From contig OZ024744.1 of assembly GCA_964016885.1 (NCBI GenBank), positions 41,664,001 through 41,728,000 on the forward strand: 64,000 bases of DNA, given 5' to 3'. The stretch's first letter is position 1. Each line of letters starts with the position of its first letter. The stretch is from Eledone cirrhosa. Its lineage: Eukaryota. Both the position numbers and the translations under genes were made by a program. Shown here one piece after another: positions 1-64,000 of this stretch. Under the pieces are notes generated by a model. The model searched no databases and had not been told where the DNA came from. It was given only the letters and a program-made list of their open reading frames with translations.

Positions 1-207
1 CACCCGTGCCTGCGCTGTCCGCCGCATCCCCGCCCTCACCTCACGCCATCCCCCCACTACCGTCTCCCTTTTTCTTTCACCTACCACACCGTCACCCTAA
101 CCCTCCAGTAGACCTCTCCACCTCCCCCGTCTTCACACTCCCACCCTCCCCTCCTTCAAGCATGCTCGCAACCTCCGCAACCTCCTCGTCCGTACATCCT
201 TACCCCT
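1..207 (+). mobile_element. Penelope-like element (Neptune-type) remnant, linker between RT and GIY-YIG
   Basis: Manual translation gives RLPFSFTYH and SFKHARNLRNLLVRTSLP, resembling the PLVLTYHP and RRPxNLRDxLVR motifs of PLEs; frameshifted. Confidence 0.4.
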
Positions 208-210
208 CGA

Positions 211-584
211 AATATCGAACAAAGGTACGCGATCAAATTTGGTGTGAAACTCAATATATCTGCTACCGAAACATTTAATTCTTTAACACAAGCTTGTGGA
301 GACGCCACTCTATCGAGAAGTAAGGTTTTTATGTGGCACAGCGGTTTTAATGAGGGCTGAGAATATATTGAAGACGAACCTTGTTCTGGAAGGCCAATCT
401 CGTCAACAAATTAACACAATGTGGAAGTGGTGCGACCAGTGATAGCGAAAGAATAATGTTAGGATGATTTCATCAGAAACGAGCTTGGATAAAAATGCAG
501 TTCACAGAATTTTAACAGACATGCGAAAAATGTGTGCAAAATTAGTGCCTAAACACTTATCTGTGAAACAAAAGCAAACCGAGT
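211..584 (+). pseudogene. mariner transposase, N-terminal HTH part (decayed)
   Basis: Manual translation NIEQRYAIKFGVKLNISATETF...LSRSKVFMWH..F.EG*EYIEDEPCSGRP...VHRILTD.MRKMCAKLVPKHLS (WVPK-like motif). Confidence 0.85.
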
Positions 585-669
585 GAACGGATTATACCCA
601 CGTGGATGAGGGATGGCTCGCTGAGTGAGCTATCAGAATTGCGGTAAGTGCAGTAGCTTTCTCATTACA
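585..669 (+). repeat. 5' LTR remnant (last ~85 bp only)
   Basis: GAACGGATTATACCCACGTGG...CTCATTACA matches 4491-4575 with few mismatches. Confidence 0.9.
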
Positions 670-795
670 AGCTATTTCGGCATCTGAAGACTTACAATTA
701 AAAAAAAAAAAAAGAGGAACAATTTTTTATTAAAGACAAAGCTACTGGATAACAGAGAGGATTCTGTTGTTTGTTACTTACCGCAAGACTAAGCA

Positions 796-1520
796 GATGG
801 CGACGAGATTACGGATGAGCGGAGAAGTAATTAGAGCTTTTAACGGTGAAGGTGACGTTGTCGCTTGGATGCGAAATGTTCGGCTGGTCGCTGAGCTACA
901 AAAGATAGACAATGTAGCGGGCCTCATTGCACTCTATCTCGAGGGCGACGCATTAGCATTGTACCTCGAGATGGACGACCTCAGCCAGAGGGACGCGCAA
1001 AAAATTGAGCGGCGTATGATGGAAGCGTTCGCGGAAGGACCGCTTACCACGTTTGCTAAGCTGGCAAGGATTAGGTGGAACGATGAGCGTGTGGATATTT
1101 TTGCAGCGGAGATAAAGCGATTGGCCATACTGGCTGGGTTTCAGGTGGAATGCGAACATGTGGTGCGGTTGGCGTTCATAAACGGATTTCCGGATGACAT
1201 CGCGGTGAAGCTGCAGCAAATACCTGGCCACAAGGAAATAGAGATGCGTGCACTGGTAGAGCAAGCCCGCATCATAGCAGAGGATGCCAAGAAGAGTATT
1301 GCGGCAATAGCAGCGACGAAGGCCCGGGGCGACCGACAGCGAAATGGCGAAAGGGAGACAAACACGACGCGCAGTCGCCCGCAAACGTTTAGAGGTCGTT
1401 GTTTTAGGTGCCAGGGCGCGCACATGGCGAGAGACTGTAGAGAGTCAAGGCCGGACATAATTTGCTACTGGTGTAAGCGGCCAGGTCACATCGCTTCAAG
1501 TTGCGACCAGGGAAATGGTC
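796..1520 (+). CDS. gag: Gypsy Gag
   Basis: ORF 767..1687; zinc knuckles CFRCQGAHMARDC and CYWCKRPGHIASSC; GGGAAAT slippery-like heptamer at 1510-1516 near the gag/pol junction. Confidence 0.85.
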
Positions 1521-1559
1521 CAAAGGGGGCTACTGCACCGGTAGCTGCGAGTAGAAGCG

Positions 1560-4323
1560 CTGCCCGTGGTGAAAGTCTTTGTGAGGGGAAAGCCATTACG
1601 AGCCCTCGTGTACACGGGCTGTACGACAACACAGTGACCACGGGCGGGGGGGGGGGGTGCAGAAGTGGAGAGGGAAGAGTAGCGTAAGGGCAGTCGACGG
1701 TAGAAAGATTGAATGTCGAGGTCGCCGCGAGGTGGAGATGGTGGTACGGGGAAAGAAAATAAGGTTTAGGCCATTGTGGTCGACTGCGTCGTGGATGGAA
1801 TCGGCGTAGTTATAGGCATGGACGCGTGACGTTTAACAGCGCCGCACCGGTGTGCGCTGTGAGTACGCGACAGGAGAACGAGAAGGCCCACGAGGAAAAA
1901 TATGCCGCTTACACTATACAAGATAAGGACTTCAAGGCCGTGTTCGACGGGCAACGATGGGTTGTTGAGTGGTACTGGAAGGGAGAACCACCAACACTGA
2001 AGGACAAAGTGGGCTGCTATCAACACACATTGAAAGGAGACACTAGGAGCGAGTTTGAGCGAGAGGTAGAGAGATGGATCGAGGAGAGCAACCTGCTTCC
2101 CTGGAAAAGGAGGTGAAGTGTGGGGTACTGACGTTAATGGCGGTGGCGTAACCCATGAAGAACAAGGTGAGACCGGTATTGGATTTTCGGGAGCTGAATG
2201 AGCACGTGTCGTGCCGCACGGGTGGCGAGGTCACGGATGTCTGCGGGGAAACCCTGCGTGAGTGGAGACGTATGACGGGGGCTTCCACAATCGTCGATTT
2301 AAAGTCGGCATATCTACAGCTACACGTGTAGGAGAAGCTGTAGTAGTATTAGCTGGTCAGGTATAAGGGCCGGACATATTGCCTGACCAGGCTCGGCTTC
2401 GGGCTGAACTCTGCACCGAAGATCATGGCGGCGGCCCTGCAGACCATTCTGGGAAAGGCCGACAAGATGAAGAGGGCTACCAATTCCTACATCGACGACA
2501 TCCTAGTGGACGAGACTGTAGTGTCGGCGGCGGAGGTCACGAGCCATTTACAAGGGAACGGATTGACTGCGAAGCCGTTGGAGGCGTTGGAGGGAGGAGT
2601 CGCGCTGGGACTTAGGCTACGAAGAAACAAGACGGGCACGTTAGTATTTCGGAGGAGAAATGAAGCTCCGGAACTGGGCCCAAATATGAATAAACAGGAA
2701 CTCTTCTCGGCGTGTGGAAAATTGGTGGGTCAGTACCCAATCGCTGGGTGGATCCGGACGGCAAGCAGCTATGTTAAGAGAGGAGCGGACGGGGTGACTT
2801 GGAGTCACAAAGTGGGAGAGAGGACGGTGGCTATGATGCAGGAGATCATGAGGAGGGTGAAGGCCGATGACCCGGTGCGAGGACGCTGGTATGTCCCCGA
2901 ATCGCTGAGCGGGACCGTATGGTGTGATGCCAGCAGCATAGTGCTAGGTGTGACTGGAGATAGGAGGTGTCGAGGTTGAGGATGCAGCCTGGCTCAGGAA
3001 GAAGGATGATTGCAACCACATCAATGTGGCCGAGCTGGACGCGGTGTTGAGAGGGGTGAACCTCGCTTTGAGGTGGGGACTGTGCACCATTGAGATTCGC
3101 ACCGACTCGCCCACTGTACTCGGATCGGTGAGATCAGTGCTTACCAGTGAGAAGAGAGTGCGAACGAGAGGGGCGGCAGAAATGCTGATAAATCGCCGCC
3201 TGGGAACTCTAGGAGAGCTGGCCACCGAGTTCAACCTGAGGTTGAGTGTAGTCTTCGTGCCCTCAGAGAAAAAGAGAGCAGACATCCTAACCAGGGTGAA
3301 GAAAGCCTAGATGGAAGCGCCGGAGGATGTAGAAGAGGGGATAGCTGCAGTATGTCGGCTGAGCGAATCGGAACTTAAAGGGTAGCATGACATGCACCAC
3401 ATGGGAGTGGATAGGACCCTGTTCCTAGCCAGGAGATTCGACTCCGACGTTAGCAGACAAAGTGTCAAGAGAGTGGTCAGAGGCTGCGTCCGATGTCAGT
3501 CTATCGATCCCGCCCCGGGTGTGCACGAGACGGGAAGTCTCCCAGTGGAACGCGACTGGAAGCGATTGGCGGTGGACGTAACACACTACCGACAGGGAAC
3601 ATACCTCTCGATGGTTGACTGTGGACCGGGACGGATGGCGATATTGGGGGAAATGAAGATGGGAACTGCGGAGGAATCACACGGACGTTGAGAGAGATAT
3701 TCTTGGAGTGAGGCCCTGTGGATGAACTGCTGATGGACAACAGCGCAGCGTTCCGCTCGGAGGCGCTGAGGGAGATGCTTGATGGGTGGAAGGTGGACCG
3801 CTACTTCAGAGCAGCATACAGGCCGAGCGGAAATGGAATCGTGGAACGACACCACCGCACAATCAAAGCAATGGCGGAGCGGAGGCACATCTCACCAATG
3901 GAGGTAGTGTTTTGGTACAACATGTCCCCTCGGGTGAGACAGGCTGAGGAATCGGTGCCACACAGAGCAATATACAGATACGAGTGGCAGCACCCGTCCA
4001 CCGTACCAGAACGGCCAGTGTAGAGAGAGAACGCATTTGTACAGGTGGGCGAAGAAGTCTGGGTTAAGTCCCCAGACGCACGTTGCACATCTCAATGGGG
4101 AAAGGGAACGGTAACGGCCGTAAATTCCCAGAATAACGTGTCCGTGGACGGAGTGCCACGTCATATCCTGGATGTCCGTAGAATCGTTGTGTCGACGGAC
4201 TCCGAGGAAGAGGAAATCCAAAGCGCCGCCCCAACATTACGGAGATCGCAACGAGATCGCCGACCGCCTAGCTGGAGGGTAGATTATCACATGCAGCAGT
4301 GTGAGGGGGAGATTGATCCTTGA
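1560..4323 (+). pseudogene. pol: Gypsy Pol (PR-RT-RH-IN), many stops and frameshifts
   Basis: ALVYTGC (degenerate DTG), VRPVLDFRELN, DLKSAYLQ, SYIDDILV, WCDAS, HHMGVDRT..C..C, LAVDVTH, MDNSAAF, SGNGIVERHHRTIK. Confidence 0.9.
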
Positions 4324-4336
4324 GATCAGGGGATGG

Positions 4337-4575
4337 TGTGGTGGTGTGGAGGAGGTGACCGGAAGCTGGGGACGCCTGACCGGAGGCGGAAGAGGAAGTG
4401 ACGTGAGATGCGTACTCAGCAACATCTGGGGGTTCTCTTTCGGCTGTGACCCGCGATGGACGGACGTGCGAATGCGAGCTGCAACTTGGCGAACAGATTA
4501 TACCCACGTGGATGAGGGATGGCTCGCTGAGTGGGCTAGCAGAATTGCGGTAAGTGCAGTTGCTTTCTCATTATA
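4337..4575 (+). repeat. 3' LTR (~239 bp)
   Basis: Begins TGTGGTG after GATCAGGGGATGG, ends CATTATA (5' copy ends CATTACA). Confidence 0.75.
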
Positions 4576-5357
4576 AGTGGTACAGGAAAAATTCTCCTCG
4601 GCCGAAGAAAGCACGCAGGGGTAGATCCAGCAGATCCACAAATAATTTTTACCTCCAGGTCAGACAGTTAATCGCAACTTCTACTAAGATGTCTTTGAAC
4701 CACTTCGAAAACAGGCCAAGTTAGTGCGAAAGGACATTGCAGGAGATTGGGTATAATACTACGATAACGCACCTACTCACACTGCACTTTTAATTAGTGA
4801 ATATCTGGTGAAAAAAAAATACCCCCAATCTTCCACATCCTCCTTACAGCCCAGATTTAGCTCCATGAGATTTCTACCTCTTCCCTAAGTTGAAATCGAA
4901 ATTAAAGGGTCAGTTTTGGGGGACTGTGGACAACATACAAACAAATTGTAAGCGACGAGCTAAGGACACTCACAGTAAATAACATCTGGTACTGCTACGA
5001 TCAATGGAAAAACATTGGAACCACTGTGTGACTTTCCAATGGTCATATTTTGAAGAAGATAACTTATAATTTCATATACGTCTAATATGGTATGATATGG
5101 TATGGAGCCGTAACTCCCAAGGGAGTCGTAGGAGTGCCATATTGGCTTACGGCGTTTCTTGGGCATTTAAAGCCTGGCAGAGCCCACCCTTCTCCAGGCC
5201 TGAGTACAGCAGATTTCTTCCGGAGAAGGATAGAAAGTGAGAGAGAGGAAATGAGAAAGAGATATAGAGAAAGAATCGACCCAGTACTAGACTGGTACGT
5301 CTAATATACATTTAAATAAAACATCAACACCCTTACTTTTGGGACAAACCTCGTGTA
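4576..5357 (+). mobile_element. mariner transposon 3' half with terminal inverted repeat
   Basis: WYRKNSPRPKKAR, PPGQTVN, YDNAPTH, LPHPPYSPDLAP*DFYLFPKLK; TIR-like end TTACTTTTGGGACAAACCTCGT(G)TA. Confidence 0.85.
5088..5295 (-). mobile_element. short retroposed insertion in the mariner 3' end
   Basis: 11-bp TSD TACGTCTAATA at 5077-5087 and 5296-5306; (TGGTA)n-like tail at the left end. Confidence 0.6.
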
Positions 5358-5494
5358 CATTTAAAGGTTGATCGCCTACATGGTCGCTGAACATGCTAGA
5401 AATAGCAGCCAAATGACACTAATTACCCTTTTCTTCAAACTGTTAATATTTGGATAATTTATGTAAATAAAACATTTTATAAACGAAGTTGAAC

Positions 5495-5612
5495 AATGTT
5501 TCTATTTTAGACACAAGGCCACCAAATTTGAGAAGGAGAAAGTTGATTATATTGACCAGTATTTGACTGGTACTTTATTTGATCGATTCCGAAAAGATGA
5601 AAGGCTAAGTAT
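5495..5612 (-). mobile_element. SINE fragment (same family as 9570, 53119, 58735)
   Basis: CACAAGGCC...ACTGGTACTTTATTT..ATCGA...GATGAAAGGC shared with the other copies. Confidence 0.7.
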
Positions 5613-5667
5613 TAAAAGTAGTCTATTTACACAAATCCTCTTACTAGGAAAAGGCTCTATCTATCTA

Positions 5668-5740
5668 TGTATGTAAAATCCCCGGCATGTGTTTTTGTAT
5701 TGTCCCCTTTTCTTGTACGCCCTTGTGGCTAATAAAGAAA
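5668..5740 (+). mobile_element. Tx1/L1 LINE 3' tail fragment within (TATC)n
   Basis: TGTATTGTCC...CCCTTGTGGCTAATAAAGAAA resembles the 3' ends of the other Tx1-like copies. Confidence 0.6.
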
Positions 5741-5761
5741 TATATCTATCTATCTATCTTT

Positions 5762-8700
5762 TCCTCAGGTCACAACGTATAGATGTGATGGTTATTTGCG
5801 AGGCCCGGATCAGCAACGTGCGACAGCTGGCCCCCACCTTTGATGACGTTGAGATGCACGCATCTCTCTGTCAGCCCGGAGGTGGGGGTAGGGTTGTCGT
5901 TCTGCTGCAAAAACATCTGGGTCTCGCAACACAGATGGTACATTTGGACCCGGAGGGTCGACTAGTGGTTCTGGACCTTGGCAGTGGTGAAGGCGGAGCG
6001 TTTAGGTTGGTAGCCGCCTACGGCCCTTTCGGGTCAATGCGGCCGGACTTCTTCCATCGTCTGGAGACTTTTCTAGGGACGTCCCGCTCCTTGCTATTAG
6101 TAGGGGACTGGAATGGTATCTTAGATGCACGCTGGGACTACGTAGGGGCCTGTCCCGATAGAGAGGCGTGTAATAGCCTCAAAGGGTTAATCGGTCGATT
6201 TGACCTGGCCGATAGATATCGACTAGATTTTCCGACTGCGCCAACCTGGACTTGGGCAAATCGTAGCGAATCATCTAGGTCGTACCTAGATAGGTTCTTA
6301 GTTAGAATTAAGGATAAGGAATTTTTAAGTTGTCCAAAAATGCGCATGGTTGGCTATTCAGACCACAAGTTAGTGACCTGCATGGTCAACCTTGACAGAA
6401 CGCATAGACAGGGACCCGGTTACTGGAAGCTCAACTTGTCCTTACCGGCAAGTAAGGCTTACAGGGACCGGATTAGCACTTTAGTTAAGGAGCGGTTGAC
6501 GGGTGCCATCGTCAACAGCAGGTGGTGGGGATCTCTCAAAAGAGAGATTAGAGTAGTCTCTATAGAATTTAGTAAGGAGTTAGCCTCAAATAGAAATAGG
6601 AAAGAAAGGGAGTTGGTAGATAGTGTAGAAGAGGCAATTAGAAGCGGCGGCGTGGCAAGAGTGCTAGCGTCGAGAACGGCCCTGGGCCAGTTCTTCAACG
6701 CGAAACACGAAGGCTGCATCGTCCGAAGCAAAATACATGCTCTGGGAAACGAAGGGACCAAAGCTGTTAGCTGGGCCCGCGTGACAGAAGCCAAAAGAGG
6801 GAGCAGATCCACTATCCGGTCTTTGCGAGACCAGGATGGACGGGTGATCCTTGAACCTAAGCAGATGCGCGAGGCTTTTCAAAAGCACTTTGCCGGATTG
6901 TTCGGAAGGGGCGGGGAGCCCGGTTGGGGATGTGGACTTCGGTCCATACCTCGACGGCCTGCCGCGTCTCTCGGACAGGGAGGCGAAGTCCTGTGAGGAG
7001 CCGATTTCAGCCGCTGAGATAGAGGACGTGCTGAGCCAATGCGGCAAACGCAAATCCCCGGGTCTCGATGGTCTTCCATACGAACTATATCTAGCTATGC
7101 CGAACTTGTTCCCCGATCTCCTCGAGGCGGTCTACTGCAATTGGCAACAGAACGGGAGAATTCCCTGTGCTGTGACCAAGGGCGTAGTCACGCTAGTGAG
7201 GAAGGACGAGAACAAGGGGGACGATATAAATAATTTCAGGCCCATAACTCTGCTAAATACAGAGTTACAGATTTTGGCCAAGGTGCTAGCAAAGAGGTTG
7301 GCGCTTGTCGTGGGCAACCTGGTGGGAGATGCGCAGACATGTGCTATCCCGTCCAGGTCCATCCACGACAACCTCCACCTCATGCGATACATCATAGAGA
7401 GGGTTGGGAACGAACCCTGTTTTGGTGGGGCCCTGATCAACTTGGATCAATCTAAGGCGTTCGATAGGGTCGACCATGGTTACCTGGATGCGGTGGTAGC
7501 GGCGGCAGGCTTCGGACCCGTTTTCAGGGGCTGGATCAATGCCATGCACAGCAGCCGCATCTGCTCTAGGGTCAAGGTGAACGGCTACCTCTCGGAGCCG
7601 TTCGAAATCGCGCGGTCCATCCGACAAGGGTGCCTTCTCTCCTCCGTTCTGTATGTAATGACTTTAGAGCCACTGCTGCGGAAGTTGAAGTTGTTGCAGG
7701 GCATCCAGTTGGAACCTGGATTGCGGAAAGCGGTGTCGGCATACGCCGACGACGTAACAGTAATGGTGTCGACGGCCTCGGAAATCGGAGCGATCGGCAC
7801 CTTACTGGAGGAGTACGAAAGGTTTACAGGGGCTAAGCTGAACCGGGAAAAGTCGATCGGTCTGCAACTCGGCACGTGGAGGGGCAGATCGAAGCCCTCC
7901 GATGGTGTCGTCGGGCGCTGGACGGAGGGCCCGGTGAAGTTGCTCGGGGTCTGGTTCGGACCAGACCTCCAGGTGGAGAAGAACTGGGGTGAGGTAACGA
8001 ACAGGGTGTTTGCACTGACCCAGAAGTGGGCCGAGTGCAAACTGTCCCTGAAAGGTCGGGCGGAGGTGGCGAACACTTATATAGCGTCCGTCATCTACTA
8101 CCGCCTGACCGTTGTGCCTTGCCTAAGGGAAACACTCGCCAAAATGGAGCGCGAATTCTTCCAATTCCTTTGGAAGAAGCGGGCTCCTATGGTGAGGAGA
8201 TCCATCTGCTGTCAACACCCTTCGAAAGGAGGGCTGGGGATGCCGTGGCTAATGATACGTAAACACGCATTAAGGCTACGGCACCTCCAGGTATTCCTCA
8301 CAGGTCAACCGGTGTGGGCCCCGTTTGTGAGCGAGCCTTTCCCAGACTCGTCTCACTCGCCGAGCTGCAATCCTGGGTCAAGCAAAGACCGAGAAAACTG
8401 GGCGCCTAGCAAACCGAGTGTGCCCAGGCGCTCACGGCTCTGGCAGGCGGACCCGGCTGTCAGTGGAGAATCCACCTCGTCATTCTATAGAGGGCTGGTG
8501 GTTAGCAGGTGCGACGACGCCCTCGGAGAAGCCCTAACCATGGAGGAAGACGAACTGGCCAACCTGTTCGGTAGGACATTCAGCCCGGGACCCATGGATA
8601 ACTTCCAGAGGTCCCTGGCCTGGCAGTGCTACAGAAGGGCTCTGTCCGTTCGAGAAAGGCTCTACAGACACGGGCGCCCGGGTAGGGTCCCCTCGTAAAA

Positions 8701-9386
8701 GATCTGTCCCAGATGCGTATGCGACGAGGAAACCGTTGCACACGCATTGGTACACTGCTCGGGCATTGCCGATCTGTGGGGCTATGTCGAACAACTGCTG
8801 TCAAGGGTGGGACCGATCCGGTTGACCACCGAGTCTATTGTAACGATCAAGCCGCCTCCCCTCTTCAAAAACGAAGGAGAGGCGGTGTTTCTGTGCGTAA
8901 TAGCCATGACGAAAGAGGTTGTATGGTGGACGCGTCTGAAAGGACTGAGGTCAGACACCTTTCTCTCTGGCCAACAACTGGTCCGTTTCTTCCGATATCA
9001 TTTCGGAAGAAGGATCAGGATGGAGAGTGAGGTGCTGCACCCCAGCCGTTTTTATGAAAGATGGGTGAAAGTGGCGAGAATGGCCCGTGTGAATGGGCCT
9101 TCACTCTACATCAGACTATAGGTGAGGAAGATGAAAGACCAAGGGCGCACCCCTTCTCTGTGCTCCTGAGGAGAAGGGTTGCACACTTTTTTTCGGGGGG
9201 GTGTGTGACCCCCCAAGGCGCCTCCTCTCTATTGAGGATTTTGTTATAAATTTTATCTTGTTATATTTTATTTTATTTTTATATTTTGTTATTGCCTCCT
9301 CCTTATTGAGGATGCCTTGTTATGTAAACTCCCCCCATTGTACTTGTCCCACTTTTTGATGCCCTGGTGGCAAATAAAAAGAAAAT
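5762..9386 (+). mobile_element. Tx1/L1-clade LINE family A, 5'-truncated, ORF2 frameshifted
   Basis: APE (GDWN, YLDR, SDH), RT (SPGLDG, FRPITLLN, DQSKAFD, RQGC, YADD), C-terminal CPRC..H...C; AATAAA; TSD TATCTATCTTT at 5751-5761 and 9387-9397. Confidence 0.93.
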
Positions 9387-9569
9387 TATCTATCTTTCTT
9401 TCTTTCTTTTTTCTTTCTTTTTTCTTCCTTCTCTATTTATATCATTAACGCTACGTAGACATCGTTTAATTCAACTACAAATGATTTTTGTATTTTTTTT
9501 TTAGACTCTCCACCTCTCTTTATTTCTCTTTCGTTCTATGTTCATATCCAAGGTGCTACCATGCAACAT

Positions 9570-9760
9570 TATTTCTACTTTTGGCACAAGGCCAGCAATT
9601 ATTTCAGTGCATTACTGGTACTTTATTTTATCGACCCCGTAAGGATGAAAGGCAAAGTAATCTCGGCGGAATTTGAACTCAGACCATAAAGGGCCGTAAC
9701 TCTATGCTGCAAAGCATGGCATCCGACTCTCTACCAATACTGCCAATCCACCTCCCTTTA
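9570..9760 (-). mobile_element. tRNA-derived SINE
   Basis: Minus-strand A-box TGGCAGTATTGG and B-box GAGTTCAAATTCC; further copies at 53119, 58368 and 58735. Confidence 0.8.
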
Positions 9761-9941
9761 TAACATACAGTATTACAAAAGGTAAATACAAAAGAAGAGA
9801 AAGGTCCGAACACAGAAGAGCCGAACTCTCACTGTCACGTGATGTTTTCCTGCTGGTTATCTTGTCTTTTCTTTTTCATCTCTGCCACATATCCAATGTC
9901 CACCTGACTGTTCTGTTCCTTACTCTCTCTCTTTCTCTCTT

Positions 9942-9988
9942 TTCTTCTTCTTCTTCTTCTTCTTCTTCTTCTTCTTCTTCTTCTTCTT
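9942..9988. repeat. (TCT)n microsatellite
   Basis: Directly visible. Confidence 0.95.
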
Positions 9989-10515
9989 TGTTTTCCATAG
10001 TTATTGTCCCAACAAACACCTACTGCTATAATTTTAAGAATTACCTATTAAGAATTACCATGGTCAGACTTTAAACTCTTGTCTTAATTTTAGATTTTAG
10101 ATCGTTTAGATCCCAATATTCAGTTATTGCACCACTTTTTTAGTCGTATGGCGTTGTTTTCCCCAATTAGATTGAAACACCCTAGTATTCTCAGTTGTAG
10201 TCTGGCTTCATAAATTACTCGATTCCCGTGTTGTATATTGCACTATTCACACCACAGAAATGGAGTGTTGGTATGGGAAGGTGTTGAAATCATAATTGTA
10301 TTCTGTAGATAGCTATAGACGGGTTATGGCGTGTTCGTGTCCGTATACTATCGAATTTTCACCGTCTACTTTCTCATCCTACTCTCAGTTTTCTTTCATA
10401 TACGTATGTGTAATGTGTGTATATATGTGTACGTGCGTACGCGTGTGTGTTATTTGAATTGATTGTTTTTGTGTGTGTATGTGTGTATGTACATGTATAG
10501 GAACATATAGATATG

Positions 10516-11613
10516 TTTCTTTTATTTGCCACAAGGGCATCAAAAGTGGGACAAGTACAATGGGGGGAGTTTACAAAACAAGGCGTCCTCAATAGGGAGG
10601 AGGCAATAACAATATATAAAAATAAAATAAAATATAACAAAAAATAGAATTATAACAAAATCCTCAATAGAGAATTTTGTTATAAAATATAACAAAAAAT
10701 AAAATTTATAACAAAATCCTCAATAGAGAGGAGGCGCCTTGGGGGGTCGCACACACCCCCGAAAAAAGTGTGAAACCCTTTTCCTCAGGAGCACAGAGAG
10801 GGGGTGCTCCCTCGTTCCTTCCTCTTTTCCATCTACAGGCTCATGTAAAGAGAAGGCCCATTCACACGGGCCATTCTCGCCACTTTCACCCACCTTTCAT
10901 AAAAATGACTGGGGTGCAGCACCTCTCTCTCCATCCTGATCCTTCTTCCGAAATGATATCGGAAGAAACGGACCAGTTGTTGGCCAGAGAGAAAGGTGCC
11001 TGACCTCAGTCCTTTCAGACGCGTCCACCATACAACCTCTTTCGCCATGGCTATTACGCACAGAAACACCGCCTCTGCTTCATCTTTGAAGGGGGGAGGC
11101 GGCTTGATCATTACAATAAACTCGGTGGTCAACCAGATCGGTCCCACCCTTGACAGCAGTTGTTCGACATAGCCCCACAGATCGGCTACGCCCGAGCAGT
11201 GTACCAATGCGTGTGCAACGGTTTCCTCGTCGCACACGCATCTGGGACAGATCTTTTTGGCGGGGTCCCTACCCGGGCGCCCGTGTCTGTAGAGCCTTTC
11301 TCGAACGGGTAAAGCTCCTCGGTAGCACTGCCAGGCCAGGGACTTCTGGAAGTTGTCCATAGGTCCCGGGCTGAATGTCCTACCGAACAGGCTGGCCAGT
11401 TCGTCCTCCTCCATGTCTAGGGCTTCTCCGAGGGCGTCGTCGCACCTGCTGCGTACCAGCCCTCTATAGAATGTTGCGGTGGAGTCTCCACTGATAACCG
11501 GATCCGCCTGCCAGAGGGCGGTGAGCGCCTGGGCACACTCAGTGTGCCAGGCGCCCAGTTTTCTCGGTCTTTGCTTGACCCAGGATTGCAGCTCGGTGAG
11601 TGAGACGAGTCTG
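10516..11613 (-). mobile_element. Tx1/L1 family A 3' fragment
   Basis: ORF 10833..11618 is nearly identical to the ORF2 C-terminus at 8350-9121; same 3'UTR and AATAAA. Confidence 0.92.
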
Positions 11614-12049
11614 AACACAATAGATCTAGCTATTATCGTCTTTTTCTGTAGGCTAAACTGATGAGAATCAAATAATCACCCTTTGTTTCGAGAGCCGCTC
11701 GATTGCCGCTAACATTTGTAGTGAAAGGTGTTGAACCTATCACTGCAAACCGTACGTGTAATACTACTGTTTACAAGCGCTTGTTTCAATTAAATATGAT
11801 TGACAAAACACAGTCACTTTGTGTGCTTCGTTAATAAGTCTAGATTGTTAACCGTCCTCTGACGGGCAAGTTTTAGAATATATTTTTTGTCACCGTTGGT
11901 AGCGGTGGGTATATAAAGGAAAGATATAAGAATAAATAAATAAATATATAAAAAAAAACAATAAAAATTAATAAATGAATTCACTATGTCTCCATTTGAC
12001 TAAAACGATTCATGAGAAAAGGGAATATATATTTCCATATATGTATATT

Positions 12050-13484
12050 TAATTCATGTCTGGCAAAGAGATGTAAGGATATTGTCAAGTCCAAGACAAT
12101 ATTTCGTTCGGGACATAGAACACCCAATCAAATATCTACTTTGCGGCAGACAGCTTCTTGTTGCCTTGAAGTCCCTAATCGAATGCCCTAGTATTTGTGT
12201 TTGGATAAATGGTGCTAAATCGAAACCATGCAGCCCGGTTGGAAGTGTTATCAAAATATACGTGTGTAGGATCAGTCGGCTGATATTTGCAGATGACATG
12301 TAATTACTAAACTCATCGAAAGATGATTTCCGACTAGCATTTGATAGGTTTGCTGCCAGGTGCTGGAGTTCAGGAATGAAAATCAATACTGCGGAGACAT
12401 TTATCCTCTCATGAAAATCTATACAATGCACTCTACATATGAATGGAGATCCGTGAAGCAGATGGAGAAGTTTGTAGCAAGCTACTTTCCTTTGGCGCAT
12501 TGATACCCTTTCCGTTCGTGATTTCGCTAAGTTAAGCCAATCGTAAACCGCCCAAACCGAGACTTCCCGCTTCTTTTAATAAATTCGATCTCTTTGCGCG
12601 TCAACTGCATAAGGTAAACACGTATTCTTATTTTGCTCCGCAACCAACAACATAACCACGGCCTGGCAAGCTCTTCAGCCAGTTGACCGTACCTAACTGA
12701 AATCTTAATTTTGTTTGTTCATTTCTTTTGGCATGCCAACCCAGCTTAACCCAGCTCTTAACTTTCGTTAATAACATATGTAAAAACGTGCTAAAGTCTT
12801 CTGATGCTATTACCGCAGCCATTGCCTTTAAATCTGATATGGAAAGATTCTTTCCAGAGTTATTATCACAGCAGTAACAGAACCTGAGACCTACAGCCGA
12901 ACCTTAATTCAACTTACATGTATTGATATAACAAACCATACCTTTCCAATTACAAACAAATACATTGTTGTTACATAAACTGGTTACATATTACTCGCCG
13001 CTAAAAGTATTACAATACAACTAAAATGGTGACCGCTGTTGATACACAATACATACATAATACAAACAATGACATACAAATAATAACTATTAGCTATTAT
13101 TCTTTTTTAACCGCTTCAAGTTCAAGCATTTCAGGGCCGTGTTCACGAGTAATGGAAGGTAGGAGGCTGAATTACATGCAAGAATTGTAGGAGCCGGTGC
13201 AGTAATGTGCCAGCTTCAGCATTCGGTCATCAGAAGAGGGGAGATAGATGTGAAAATGAAACTCGCTATCTTCAATTTAGTATTCGTGCCTACCCTTACT
13301 TCTAATCAGGAATCTTGGAAAATGACATGAAAGAATACAATTACGAATACAAGCGGCCGAAATTAGGCTCCTCCGAAGGGTCTTTGGAGTAACGTTACAA
13401 GATAGGGTGTGTGTAGTTCGAAGAATAGGGAGTCGCTTTGTGTAGAGACCCTTCCTCTCCAAATTGAGAAATCACAGATCCGAT
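12050..13484 (+). mobile_element. RTE-clade LINE fragments, interrupted by ~630 bp of unassigned DNA (~12480-13115)
   Basis: SRLIFADDM, GMKIN, LTYG.ESW-like and IQAAEIRLLRRV; homologous to 55250-57740. Confidence 0.7.
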
Positions 13485-14335
13485 CAGTGACGTAACTAGA
13501 GTGTGTGCCGCCAGGGGCAGCCCTTCAGTTTGCCGCCCACGAGTCCCAACAAAAAATACATATTGCACAGTGACTCACTCTTAAAGTTATATATATATTA
13601 ACTAATCTGTGTACAATTATAATATTACTTTCACATACTCAAATATAGCATGCTTTAAATACACACAAACCAAACTGAAATTTTATAAGTAACAGTTAAA
13701 TGAATAATAATAAAAAAAAATTCAAAAATGGCAAAAACGGAAAAAATGTAAAAAAAGTGTAAAAAATTAGGACCATCTTTATTTCTGAAATGAAAACTCT
13801 AACTTTCTACAAAGTAACTTTTCTTGCTTTCTTGTTGGTAAATATTTCAATAACATTGTCAAAACCTATATCATCTGTCAATTGTCGCTCTATAAAGAGT
13901 ATGGCAAGTTTTCTCTACCACAAGATGCTCATAGTAGATCTTAAGTAATTCTTGATCAGTTTTAGTTTCGAAAAACTCCTCCCACAGGTAGAACCACTAA
14001 CAGCATTATTATTATATTTGGAATCGAGTTCCAAGGTCACACTTTTGAATAGACAGCAAAGGTTCAAGGTGTCTTCTTTCCATGTCTTACACTCTTTAAT
14101 AGCAGCAACAGCAATAAAATGCTGAAGACTTTTTCTCTCAACTGGAACTCCCCCTTATCAATGTCGTCGTAATCGTGATCTATTTGACACTCATATTTAT
14201 CATCCAAAAGACTCAATGGGGTAAGAAAGTCATATTTCTCAGCAAGTTCGCGAAGCTGTTGAAATCTCAAAGATATTTCTTGGATTACTCTGTGTGGAAT
14301 TCCGAACATGAGCTGCACTGGATTCATGCTCGGAT
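13485..14335 (-). mobile_element. hAT transposon 3' end (dimerisation domain and TIR)
   Basis: Minus-strand RSFSKLKLIKNYLRSTM...LAILFIERQL...FDNVIEIFTNKKARKV*; TIR-like CAGTGACGTAACTAG at 13485. Confidence 0.8.
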
Positions 14336-14393
14336 ATTCTAGGATTCAGTTTCTACCATATTCTGAATCCATCCTCAGAATAAAAATTTGAAT

Positions 14394-14515
<122 letters not shown>

Positions 14516-15280
14516 GTGTAGATAGTGAAGGGAAATACTAGTTATAGTACCAAATCAAGCACTTTATGTGCAGGCAGAGTGTATATAATAGAACAAACGA
14601 GGAAGTTTCGTTTACATATGAAAAATATTTATTGTGTATTGACCTGTTACATGCGTTTCGCAGAGGATTGGCTCAAGTTAACCCAAAGGAGTTATGGACC
14701 CGAATCCAGTATCGATCTGCTCGTCAGAATGGTGATGTGACAAAAAATATTTTTTTGTTGTGTTATGTGGGCGGAGAAGGTATATATATAGGCATCGGCC
14801 CTATTTTAATTTTGTGTGTGTATGTGGGGGGCATGTATGTGTATTGTTGTGTATTTGGTGGGGCAGCTATGCGGGTGTGTATTCACAGGTATTCATGTGC
14901 GTGTTTGTGTGAGCGCGCGAGCATTTAAGGGCTCGTGTGTGCGCGTAAGTGCGCATTTTGTAATGTGTTTTGGTCAGTCAAAGACTTGCTTTTGTGTAAA
15001 CAGGAAGCTGAAAGTGGGGGTGATTCCATTGGTGGGGTGGGTGGGGTGTGTCACGCTTGGACGACCCGGTGCTAATTCATCATATCATTAAAGACAATTC
15101 AAGTTTTTGTCAAATAATGAAACAAATAGGAATGTTGCGACCAACCGACCTTATGGATATTATCCAACCATTTTATTCGTGTTCTACCTCTGATTCTCCA
15201 ACAGGCCGGCTTTACACGTAAAAATCTGGTTATCGATTCTTTCCTAAGACACTCTAACCACATGTCCGTATTTGTGGAGC

Positions 15281-16260
15281 CAGTAGCGTAGTTAGATTGG
15301 AGCGAGAAGGATGGATCGCCCCGGACGACACTTTTATGGAGGCGGAACTGGTGAGTCTGCTATAGGCTATAAGCGTTCTTTTAATGCTGCAACACCACTG
15401 TGTATAGGAGACGCCACCTTCGTTATATAAATTTCAGTTATTTTTCTTGACAGAAGTTCATTTGAAGTTTGTGTTGCTCTATATTTCGTCTTTTGGACTT
15501 AGCCTTCCTAACCAGATGAATTTTGTGTGTGATTAGCTTGTATTCTGGTGATTTGGCTGATTGTTTTCGGTCGCGGCTTCGCCTGGCCTGTTCTTATTGA
15601 CCAACCATCTTTTACCTTTGATTTTCAGCTGAACTTGTTTTTCGAAATTATTATATTCCAGCTTATTCAATATTCACTTTCCTTGTCTTTAAATTACCAT
15701 CAATATATTATTTGCTTTCTGATCAAGTTACCTACCTTTCGTTCCATTCTCCGATACTTAACGGTGTAAGGTAGATTTTAGTAAATATTGTGTATCATAC
15801 GTATTTTACAATGGGTAAATATAGTTTCACCACTACTACTACTGAAGCTGGAGAAGGTTATGAATCCTAATCATTGTCAAAGTCAAAGGATTCAACTTCA
15901 AGCGATTCGTTAACTTCAACCCCTTCAAGTGATGAAGAACACGAGGAAGAACATATTCCGGGACCAGCTATGAACAGAGTGGACATAAAATATGTTGGTC
16001 TAAGACCAAGCAAGATTAGCAATGACACACGGATCTTTCTGGTACGTCAAGATGCGTCTCTGGTTCAAAATCTAGATTCTGATTTTAGTGAAGTAATTCG
16101 TCAAGGTGTGTCAACCAAAGGACAACCTAGAAAACTAACATGCGAGTCATTTTTTCAAACTCTGCAAAATGGAGAAAGAATGTTGAGATCATGGATAGCG
16201 TACTCCTCTTCCAAGGAAGCTCTTCACTGCTTTTCTTGCAAGCTGTTTTCAGACAACAAT
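15281..16260 (+). mobile_element. hAT transposon 5' part (TTF-type zinc finger), truncated at the microsatellite
   Basis: TIR-like CAGTAGCGTAGTTAG at 15281; LQNGERMLRSWIAYSSSKEALHCFSCKLF in ORF 15874..16278. Confidence 0.65.
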
Positions 16261-16277
16261 ATATATATATATATATA

Positions 16278-16340
<63 letters not shown>

Positions 16341-16346
16341 GTTATT
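16261..16346. repeat. (AT)n(ATT)n microsatellite, left edge of the cluster
   Basis: Directly visible. Confidence 0.95.
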
Positions 16347-19300
16347 ACTCTTTGAGTCACAGTCATTGATGTTAGTTAACTGGAAAGTTTGTTGAGATGA
16401 ATATCAAGCCACTACCTGCAGCCTCAGATATTCAGGACGTATCGGAGGGTTCTTGCTGTTCCCAGCAAGCATGCCTTTTGAAGCGTTCCAAAAAGCGTGA
16501 AGGGGACAATTTTCTTTAACCATCCCTGGACACTTTTTGAGATAGTCCCTAATGCGCCTATGACAATCGGGATCACTTTGACTTCATGGCAGTTCCAAAT
16601 CCTTTTTACCTCCCACTTTAAGTCCTGGTTGCGGTTAATTTTCTCCCTCTCCTTCTCTTGCACTCTCGTGTCGAACGGGCAGGCCACATCCACAATCAGA
16701 CACCATCTTTTTTATGTGTCCAAAACCACCAGGTCAGGTCTATTGTGTTCCAGTTTCTTGTCCGTCTGTATCCTAAAATCCCACAGCACCTTCACCTGAT
16801 CGTTTTCTATCACCGCCTCTGGCTTATGCTCATACCATTTCTCAGAATGTGGTAAATTGTCTACTTTGCATAGGTACCAGTGGATCACCCTGCCCATCAC
16901 ATCATGTCTCCAGCCCTTATAGTGAGTCTGGGCTAGGTGTTTACACTCGGATACAATGTGAGCCACAGTCTCCTCTCTCTCTCCACAGATCCTGCACAGT
17001 GGGCTAGCCTCCTCCTTGTAAATGTGGTGTTTCAACCACTTCGTTTTGAGGGCCTGCTCCTGCGCAGACATTAACATTCCTTCTGTAGCCTTTTTAAGGT
17101 CTCCTCTTTTCAACCAGTTCCATGTCTGTGGATCTCTAAATTCAGTTTTCTCAAAGAATGTACTATGAAGGGATTTTTCCTGAAGGCTGCTCTTTCTCCT
17201 TGATGTTATTTCCTCCTTGGACATCCCCTGGCCTATTGTCTCCTCCTTCAGCACAGTTCTGAGCATTGGCTCCTTACTATCAGTCACGTATTTGTGTAGG
17301 TTGTTTTTCTCCATCTGAACACAGTCCTCTATGCTGATAAGACCTCTTCCACCCTCAGATCTCCTTAAGTAGAGTCTATCGACATCACTCCTCTTGTGTA
17401 ACATATTGTAGATAGTCAATAGCTTCCTAGTCTTCCTATCCATTTCTTTTTGTTCAGCAACATTCCATCTCAGAATTCCCGCACTGTACCTAATAATAGA
17501 CACAGCTCGGGAATTTACTGCACTTATGGGATTCCTACTGTTAAGATGTGACTTTAATACGCTCCTTACTCTCCGAAGGTATTCAGTTCTTATCAATTCC
17601 TTCATTTTTTTGTTCTTGATGTCATCAGCCTCCAGAACGCCCAAATACTTGTATCCTTCCTCAGAGTCAATTTCTTTTATCATCTCACCTGTTGGTATCT
17701 GGATTCCGTTACTTCTGCTCAACTTACCCCTCCTCATCACAATGACTCCACACTTACTAATACCAAATTGCATACATATATCATTGCTGAAAATACGGAC
17801 AGTGTCAACAAGCACATCCAACTCCTTCTCACTCTTCCCGAAGAGCATAAGATCGTCCATGAAGAGGAGGTGATTGATGGTAAGCCCTCCCTTTCCCAAC
17901 CTGTATCCTGCTCTCACCTTTCGCAGTACACTGGTCAGAGGCATCAGGGCAAGGACAAACAACAGAGGGGACAGACTATCTCCCTGGAAGATACCTCTCT
18001 TGATCTTCACGCTTCCCAAGGATACTCCAGTTGATGTTAACTCTGTTTCCCAGGACTTCATACTTTTTCCCAACAACTGTCTGATGTTATCTGCCACCTT
18101 GAAGATCTCCAGGCTTTTGGTGATCCAAGAATGAGGCACCATGTCAAATGCCTTTTTGTAGTCTATCCATCCCATGGCAAGACCAGTGTGTCTCCTCTTG
18201 CAATTCCTCATTACCATCTTATCTATAAGTAACTGGTCCTTTGTACCACGTGACTTCTTTCGGCATCCTTTCTGTTCGTCCGGTAACAAGTTGTTTGTGT
18301 GGAGGTGATGGTAGATTTCCTCAGACATAATGCTTGTTAACAGTTTCCACATTACGGACAGACATGTGATAGGTCTATAGTTGGTAACATCATTACCCTT
18401 GATTCGGTCTTTCATTACCAGAACTGTGGTACCTTTTGTCAACCACTCTGGTACCTCACCTGACATCAAGCAGTCATTGAACATGGTTGTCAGTTTCGGA
18501 TAGAGGGATGTTATATTTTTAATCCAATACCCCTGCACACCATCTGAGCCTGGTGATTTCCATTTGGTTAGTTTTTTGGCCTGCCCCTTAAGAGTTTCAA
18601 CTGTGATACTCAAATCAGTTTGTTGGTGTGCCTGTTCACTGATCTTCTTCTGTACTGTCTCAATCCACACTGCCTTGTCATTATGTTTAACATCCTGCTC
18701 CCATATTCCTCTCCAGAATGTTTTAGTTTGTTCCGCCTCAGGGTCCAAACAGCATCTTCTGGTTGTTGTCGAACATGCGGTTCTGTTTATACTGGCTGAC
18801 TCTGTTCTCGTATCGCCTGATTTTTGCACTCTTTGCTACAATGCGTTGCTTCAGTTCTTCTATGATAATATTTAGCTTTTTCCTCCTAGTTTTGTACTTT
18901 ATTTCCAGTCTATTTTTAGTGTCTATGTTTTTTAGTGTCCCATTCAGTAGGGACTCAAGCTTTCCAATGTCATTTCTCATTTCCCTGATTTGACCACTCA
19001 GTCGTTTCTTCCACCAAGGCTCTGCTCTTTCTTGTCTGTTGTTTCCTCTCGCTTTTATGCCAAGTAGTTTCCTCACCGTATTTGCTGTTGCTTTGAGGAT
19101 ATTTTTGCACTAGTGAAGGCTCCTCACCTCAAGGTATGGGATGACTTTGTTTACCTTAGCTGTTGTTTCTTTTAACTTTTTCCTGTCTACAAATCTTAGG
19201 TTCATAGGTCTCCCACTATCATTGTTCAATTCATCTACCACTAAGTTTAGGATATCTACCAAGTCTTGTCCTAGCCCGTCAGCATTCATCTCCTCAGTGG

Positions 19301-20100
19301 CCGTATCTCTGTTCCAGGTATTATTTATCTCAGCATTCAGATCATTGTCTGTTTCGGGTGGTTCCTCCGTTCTCTCGACCTCTTCACCTTCATTTCCCAC
19401 TGGCTCGTTTGCCTGGCATACTCCACCCTCCATCTCCAAGCTAATCTCTCTGCTCAGTTCCTCCAGTTCCAGCTCGCTTATCCACCCATTAGTTCTTATT
19501 ACCCGAGCCTGCCCGGCCAGTTTTTGTTCATCTAATTTAAATGGACCAATCTCGTTCCAGATGTTATGGATCCTTTTCCTATAGCCATTCTCCTTGGGGT
19601 TACTCTTCAGGTAACATTGCATAACAGTTCTATTCAATTCTTTCGTCCAGTTGGTTCTGGTCCCTTTCCCTCTTCTTCTTCCTCCGACACCAGCAGTATT
19701 TGGTTGACAGCCAGGTCCCTGTTGCTGAGCCAGGGAGCACCTGTTGGATGAGAGTCTGTCACATGACATTCTAGTCTCCATTTCACCGTTATTCGAACTA
19801 TTTAGGTTCGACATTTAAACACTCTTTACTTGTCTCCGGTGGTTTCGTCACTCCACGTGACTTTTGTGTGGCATTATCACGCTGTAGACGAACCCAAATA
19901 AACAAACAAACAAACAGGCAGAAAAACCCCAAAAATGAATAAGCATAAGTTTCATTGTAATGTAGTGTTTGAATGTCTGACTTAGTTTTTCCCTTCCCTT
20001 CTCTGTCCGTCCGTTTGTTTTTCTCTTCATTTTTATTTCCTTTACGTTTTTCGTTGTTGCTGTGCTGCTTTGATTTTTATTTATTTTTTTTATTTTATTT
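16347..20100 (-). mobile_element. R4/Dong-like RLE non-LTR retrotransposon D1, near full length; ORF 19814->16424 disrupted
   Basis: Myb-like N-terminus, KSPGSDG, YRPITCL, DYKKAFD, GIFQGDSLSP, HLLFMDD, CRIC..ETVAH..SEC, RPDLV, DVACPFD, PIVIGALG; stops at 19110 and 16712, frameshift near 18745; 3' end abuts (TAA)n. Confidence 0.92.
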
Positions 20101-20524
20101 CGACCGGGTCATCAATTCAGTCTATTTATATATTTTGATGCCTTCCTCTTTTAGTGAGAATTCTACAATGTAGCAGGGGCTAGCGGAGAGAATAGCGGCG
20201 GTAGTGACAATGAGGCAGCGGCAGCGGCGATGGCGGTGCTGTGCCAGCAGCAACCAGCAGGAGGTAGTGGGAGAGAATAGCGGCGGTAGCGATAATGAGG
20301 CAGCGGCGGTGGCGATGTGGTCGTATTACTGTAGCGATGGTGTTGAAGATGGAGTAGAAATATGAGTCGACTTGACCAGAGTTTTCATCGTGGCAGTGGT
20401 GGTGGCACTGGTGGTGAAATTATCTTTAGTGAAATTATCATTAGTCGCGTATATGTGATGACATAAATTCCATAATATTGGAATTAAACATTTTGTTAAA
20501 ACTAAAACTTGATTTAAAACTTGA

Positions 20525-20561
<37 letters not shown>

Positions 20562-20563
<2 letters not shown>

Positions 20564-22175
20564 AGTTGCATTTATCTTGCTTTATGTTCATACGAGTTAT
20601 CACCAAGTCACAACCAGTGACCTCAAGAGACAACAAGGTCCGCCATGTTCAAGAAAGAACAAAACATATTCACACATGCATCTTTAGTGTTTAGACTTGT
20701 GATGTACTTATATTGACAGAATCTTCCTTAGTATATGGGCAGTTCCCATTAGTACTATCTTTTGTATTTCTCCTATACGCGGGTTTCCTGGGATTTGCGA
20801 TATATAATCATTAGACCCCTTAGGTATCATTCCCAGAGCGCCTACAACCACTGGTATTGTTTTAGTTCTCAATTTCCACATTTTTCCAATTTCTATCTCC
20901 AGGTCCTTATACTTGCTCAATTTTTCAAATGTTTTTATAGATACATTCTCGTCTATTGGAACAGACATATCAATTAGCAGGGATATCCTCTTTTGAAAGT
21001 CTTTCAATATTATATCAGGTCTGTTTGCATCTATTTTTCGGTCTGTTTGGATGCTAAAGTTCCACAAGATTGAGATGTGATCTTTTTCAAGTATGGGAGG
21101 TGGTTGATGCTCCCACCAATTCTTTTGATGTGGCAGGTCAAAATGCTTACACGTTATCCAATGTATGTATTGTGCAGCTCTGTCATGCCTGTTTAGGTAT
21201 TCGGCTGGAGCTATAGGACTGCACATTGAAATTATATGGTCAATGGTCTCTGGTTGTTTTTTGCATACACGGCATAATGGGCTGCACCCATTTTTTATTA
21301 TGTTGGCTTGGTAATTTTTTGTTGGCAGACACTGATCTTGTGCCGATATAATCAGTCCTTCAGTCTCCGATTTCAGTCCAGAGGATGCCAACCACTGATG
21401 GGTTAAAGTTTTGTCAACATCAGGATTGTTAGCTCGCTCTGGGTATTTTCCATACAGAGGCTTTTCTTGCCATTTCTTAGCCAGTTTCTGTAGCAGTTCT
21501 TTCTTTGCAGTCACTTTTACCTGCTTTGCTTTTTCTGTGTTTTCCATTTCAGCAGTAAATGGGACTTCTGAAATTTGTAGTCCATTACTGTATCTTTGTG
21601 CATCTTTTGTAATGGAATATGATCATTTGATGCTTTCGTGTTTCAAAACGAGTTTGATCATCCAATCATGTGATTCCCTTAGATATGTAGATAATCCAAT
21701 TGTTGCAGTTTTCAACGCAATGTCTAACTGGATTAACCCACGTCCTCCTTCTTTCCTAGGGAGATATATTCTATCTATATCTGCCTTAGGGTGATGCATT
21801 CTGTGCATGGTTAAGAATTTTCGAATTTTTGTATCGAACCTACGGATCTCTGTGCTTGACCAGTTGATGACATTGTAACTGTAGGTTACTACTGGTATGG
21901 CAAGCGTGTTTATGGCATCGATCCTATTCCTTACATTCAATTCCGTTCTTAAGATTGCTCTTACTCTGCGGTAACATTCCTTCCTTATCCTTTCCCTCAT
22001 TGTCGAGTGCTTGATTCCGTCTCCTTCACAAACACCTAGATATTTGTAAGTTTTTTCTTGATCAAGTTCTCTTATCACGTTCCCCCGATCAAGATTAATG
22101 TCTGAACTCTTCAGCAGCTTTCCTCTGGTGAACGTTGCTTTGGCGCATTTATCTTGTCCAAACTCCATTTGAATG

Positions 22176-22177
<2 letters not shown>
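20562..22177 (-). mobile_element. R4/Dong-like element D2 (different family), 5'-truncated
   Basis: YKYLG, RKEGGRGL, CRVC..ETIDH, RHD, NRPDII, IDMSVP, PVVVGALG; one in-frame TGA at 21623; (ATT)n on both sides (20528-20561, 22178-22207). Confidence 0.9.
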
Positions 22178-22207
<30 letters not shown>

Positions 22208-22214
22208 GTTGTTA

Positions 22215-24097
22215 TTCCTTGAATCTCAGTCATTGATGTTGGTTAACTGGAAAGTCCGTTGGATTGAATATCAAGCCACTACCTGCAGCCTCAGATATTC
22301 AGGACGTATCGGAGGGTTCTTGCTGTTCCAAGCAAGCATGCCTTTTGAAGCGTTCCAAAAAGCGTGAAGGGGCCGATTTTCTTTAACCATCCCTGGAAAC
22401 TTTTGGAGATAGTCCCCAGTGCGCCTATGACAATCGGGATCACTTTGACTTCATGGCAGTTCCAAATCCTTTTCACCTCCCACTTTAGGTCCTGGTATCG
22501 GTTAATTTTCTCCCTCTCCTTCTCTTGCACTCTCGTGTCGAACGGGCAGGCCACATCCACAATCAGACACGATCTTTTTTCTTTGTCCACAACCACCAGG
22601 TCAGGTCTATTGTGTTCCAGATTTTTGTCCGTCTGTATCCTAAAATCCCACAGCACCTTCACCTGATTGTTCTCCATCACCGCCTCTGGCCTATGCTCAT
22701 ACCATTTCTCAGAATGTGGTAAATTGTTTACTTTGCACAGGTGCCAGTGGATCACCCTGCCCATCACATCGTGTCTCCAGCCCTTATAGTGGGTCTGGGC
22801 TAGGTGTTTACACTCGGACACAACGTGAGCCACAGTCTCCTCTCTCTCTCCACAGATCCTGCACAGTTGGCTAGCCTCCTCCTTGTAGATATGGTGCTTC
22901 AACCACTTCGTTTTGAGGGCCTGCTCCTGCGCAGCCATTAGCATTCCTTCTGTAGCTTTTTTAAGGTCTCCTCTTCTCAACCAGTTCCATGTCTGTGGAT
23001 CTCTAAATTCTGTTTTCTCAAAGAAGGTACTATGAAGGGATTTTCCCTTGAGGCTGCTCTTCCTCCTTGATGTTATTTCCTCCTTGGACATCCCCTGGCC
23101 TACTGTCCCCTCCTTCAGTACAGTTCTGAGCATTGGCTCCTTACTATAGGTCACGTATTTGTATAGGTTGTTTTTCTCCATCTGAACACAGTCCTCTATG
23201 CTGATAAGACCTCTTCCACCCTTAGATCTCCTTAGGTAGAGTCTATCGACATCACTCCTCTTGTGGAACATGTTGTAGATAGTCAATAGCTTCCTAGTCT
23301 TCCTATCCATTTCTTTTTGTTCAGCAACATTCCATCTCAGAATTCCCGCACTGTACTTAATAATAGACACAGCTCGGGAATTTACTGCGCTTATGGCATT
23401 TCTGCTGTTCAGACAGTTCCTCCAGTTCCAGCTCAGATCCTCCAGTTCCAGCTCGCTTATCCATCCATTAGTTCTTATTACCCGAGCCTGCCCGGCCAAT
23501 TTTTGTTCATCTAATTTAAATAAACCAATCTCGTTCCAGATGTTATGCATCCGTCTCCTGTAGCCCCTCTCCTTGGGGTTACTTTTCAGGTAACATTGCA
23601 TAACAGTTCTATTCAATTCTTTCGTCCAGTTGGTTCTGGCCCCTTTCCTTCTTCTCCTTCCTCCAACATCAGCAGTATTTGGTTGACAGCCAGGTTCCTG
23701 CTGCTGAGCCAGGGGGCACCTGTTGGGTGAGAGTCTATCACATGACGTTCTAGTCTTCATTTCACCGTTATTCGAACTGTTTATGTTCGATATTTAAACA
23801 CTCTTATCGAGGATTGGCGAATGTATGGTTACATATCCATCTGTGGATCCGCCATTCCACTTGGCCCTTGTGTGGCATTATCACCACGCTGTATACGAAC
23901 ACACATAAACAAACAAACACACAGGCAGAAAGGGCACCAAAAATGAATAAGCATAAGTTTCATTGTAATGTAGTGTTCGAATGTCTGACTTAGTTTTTGT
24001 TTTTTAAGTTTTAGTTTTTTCCCCCCTCTTCTCTGTCCGTCCGCCTCCTTCTCTCTTCATTCTTATTTTCTTTACGTTTTTTGGGTTTTTTTTTAAA

Positions 24098-24103
<6 letters not shown>
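22215..24103 (-). mobile_element. R4/Dong-like element D3, internally deleted relative of D1
   Basis: 5'UTR, N-terminus, C-terminus and 3'UTR are colinear with D1; ~1.9 kb including the RT core is missing; (ATT)n on both sides. Confidence 0.9.
22291..23760 (-). CDS. 489-aa RT-less fusion ORF: Myb-like domain, RT thumb/linker, CCHC and RLE endonuclease
   Basis: Uninterrupted ORF; junction ELELEDLSWNWRNCLNSRN; PD..D..K motif retained. Confidence 0.6.
   Translation of the reverse strand: MKTRTSCDRLSPNRCPLAQQQEPGCQPNTADVGGRRRRKGARTNWTKELNRTVMQCYLKSNPKERGYRRRMHNIWNEIGLFKLDEQKLAGQARVIRTNGWISELELEDLSWNWRNCLNSRNAISAVNSRAVSIIKYSAGILRWNVAEQKEMDRKTRKLLTIYNMFHKRSDVDRLYLRRSKGGRGLISIEDCVQMEKNNLYKYVTYSKEPMLRTVLKEGTVGQGMSKEEITSRRKSSLKGKSLHSTFFEKTEFRDPQTWNWLRRGDLKKATEGMLMAAQEQALKTKWLKHHIYKEEASQLCRICGEREETVAHVVSECKHLAQTHYKGWRHDVMGRVIHWHLCKVNNLPHSEKWYEHRPEAVMENNQVKVLWDFRIQTDKNLEHNRPDLVVVDKEKRSCLIVDVACPFDTRVQEKEREKINRYQDLKWEVKRIWNCHEVKVIPIVIGALGTISKSFQGWLKKIGPFTLFGTLQKACLLGTARTLRYVLNI

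Positions 24104-24177
<74 letters not shown>
24104..24177. repeat. (ATT)n tract between head-to-head Dong and Tx1 elements
   Basis: Directly visible. Confidence 0.95.
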
Positions 24178-24679
24178 GGCGACCTACGTAGGAAATCGTA
24201 TTATCGTGAGCTCCGCAAAGGTTTGTTATTTCCGTTTGTTTAAAAATTGCCATTTATGGAAAATTTTATTGTAAACTGTTTATAAGCACACATACATTGT
24301 TTTCCGAAAAGGACACCCAAAAAGATTGGGGCCTTGTGCCCAAAATTTTAACTTTTATTATTATCCAAAAATTTATTTGAAAAAAAATGGCTAATTCCCC
24401 TCTGCACGAAGCAGCTGAAAGCCTTCCTCACAAAATAACACCTCACACCGACACCACCATTGTAAATGTTACTACGTTTGCCAACACAAAAAAAAATATA
24501 AGCAGTAGCAATATTTTAAATTTGTCTCAGGCAGACATTCATTTCCCGCCATTACCAATGACTGCAGGTGTTAAACCCTCCGCCGCCACCACCACCGCGA
24601 CAACCACACCACCACCACCACCACCACCGCGACAACAGAAACAAAAGAAGAAAAAAATAAATTAACTCGTGACGTCGAA

Positions 24680-26378
24680 ATGAAATCAAGCAAAATGGAC
24701 TCTTCCCCACCAAAGACGACTGACGTCACCACCACCACAACTGAAAATAAAATTAATATTAACGATAGCAACAACAACAACAATGACATTATAAAACCGA
24801 CCCTCAGTTTCGCCATCGTAGCAAAACAATTCGAAGCGTTCACGGTAACTCAAGAAGATTTAGAAAATGCCAAACAAATGGTAAAGAAAGATGGGTACAG
24901 GGTCAGCCTCACCCCCCCCACCTAATAAAATGGAGCATCGGCGCCTGTGCACCGTGTCGTATAGAACAATAAATGTAAAATCGCGCCGAGTGGAACGGGC
25001 ATCCGAGTCCCAAATCCAAAAAGCTTTGGGACATGTGTGGGCAAGAAAAACCCACATCAGACGTGGGCAAAAGTATGGAACCGTGGATGTGTTCTTTGAA
25101 ACACCAGAGGAGGCTAGAGAACACTCCATGGCCCCATTAAAAAGTGACGACCTCACACTCGTCCCAAGCTATTGTGGCCAGAGACTCGTAAAGATCAGGG
25201 TGACCCACGTTCCACCGGCCATCGAAATTCCCTGGCTAATAGCGGCTGTCCTCGCCGGCATCGAAGCCAACACGAAAATAATAGCAGTAGCAAAAGAAAA
25301 GCAGGAAAACTGGTCCGGATCTGGGATGGAGCTCCTGATCCAAGCGGACCAAAAAAGCATTGAGGAGATCCCAGAGGTAATAGACCTCACTGACGGCAGC
25401 CACCTCACGGTAATTGTCGAGGGCAGAAGACCTAGGTGTGTCGTTTGTGGTGAAGGAACCCACCTAAGGGCTTTCTGCCCTCAGGCTAAAAGGTTGAGGC
25501 CACCTCTCCTACCCACCCCAGTGACACAACCATCAACACCACCAGTAGCAGAGATGGCAGCAACAACTGTAGCAGCAACAACAGAAGCAACTATAACAGC
25601 AACAACCCCAGCAACAGTAGCAAAACCAACACCACTACCACCACCAGCAAAACCAACACCACCACCACCCAACGCTACAGAACTAGCACCAGCGCCTACA
25701 CCATCCACCACACCACAACCAAAACTAACGTCTGTGGAGGATTTTCCACTCCCCGGCCTATCACAACTGGAGACAGATTGTGACGACAAGGAGTGGGAAA
25801 CGATATCCGGAAAAAAAAAAAGAAACCAAAAAAGAAAAAATTCTCTTCCTTCCCCATCCAAAAACAAAATACAGAGGGAAACAAATAAACTAAGAAACAA
25901 AAAAGTTAGGACAGATATGCCACCATCCACACCAGCATCACCAACCCCATCAACACAAACACCAACACCATCACCATCATTAACTCCAACACCACTATCA
26001 CCTACACCACAAAAGTCACCAAAATGCGAAACAGAAACAAACCCACAACAAACGCAAGCAAAACAAAACAACCAAAACGATACACACTACACAGCATTAA
26101 ATTTGAACAACAAGCAATTATTACACTACATCCAACACAACACCAGCATCACAGAAAAAGACTACACAACAACCCCAAAATTCACACCACCTCCACACAT
26201 ACAAATCACTCGCATCACACAGAAAACGTACATGACACTAAAACAAAAATTCCCCAAAGACATCGGAGACTTCCGACAAGCACTCTCCAGGAGGATTTAT
26301 AAGGACATCCTTCCTGAGGAGGCCACAAGCAGTGAAAAGGATGAAAAAGCCGTCCTTCCCCTACGAGAAGTAAGGTAA
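24680..26378 (+). pseudogene. E1 ORF1 (CCHC knuckle, Pro/Thr-rich), +1 frameshift in the C8 run near 24912
   Basis: ORFs 24680..24925 and 24891..26378 together align to E2 ORF1; CVVCGEGTHLRAFC. Confidence 0.85.
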
Positions 26379-26412
26379 GTGGTCTTTCCCATCTTTTCCA
26401 TTCCTTTTCAAC

Positions 26413-29400
26413 ATTACCTCACTCAGAATAGGCAGCATAAATGCGCGTGGCTTGGGGTCGTCATGGAAGCAGGGCCACCTGCTCAACGACCTCAGGTCAC
26501 TAAACATAGATGTAGTGGCCATCAGCGAGACCAGAATCTCCGAAGCACAGGCTTTCGCACCGATCTTCGGCGGCTACGATGTGTACGCATCTCCCAGCCG
26601 TCCGGGATCGGGGGGAGGAGTTGCTGTGCTTTTTCGGAGAGGTTTGGATCTTGCCATACGGGCCATATTCCTGGACCCAGAAGGTAAGTTGGTGGTGCTG
26701 GACGTGACCAGCGGAGACGGGCAAGCTTTCAGGTTAGTGGCCGTCTATGCCCCGACAGGAGCAGGGCGGCCTGATTTCTTCCGGCGTCTGGAGACCTTTC
26801 TTGGAACGTCCCGCTCTTTAGTGTTAGTGGGCAACTGGAACGGGATCTTAGATGCACGCTGGGATTGTGTGGGATTAGTGGATAGGGAAGGAGGGTGCAA
26901 GAGTCTCACCAACCTGCTCAGACGTTTTGAACTGTCTGACAGGTACCGAATGGATTTCCCGAATGTACCAATGTGGACTTGGACAAATCGCATAGGGTCA
27001 TCCAGATCATATCTAGATAGAGTATTTTGTAGGGAAATAGATAGGTCTAGCATAGGCTGTCCACAATTCAAGATAGTCAGCTACACGGACCACAAATTCG
27101 TGATCTGTGTGCTTGACTTAGATATGCTTCATAGACGAGGACCCGGCTACTGGAAGCTAAACGCGTCCTTACCAGCGCGCAAGGCCTACAGAGACCGGAT
27201 TAGCGAACTAGTTAAGCGGGCGTTGACGGGGGCCATCGTCAACAACAAGTGGTGGTTTGCTCTGAAAAGAGCAATTAGAATAGAGTCCATTAGGTTTAGT
27301 AATACTTTAGCAATAGAGAAAAATAGAGCAGAGGGAGAATTAGTTAGAAAATTAGATGAGGCGCTTAGCAAAGGCATCGCGACCGACGTACTTGCGGCGA
27401 AATTGGCCCTTGACCAATTCTTCAATGCAAAGCACGAAGGCTGCGTTGTCAGAGCTAGGGTGCGTGCTCTCAGACACGAGGGGACGAAAGCCGTTCAATG
27501 GGCCCGAGTGGCAGAGGCGCGTCGTGGCAACAAAGCCACGATCCGGTCTTTGGTGGACCACGACGGGCGCATGCTACTCGATCCCGGGCAAATGTGTGAA
27601 GCTTTTCAGCGACACTTCGCTCAACTGTTCGGGGGAAGTGGCGGGCCGGGTCGAGGGATGGACTTTAGTGTCTACCTCGACGGACTGCCGCGGCTCTCGA
27701 CCACTGAGGCGGAGTGTTGCGAAAAGCCGATAACAGCCGCTGAAGTAAGTGAGGCAATGACTGGCTGCACAAGGGGTAAATCGCCTGGTTTGGATGGTCT
27801 GCCCTATGAACTTTACGTACAAATGCCAAACTTGTTCGGAGGCCTCTTGGCGGACGTCTACTGCAACTGGCAACAGAACGGGAGAATTCCCAGCTCTGTG
27901 AGCCGAGGAGCGGTGGCGCTGCTGAGAAAGGATCCGAACAAGGGGGATAACATAGATAATTTTAGGCCCATAACTCTGCTAAACACAGAGTTCAAGATTT
28001 TGGCCAAGGTGCTAGAAAAGAGGTTGGCGCTTGTCGTTGGTGGTCTGGTGGGAGAGGCACAGACATGCGCCATTCCCGACAGATCCATCCACGACAACCT
28101 CCACCTCATGCGATACATCGTAGAGAGGGTAGCTAGGGAACCTGGCACGGGTGGGTCTTTGATCAATTTAGATCAGTCGAAAGCCTTGGATAGGGTCGAC
28201 CATCGTTACCTAGCGGCAGTCCTGAGGGCGGCTGGCTTTGGGCCCTTCTTCAGAGGCTGGATCGCTGCCATGCACAACGACATCTGCTCTGTAGTGAGAG
28301 TGAACGGTCACCTTTCGGAACCGTTCAACATCATGCGCTCGGTTCGCCAAGGATGTCCCCTCTCGTCCCTATTGTACGTATTGACTCTCGAGCCATTACT
28401 GCACAAACTGGAGACGTTGAGGGGGGTCCCGCGCGAACTAGGATGCGGAAGATCCGTGTCAGCATATGCGGACGATGTCACCGTAGTGGTGTCGAACGCC
28501 AAACACATCGAGGCGATCGGCACTACACTAAGAGAATACGAAGCGGTGACAGGAGCAATGATCAACCAGGAAAAGTCAGTGGGCCTGCAGCTCGGCACCT
28601 GGAGAGGCAGGTCCATGCCGTCCAACAGCGTCGTCGGGCGCTGGACGGACGGACCGGTTAAATTGCTAGGGGTCTGGTTCGGTCCAGACCTCCAGACGGA
28701 CAAAAACTGGGACGAGGTGACGAGCAGGGTGGCTTCTCTCACCCAGAAATGGGCCGAGAGGAAGCTATCCCTGAAAGGTCGAGCGGAGTTGGCGAATGCG
28801 TACATTGCATCCGTCATCTACTACCGCCTGACCATCGTACTTTGTCCTAAGCCCCGCCTGACTGCGCTGGAGCGTTTGCTCTTTCGCTTCTTGTGGAAGG
28901 GACGCGCTCCGATGGTCAGGCGGTCCATCTGCTGTCAACACCCACTACGTGGAGGGCTGGGCATGCCGTGGCTGATGATGCGCAGACACGCGCTCAGGCT
29001 ACGACATCTCCACCTCTTCCTCGACGGTGATCAGGTGTGGTCGCCGTTTGCAAGACACGTTTTTCCCCAGCTCGTCTCCTTGACGGAGCTGCAGTCCTGG
29101 GTCAAGCGAAGACCGAGAGGGAGCGCTTGGAGACTGGAATGTCTTCAGGCGCTCACAGCCCTCGACCAATCGGGCAATGTGATCGGTGGAAACTCCACCT
29201 TGGCGTTCTATAGGGGATTAGTGGAGGGGAAGAGCGACGACGTACTTGGAGAAACTCTTGGCGTCGACGAAAATCAACTAGCCAATCTCTTCGGAAGGAC
29301 TTTCGGGCCGGGGCCTATGGACAACTTCCAGAAATCCCTGGCCTGGCAGTGCTACCGAGGAGCTTTGCCAGTTCGGGATAAACTCTACAGGCATGGAGGT

Positions 29401-29832
29401 GCCGTCAGCCGGGCATGTCCGAGATGCGCGCAGGGCGACGAAACCGTCCTGCACGCACTCGTCCAGTGTCCGAGCATTGCTGACTTGTGGGTTTATGTCG
29501 AACACCTGCTGTCACGTGTAGGACGGATCCAGCTATCATCTGAGTCCATCGTGAGGATTGCCCCGCCTCCTTCCTTTAGCCTGGAAGGGCAGGCAGTTTT
29601 TATCTGTCTGGTGGCCATGGCGAAAGAGATAGTATGGTGGACACGTTTGAAAGGGCTGAAGACGAGCACTTACATCTTCGGTGATGCCCTGATTAACTTT
29701 TTCAAATTTCATTTGAAAAGGAAAATCAGGGTAGAGAGGGAAGTGCTCTCTTCCCAGCATTTTGTTGAAAGATGGGTGAGAGAAGCAAGTATGGCCCGAA
29801 TGAATGGGCCTTCTCTGAGTATGTGTCTGTAA
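26413..29832 (+). CDS. E1 ORF2 (APE-RT-CCHC), open, but start codon is ATT
   Basis: Colinear with E2 ORF2; YADD intact; APE GDWN is GNWN and DQSKAFD is DQSKALD. Confidence 0.88.
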   Translation: MTSLRIGSINARGLGSSWKQGHLLNDLRSLNIDVVAISETRISEAQAFAPIFGGYDVYASPSRPGSGGGVAVLFRRGLDLAIRAIFLDPEGKLVVLDVTSGDGQAFRLVAVYAPTGAGRPDFFRRLETFLGTSRSLVLVGNWNGILDARWDCVGLVDREGGCKSLTNLLRRFELSDRYRMDFPNVPMWTWTNRIGSSRSYLDRVFCREIDRSSIGCPQFKIVSYTDHKFVICVLDLDMLHRRGPGYWKLNASLPARKAYRDRISELVKRALTGAIVNNKWWFALKRAIRIESIRFSNTLAIEKNRAEGELVRKLDEALSKGIATDVLAAKLALDQFFNAKHEGCVVRARVRALRHEGTKAVQWARVAEARRGNKATIRSLVDHDGRMLLDPGQMCEAFQRHFAQLFGGSGGPGRGMDFSVYLDGLPRLSTTEAECCEKPITAAEVSEAMTGCTRGKSPGLDGLPYELYVQMPNLFGGLLADVYCNWQQNGRIPSSVSRGAVALLRKDPNKGDNIDNFRPITLLNTEFKILAKVLEKRLALVVGGLVGEAQTCAIPDRSIHDNLHLMRYIVERVAREPGTGGSLINLDQSKALDRVDHRYLAAVLRAAGFGPFFRGWIAAMHNDICSVVRVNGHLSEPFNIMRSVRQGCPLSSLLYVLTLEPLLHKLETLRGVPRELGCGRSVSAYADDVTVVVSNAKHIEAIGTTLREYEAVTGAMINQEKSVGLQLGTWRGRSMPSNSVVGRWTDGPVKLLGVWFGPDLQTDKNWDEVTSRVASLTQKWAERKLSLKGRAELANAYIASVIYYRLTIVLCPKPRLTALERLLFRFLWKGRAPMVRRSICCQHPLRGGLGMPWLMMRRHALRLRHLHLFLDGDQVWSPFARHVFPQLVSLTELQSWVKRRPRGSAWRLECLQALTALDQSGNVIGGNSTLAFYRGLVEGKSDDVLGETLGVDENQLANLFGRTFGPGPMDNFQKSLAWQCYRGALPVRDKLYRHGGAVSRACPRCAQGDETVLHALVQCPSIADLWVYVEHLLSRVGRIQLSSESIVRIAPPPSFSLEGQAVFICLVAMAKEIVWWTRLKGLKTSTYIFGDALINFFKFHLKRKIRVEREVLSSQHFVERWVREASMARMNGPSLSMCL

Positions 29833-30311
29833 ATTAAAGGTGGAAACTGGGAGAGGGCACTTGCCCTGGTGGTCAGGGCCACTGTGGTCTTTTAATGGGC
29901 TTTCTCCACAAATGTCCCTTGGAAGTCTCCCCCCTATTGGGGAATTTTTCTTTGTTATTTTATTTCAACCTCTGTTTTTTTTACACGCAGAAATGCCCAT
30001 TTGTACCGTCCTGTATTGTCCTGTACTGTCCTTAATGTCTACTTTATGTGAACCCTTGTGGTTAATAAAGAAAACATTATTATTATTATTATTATTGAAT
30101 GCCATGGTTGACGGAGTCTCGGCTCTGTAAGGTATAGTAATTTTTAACCGTTAAAACAATTGTAAATTGTTTAAAACTTGAACCAAATTGTTGATAAAGA
30201 CACCCTCCTCCTCGTGAGAGGGGTCTTTCTGTCCGTTCTTTGGCCCTTCGGGGTTAAATAACCAGTTATTGGGGTTTTGTACACAAAATTTCATTTTAAA
30301 CAAAAAACAAC

Positions 30312-32408
30312 ATGGCTACGAAAAAGAAATTTCATACGTCACTCCCACTCATTCCGTCTTCTTCTTCCTCAATTATCACTACAGCAGAGAGAAGATTGTC
30401 TCTCTCCCTCCCTTCTTTAAATGTGTCTCTCTCCCTCCCTTCTCTTTCGCAAGTGACGAAAGAAAAGAAAAGTCTCGTGCAAAGCGTGCAAGGTTTCTCC
30501 ACGACGACGACGACAGCGACGAAACAGGTGTGCGGGAAATACGAAAACCCAGTTCATTCGTCTGACGTCAGGAATAATAGCAGTAGCAGCCGTAATAACA
30601 ACAGCAACAGTGACAATGAAAACAACAGTAGCAGCCGCAACAGCATCACCAGCAGCATAAACAACAACAGCATTAGCAGCAGCAACACCAACAACAACCA
30701 CAGCAACAGCGGCGGAGGCAGTAGTCGTAGTACCTGCAGCAACAACAAAAGTACCAGCAGCTCTGACGACAACAACAACAGCAGAGAAAAACCAATCTCA
30801 TTTGCAGGTATTGCGAAAAACTTGGAAACAATCCTCATAACAAATGAGGAATTAGAGGAAGCGAAGAAGATGGTGACAAAGAACGGACACCGAGCAATCT
30901 GCAAGGCAGCGGAAAAATTTTTCGAAACCCAAGAGCACTGTACGGTCACGTACCGTACAGTAAGTACAAAATCCCGTAGGGTGGAAAGAGCCACAGAGGC
31001 CCAAATACAAAAAGCCTTGGGGTCTGTGTGGCAGCGGAAAACGCACATCACCCGAGGCAAAAAATATGCCACCGTAGACGTACTTTTTGCCACACCCCAG
31101 GAGGCAAAGGCCCAATCAGTAGTGACCCTAAGTAGCGAGGAAATGGTGTTGGTGCCCTCCTACTGCGGGCAAAAAATTGTGAGGGTCAAACTGACCCACG
31201 TTCCCCCCGGAATGACCCCTTCTTGGCTGGCCGCGTCTGTCCTCGTCGGAATCGAGGACAAAACAACTGTACTGCAAGTACAGAAAAAAGTAAGAGAAGA
31301 TTGGGTCGGCTCCTCCATTGAGATGCTAATCCAAACCAACCAGGAGTGCATCGAAGCTATCCCGGATGTGATAGACTTCGATAACGGCACTCAACTGCCC
31401 ATAAGTGTTGAGGGCAAACGCCCGAAATGCTTTCGCTGTGGATCGAAGACTCACCTCGGGGCCTTCTGCAACGAGAAGACCCTGAGAAAGGAGAAAGCCC
31501 CCCTCCTTCCGAATCCGGCTCCACGGCTACCAGCAACAGGACAAGCGGCAACCAGGAACGATAGGTCCGTGGCACCCATACCCACTCCACGGAAATCAAA
31601 AACAGCAGCAGCAGTGGAAATATTAACAACAACAACAGCAATACCAAATGCAGCTGCAACAGAGACTCCAGTGCAAACATCACCAACAACAACAAGTGAA
31701 AGAGTGGAGCTGGTACCCCTCCCCGACCTCACAGAATCAGACATGGAGTGTGAGGTGGGAGAGGGATGGCAAAAGGTCGCAAGAAGGCACAAACGCAGAA
31801 GCAGCGCATCGTCGCCTTTGAAAAGGGAGGAAAGAAATGAGAAAAGGGTAAAGTCTACTGCAAAGAGACCCACAGCAGCAACACCACCAACACCATCACC
31901 ACCCACACCAGCACCACCATCACCACCGGCGACAACCCCACCGCCAACAACACCTTCAACACCACCACCACAAGCACCAACATCGCAAACACAACAACAA
32001 AACACACACACCCAGCAACAACGACAAGAAAATAGCAGAACCATACCCCACCCCCAGAAAAACAAATGCACGGCAATAAACACACACAACAAGAAACTAA
32101 TGACTTACATAATTGAACACACAGACATTTCACAACAGGACTACATAATACCAGCACCAATCAAAACGCCAACTAACATAAGACTGCTAAAAATAGCACA
32201 GAAACAATACACAAACATTAAAACGAAATTCCCCAACGCAGTTGATGATTTCAGGGACCTAGGAGGAACCATCAATCGAAGAGTATATTCAGACATTCTC
32301 TTAGAAGAGCCGACGACCAGCCGAAGGGACGATTCAACGGTCCCTTCACCAGACGATCAAGTGAAAAGGGATGTAAAAACCATCCCTCCTCTACCAAAAG
32401 TACGGTAA
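30312..32408 (+). CDS. E2 ORF1, 698 aa (Ser/Asn-rich N-terminus, putative RRM-like core, CCHC)
   Basis: CFRCGSKTHLGAFC knuckle; homologous to but clearly diverged from E1/E3 ORF1. Confidence 0.9.
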   Translation: MATKKKFHTSLPLIPSSSSSIITTAERRLSLSLPSLNVSLSLPSLSQVTKEKKSLVQSVQGFSTTTTTATKQVCGKYENPVHSSDVRNNSSSSRNNNSNSDNENNSSSRNSITSSINNNSISSSNTNNNHSNSGGGSSRSTCSNNKSTSSSDDNNNSREKPISFAGIAKNLETILITNEELEEAKKMVTKNGHRAICKAAEKFFETQEHCTVTYRTVSTKSRRVERATEAQIQKALGSVWQRKTHITRGKKYATVDVLFATPQEAKAQSVVTLSSEEMVLVPSYCGQKIVRVKLTHVPPGMTPSWLAASVLVGIEDKTTVLQVQKKVREDWVGSSIEMLIQTNQECIEAIPDVIDFDNGTQLPISVEGKRPKCFRCGSKTHLGAFCNEKTLRKEKAPLLPNPAPRLPATGQAATRNDRSVAPIPTPRKSKTAAAVEILTTTTAIPNAAATETPVQTSPTTTSERVELVPLPDLTESDMECEVGEGWQKVARRHKRRSSASSPLKREERNEKRVKSTAKRPTAATPPTPSPPTPAPPSPPATTPPPTTPSTPPPQAPTSQTQQQNTHTQQQRQENSRTIPHPQKNKCTAINTHNKKLMTYIIEHTDISQQDYIIPAPIKTPTNIRLLKIAQKQYTNIKTKFPNAVDDFRDLGGTINRRVYSDILLEEPTTSRRDDSTVPSPDDQVKRDVKTIPPLPKVR

Positions 32409-32457
32409 GTGGTCTTTCCCATCTTTTCCACTCTATTTTAAACATGACCTCACTCAG
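32405..32457 (+). other. Predicted 53-nt intron joining ORF1 to ORF2 (equivalents at 26375-26426 and 38319-38370)
   Basis: GTAAGT donor, pyrimidine-rich body, CTCAG/TTCAG acceptor; phase 2 at both ends in all three copies. Confidence 0.5.
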
Positions 32458-35400
32458 AATAGGCAGCATAAATGCGCGTGGCTTGGGGTCGTCATGGAAG
32501 CAGGGTCACCTGCTCAACGACCTCAGGTCACTAAACATAGATGTAGTGGCCATCAGCGAGACCAGAATCTCCGAAGCACGGGCCTTCGCACCGATCTTCG
32601 GCGGCTACGATGTGTACGCATCTCCCAGCCGTCCTGGATCGGGTGGAGGAGTTGCTGTGCTTTTTCGGAGAGGTTTGGATCTCGCCATACGGGCCATCTT
32701 CCTGGACCCAGAGGGTAAGCTGGTGGTGCTGGACGTGACCAGCGGAGACGGGCAAGCTTTCAGGCTAGTGGCCGTCTATGCCCCGACAGGAGCAGGGCGG
32801 CCTGATTTCTTCCGGCGTCTGGAGACCTTTCTTGGAACGTCCCGCTCTTTAGTGTTAGTGGGCGACTGGAACGGGATCTTAGATGCACGCTGGGACTGTG
32901 TGGGATTAGCGGATAGGGGAGGAGGGTGCAAGAGCCTCACCAACCTGCTCAGGCGTTTTGAACTGTCTGACAGGTACCGATTGGATTTCCCGAATGTGCC
33001 AATGTGGACTTGGAAAAACCGCATAGGGTCATCCAGATCATATCTAGATAGAGTATTTTGTAGGGAAATAGATAGGTCTAGCATAGGCTGTCCACAGTTC
33101 AAGATAGTCAGCTACACGGACCACAAATTCGTGACCTGTGTGCTTGACTTAGATAGGCTTCATAGACGAGGACCCGGCTACTGGAAGCTAAACGCGTCCT
33201 TACCAGCGCGCAAGGCCTACAGAGACAGGATTAGCGAACTAGTTAAGCGGGCGTTGACGGGGGCCATCGTCAACAACAAGTGGTGGTTTGCTCTGAAAAG
33301 AGCGATTAGAATAGAATCGATTAGGTTTAGTAAGGCTTTAGCAATAGAGAAAAATAGAGCAGAGGGAGAACTAGTTAGAAAATTAGACGAGGCGCTTAGC
33401 AAAGGCATTGCGACCGACGTGCTTGCGGCGAAATTGGCCCTTGACCAATTCTTCAATGCAAAGCACGAAGGCTGCGTTGTCAGAGCTAGGGTGCGTGCTC
33501 TCAGACACGAGGGGACGAAAGCCGTTCAATGGGCCCGAGTGGCGGAGGCGCGTCGTGGCAACAAAGCCACGATCCGGTCTTTGGTGGACCACGACGGGCG
33601 CATGCTACTCGATCCCGGGCAAATGTGTGAAGCTTTTCAGCGACACTTCGCTCAGCTGTTCGGGGGCAGCGGGGGGCCGGGTCGAGGGATGGACTTGAGT
33701 GTCTACCTCGACGGACTGCCGCGGCTCTCGGCCACTGAGGCGAAGTGTTGCGAAAAGCCGATAACAGCCGCTGAAGTAAGGGAGGCAATGACTGGCTGCA
33801 CAAGGGGTAAATCGCCTGGTTTGGATGGTCTGCCCTATGAACTTTACGTACAGATGCCAGACTTGTTCGGAGGCCTCTTGGCGGACGTCTACTGCAACTG
33901 GCAACAGAACGGGAGAATTCCCAGTTCTGTGAGCCGAGGAGCGGTGGCACTGCTGAGAAAGGATCCGAACAAGGGGGATAACATAGACAATTTCCGGCCC
34001 ATAACTCTGCTAAACACAGAGTTTAAGATTTTGGCCAAGGTGCTAGCAAAGAGGTTGGCGCTTGTCGTTGGTGGTCTGGTGGGAGAGGCGCAGACATGCG
34101 CCATTCCCGACAGATCCATCCACGACAACCTCCACCTCATGCGATACATCGTAGAGAGGGTAGCTAGGGAACCTGGCACGGGTGGGTCCTTGATCAATTT
34201 AGATCAGTCGAAAGCTTTCGATAGGGTCGACCATCGTTACCTAGCGGCAGTCCTGAGGGCGGCTGGCTTTGGGCCCGTCTTCAGAGGCTGGATCGCTGCC
34301 ATGCACAGCGACATCTGCTCTGTGGTGAGAGTGAACGGTCACCTGTCGGAACCGTTCAACATCATGCGCTCGGTCCGCCAAGGATGTCCCCTCTCGTCCC
34401 TCTTGTACGTATTGACTCTCGAGCCATTACTGCACAAACTGGAGACGTTGAGGGGAGTCCCGCGCGAACTAGGATGCGGAAGATCCGTGTCAGCATATGC
34501 GGACGATGTCACCGTAGTGGTGTCGAACGCCAAACACATCGAGGCGATCGGCACTACACTAAGAGAATACGAAGCGGTGACAGGAGCAATGATCAACCAG
34601 GAAAAGTCAGTGGGCCTGCAGCTCGGCACCTGGAGAGGCAGGTCCATGCCGTCCAACAGCGTCGTCGGGTGCTGGACGGACGGACCGGTTAAATTGCTAG
34701 GGGTCTGGTTCGGTCCGGACCTCCAGACGGACAAAAACTGGGACGAGGTGACGAGCAGGGTGGCTTCTCTCACCCAGAAATGGGCGGAGAGGAAGCTATC
34801 CCTGAAAGGTCGAGCGGAGGTGGCTAACGCGTACATCGCGTCTGTCATCTGCTACCGCCTAACCGTCGTACCTTGTCCTAAGCCTCACCTGACTGCGCTG
34901 GAGCGTTTGCTCTTTCGCTTTTTGTGGAAGGGACGTGCTCCGATGGTCAGGCGGTCCATCTGTTGTCAACACCCACTACGTGGAGGGCTGGGCATGCCGT
35001 GGCTGATGATGCGCAGACACGCGCTCAGGCTACGACATCTCCACCTCTTCCTCGACGGTGATCAGGTGTGGTCGCCGTTTGCTAGACGCGTTTTTCCCCA
35101 GCTCGTTTCCTTGACGGAGCTGCAGTCCTGGGTCAAGCGAAGACCGAGAGGGAGCGCCTGGAGACTGGAATGTCTTCAGGCGCTCACAGCCCTCGACCAA
35201 TCGGGCAATGTGATCGGTGGAAACTCCACCTCGGCGTTCTATAGAGGATTAGTGGAGGGGAAGAGCGACGACGTACTTGGGGAAACTCTAGGCGTCGACG
35301 AAAATCAACTAGCCAATCTCTTCGGAAGAACTTTCGGGCCAGGGCCTATGGACAACTTCCAGAAATCTCTGGCCTGGCAGTGCTACCGAGGAGCCTTGCC

Positions 35401-35863
35401 AGTTCGGGATAAACTCTACAGGCATGGAGGTGCCGTCAGCCGGGCATGTCCGAGATGCGCGCAGGGCGACGAAACCGTCCTGCACGCGCTCGTCCAGTGT
35501 CCGAAAATTGCTGACTTGTGGGTTTATGTCGAACACCTGCTGTCGCGTTTAGGACGGATCCAGCTATCATCTGAGTCCATCGTGAGGATTGCCCCGCCCT
35601 CCTCCTTTAGCCGGGAAGGGCAGGCAGTTTTTATCTGTCTGGTGGCCATGGCGAAAGAGATAGTATGGTGGACACGTTTGAAAGGGCTGAAGACGAGCAC
35701 TTACCTCTTCGGTGATGCTCTGATTGACTTTTTCAAATTTCATTTGAAAAGGAAAATCAGAGTAGAGAGGGAAGTGCTCTCTTCCCAGCATTTTGTTGAA
35801 AGATGGGTGAGAGAAGCAAGAATGGCCCGAGTGAATGGGCCTACTCTGAGTATATATCTGTAA
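32444..35863 (+). CDS. E2 ORF2, 1139 aa, APE endonuclease, reverse transcriptase and CCHC
   Basis: SINARG, SET, VYAP, GDWN, YLDR, TDH, GYWKLN, SPGLDG, QGCPLS, YADD, CPRC..ETVLHALVQC all intact. Confidence 0.96.
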   Translation: MTSLRIGSINARGLGSSWKQGHLLNDLRSLNIDVVAISETRISEARAFAPIFGGYDVYASPSRPGSGGGVAVLFRRGLDLAIRAIFLDPEGKLVVLDVTSGDGQAFRLVAVYAPTGAGRPDFFRRLETFLGTSRSLVLVGDWNGILDARWDCVGLADRGGGCKSLTNLLRRFELSDRYRLDFPNVPMWTWKNRIGSSRSYLDRVFCREIDRSSIGCPQFKIVSYTDHKFVTCVLDLDRLHRRGPGYWKLNASLPARKAYRDRISELVKRALTGAIVNNKWWFALKRAIRIESIRFSKALAIEKNRAEGELVRKLDEALSKGIATDVLAAKLALDQFFNAKHEGCVVRARVRALRHEGTKAVQWARVAEARRGNKATIRSLVDHDGRMLLDPGQMCEAFQRHFAQLFGGSGGPGRGMDLSVYLDGLPRLSATEAKCCEKPITAAEVREAMTGCTRGKSPGLDGLPYELYVQMPDLFGGLLADVYCNWQQNGRIPSSVSRGAVALLRKDPNKGDNIDNFRPITLLNTEFKILAKVLAKRLALVVGGLVGEAQTCAIPDRSIHDNLHLMRYIVERVAREPGTGGSLINLDQSKAFDRVDHRYLAAVLRAAGFGPVFRGWIAAMHSDICSVVRVNGHLSEPFNIMRSVRQGCPLSSLLYVLTLEPLLHKLETLRGVPRELGCGRSVSAYADDVTVVVSNAKHIEAIGTTLREYEAVTGAMINQEKSVGLQLGTWRGRSMPSNSVVGCWTDGPVKLLGVWFGPDLQTDKNWDEVTSRVASLTQKWAERKLSLKGRAEVANAYIASVICYRLTVVPCPKPHLTALERLLFRFLWKGRAPMVRRSICCQHPLRGGLGMPWLMMRRHALRLRHLHLFLDGDQVWSPFARRVFPQLVSLTELQSWVKRRPRGSAWRLECLQALTALDQSGNVIGGNSTSAFYRGLVEGKSDDVLGETLGVDENQLANLFGRTFGPGPMDNFQKSLAWQCYRGALPVRDKLYRHGGAVSRACPRCAQGDETVLHALVQCPKIADLWVYVEHLLSRLGRIQLSSESIVRIAPPSSFSREGQAVFICLVAMAKEIVWWTRLKGLKTSTYLFGDALIDFFKFHLKRKIRVEREVLSSQHFVERWVREARMARVNGPTLSIYL

Positions 35864-36122
35864 ATTAAAGGTGGAAAACTGGGAGAGGGCACTTGCCTTG
35901 GTGGTCAGGGTCATTGTGGCTTTTTACTGGGCTTTCTCCACAAATGTCCCTCCGAAGTCTCCCCCCTATTGGGGAATTTTTCATTGTTATTTTCATTGTT
36001 ATTTTTGTTACATCCTCTGTTTTTGTTTTTTACACGCAGAAATGCCCATTTGTACCGTCCTGCATTGTCCTGCACTGTCCTTAATGTCTACTTTATGTAA
36101 ACCCTTGTGGTTAATAAAGAAA

Positions 36123-36154
<32 letters not shown>

Positions 36155-39100
36155 GGCGACCTACGTAGTAAATCGTATCATCGTGAGCTCCGCAAAGGTT
36201 TGTTATTTTCAGTTATTTAAAATTGCCATTCATGGAATTTTTTTATTGTTAACTCTATATAAGTGCACATACATTGATTTCTGAAAAGGACACTCAAAAA
36301 TATTGGAGCCTTGAGTCCAAAATTTAAACTTTTTATAATTATCAAACAAAAATTTTTCTTTGAAAAATAATGGATTTCTCAGAGTCACTTCTTCCTCACA
36401 ATCCAACACCTCACACCGACACCACCATTGTAAACATTGCTACGTTTGCCAACACTGGAATTGTAAGCAGTAGCAATATTTTAAATTTGTCTCAGGCAGA
36501 CGTTCATTTCTCGCCATTACCAATGACTGCAGGTGTTAAAGCCGCCACCACCACCACCGCGACAACCCCCACCCCCACCACCACCACAGCGACAACAGAA
36601 ACAAAAGAAAAAATAAATTAACTCATGATATCGAAATGAATTCAACCAAAATGATCTCTTCCACACTGGACACCACTGACGCCACCACCACCACAACTGA
36701 AACTAAAATTAACAATAGCAAAAATAACGATAATAACAACAGCAACAATGAAATTAAGAAAACTACCCTGAGTTTTGCCAGAGTAGCAAAAACGTGCAAA
36801 GCGATCCAGGTAACTCAGGAAGCATTAGACGAAGCCAAAGGAATGGTAAAGAAAGATGGATACAGGGTCAGCCTCACCTCCACCCACCTAATAAAATGGA
36901 GCAACGTCGCCTATGCACCGTGTCTTATCGGACAATAAACATAAAATCGCGCCGAGTGGAACGGGCATCTGAGTCCCAAATCCAAAAAGCTTTGGGACAT
37001 GTGTGGGCAAAAAAAACCCACATTAGACGTGGGCAGAAATATGGAACCGTGGACGTGTTCTTTGAAACACCAGAGGAGGCCAGAGAACACTCCATGGCCC
37101 CATTAAGAAGTGACGACCTCACACTCATCCCAAGCTATTGAGGCCAGAGACTTGTGAAGATCAGGGTGACCCACGTTCCACCGGCCATCGAAATTCCCTG
37201 GCTAATGGCTGCCGTCCTCGCCGGCATCGAGGCCAACACCAAAATAATAGAAATAGCAAAAGAAAAGCAGGAGAACTGGTCAGGATCTGGGATGGAGCTC
37301 CTGATCCAAGCGGACCATAAAAGCATTGAGGAGATGCCAGAGGTAATAGACCTCACTGACGGCAGCCACCTCACCGTAATCGTCGAGGGCAGAAGACCTA
37401 GGTGTGTCGTTTGTGGTGAAGGAACCCACCTAAGGGCTTTCTGCCCTCAGGTTAAAAGGTTGAGGCCACCTCTCTTACCCACCCCAGTGACTCAACCATC
37501 AACACCACCAGCAGCTGAAATGGCAGCAACAACTGTAGCAGCAACAACAGAAGCAACTGTAACAGCAACAACCCCAGCAACAGTAGCAAAACCAACACCA
37601 CCACCACACAACGCCCCAGAACTAGCACCAGCGCCTACACCATCCACCACGCCACAACCAAAACCAACGCCTGTGGAGGATTTTCCACTCCCCGGCTTAT
37701 CGCAACTGGAGACAGATTGTGACGACGAGGAGTGGGAAACGGTATCAGGAAAAAAGAAAAAAAGAAACCAAAAAAGAAAAAAAATGATCTCCCCCCCCCC
37801 TCCAAAAACAAAATACAGAGGGAAACAAATAAATTGACAAACAAGAAAGTTAAGACAGATATGCCACCATCCACACCAGCATCACCAACCCCATCACCAC
37901 AAACACTAACACCATCACCATCATTAACCCCAACACCACCTTCACCAACACCACAAGAGTCACCAAAAAGCGTAACAGAAACAAACCCACAACAAACGCA
38001 AACAAAACAAAACAACCAAAACGATACACACTACACAGCATTAAATTTGAACAACAAGCAATTATTACACTACATCCAACACAACACCAGCATCACAGAA
38101 AAAGACTACACAACAACCCCAAAATTCACACCACCTCCACACATACAAATCACTCGCATCACACAGAAAACGTACATGACACTAAAACAAAAATTCCCCA
38201 AAGACATCGGAGACTTCCGACAAACACTCTCCAGGAGGATTTATAAGGACATCCTTCCGGAGGAGGCCACAAGCCATGAAAAGGATGGACACACCATCCT
38301 TCCTCTACGAGAAGTAAGGTAAGTGGTCTTTCCCATCTTTTCCATTCCATTTCAACATGACCTCATTCAGAATAGGCAGCATAAATGCGCGTGGCTTGGG
38401 GTCGTCATGGAAGCAGGGCCACCTGCTCAACGACCTCAGGTCACTAAACATAGATGTAGTGGCCATCAGCGAGACCAGAATCTCCGAAGCACAGGCTTTC
38501 GCACCGATCTTCGGCGGCTACGATGTGTACGCATCTCCCAGCCGTCCGGGGTCGGGGGGAGGAGTTGCTGTGCTTTTTCGGAGAGGTTTGGTTCTCGCCA
38601 TACGGGCCATCTTCCTGGACCCAGAGGGTAAGTTGGTGGTGCTGGACGTGACCAGCGGAGACGGGCCAGCTTTCAAGCTAGTGGCCGTCTATGCCCCGAC
38701 AGGAGTAAGGCGACCTGATTTCTTCCGGCGTCTGGAGACCTTTCTTGGAACGTCCCGCTCTTTAGTGTTAGTGGGCGACTGGAACGGGATCTTAGATGCA
38801 CGCTGGGACTGTGTGGGATTAGCGGATAGGGGAGGAGGGTGCAAGAGCCTCACCAACCTGCTCAGGCGTTTTGAACTGTCTGACAGGTACCGATTGGATT
38901 TCCCGAATGTGCTAATGTGGACTTGGAAAAATCGCATAGAGTCATCCAGATCATATCTAGATAGAGTATTTTGTAGGGAAATAGATAGGTCTAGCTTAGG
39001 CTGTCCACAATTCAAGATAGTCAGCTACACGGACCACAAATTCGTGATCTGTGTGCTTGACTTAGATAGGCTTCATAGACGAGGACCCAGCTACTGGAAG

Positions 39101-42014
39101 CTAAACGCGTCCTTACCAGCGCGCAAGGCCTACAGAGACAGGATTAGCGAACTAGTTAAGCGGGCGTTGACGGGGGCCATCGTCAACAACAAGTGGGGTG
39201 GTTTGCATTGAAAAGAGCGATTAGAATAGAATCCATTAGGTTTAGTAAAGCTTTAGCAATAGAGAAAAATAGAGCAGAGGGAGAACTAGTTAGAAAATTA
39301 GACGAGGCGCTTAGCAAAGGCATTGCGACCGACGTGCTTGCGGCGAAATTGGCCCTTGACCAATTCTTCAATGCAAAGCACGAAGGCTGCGTTGTCAGAG
39401 CTAGGGTGCGTGCTCTCAGACACGAGGGGACGAAAGCCGTTCAATGGGCCTGAGTGGCGGAGGCGCGTCGTGGCAACAAAGCCACGATCCGGTCTTTGGT
39501 GGACCACGACGGGCGCATGCTACTCGATCCCGGGCAAATGTGTGAAGCTTTTCAGCGACACTTCGCTCAACTGTTCGGGGGCAGTGGCGGGCCGGGTCGA
39601 GGGATGGACTTTAGTGTCTACCTCGACGGACTGCCGCGGCTCTCGACCACTGAGGCGGAGTGTTGCGAAAAGCCGATAACAGCCGCTGAAGTAAGTGAGG
39701 CAATGACTGGCTGCACAAGGGGTAAATCGCCTGGTTTGGATGGTCTGCCCTATGAACTTTACGTACAGATGCCAGACTTGTTCGGAGGCCTCTTGGCGGA
39801 CGTCTACTGCAACTGGCAACAGAACGGGAGAATTCCCAGTTCTGTGAGCCTAGGAGCGGTGGCACTGCTGGGAAAGGATCCGAACAAGGGGGATAACATA
39901 GATAATTTCAGGCCCATAACTGCTAAACACAGAGTTCAAGATTTTGGTCAAGGTGCTAGCAAAGAGGTTGGCGCTTGTCGTTGGTGGTCTGGTGGGAGAG
40001 GCGCAGACATGCGCCATTCCCGACAGATCCATCCACGACAACCTCCACCTCATGCGATACATCGTAGAGAGGGTAGCTAGGGAACCTGGCACGGGTGGGT
40101 CCTTGATCAATTTAGATCAGTCGAAAGCTTTCGATAGGGTCGACCATCGTTACCTAGCGGCAGTCCTGAGGGCGGCTGGCTTTGGGCCCGTCTTCAGAGG
40201 CTGGATCGCTGCCATGCACAGCGACATCTGCTCTGTGGTGAGAGTGAACGGTCACCTTTCGGAACCGTTCAACATCATGCGCTCGGTCCGCCAAGGATGT
40301 CCCCTCTCGTCCCTCTTGTACGTATTGACTCTCGAGCCATTACTGCACAAACTGGAGACGTTGAGGGGGCGTCCCGCGCGAACTAGGATGCGGAAGATCC
40401 GTGTCAGTATATGCGGACGATGTCACCGTAGTGGTGTCGAATGCCAAACACATCGAGGCGATCGGCACTACACTAAGAGAATACGAAGCGGTGACAGGAG
40501 CAATGATCAACCAGGAAAAGTCAGTGGGCCTGCAGCTCGGCACCTGGAGAGGCAGGTCCATGCCGTCCAACAGCGTCGCCGGGCGCTGGACGGACGGACC
40601 GGTTAAATTGCTAGGGGTCTGGTTCGGTCCAGACGGACAAAAACTGGGACGAGGTGAGGAGCAGGGTGGCTTCTCTCACCCAGAAATGGGCGGAGAGGAA
40701 GCTATCCCTGAAAGGTCGAGCGGAGGTGGCTAACGCGTACATCGCGTCCGTCATCTACTACCGCCTGACCGTCGTACCTTGTCCTAAGACCCGCCTGACT
40801 GCGCTGGAGCGTTTACTCTTTCGCTTCTTGTGGAAGGGACGCGCTCCGATGGTCAGACGGTTGATCTGCTGTCAACACCCGCTACGTGGAGGGCTGGGCA
40901 TGCCGTGGCTGATGATGCGCAGACACGCGCTCAGGCTACGACATCTCCACCTCTTCCTCGACGGTGATCAGGTGTGGTCGCCGTTTGCTAGACACGTTTT
41001 TCCCCAGCTCGTCTCCTTGACGGAGCTGCAGTCCTGGGTCAAGCGAAGACCGAGAGGGAGCGCTTGGAGAATGGAATGTCTTCAGGCACTCACAGCCCTC
41101 GACCAATCGGGCAATGTGATCGGTGGAAACTTCACCTTGGCGTTCTATTGGGGATTAGTGGAGGGGAAGAGCGACGACGTACTTGGAGAAACTCTAGGCG
41201 TCGACGAAAATCAACTAGCCAATCTCTTCGGAAGGACTTTCGGGCCGGGGCCTATGGACAACTTCCAGAAATCCCTGGCCTGGCAGTGCTACCGGGGAGC
41301 TTTGCCAGTTCGGGATAAACTCTACAGGCATGGAGGTGCCGTCAGCCGGGCATGTCCGAGTTGCGCACAGGGCGACGAAACCGTCCTGCACGCACTCGTC
41401 CAGTGTCCGAGCATTGCTGACTTGTGGGTTTATGTCGAACACCTGCTGTCACGTGTAGGACGGATCCAGCTATCAGCTGAGTCCATCGTGAGGATTGCCA
41501 CGCCCTCTTCCTTCAGCCGGGAAGGGCAGGCAGTCTTTATCTGTCTGGTGGCCATGGCGAAATAGATAGTATGGTGGACACGTTTGAAAGGGCTGAAAAC
41601 GAGCACTTACATCTTCGGTGATGCCCTGATTAACTTTTTCAAATTTCATTTGAAAAGGAAAATCAGGGTAGAGAGGGAAGTGCTCTCTTCCCAGCATTTT
41701 GTTGAAAGATGGGTGAGAGAAGCAAGTATGGCCCGAGTGAATGGGCCTTCTCTGAGTATGTGTCTGTAAATTAAAGGTGGAAAACTGGGAGAGGGCACTT
41801 GTCCTGGTGGTCAGGGTCACTGTGGTCTTTTAATGGGCTTTCTCCACAAATGGCCCTCGGAAGTCTCCCCCCTATTGGGGAATTTTTCTTTGTTATTTTA
41901 TTACATCCTCTGTTTTTTTTTACATGCAGAAATGCCCATTTGTACCGTCCTGTATTGTCCTGTACTGTCCTTAATGTCTACTTTATGTAAACCCTTGTGG
42001 TTAATAAAGAAAAC
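36155..42014 (+). mobile_element. Full-length Tx1/L1-clade LINE E3 (ORF1 type A), both ORFs disrupted
   Basis: Same 5' end as E1; ORF1 36636-38322 and ORF2 38357-41769 broken by several frameshifts and stops. Confidence 0.95.
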
Positions 42015-42030
42015 ATTATATATATATATA

Positions 42031-42097
<67 letters not shown>

Positions 42098-42101
<4 letters not shown>

Positions 42102-42347
42102 AGCTATCGCCGTATTTTAACTAAAGAAACTAAAGAAATTATTTAGCCTGATAGTGGGGTTAAGAACCCTCGGAGAAATGGAAAAAGATGAGTATTGACG
42201 TACATGGGAGTCGGACCCACATCTTTGGTTATCCAGACCATGTACTTCAATACTCATCTTTTTCCATTTCTCCGAGGGTTCTTAACCCCACTATCAGGCT
42301 AAATATTTTTTTTAATTTCTTTAGTTAAAATACGGCGATAGCTTACA
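42098..42347. repeat. Foldback/MITE-like inverted repeat (~110-bp arms)
   Basis: TGTAAGCTATCGCCGTATTTTAACTAAAGAAA... is the reverse complement of ...TTTCTTTAGTTAAAATACGGCGATAGCTTACA. Confidence 0.9.
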
Positions 42348-42398
42348 TTTATAATAATTTCAAACTCGCTCGCTCGATGATTCGAAAATATTATTACT

Positions 42399-42646
<248 letters not shown>

Positions 42647-42799
42647 AATTTATTTAAGTCGTTTGGAAGCCTCGACAATGCAAATGGGTAAATCACCGGG
42701 TAACAAGATCCGGTGGTGGAGATAGATGTAAGTGGGTGACAGTCAAATTTGCAATTTTCAACTGTTGAAAATTGCAAACTTGACTGTCACTACACATTA

Positions 42800-42838
42800 T
42801 GAATCTGAAGATTGCGAAAGCATGAAAGTACTTGTTCA
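42800..42838 (+). ncRNA. Minimal type I hammerhead-like motif
   Basis: TGAAT-CTGAAGA-T-TGC-GAAA-GCA-T-GAAA-GTAC-TT-GTTCA; palindromic stem III AGTACT. Confidence 0.45.
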
Positions 42839-43024
42839 ATTAACACTTAACATTTAATATTCTATCATACTATTTCATTATAATACCATTATAAATTTTA
42901 AAGGATTGTAAATGAAACGAGTAAATCAGACAAAGTTGGAATTCCTCTTATTAATATAATCTTCTATACACAATCATACACACCCGTGTATATTTCTCTC
43001 TCTCTCTCTATCTCTCTCTCTCTC

Positions 43025-43089
<65 letters not shown>

Positions 43090-43347
43090 ATCAAAGATAT
43101 ATATTGAATTAGGAACTCAAAATAGTCTCTTACAATAAAATAGCTCTAAAAAGAGACATTTCCGAGCCGTAATTAAATATAAAAGAAAAACGAACACAGC
43201 TATATAGATATATGTGTTCAAATCGTAAGGGACCAGATTCGCTAAGGTGAAAAGAATACTAACTATAGACAATAGGGTTTGTTGCTTGTCTCAATTTAAG
43301 AAAAAATCAAGAAAATAAATACAAACCGGAATTGTGGTAACTACCAA

Positions 43348-43424
43348 TAACCTAGACAACTTGGTGTTGTTTCGCAAAATTAATTGTGAATAGAGTTACC
43401 AATTCTTGCTCATCAGTGGGTGAT
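43348..43424 (-). ncRNA. Type I hammerhead ribozyme motif
   Basis: Minus strand CTGATGA, stem II GCAAGA../..TTTTGC, GAAA, stem III CAAC/GTTG, GTC cleavage triplet; stem I pairs 6 of 8. Confidence 0.7.
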
Positions 43425-43516
43425 GAATTAGTATCGTAGACACTTCTAAATATATTAAATAACTAAATAGTGTGCTATATATAATAACGCCACTAAAAAT
43501 AGCAGCCAGATTTATT

Positions 43517-43548
<32 letters not shown>

Positions 43549-44268
43549 TTATATATTTGCTAGCATTGATATGCATCTGTATGTATATATATGTTACTAG
43601 ATATTAATTCTTTATAATTATCTCCAAATTATTTGTCGAGCAATATTGGCCAATACTGCTGCTATAGTAGCAGGCAGCCCGCTGTTTTATTAACAAACCA
43701 CTTTCCACTGATTGACCTCGATGTCACGTGATTGATTCTTTTTGAATTTGCCACCGACGCAGAGGCAGTGATTTTCTCAATGGCTAGGAATTCAGTCCAC
43801 GCTTTCCTATTTTCTATCCACTGAATTATTTTTGTATAAGTTTCCAGAGTCCACGCTTTGCCTGGATACTTAGCTGAGAATGTGTGAGTAAGAAAAACGT
43901 TGCTTAATGTAACTGTTATAGAGATTTTAAAATGTATGATACTACAATATATCTAGGAAAAGATCTCATGTATCGTAACAGCCAGTGATAGCCCCTGGAA
44001 AAGGATTTATAAAGAGGGAAAGATAAAGGAGATTTTTCCCGAAAGTTAAACGGTTAATTTTGAAAATATTTAAATTATAATATTAGGGTGAAGACTCAAG
44101 ATTTCAGGATTTATTTGCTGGTTATTTATATATTAGTTTTATAAATTCTATAAGTGTGTTAACATTTCTAAGCTTCTGAGTTTTATGAGGGTAACATTTA
44201 AAGGATTTAGCTGGCACATCAAGAATGAAAGTTTTATACTGTTGATTATTTTCCTAAATTTAAACGTT

Positions 44269-44702
44269 AACAAAGATACCAACATATTAGGTATGTAAAG
44301 CTTTTGAAGTACTTATTGTTAGAAATATTTAAATAACGATTATGTATATAGATATATATTAATGAGCCAGTATATTTTAGGTAAATAATAACGACGAAGA
44401 TAAAAATAAAATAAAATAATAGATTGAGGCATATTAAGGTTAAATATACACCTATATATAACTGGGTGTAAATGTATTAATTATTCTTTAACGAAGATAC
44501 CAACATATTAGGTATCTAAAGCTTCTGAAGTATTTATTGTTAGAAATATTTAAATAACGATTATGTATATAGATATATATTAATGAGCCAGTATATTTTA
44601 AGTAAATAATAACGAAAATAAAAATAAAATAATAGATTGAGTTATGTTACGGTTAAATATACACCTATATATAACAGGGTGTAAATGCATTAATTATTCT
44701 TA
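44269..44702. repeat. Tandem duplication of a ~220-bp AT-rich unit
   Basis: AAGATACCAACATATTAGGTAT...AATTATTCTT occurs twice. Confidence 0.85.
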
Positions 44703-45673
44703 GTTCAGAGTGTACATAATCAAGAAATTTAGAAGTTAACTAAAACTTATGTATAGGAAGATATAGGGAGGTCAATAGATATATATTAGGTATTAGTGGT
44801 GCAGTATACTGTAGGTAAATGATAACGGTTATAATTTTATAAAATAGAGTTCAACGTGTTACATTTAAATACATATATATATAATAAAAACAATAAGTGC
44901 ATGGATAATTCAGAGTTAAAAATAATGTCTATAATAATTTTTAGTTTGGACATTTTCTCTATATTTGAATAATGTTTATAGAAATGTGGTAGGTATATTT
45001 AAAACTATTTAAAAAATATATAAAATATAATATATAATTACATTATATTATAAATAAGTAATGTACTGGGTAATTGATGGCCTTGTGCCAAAAGTAGAAA
45101 CAATTATATTATAAATAAGAGATCAAAAACGCACCAAAAATTCACATTTATATATAAGTTTGAATCTGTTTTAAATTTTAGATTTTAAAGTGCAGTCGGT
45201 ATATTTAAAAATATATAAATATACTATATTATATTATACTATAAATAAGAGATCAAAAACTCATTAAAAATTCACAGTTATAGATAAATTCCGTAAAGAT
45301 GTATGGGTTGGGTATTAAACTAAAATTTAAAAGAGATCAAAAATGCATTAAAAATTCAGTTATAGCTAAGTTCCGTAAAGATGTATGGGTTGGATATTAA
45401 ACTAAATTTTAAAACATAGATATGAAGATAATAGAGAAATAAAGAAATAATGGTATTGATCAAAGTTAATAAAATAATGTTATGTGTATCAGTGTTCTGG
45501 TATGTTATTGAACAAGTGTCATTCATTCGAGCGTTATTTCTTCTATAGATAGCTATAATATAAAGCAATATTAAAGGACATTAATGTTTTTCCCTGTTGA
45601 TTATATATTCCTGGTAACCAAGTTATTAATGGTTTAGTGTTATTCTCTCTTTTTTTTCTCGTTTTATGGGAGG

Positions 45674-47530
45674 CTAAAAAAGTGGACGTAGGCAACTAGA
45701 GAATAATTCACTTTTTTTGTTAATTAGGGTCTCATAGTTATTAATAATCAACAGGGTCTCCATTGTACAGAGCGGGCAGTTATTTGCTATACTAGAGTTG
45801 TGGTAAATTCCACAGTTCCGAAGTTTTGTCCAAAGAATGGAGTATTTAAAATTTTTCTCTTTTAATGACCATATGAGCTGTGATAAAGACGTGGATGATT
45901 TCCTCTTAGAGTTCGAGAATGAGCATTTATGGTTCGCAAAACGGGCTTTGAATGTCGAAGAGGTCTAACCTATGTAGTTGTATGTGTTGTGATCAGTTTT
46001 TACGGTGCATTTATAAACCAAATTACTATCTAAACAATTATTTTGCAAAGGGCAATCAGTTTTATTTCTACAATTACATTTTGGTTTAGTATCATTTATG
46101 TTAACTCTATTATTAGGATCATTATGCTGATTTGGTTTTAGGATTTTAATATTTAATTTGGCAATGTTTTGGGCCATGTTACTGGTTGTAGAATGTGAGA
46201 ATTTAATGGTATGTCTATTAAAAATGGAATGGTATTTATGTTGAGTAGGGAAAGAGGTGTCAAGAGCGTTAAAGAATAATTTTGCAATTGGTGTATTAAC
46301 TGCGACCGAAGCAGGGGGGGGGGGACCAAATGACTGATTTAGATCTAGTTCGTATACTCGATTTATTTAGCGTATGGGTGTTTGAATTATAATAGAGTTT
46401 CTCTTATATATGTTATTATTTATTATTATTATTATTATTAAGAATAATACTTGGATTATTATTATCTACATATTCTATATTATTCATATATCCTGCTCTT
46501 TTTAACGCGTTGTTTATCAAATATGTTTTTGATATTTTATTAATACGTTTTTGTACACTATTTACTATAGCTTTGTTTTACAGATCTAGGGTGATTTGAA
46601 TAGTTACTAACATAATTTAAGTTTTCATTAGGCTTATGAAAAGGGTAATAGAAGCCAGTGTTTAAGTTAAAGGTAACGTCAAAGACATTGACTATTTTGA
46701 TACCATTTTCTACTTCTAATTTAAGGTCGTACGTTTTAAAGAATTCTATTATACTTTTCTTTACTCTATTTAGTTCTATATTGTTGTATTTGACTACCGT
46801 AAATAAAATGTCGTCCCTATATAAACCACCGGTAATCTCCGGTAGTTTTATATTTATCATGTTTAATATGAAAATTCCCAGAAGATCTGTGATTTGCGCG
46901 GAATCAGATGCCCCCATAGTGATATCAAAGTTTCTATCTCTATCTGAGCGGGTCCAATATTCATTGTTGAAGTTAATGAGAGTTCTTCTGGCTGTTAAAA
47001 TTATATATATTTCATCCGTGGTTAGATCAGTATGCTTATAAGCATATGAGAGGGCCTTATTTAGAAGTTTAGGTGTTATAGAAGAATAGTAGCTAGTAAT
47101 ATCCATCTGGATGAATTTATAGTTTTTCTTATCTTCAATATTCGTGTACCATTCAATGACCTCATTTGAATCTTTCCATAAGCTCAAACTAGATCTCAAT
47201 TTAAGAGTGGGTAATATTCTATCTATGATGTTTTTACTGATTACTCCTATATCCGATTTCGATGGAGCAATCAGTCTAACTGGCATCTCTTCCTTAAAGT
47301 TTCTTTTATGATCCTTCAGGTTAATCCTCGGCTGTCTAGGTAAGAATGGCTCAGTTCTTCCTTCTATTGCTAAATTGGTAATTAATTTGTAGGCTTCTTC
47401 ATTAATTTCAGTAAGATCCTCAGCCGGGGCCTTTTTGTAATTTTTCCTAAGTTCTTTCAAAATCAGGTCGTTATATTCATCATTGCTTATCCCATATAAA
47501 TTATTAGTTTTGTCCGATTTAACCATTACA
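45674..47530 (-). mobile_element. Penelope-like element, Naiad-type (RT and GIY-YIG), 5'-truncated and decayed
   Basis: VKSDKTNN, LKDHK, PVRLI, DITSYYSSI, FDITMG, GLYRDD, VFDVTFNL, SNHP; CNCR...CPL...CL, VYKC, YIG, FKARFANH, CPLC..E, INKKSEL...C. Confidence 0.85.
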
Positions 47531-47639
47531 CATATATACGGAGAAGAATGAAGGGAAGAGTATAAAGGATAAAATAAAAATAACAACACAAGAGAGAGTT
47601 ACCTTGGGAGAGATTTAATAGTCCCTATATATTTCGGAT

Positions 47640-48410
47640 TCACATCCATCAACTGGGGTTTTTTTCCGGGGTGGCGGAAAAGGTTGTCTGTCGGACAGGT
47701 GCGAAACGCGTCCTCCGCTGTTTGTTGTTTTGAATATCTGAGGTATTCGGCAGAGCGCGCGTGCGCGTGAAATGGGGTCGGTCGGGCAGAGGTCAGCGGC
47801 CGAATGAGGGAGTGGGGTGGCGCTAGCTGTCAGTCCATTCTCTGCCTGTTTGTTAAATGTTACTGTGTGTGTGTGTGTGCGTGTGTTGTTGTCTCGCTTG
47901 AGTGTGTGTGTGCGTGTGTTGTTGCCTTGTTCCTCTGTATTGGCAGTGTAGTATGTTCGTATGGTGGAATGCTACTGTGTGTGTGTGCGTGTGTGTGTGT
48001 AGTTGTCTCGTTTGTGTGTGTGTGTGTGTGCGTGTGTTGTGTGTTGCTGCATCGTTTAACTTAAACCAGCCATCTCATTTCCCTTCTCTCTGATCGGTTG
48101 TTTATTTGCGGTTGCAGGCGTTTGATAAAAAGCGCTTCCTTGATACGTAACGTGCCGACGTTTCTTTCAGTCGCTAGAATTGTGACAATGGGCCTTCCAT
48201 CTTTGTTTCCGCATTTGTCTATGTGTTTCCGGAAAGACGAGGCCCTGGTTTTAGTGTGTTCCTTGATCCGGATGTGCAAAGGTCGGATTGTGCTACCTAT
48301 GTAGTATTGGTTGCACCTGTCACATTCTATCTTATACACGACGTATGTGCGTAGGCAACAGTTCGCATGGCGTATCGGGCAGTCTCTGAGGGAGCATGCG
48401 TCAGTAGATT
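47640..48410 (-). mobile_element. Penelope-like element 3' end (GIY-YIG endonuclease and UTR)
   Basis: VVYKIECDRCNQYYIGSTIRPLHIRIKEH...IKEALFIKRLQPQIN (ORF 48061..48339). Confidence 0.85.
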
Positions 48411-48412
48411 TC

Positions 48413-49129
<717 letters not shown>

Positions 49130-49323
49130 GTCTACAAATATAGACATTTATGCGATCAAATATATTTTATTATATATATTTCAGAAGTACTGAGCTGTTT
49201 CATAAGTACGTCCTCATCAGATAAAATAAATTGATGTCTGACATACCTCAACTGTGCTGATGGTTCAATTCCAGTTTTGGCATATATATGTTTGGCATAT
49301 ATATACATATAATCAAATATATA

Positions 49324-50616
49324 TTTCTTTTATTTGCCACTAGGGCATCAAAAGTGGGACAAGTACAAAGGGGGGAGTTTACACAAAAAGGCGTCCTCAA
49401 TAAGGAGGAGGCAATAACAAAATATAAAAATAAAATAAGATATAACAAAAAATAAAATTTTTAACAAAATCCTCAATAGAGAGGAGGCGCCTTGGGGGGT
49501 CGCACACACCCCCGAAAAAAGTGTGCAACCCTTTTCCTCAGGAGCACAGAGAAGGGGTGCTCCCTTGGTCTTTCATCTTCCTCACCTATAGTCTGATGTA
49601 GAGTGAAGGCCCATTCACACGGGCCATTCTCGCCACTTTCACCCATCTTTCATAGAAACGGCTGGGGTGCAGCACCTCTCTCTCCATCCTGATCCTTCTT
49701 CCGAAATGATATCGGAAGAAACGGACCAGTTGTTGGCCAGAGAGAAAGGTGCCTGACCTCAGTCCTTTCAGACGCGTCCACCATACAACCTCTTTCGCCA
49801 TGGCTATTACGCACAGAAACACCGCCTCTGCTTCATCTTTGAAGGGGGGAGGCGGCTTGATCATTACAATAGACTCGGTGGTCAACCGGATCGGTCCCAC
49901 CCTTGACAGCAGTTGTTCGACATAGCCCCACAGATCGGCTACGCCCGAGCAGTGTACTAATGCGTGTGCAACGGTTTCCTCGTCGCACACGCATCTGGGA
50001 CAGATCTTTTTGGCGGGGTCCCTACCCGGGCGCCCGTGTCTGTAGAGCCTTTCTCGAACGGGTAAAGCCCCTCGGTAGCACTGCCAGGCCAGGGACTTCT
50101 GGAAGTTGTCCATAGGTCCCGGGCTGAATGTCCTACCGAACAGGCTGGCCAGTTCGTCCTCCTCCATGTCTAGGGCTTCTCCGAGGGCGTCATCGCACCT
50201 GCTGCGTACCAGCCCTCTATAGAATGTTGCGGTGGAGTCTCCACTGATAACCGGATCCGCCTGCCAGAGGGCGGTGAGCGCCTGGGCACACTCAGTGTGC
50301 CAGGCGCCCAGTTTTCTCGGTCTTTGCTTGACCCAGGATTGCAGCTCGGTGAGTGAGACGAGTCTGGGAAAGGTTCGTCTCACAAACGAGGCCCACACCG
50401 GTTGTCCGGTGAGGAATACGTAGAGGTGCCGTAGCCTTAATGCGTGTCTACGCATCATTAGCCACGGCATCCCCAGCCCTCCTTTCGAAGGGTGTTGACA
50501 GCAGATGGATCTCCTCACCATAGGAGCCCGCCTCTTCCAAAGGAATTGGAAGAGCGCGCGCTCCATCTTGGTGAGGGTTTCCCTTGGGCAGGGCACTACG
50601 GTCAGGCGGTAGTAGA
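49324..50616 (-). mobile_element. Tx1/L1 family A 3' fragment with TSD
   Basis: ORF 49586..50596 is the ORF2 C-terminus; 13-bp TSD AATCAAATATATA at 49311-49323 and 50617-50629. Confidence 0.93.
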
Positions 50617-51131
50617 AATCAAATATATAGATGAAAAATGTTCAAAATCAATTTTAATTCCTTACACATTTCAAGAGAGTTGTACATAAAATTATTCCAA
50701 TAATGTTATGTGAAAGTTCGTATAATTATGATATATACATACACAATGATATAGAGATATTGTTTCTATTTCACCATCTTCGGAGTATTAAAAATAAATT
50801 TTAAAAAGGACATATTAAATTGAAGCAGAATATATCCGAAAGTCTATCTCAAGCCATTCATTATGTCACTGGCTTGAGATGTCTCTGATCCTGTTTAAGG
50901 TGGGAATTAAATTTCAGTTATAGTCTTCTTCAATTTAATATGTTTTTTTTATTCCTCCGAAGATGGAGAAGTACAAACAACATCTGTATATCATTTTGTA
51001 TGTATAGATATTGATTATACAAATTACATGTAACGTTCTTCCAATAATTTAATGTATAACTCTCTTGAAACATATGTAAGGAATTAAAAATGATTCGAAA
51101 ACTAATTTTTCCATCGATATATTTGATTATA
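50617..51131. repeat. Diverged inverted repeat (~190-bp arms), MITE-like
   Basis: TTAATTCCTTACAC..TTTCAAGAGAGTT and CCATCTTCGGAG are mirrored by CTCCGAAGATGG and AACTCTCTTGAAA..TGTAAGGAATTAA. Confidence 0.75.
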
Positions 51132-52042
51132 TTTGCTCTGTGTTTATGTCTACCTTTCCAACTTTTTCTCCCTAAAATATTTCCTTTCTCTTCACACCAA
51201 TAATACATAAACACATTGAGCTAATTCTGAAACTATTTTGCAATTATATACTATCATATATAATTCTCTGGGGGGTCATGCTGCCAATAAAAACAAGGCA
51301 CCTGTTGGTTTTTCACTTCAATTTATTATAAACTAACTTCTAATTGGTTAGTTTGATAACCTGATGGTTGTTTATATGTTTATTGTCAAAGTTCTTTCGT
51401 CACACATTATGCAACTCCCTCAGTAACTAATTTGTTACTTTGTGCCTCTCCTTTGTTCTGTCCTTCACCATCTTGTTTTTATGAGCTGTGTGCTGTGTAC
51501 ATGGGTTGCACAAACGTATATCCGCGTGCGCGCGTGCCTTTATTTTCTATATCTACGTTTATTTACTTGTTACTCGTTGGTTGCTTGTTCTATCTGTGTG
51601 TATCTGGTTTGTTTTATTAGTTTGGTGCTTGTGTGTCTCTGTATGTCTTTATCTTGTCCTTAGTTACTAGTTATGATGCTGTTGCTATTTCACAAGTGTT
51701 TTCTGTTTAGTTTTGGTTGGCGTTCGTTTATGTTTGTCACTCCTGTAATCTGTCTGAGCATTACGTTCTGTTCTGTGTATTGATATGATATCGCTATGTT
51801 CTCTAGTGTTTCCCCATATTCCATTCTGGCATGTTGGTAGAGTCCTGATGAGTTTTTCGCCATCTTGGAGTTCTCACCAGTGTTTATGTAGCCTTTCTTC
51901 TATGCTACGAACCATTTCAATTGTGTAAGTTGTGTTCCTATTCCTACACATCCCTCAGTACATCTTATGCTATATACTACGTTCTTAGTTTTGCAGTTTT
52001 CAGATAAGAAATCTTGCAAAACAAATACAAAAACGAAGTGTT

Positions 52043-52080
<38 letters not shown>

Positions 52081-52886
52081 GTAACAACAGTAATGCTGCT
52101 GGATGAAAATAGCCCAGAGGAACGTTCTGTATACTAAATTCAAATAGATTGGTGTATCACAAGTTTAATATAAGGGGTTGGAAAACTTCAAATGACTGAT
52201 CATTCTGTTAATATTACTTATGTGAGACCCTGCCGTGTTTGAACTTTAGTAGTAGATTAATCAATTTACTGGACAATTGGTCTTCCATTACATACGATCC
52301 AATAAATAGAAATGTAAACTGTGGTTATGACAACCACAACGACAGTGATAGCGGTAATATTGGCGATGGTGGTAGCTGTGATGGAGACTGCTGTTGACGA
52401 CGATGATGATGACAGAGGTCGTAGCGATGGCGGCAGCAGCAGTGGCGATGGTGGAGGGTTGATTCTGGCCATAGTGATCCTGACGGTGTTGGTAGTAGCG
52501 ATGGAGGCGGTCGTGGTGGGAATGGCTATGATGGGTAGAATGCTGAGAAAAAAATATAATGAGCTGAAAGTGTAGGAGTAAAATTTGTTTGGCAATGACG
52601 ACGAGGATAACGATGATAATGTTGATGATGATGATGATGTTGATAATGATGATTATGATGATGATGATAATGGTGGTGGTGCCGTTCAAGACGATGATAA
52701 CGACTGTTATCACAACAAAAACAACAACAATAATGATGATGACAATGATGCCGGCATTAACGTCACTGTAATATCAGTCGGTGAATTAAACCATCATGCA
52801 AGATATTGATTTCATTTATATAGGACAACATCTATGAAGATGAAGGACTTTCTGTATGTGAGTGGGTTTGTTGATGATTGGACGGA

Positions 52887-53045
52887 ACGCAAGCACGGCT
52901 GTCTGGTTAAGGGGTTCGCTACTCAACTACGACATTTAGGGTTCACTTCCACTGAATGGCACCTTCTCTTATAATAGAAATGTCTTGTACTATAAGACTT
53001 GGGTTGATAATGCCTTGTGAGGGTAATTTGGTTGACGGAAAGCTC
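52887..53045 (+). mobile_element. tRNA-derived SINE, second family, diverged
   Basis: A-box-like CGGCTGTCTGG, B-box-like GGGTTCACTTCC, then GCCTTGTGAG...TTTGGTTGACGGAAA. Confidence 0.6.
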
Positions 53046-53082
<37 letters not shown>

Positions 53083-53118
53083 ATACTTGGGGAGGGTCAT
53101 AATATTGCCAGAAATAAT

Positions 53119-53308
53119 TGTTTCTGCTATTGGCACAAGGCCAGCAATTACCCAGTGCATTACTGGTACTTTATTTTATCGACCCCGTAAGGATGAAAGG
53201 CAAAGTTAACTTTGGCGGGATTTGAACTCATAATGGCAAGGGCCGTAACTCTATGCGTCAAAGCATGACGTCCGACCCTCTACCGATACTGCCAATCCAC
53301 CACCCTAT
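53119..53308 (-). mobile_element. tRNA-derived SINE with 16-bp TSD
   Basis: TSD TATTGCCAGAAATAAT at 53103-53118 and 53309-53324; A and B boxes on the minus strand. Confidence 0.88.
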
Positions 53309-53468
53309 TATTGCCAGAAATAATACCAGAACACACTCACTATTTGGTTGGTTTTCGCTTCTGTATCTTTTATATCTCCACAGTTAATTCATTTGCAATC
53401 CCTTATGTCATACACACACATATCCACCCACTCACTTACACACATACACACAGACACGCGCGCGCGCG

Positions 53469-53520
<52 letters not shown>

Positions 53521-54597
53521 GATCCCGGGTTAAATCGGGGATAACCGCAGTAAGTAAGGTACTCAATACATCATGCTTTCTGATGATTTCCGAATGAAAC
53601 AGTTCTATATAATATATATATATAAATATAACGAAGGAAATGTGGTAAGGAACCAGGTGGACCATAACGCACGAAAGTACTCAATACTTGGGGTAGTAGA
53701 GTGGGTAATAGGAACCGGTAAGACCCCGACGGCTGAGCTCAAGCCGTTTCGACGGCTAATTCTGGACTAAATGAAAATTTATCCTGGTATTTAAATAGCC
53801 GATCTTCTCAAGGGGTAATTCCATATATGGTTAAAGCGATTGTCAAAAGTCAGTAGTAATTCTGTGATTGCAAATTAGTAGGGGAGATGGTGGCTAAACC
53901 TGCCAGTAAGAGAAAGAGGGGAGGGGGTGGAGTAGACCCAATCAAGCGTTGGTAGTGCCAGCTACAGGTGGGCATGAGGTCAAAGAAGATACTGGGGAGG
54001 GGGAGGAGGTCGGAACGGTAGGTAGAACAATGAGGGGTAAAAATATATATGAAAGAAAAAATACTGAGAGTGAAGAAAAGCGAATAAGTGTAAAGAAAAA
54101 AGTAAAGCAAGTTCTACGACCTAAGTCTCTAGCTATTGTTAGGCTAGATAAATAAATAAAGAAATAAAGAAAGAAGTAAAAAAAGAAATAAAGAAATAAC
54201 GAAATAAGTAAATAAGTAAATGAACTAGGTGGGACGGAATAGGCAAGGACCCTTTTAAGAGGTATAAGTACGTAAATCATACGGTGACGGGTCAACAAAT
54301 GGGGCCAAAATACTAAAGAGACTACCACGAAATAAATAATAAAGGTTTCTATCCCGGGCACAATGCCAGCAACCACCCAGTGCAGCAAAGTAAACTAGTA
54401 CGAGATAATAATTATGAGTCCCGAAAAAAATATATACTAATGCTAACTCTAAAAGAAATATAAATATATATAGTCTATATAAATATATATAGTCCAGAAA
54501 TAGAGTCCAGGAACAGCCGTCGAAACGGCTTGAGCTCTGCCGTCGGGGTCATACTTTTCCTATATATATATAAATACATATATATATATATATATAA

Positions 54598-54667
<70 letters not shown>

Positions 54668-55249
54668 GCGCCCGCGTGTGTGTGTGTAAGTGAGTGGGTG
54701 GATGTGTGTGTGTGTATGTATGTGTGTGTGTGTGTCTTTATGTGTGTTTTCTTTTCCTCCTTTACCATCTATCTTTACAACCAACTGCCTCTGTATTTTC
54801 GTTCTGGATTCATTTCAATTAAGGAAATACTGCGTGGTTAGATAACAAACGAGATTATTGCACGACTAGAATATCTCTTCGGAAATGGCCAGCTACTTTG
54901 AAAGGAAATGGAATAAAGTAAATATAAAAATACAAATAAAGATAAAAGCAAAATATAAATAAGAAAACAAAAAAAAAACTATATTGAATATATCAGAAAA
55001 TCCCATCGTATATATGGGAGATGTTCATCTGGTAGTCCATATCCTATCTGTGATAAAGGTTGATCAAGTTAATATAATATACATAATATTCTCTTACTTA
55101 TTTCAGTCAGTAGACTGTGGCCATGCTTTGGCAGAACCTTGATTTTAGTTAATTATTCTGTGCTGGATATTAATACCATGAGAGCAGCTGGGCTTTCTAC
55201 TAATTACCATCTAGTTATCTGTCTAAAGCCAAGAAAGCCCAAAAGAGTG

Positions 55250-57740
55250 GCAAGTCTAGCTCAATCTACAGGATAAAGTGGGAAATGATGGCCGAGAAGG
55301 AAGTCAGGACCAGTATATAGGTACAGCAAATTGAGGATGTTGAAACAGATTGGAGAATGTTATTTACTCAGCAGTTTCTGCTTCAGCTGTTAAATATTGT
55401 GGGTGAAAGCAGCTTGGTGTGGTGCCAGGTGGCAGGGTGACTCCTTGGTTCAATCAAGTGGTCAATGATGCCATCTGAGCAAAGAAGGAGGTTTACAAAG
55501 TTTGGCTTGGAAAGTAAATCTCCTTTCTCGCACTTGCTGTACAAGCAGACTTGAAATGAGACAACTTTAAATTTAAGCTGGAATCAGCAAATAAAGTAAT
55601 CTGGAAGACCATCTGCTAATTTCGTTATAAAAACTCCCCTATCACACCTGTCATCAGGAAGGCATCTGGTGGTTTTCTCTCTTCAGTGAGGTTCATCCTC
55701 ACAAGGAGGAGAGAATACTTTGCTGATCTTCTAACAGCATCTTCTGGTGTATCTGAGAGGCATTTGGACAATTAAAGAGCTCAAATGTGGCAAGGCCTCT
55801 AGGGAGGATGAAATTCAGCCCAAGATGTTAAAAGCCTTAAATAGAGAAGGAATTCTCTGGCTGACTTGTTTGTACAGTGTGGTTTGGATTTCTAGAAATA
55901 GACCCAAGCAATGGTAATCAGGAGTGATAATCCCAATTTTCAAAAATGGAGACAGTTATAGAGGGATATCTGATAAGCCTCCAGTGTAAATTCTATTCTG
56001 TGTCTGGCAAAGAGATGAAGGGATAATGTCAAGTCCAAGCTAACTGATAAACAATGTTGTTTTCACCACAAATGCAGCGTATATGATCACATTCCAGACC
56101 TGTTGTGGAAAGTTCTGATGTCTCTGTATGAATACAGTAGTATTTACGTTGGGATAAATGGTGCTATGTCAAAACCATTCAATGAGGTTGTCGGAATCTG
56201 CCAAGGGTGTGTACTATCACCTCACATATCCATAATCTTCATAAACTGGATTGACATGCACAGCCGGATCGGAAATGGTATCACTACTGTTGGGTGTAGG
56301 ATCAGTTGACTGGAATTTGCAGGCGACATGGTACTACTTAACTTGTAAGAAGCTGATCCTCAACTTGCACTTGATAGGTTTGCTGCTGAATGCTGTATGT
56401 CAGGAATGAAAATCAGTCTTTCAAGGAAGTCTGCACAATGCATTCTACATGTGAGAGGAATTCCACTGAAGCAGACAGAAAAGTTCAAGTATCTCAGGTC
56501 CATGTTCATGAATAATGGAAGGCAGGAGGCTGAATTAAGTGCAAGAATTGCAGGAGCTGGTGTAGTACTGCACCAGCTTTAGCATTCATCATCATCATTC
56601 ATCATCATCATCATTTTACGTCCACTTTTCCCTACTTGCAAGGGTGGGATGGGAACTGATTCTGGCTTGATTTCTACAGCTGGATGCCCTTCCTAACACC
56701 AACCTCATTTACAGTGAGTGCTGGGTGCTTTTTTTACCATGGCACCTACACGTCCACTTTACAGTGGAATGATAGGGACCCCAGTCCCTATCATCTCATT
56801 TCTACAGCTGAGTAAACTGGAGCAATGTGAAATAAGGTGTCTTGTTCAAGGAAACAACACATCACCCGGTCTGAGAATTGAACTGACAACTTTTCGATTG
56901 CAAGGTAATAAAAAAAGGGTGGTAGGTGTAAAAGCCAAATTCACTATCTTCAATTCAGTATTTGTGCCATTACACAATATAGAGCATAGCTTGGAGATCA
57001 GAGTTGCTCCAAATAGAGCTACTACCTCCCAAATTGGGAGCTCACAGCTATAATACTATGGACATGTAGTTAGAATGTCTAAGGAAAGAATTGATGGATA
57101 GATTTTACAGGGAACCTCATATGTAGACTCAAAGCAAAATGGATGGATAACATCCTTGAGCTCAGCTGGTCTTGCTTGGAAATCCAGCCAGATCAATTGA
57201 AGACAGTTGTTTCTGACAGGATCCACTGGAAGGCATGCTTGAGGTCTCTTTCCCCATAAATTTCCCAGGAATAAGTGGGCTAAAAAGAAGAAGATTTCTG
57301 AGAGGGTCATTGGGGCAGAGTCTGCAAACATTCCTTCCAGCAGGTCCTGTCAGAAGCAACCATCTCCAACTGATCTGGCTGGATCCTCAAGTGAGATCAG
57401 CTGAGCTCATGGATGTTATCCAAACATCATCTTGCTTGGTGTCTACACCCAGTCTCCTGCTGGTTGGTCTTGTCCATAAAATCTGTCCAGTGATTCTTTC
57501 CTGAGACATTCTAACCACATTCCCAGTTCACTATTTGTGCCAACCCTTACCTATGGTCATGAATCTTGGGTTATGACCAAAAGAATACGATTGTGAATTC
57601 AGGCAGCCAAACTTAGGTTCCTCCAAAGTGTCTTTGGGGTAACGTTATTTGATAGAGTGCGTAGCTCGGAGATCAGAGAGCCACACCAGGTAGAGCCACT
57701 ACTTCTCTGAATTGAGAGATCACAGCTCCAATACTACGGA
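55250..57740 (+). mobile_element. Old RTE-clade LINE, fragmented, with SINE insertions (~56585-56905) and an inverted 3' fragment
   Basis: GEDEIQPKMLK, VIIPIFKNGD, GICQGCVLSP, EFAGDMV, KFKYL, LTYGHESW. Confidence 0.8.
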
Positions 57741-58367
57741 GCAGGTTGTACCTGTTCCAGATAATATGGTTGGTGCCTATCTTTTGGTAATTTCTTACTA
57801 AGACACAATGCCCCTAAATATGTTAAAGTGTATGGTTGATTAAATTGATCTCAGTGTTTGACTGACGCTTTGTATTATTGATCCTGCAATGGGTTTGTAA
57901 ACTGTTTGATAAAGACAAAGTAACACTGGGTATTAATTGTATAACAAAAGATAATTTACACAGGGTTAATTGTAAACTGAATGGACACTGAGTTAAAATG
58001 TAATTAGATAGTAGTAGAAGTTCCATCATTCCAGCTTTACTGTAAATAAAGTTATCATTAGTCACTAAATCTACTGATAAACATTTAACTTATTATGATG
58101 GTTCAAGTGGTACTACAACAATTTTGTTTAACTTTGGATTTAAAATAAGAAATAAGTACATTATTTTTGTTGTGTTTAATAGCTTTTATAACTTGTTAAT
58201 TATTAATTGGTACTGACATTTTGAAAGGTATGTCATGTTATCTTGCTTCCAAATATCTACCATCAATAGAAAGTTATAATGTTAAACTTCTGTTGTTTCA
58301 GGGCACCAAGTTTCTGTAGTCATAGAAAAAGAGATGAAAGTTTAACTTCATAATCTCGAATTAATTA

Positions 58368-58580
58368 TTTCTACTATAGGCACGAGGCCAGCAATTTGAC
58401 GGAGATTGGAAAGTCAATTAAAATGACCCCAGTGTATTACTGGTACTTTATTTTATCGACCCCGTAAGCATGAAATGCAAAGCTAACCTCAGCAAAATTT
58501 GAACTTAGATCATAAAGGGCCGTAACTCTATGCTACAAATCAGGGTTACCAACGCTCTACCGATACTGCCAATCCACTGG
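58368..58580 (-). mobile_element. tRNA-derived SINE
   Basis: Same core ACTGGTACTTTATTTTATCGACCCCGTAAG as the other copies. Confidence 0.8.
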
Positions 58581-58734
58581 AGAATTATTTATAATTCCAT
58601 GTCCATATGAAAGCTTGAAGAATTGTTTGGGTGTGAAAAAAAGATAATAAATTTAAAATATGTACTAATTACAAAGTATATTATAAATGACAAGATTCAA
58701 ATTTTAGTCATTCAACTCCTCATCTTGAAATAAT

Positions 58735-58922
58735 TGTTTCTACTTTAGGCACAAGGCTAGCAATGACCCAGTGCATTACTGGTACTTTATTTTATCGACC
58801 CCGTAGGATGAAAGGCAAAGTCAACCTCGGCTGAATTTGAACTCAGATCGTAAAGGGACGTAACTATGCTGGAAAGCATGATGTCCGACCCTCCACCGAT
58901 ACTGCCAATCCACCGCCCTTGA
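58735..58922 (-). mobile_element. tRNA-derived SINE with 18-bp TSD
   Basis: TSD TCCTCATCTTGAAATAAT at 58717-58734 and 58934-58951. Confidence 0.88.
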
Positions 58923-59703
58923 AATAATAATAATCCTCATCTTGAAATAATATTCACTTATGTACTACTGTTTGTTTTTTTATATCATTGAGAATATATA
59001 TATTAAAGAAAATGTACAGAGAGATTAGTTTAGATAAAAACTTTAAGACATTGGAGATTAGTTTGGATAAAGATTCTAAAAGATTACAGAGTGATTTGGA
59101 TAAAGACTAAGATATTATGTACAATAAATACTAGCAATGATCTTTACATAGTCCATAAATTTCAGACGTTATCTAAAAAACAAATACACCTCCATTTTCC
59201 AACACTATATGGCGTTTATATAGAAATAAATTAATTATATGATTAATTATCAATATGATATATATACTTAACAGCACCCCAAAATAAGCTGAAATAAACA
59301 AAGAAATCCTTATAACTGCTATAGTTGTTTTTCTCATTTCTTTGATAGTTTCATGTAAGTTTCTACTGCATCACCATTGTGTGTTTATATCTTTTGTTGG
59401 GAAAAATATAAACTCCTATTACTGTACTGCATCAACTTTGTTTTGTTGTGTGACTTAGTTCTGTTTTGGGTGTTATTTTAGTGTATTTTCTGTTGTGTGG
59501 AATGTGTATATAATGTAAGTTGTGAATATATTCTGTATGTGTAATTGATGTTATACGTCTCTGTGGTGGATATTTGGTTTGTAGCTTGTATAACATTAAT
59601 GTGCTGTGACCTTTTCATAACATGTTGGTACTGTAAGTTATTTGTGTTACAGTATTGGGTATTAATTATGTAAGAGTATGTGTCATGTTATCATGTAGAG
59701 CAA

Positions 59704-59800
59704 CAGAGGTTCTCAAAGTGGGCACTACTGCCCCACCCTCCCAGAAGTGGAGGGGTTGAGAGGGTCCAGGGACCTAAGGGGCACTTGGAGAATGGTAGAG
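59704..59800. mobile_element. Possible hAT/Charlie-like MITE end
   Basis: CAGAGGTTCTCAAAGTGGG terminus motif only; no partner end found. Confidence 0.35.
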
Positions 59801-59924
59801 ATGATATAATTGTATATTAGATATCAAAGGATACATATTATATATAAATTTAGTATAATGAAAAATATATAATATTTATTTATACATAGTATATATTATA
59901 TTATTTATTACATACAAATTGATG

Positions 59925-62900
59925 ATTTTATTTATTGCATATTATTTACAATTTGCATGTTGGCAGGTCTCTCTGGAAATAGGGTTGGTGGGGGGAGGGG
60001 CACTGAGAGTATTACATGACCACGAGGGGAGCAGTGGCCCCCAAAATAGTGTAAGAAAATGTATGTAAATAATAACAATAAACAATACAAATACAAACAA
60101 AAGAATTCCCCAATAGAGGGTATACCACCCAGGAGCAACTCAGATAGCCCACCAATCCTGAATCACATGACACTTTGAGAGCACTCTTCTCTTCAAATCA
60201 ACCAGCCTACTGATGGAGAGATAGAGTAGGCCCATTCGCATGGGCCATTCTCACCACATCACCCACCTTTTAGCAAATGTACTGGGGAGCAGCACTTCTC
60301 TCTTCACCCTCACATGAAGAGAAAAGTGTCTGTCTTCAATCCTTTCAGTGTCATCCACCACACAACCTTTTACTACTGCTACCAGACAGGAAAATTACCT
60401 GCCCTTCCTGGCCAAAAGAAGGTGGCAGGACGATCTTCACTATGAACTCAGTTGACAGCTAGATTTATCCTACACACGAAAACAGCTGTTCAATAATACT
60501 CCATAAGTCAGTAATGCACGTGCACTGGACGAGTGCGGAACCGTTTCATCGCTCTGCACGCATCTCAGACAGGTCCATCTGACTGCAGCCCCACCTGTAG
60601 AGTTTATCTCAAACCAGCAGTGTTCCTCAGTAGCTCTGCTAAGCGAGGGATCCATAGCCTCTGGCTTGAAAGTTCTCTGGAACAGACGGGTCAGTTTGAT
60701 TTCATCGACACCCAGAGCCTCTCCAAGAATGTTGTCACACATGCCCACCACTAACCCTCTATAGAACTCTGGAGTGGAATTTCCACTGACCACATTGCCC
60801 ACCTGGTTGAGGTCAGTGAGCGTTTGGTAATATTCCAGATGCCAGGTGCCCAGTCATAGTCTCTTCTTAACCTAGGACTGTTGCTAAGTTAAAGAGATGA
60901 GCTACTGAAATGCCTATCTCACAAATGGCAACCACACTTGTTCACCATTTAAGAATATCTGAAGATGCTGTAGGCTCAGCACATGATTGCACCATCAGCC
61001 ACAGCATGCCCAATCCCTTGTGTGGATGATGCTGTTAGAAGATGGACCACCTCATCAATGGAACCTGTCCCTTCTACAAACAGTGGAAAAGCAGATGTTC
61101 CATTTTGATGAGCTGCGAACAGGGGCAAAGCATGATTGTCAGGTGGTAGTAGATGACAGACATGATGTATGTGTTGGCCACCTCAGCCTGACCTTTCAGG
61201 GATAGCTTCCTCTCAGCCTATTACTGGATGAGAGTGACCACCCTGTTTGTTACCTCATCACAGTTCTTATCCACCTGGAGGTCCTGTCCAAGGAATTTCA
61301 TTGGTCCATCTGTCCAGTGTCTGATAATGCTGTTGAATGACCAAGTGCCAAGCAGTGAACCCGCTGACTTTTCCGGGTTTAGTTTTGCTCCCATCAACCT
61401 TTCATATTTCTAAGAAGGTGCTGACCACCACTATTTCTGAGGTGCTTGACTCCAATATGGTGATGTCATCTGCATATGCCAACACAACTCTTCCACATCC
61501 CAGTTCAAGCAAGATAACCTGCAACAGCTCTAGCTTCAGCAGTAAAGGCTTGATAGTCAATACGTACAGAAGGGAGGAGAGGGAGCATTCTTGATGGACT
61601 AATCACGTGATATGAAACAGTTCTGAAAGGTAGCCATTTACTTTGACCACTGATCAAATGCATTGCAGAAATCCAGCCTCTGAAGACAGGACCAAAACCA
61701 GCCGCCTAAAGGACAGCTTGCAGGTATCAATGATCAACCCTATCATAAGCTTTGAATTGATCTAAATTGATCAGAACCCATCCAAAGCCAGGTTCACCTC
61801 TTTACCTCTCTATATCTGCTTGGCATCATTCAACTTTCATTCCCTCGTTTCTTAAAGCACGCACCTTAGCACTGACAATAATGCAACCTTCATGTTTTGC
61901 ATTGAAGAATTGGTCTAATGCCATTCTTGCCACTAGTATATCAGTTGCAATGTCACTTCTAATCGCCTCATCTAGTTTAATTACCAGCTCCCCCCTTTTC
62001 TATTCTTTTCTAATGCAACTTCTGCATGAGTTGGAGGTTGTCATGTATGGACCTGGTCAGGATTGTGCAAATGTGTGCACCGCCTACCAAACCCTCAATG
62101 ACAAGCACCAACCTCTTGACTAACACCTTGGCCAAAATTTTAAACTCTGTGTTTAACAGCATTATGGGCCTAAAATTGATTACAGTATCCCTCTTGTTCA
62201 CTGCTTTCCTTGTCAGCATCACTACACACCAGCTCACAGAACTGGGAATACAATCATTCTGCTGCCAGTTGCAGTAGACTGCATCAAGGAGATCAGAGAA
62301 CAAGCCTGGTTATTCTAAGTAAAACTCATAGGGCTGACTATCTAAACAAGGAGACTTGTGCCTCATGCAGCATCCAGAATCTAAGCTGATGTTATTGGCC
62401 TTTCACAGCACTCAGCATTAGCTGGGGAAAGTGGCAGGAAGCTGTCAAGGTAGGAACTGAAGTCCACTACCATCTCTGTCCCCCACCCTTGCGAACAATC
62501 AAGCAAAATGCTGGTGAAAGGCCTTACATATCTGCTTGGCATCATTCAACTTTCATTCCCTCGTTTCTTAAAGCACGCACCTTAGCACTGACAATGCAAC
62601 CTTCATGTTTTGCATTGAAGAATTGGTCTAATGCCATTCTTGCCACTAGTATATCAGTTGCAATGTCACTTCTAATCGCCTCATCTAGTTTAATTACCAG
62701 CTCCCCCCTTTTCTATTCTTTTCTAATGCAACTTCTTTACTAAAACCTATTGACATTACTCTAATCTCTCTTTTGAGAGCACCCCACCACCTATTGTTGA
62801 TGACTTCCCACCACCCTGTCAACTTACACTTAACTAAAGTGGTGACCTAGTCCCTGTAAGCTTTATGTGCCAGGAATAACATGTTCAGCTTCCATAAACA

Positions 62901-64000
62901 GGTCCTTACCTGCGTATCTTATCTAGGTCGAACATACAGATTGCAAACTTGTGATCTGAATAGGTGACCGTTTGAAAGTGTGGACAACCTATACTATCCT
63001 TATCTATTGTCCTAATAAAAAAAAACCGATCTATATACGATCTAGATGACCATATGTGGTTGGTCCAGATCCACACTGGTGCATTAGAGAAATCTAGTTG
63101 GTACCTGTCAGTTATAACTAGTTGATCAGATACTTGAAGCTTTTTCACACCCTGTTCCTATCAGCTATTCCTACACAATCCCAGCACGTGTCTAATATGC
63201 CTTTTCAGTCCCCCACTAACAGTAAAGGGTGAGACATTCCTTCCCAGAAAGGCTTCTAGATGCCTAAAGAAATCTGGTCATCAGTCCCAGTCAGGGCATA
63301 GACCACCAGTCTAAAGGCAACATCTTCACTATTGTTCACATCCAGGACCACCAACTTACCATCAGGGTCCAGGAAGAAAGCCCAGGCCTTTCCTAAAAAG
63401 CACTGCCACCCCATCCTTATTAGCATGAAGTTTGTGATTATGTTTGCTTGTGTTTGGATGATTGTAGTAGTGTTGGTGTTGTTGTGGATGTGTCTGTGTT
63501 TCTTGTTAGTGTAGTGTCTGCAATTTCAGTTGATTGTGTGTGTGGGATATTTGCAGTTTTTTTTCCATTGTGTTTGCATTTTTATTTTTTGCCTTCTTTG
63601 GTAGTCCATCGTCTTTGCTACTAGAAGATGAGGAGTCTGTGTTACTTTCTGATGTTGTGTGTCTTTGTGATTATCTGTGTGTTTATGTGTGTATTTGTTT
63701 TGCTAGGGGGAGGGGGAGAGCTTTCCTCGATTTCCTCTTTGGATGGCTCAGTCTTGCTTGCTGTTGTTGTTGGTTTAGCTGCTGCTGTTGCTTCTATTAT
63801 GATGCTGCCAGTGCTGGTGTCATTTGTTGTGGTCTTTTACAACCCAGCACTGGTGTGTCTTTCTGACCTCCTCTGTTTTTTACCTGCAGGCAGAAGGCTC
63901 GCAAATCTGTTGCTTCATCGCAGATGAAGCAGAGTGGTTTCTGCCCACAGTGACCACTTGTATTGTGGACATGTCTTGCAGGCAGACTTTATCTGGAATG
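59925..64000 (-). mobile_element. Old decayed Tx1/L1-clade LINE (ORF1 tail, ORF2 and 3'UTR)
   Basis: YCNWQQN, FRPIMLLNTEFKILAKVL, SIHDNL, SSRSYIDR, YSDHK, AYADD on the minus strand; many stops and deletions. Confidence 0.88.

Follow-up and report, generated by a model that had tools for sequence, protein, structure and literature searches.

A conserved 5' splice-donor motif at the ORF1 stop codon of a LINE clade in Eledone cirrhosa

The window analysed here, a stretch of 64,000 nucleotides of the Eledone cirrhosa genome, contains three copies (E1, E2 and E3) of a LINE in which the ORF1 stop codon lies within a 5' splice-donor consensus. This raises the question of what a donor does at the border between ORF1 and ORF2. 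The initial annotation had proposed a mini-intron, the removal of which would join the two reading frames into one ORF1-APE-RT polyprotein.

The reading frames of E2 and E1 are located as follows.

30312..32408, + strand: ORF1 of copy E2 (698 aa; ORF list and tblastn), with a CCHC knuckle, a low-complexity middle and a small C-terminal domain common to related lineages
32444..35863, + strand: ORF2 of E2 (1139 aa; Pfam), with APE endonuclease, reverse transcriptase (RT) and zf-RVT, without AATAAA or ATTAAA
24891-26378: ORF1 of E1
26413-29832: ORF2 of E1

All three had been described as full-length copies with an ORF1 stop and an ORF2 start. This holds for E2, in which ORF1 and ORF2 are both open, but not for E1, which reads ATT where the ATG of ORF2 is expected, or for E3, which carries frameshifts in both ORFs. 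ORF2 of E2 matches the Pfam families Exo_endo_phos, RVT_1 and zf-RVT. Its nearest solved relative is human L1 ORF2p (E 1.4e-52), with R2 at 1e-21, and a short piece was matched at 64% identity in an Octopus sinensis protein. No match above the Pfam cut-off was obtained for ORF1. As a lead, the N-terminal part of the E1 ORF1, which is related to that of E2, resembles CCHC/ZCCHC3-type RNA-binding domains by features (0.90-0.94). The element has the organisation of the L1 group (L1/Tx1): ORF2 encodes an APE endonuclease, an RT and a C-terminal zinc finger, a separate ORF1 with an RNA-binding domain and CCHC knuckle lies upstream, and the 3' UTR has a poly(A) signal and a simple-repeat tail. Tx1-like is the name that we assume for this LINE clade.

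The junction between the ORFs comprises the following features (a slash marks the donor site).

32402..32410, + strand: 5' splice-donor consensus ACG/GTAAGT across the ORF1 stop TAA of E2, phase 2, kept in nine of nine lineages
32413..32438, + strand: pyrimidine run directly 3' of the donor, 88% C/T in E2 and 74-92% in 14 representatives
32439..32446, + strand: start context and ATG of ORF2 in E2, with A at -3 in 14 of 14 representatives
32455..32457, + strand: CAG, the proposed acceptor in E2, in ORF2 codons 4-5, conserved neither in identity nor in phase
26372..26426, + strand: homologous junction in E1, AAG/GTAAGT ... CAG, with ATT at the ORF2 start
38316..38370, + strand: homologous junction in E3, AAG/GTAAGT ... 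CAG, with both ORFs frameshifted

The three GT..AG segments reported initially, 26375-26426 (52 nt), 32405-32457 (53 nt) and 38319-38370 (52 nt), were found again, as were the phase-2 donor overlapping the ORF1 TAA and the stop-to-ATG spacer of 35 nt (E2) or 34 nt (E3). Removal of the segment does join ORF1 to ORF2 in frame in the window copies, because 14 bases of the ORF2 frame sit inside it. A caveat on shared ancestry of the copies was also borne out: they are about 96% identical from about 45 nt 5' of the donor through ORF2, and the three junctions therefore count as one observation.

Upstream of that point, E1 and E3 have 5' ends and ORF1s unlike those of E2 on an ORF2 that is 96% identical, with the switch about 45 nt before the donor. 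The conserved part of ORF1 shows 56% amino-acid identity between E2 and E1. Two further ORF1-plus-spacer modules, called F4 and F8 below, are found on the ORF2 lineage of the window copies (F1). Based on this switch and on these modules, ORF1 modules appear to be swapped on one ORF2 lineage.

The host genome was searched with endonuclease queries excluding the junction and with one motif of the ATG region, and 60 stretches were fetched. Nine junction lineages of the clade were found, with endonucleases that are 55-95% identical. The ORF1 frames of relatives were set by homology of the C-terminal domain. The lineages F4, F5 and F8 are known from three, five and three decayed copies, respectively. 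The clade is both young and plentiful: the host genome contains more than 8,000 of its junctions. The donors read as follows.

F1 (lineage of E1, E2 and E3): AAG/GTAAGT or ACG/GTAAGT, phase 2
F2: GAG/GTAAGT, phase 2
F3: GAG/GTAAGT or AAG/GTAAGT, phase 1, stop four bases later
F4: AAG/GTAAGT followed by TGA, phase 1
F5: AAG/GTAAGT, phase 2
F6: CAG/GTAGGT, stop TAG, in 20 of 20 copies
F7a: GAG/GTGAGT or GTAAGT, phase 2
F7b: AGG/GTGAGT, phase 1
F8: CAG/GTAAGT in one copy and GTAATT in two, phase 2

All lineages have a run of 74-92% pyrimidine 3' of the donor, A at -3 and an ATG 25-54 nt past the donor (14 of 14 representatives, F7b being read separately). F7a and F7b share the same downstream sequence and differ by one base at the donor. 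Copies of F7b show about 98% identity among themselves, and a hand count assigns to F7b about 44 of the first 100 F7 junctions listed. Among distant L1/Tx1-like metagenome elements, the endonuclease start was present and the junction could be read in 34 of 80 loci, and the layout of donor at the stop plus pyrimidine run was seen by eye in none of these 34.

Conservation of the donor in diverged subfamilies had been suggested as a check. A 5' splice-site consensus is present in all nine lineages, at the ORF1 stop or four bases before it, in the form GTAAGT, GTGAGT, GTAGGT or GTAATT and with a TAA, TGA or TAG stop inside or just behind. Positions -1, +1, +2 and +6 are invariant, +3 is only A or G, and +5 deviates only in two F8 copies. 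Fourfold-degenerate sites of the endonuclease show 36-66% identity between the main families (90% for F1-F8), and across eight representatives only 3 of 18 such columns do not vary. The spacers cannot be aligned between families. The phase-1 lineages F3, F4 and F7b fall on three separate branches of the endonuclease tree, which has modest support and can be blurred by ORF1 swapping. Donors were scored by a simple nine-position match to the textbook consensus. Within about 5.4 kb of sense strand, no site scores higher than the junction donor in 9 of 10 representatives; in E2 it falls one lower. Only three other sense-strand sites are equally good, two of them at one endonuclease position.

Judged from these comparisons, the donor looks to be under selection, since it was kept through three stop codons and three separate frame shifts while the fourfold sites diverged to the identities given above. 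The evidence lies in the frame shifts and in the flanking bases of the donor rather than in the variety of stops, because any stop codon fits donor positions +2 to +4 for free. Nine lineages do not amount to nine independent origins, given their common ancestry and the swapping of ORF1 modules among them. The donor is kept beyond chance, whereas the acceptor and the phase are not.

The proposed acceptor AG is the Arg codon of LR[I/V]G in ORF2. Conservation of GT-AG and of phase had been named beforehand as a check. Only the donor was kept in nine of nine lineages; the homologous acceptor is in frame in five, out of frame in three and absent in one. In-frame acceptors are CAG in F1 (52-53 nt) and F8 (67-68 nt), and AAG in F2 (42 nt), F6 (39 nt) and F7a (58 nt; L255). 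CAG is thus read in two lineages only, with introns of 39-68 nt overall. In F3, F4 and F7b the homologous acceptor is out of frame because the donor is at phase 1, and F5 has lost the AG. The pyrimidine tract adjoins the donor, not the acceptor, and no conserved 3' YAG with adjacent tract and phase was found. The ORF2 ATG and the A at -3 both lie inside the segment to be spliced out, and both are kept in 14 of 14 representatives.

Genomic copies lacking exactly the segment had been named as a further check. None with a precise removal was found, compared to 8,059 unspliced junctions (the counts of F1, F2, F3 and F7, from exact-match patterns). F1 yielded no precise removal to either nearby AG against 4,871 unspliced junctions, one match retaining the donor. 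No precisely spliced copies were obtained for F2 against 758 unspliced junctions, for F7 against 1,206 (with the spacer CAG only as acceptor), or for F6, which has no count of unspliced junctions beside it. The single match in F3, against 1,224 unspliced junctions, is a 3-nt microhomology deletion and not a splice. Processed intron-less copies, the mark of a spliceosomal intron, were accordingly lacking in these counts. A spliced RNA encoding its own RT should leave spliced copies, if cis-preference is assumed for this clade. In human L1, whose proteins favour the RNA that encodes them, 131 of 6,609 full-length copies are spliced, which corresponds to about 2% (PMC5860796).

Our preferred reading, held tentatively and by analogy with LTR elements and retroviruses, is that the donor and pyrimidine run at the ORF1 end would bind U1 snRNP on unspliced RNA. 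Bound at the ORF1/ORF2 border, U1 would keep the full-length transcript from early cleavage and polyadenylation. The pyrimidine run may help recruitment; donor-proximal U/C runs aid U1 recruitment via TIA-1-type proteins. ORF2 would be translated from its own ATG on the bicistronic RNA by reinitiation, as in L1 and SART1. In favour of such protection by U1, the motif is kept through different stops and frames, the ATG is kept, and no precisely intron-less copies were found among the junctions counted. Neither the junction nor the 3' UTR has an acceptor that is conserved. Candidate signals to be guarded against are present in E2.

32075..32222, + strand: AATAAA at 32075 and ATTAAA at 32217, poly(A)-signal hexamers in the A-rich tail of the E2 ORF1, 330 and 188 nt upstream of the donor

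ORF2 of E2 and of E1 (3.4 kb each) contain no AATAAA or ATTAAA, compared to two and five in the ORF1s. In 17 of the 19 copies examined, at least one of these hexamers lies in the 500 nt that precede the donor. Against protection by U1, the hexamers lie at non-homologous positions, are predicted by the composition (36-38% A) and are missing in the two remaining copies. It also leaves the place of the donor within 4 nt of the stop unaccounted for, which splicing models explain better, and RNA that carries a strong donor left unused could be kept in the nucleus.

A wider claim, which on the sequence comparisons we regard as possible but would not lean on, is that the whole LINE clade might use the host spliceosome at the ORF1/ORF2 border. 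An unspliced, U1-guarded template would then coexist with a spliced message kept out of retrotransposition, this message being ORF1-only or, in some families, an ORF1-ORF2 fusion. If true, a non-LTR element would possess a splicing switch resembling that of retroviruses.

It is rather unlikely, in our judgement, that the donor is spliced to a downstream acceptor so as to give a short ORF1-only mRNA and an excess of ORF1 protein, as with the gag mRNA of Ty1/copia elements. The acceptor could lie close by, the splice being coupled to early polyadenylation, or else far downstream, around the ORF2 end or within the 3' UTR. Such a message would account for the tight link of the donor to the ORF1 end and for the free phase, and few or no genomic copies of it are expected because the RNA lacks the RT. 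Precedent exists in EVD and Drosophila copia (PMC5580714). Two candidate acceptors were considered, the first being a site in the 3' UTR.

36010..36039, + strand: acceptor-like site in the 3' UTR, a U-rich tract plus CAG ending at 36039, strong, clear in F1 only, with no genomic copy joined to it

The second is the ORF2 stop (window 35861-35863, homologues L241-L258). In 9 of 10 representatives it reads as an acceptor-like YAG with a modest pyrimidine stretch, as TAG after C-T-R and mostly followed by G; F1 reads TAA. No one acceptor stands out, however, as the F1 ORF2 ends in TAA and the F1 3' UTR site is not common to the other families. No genomic copy joined to either candidate was found (3' UTR site in F1, ORF2 stop in F2). 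Both were rejected as general acceptors, being not conserved in all families and without joined copies. Joins of the donor to distant sites were sought with two filters in F1 and one in F2, each passing about 56% of the possible exon starts. The 7 and 18 matches in F1 and 2 in F2 include no canonical splice, which says little against an ORF1-only message because the cover of exon starts is partial and RNA without ORF2 need not be copied. Splicing is also not needed to make the ORF1 stop, since ORF1 already has its own. Protection by U1 and an ORF1-only spliced message can act together, by analogy with EVD.

Among apparent donor joins, L124, L301 and L299 were rejected as microhomology deletions, and L314 and L317 as inversions. 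The F7 spacers (L320-L339) contain a textbook branch-point-plus-CAG stretch 31-40 nt past the donor, probably too near to pair with it. Judging by its sequence, this stretch could serve as acceptor for an upstream donor and give an ORF2-only RNA.

The motif might instead be a termination-reinitiation signal, or the site of another RNA-binding protein, that only resembles a donor. Its location at the stop, 25-54 nt 5' of a conserved ATG with good start context, is consistent with such a role, ORF2 translation is known to depend on ORF1 translation in L1 and SART1 (PMC2881922), and the match at donor positions +2 to +4 comes with any stop codon. We consider it improbable nevertheless, as the motif is unchanged where the stop lies outside it (F3, F4 and F7b), the free positions -1, +1, +5 and +6 fit the donor consensus, and +3 is restricted to A or G.

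The in-frame fusion proposed initially, in which the ORF1-APE-RT protein would use its ORF1 part to load onto unspliced RNA, we regard as decidedly improbable, since loss of acceptor or phase in relatives, named beforehand as speaking against it, was found in F3, F4, F7b and F5. The F1 junction itself agrees with the proposal, being in frame with CAG as the first AG past the donor, and human introns of 43, 49 and 56 nt do get spliced (PMC4463651). Every lineage also has some in-frame AG 35-75 nt away, including a TAG 5 nt further on in F3 and F4 and an in-frame TAG in three of five F5 copies. An in-frame AG somewhere is to be expected anyway, because conserved ORF2 codons give AGs in both phases. 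F7a and F7b have the same acceptors with unlike phase, and the only nearby in-frame AG of F7b is GAG; the near identity of the F7b copies indicates that this lineage amplified while the splice was out of frame. For F2 and F6 the fusion would call for introns of 42 and 39 nt with AAG acceptors. The ORF2 ATG and the A at -3 are retained although the splice would delete both. With cis-preference, genomic copies of the spliced RNA would be expected, whereas 0 stand against 4,871 unspliced junctions in F1 (95% bound 0.06%). Longer, fused ORF1 relatives were not found among 341 candidates, which is a weak negative. Contigs of X1, X3, X5 and X6 (run kind unrecorded) were compared with window 31900-33100 and are given no weight as evidence: of 120 joints, the 15 listed include none at 32404/32458, and contigs of X3, X5 and X6 pass the E2 junction unspliced. 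Splicing at a low level may still occur.

Shared ancestry without function, with an Arg-stop context reading as a donor by chance, is very improbable: although the lineages are related, with unsaturated fourfold sites, and a second AAG/GTAAGT occurs in endonuclease codons of some F1 and F4 copies, this second site is not conserved across families, and the junction keeps an invariant core amid unalignable spacers and ORF1 tails, intact after three frame shifts.

Compared to known systems, the closest likeness is to the Arabidopsis Ty1/Copia element EVD, a retrotransposon whose structural gene likewise ends in a conserved U1-type donor. There, the gag-end donor yields a short gag mRNA, U1 represses premature termination of the full-length RNA, and the unspliced RNA is the full-length template (Oberlin et al. 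2017, PMC5580714). EVD differs in being an LTR element with one gag-pol ORF, in which splicing creates the gag stop and both isoforms were seen in RNA (PMC5580714). The present clade is non-LTR, and has an ORF1 with its own stop and no conserved acceptor that we could find. HIV-1 silences its 5' LTR poly(A) site through a donor lying 195 nt downstream (PMC3694450). The major donors of HIV-1 and foamy virus lie a few hundred nt from poly(A) signals, as the donor of the clade does from candidate hexamers, and the viral ones act via U1 without splicing (PMC3694450). These guard a defined LTR poly(A) site, whereas the hexamers of the clade are scattered in an A-rich coding tail and are only candidate signals.

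Human L1 is likewise a LINE with internal splice sites, and splicing in the germ line can be read from its genomic copies (Larson et al. 2018, PMC5860796). The donor discussed for L1 is in the 5' UTR, and the spliced copies (SpIREs) are dead ends (PMC5860796), whereas the clade has its donor at the ORF1 stop and yielded no spliced copy. Like the clade, human L1 and silkworm SART1 have a bicistronic RNA, a short spacer and an ORF2 with its own conserved ATG; SART1 differs by its overlapping UAAUG (PMC2881922, PMC3894237). The accessible portions of these reinitiation accounts mention no donor at the junction (PMC2881922, PMC3894237). One RNA provides LINEs with abundant ORF1 protein, little ORF2 protein and an intact template, and how this is achieved is an open question (PMC3894237).

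Within the open-access literature accessible to us, no earlier account of a LINE with a conserved donor at its ORF1 stop was found. The same holds for the accessible cephalopod literature, in which one paper on octopus repeats was screened for Tx1, splicing, ORF1 and intron. A selected donor at this position, if true, would mean that a non-LTR element exploits U1 or splicing where ORF1 meets ORF2; LTR elements and retroviruses are described as using such a strategy. Taken together, the sequence comparisons suggest that the conserved RNA signal is real and represents a strategy known from LTR elements in a new variant, and they do not support the claim of fusion.

At window 24177-42050, the three LINE copies are arranged head to tail, each beginning directly in the (ATT)n tail of the preceding copy, which suggests that the insertion of this LINE targets ATT microsatellites. 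Tandem LINE neighbours about 6 kb apart are also frequent genome-wide. Retroelements of other kinds were found in the window as well. At 797-4600, a gag-like ORF carries CCHC motifs, and repeated ends lie near 600 and 4500; together these resemble what we take to be a decayed LTR retrotransposon. RT-bearing ORFs are located at 16712-23760 and at 46558-47526, both on the - strand; the former presumably carry a C-terminal restriction-like nuclease motif, and the latter is presumably Penelope-like.
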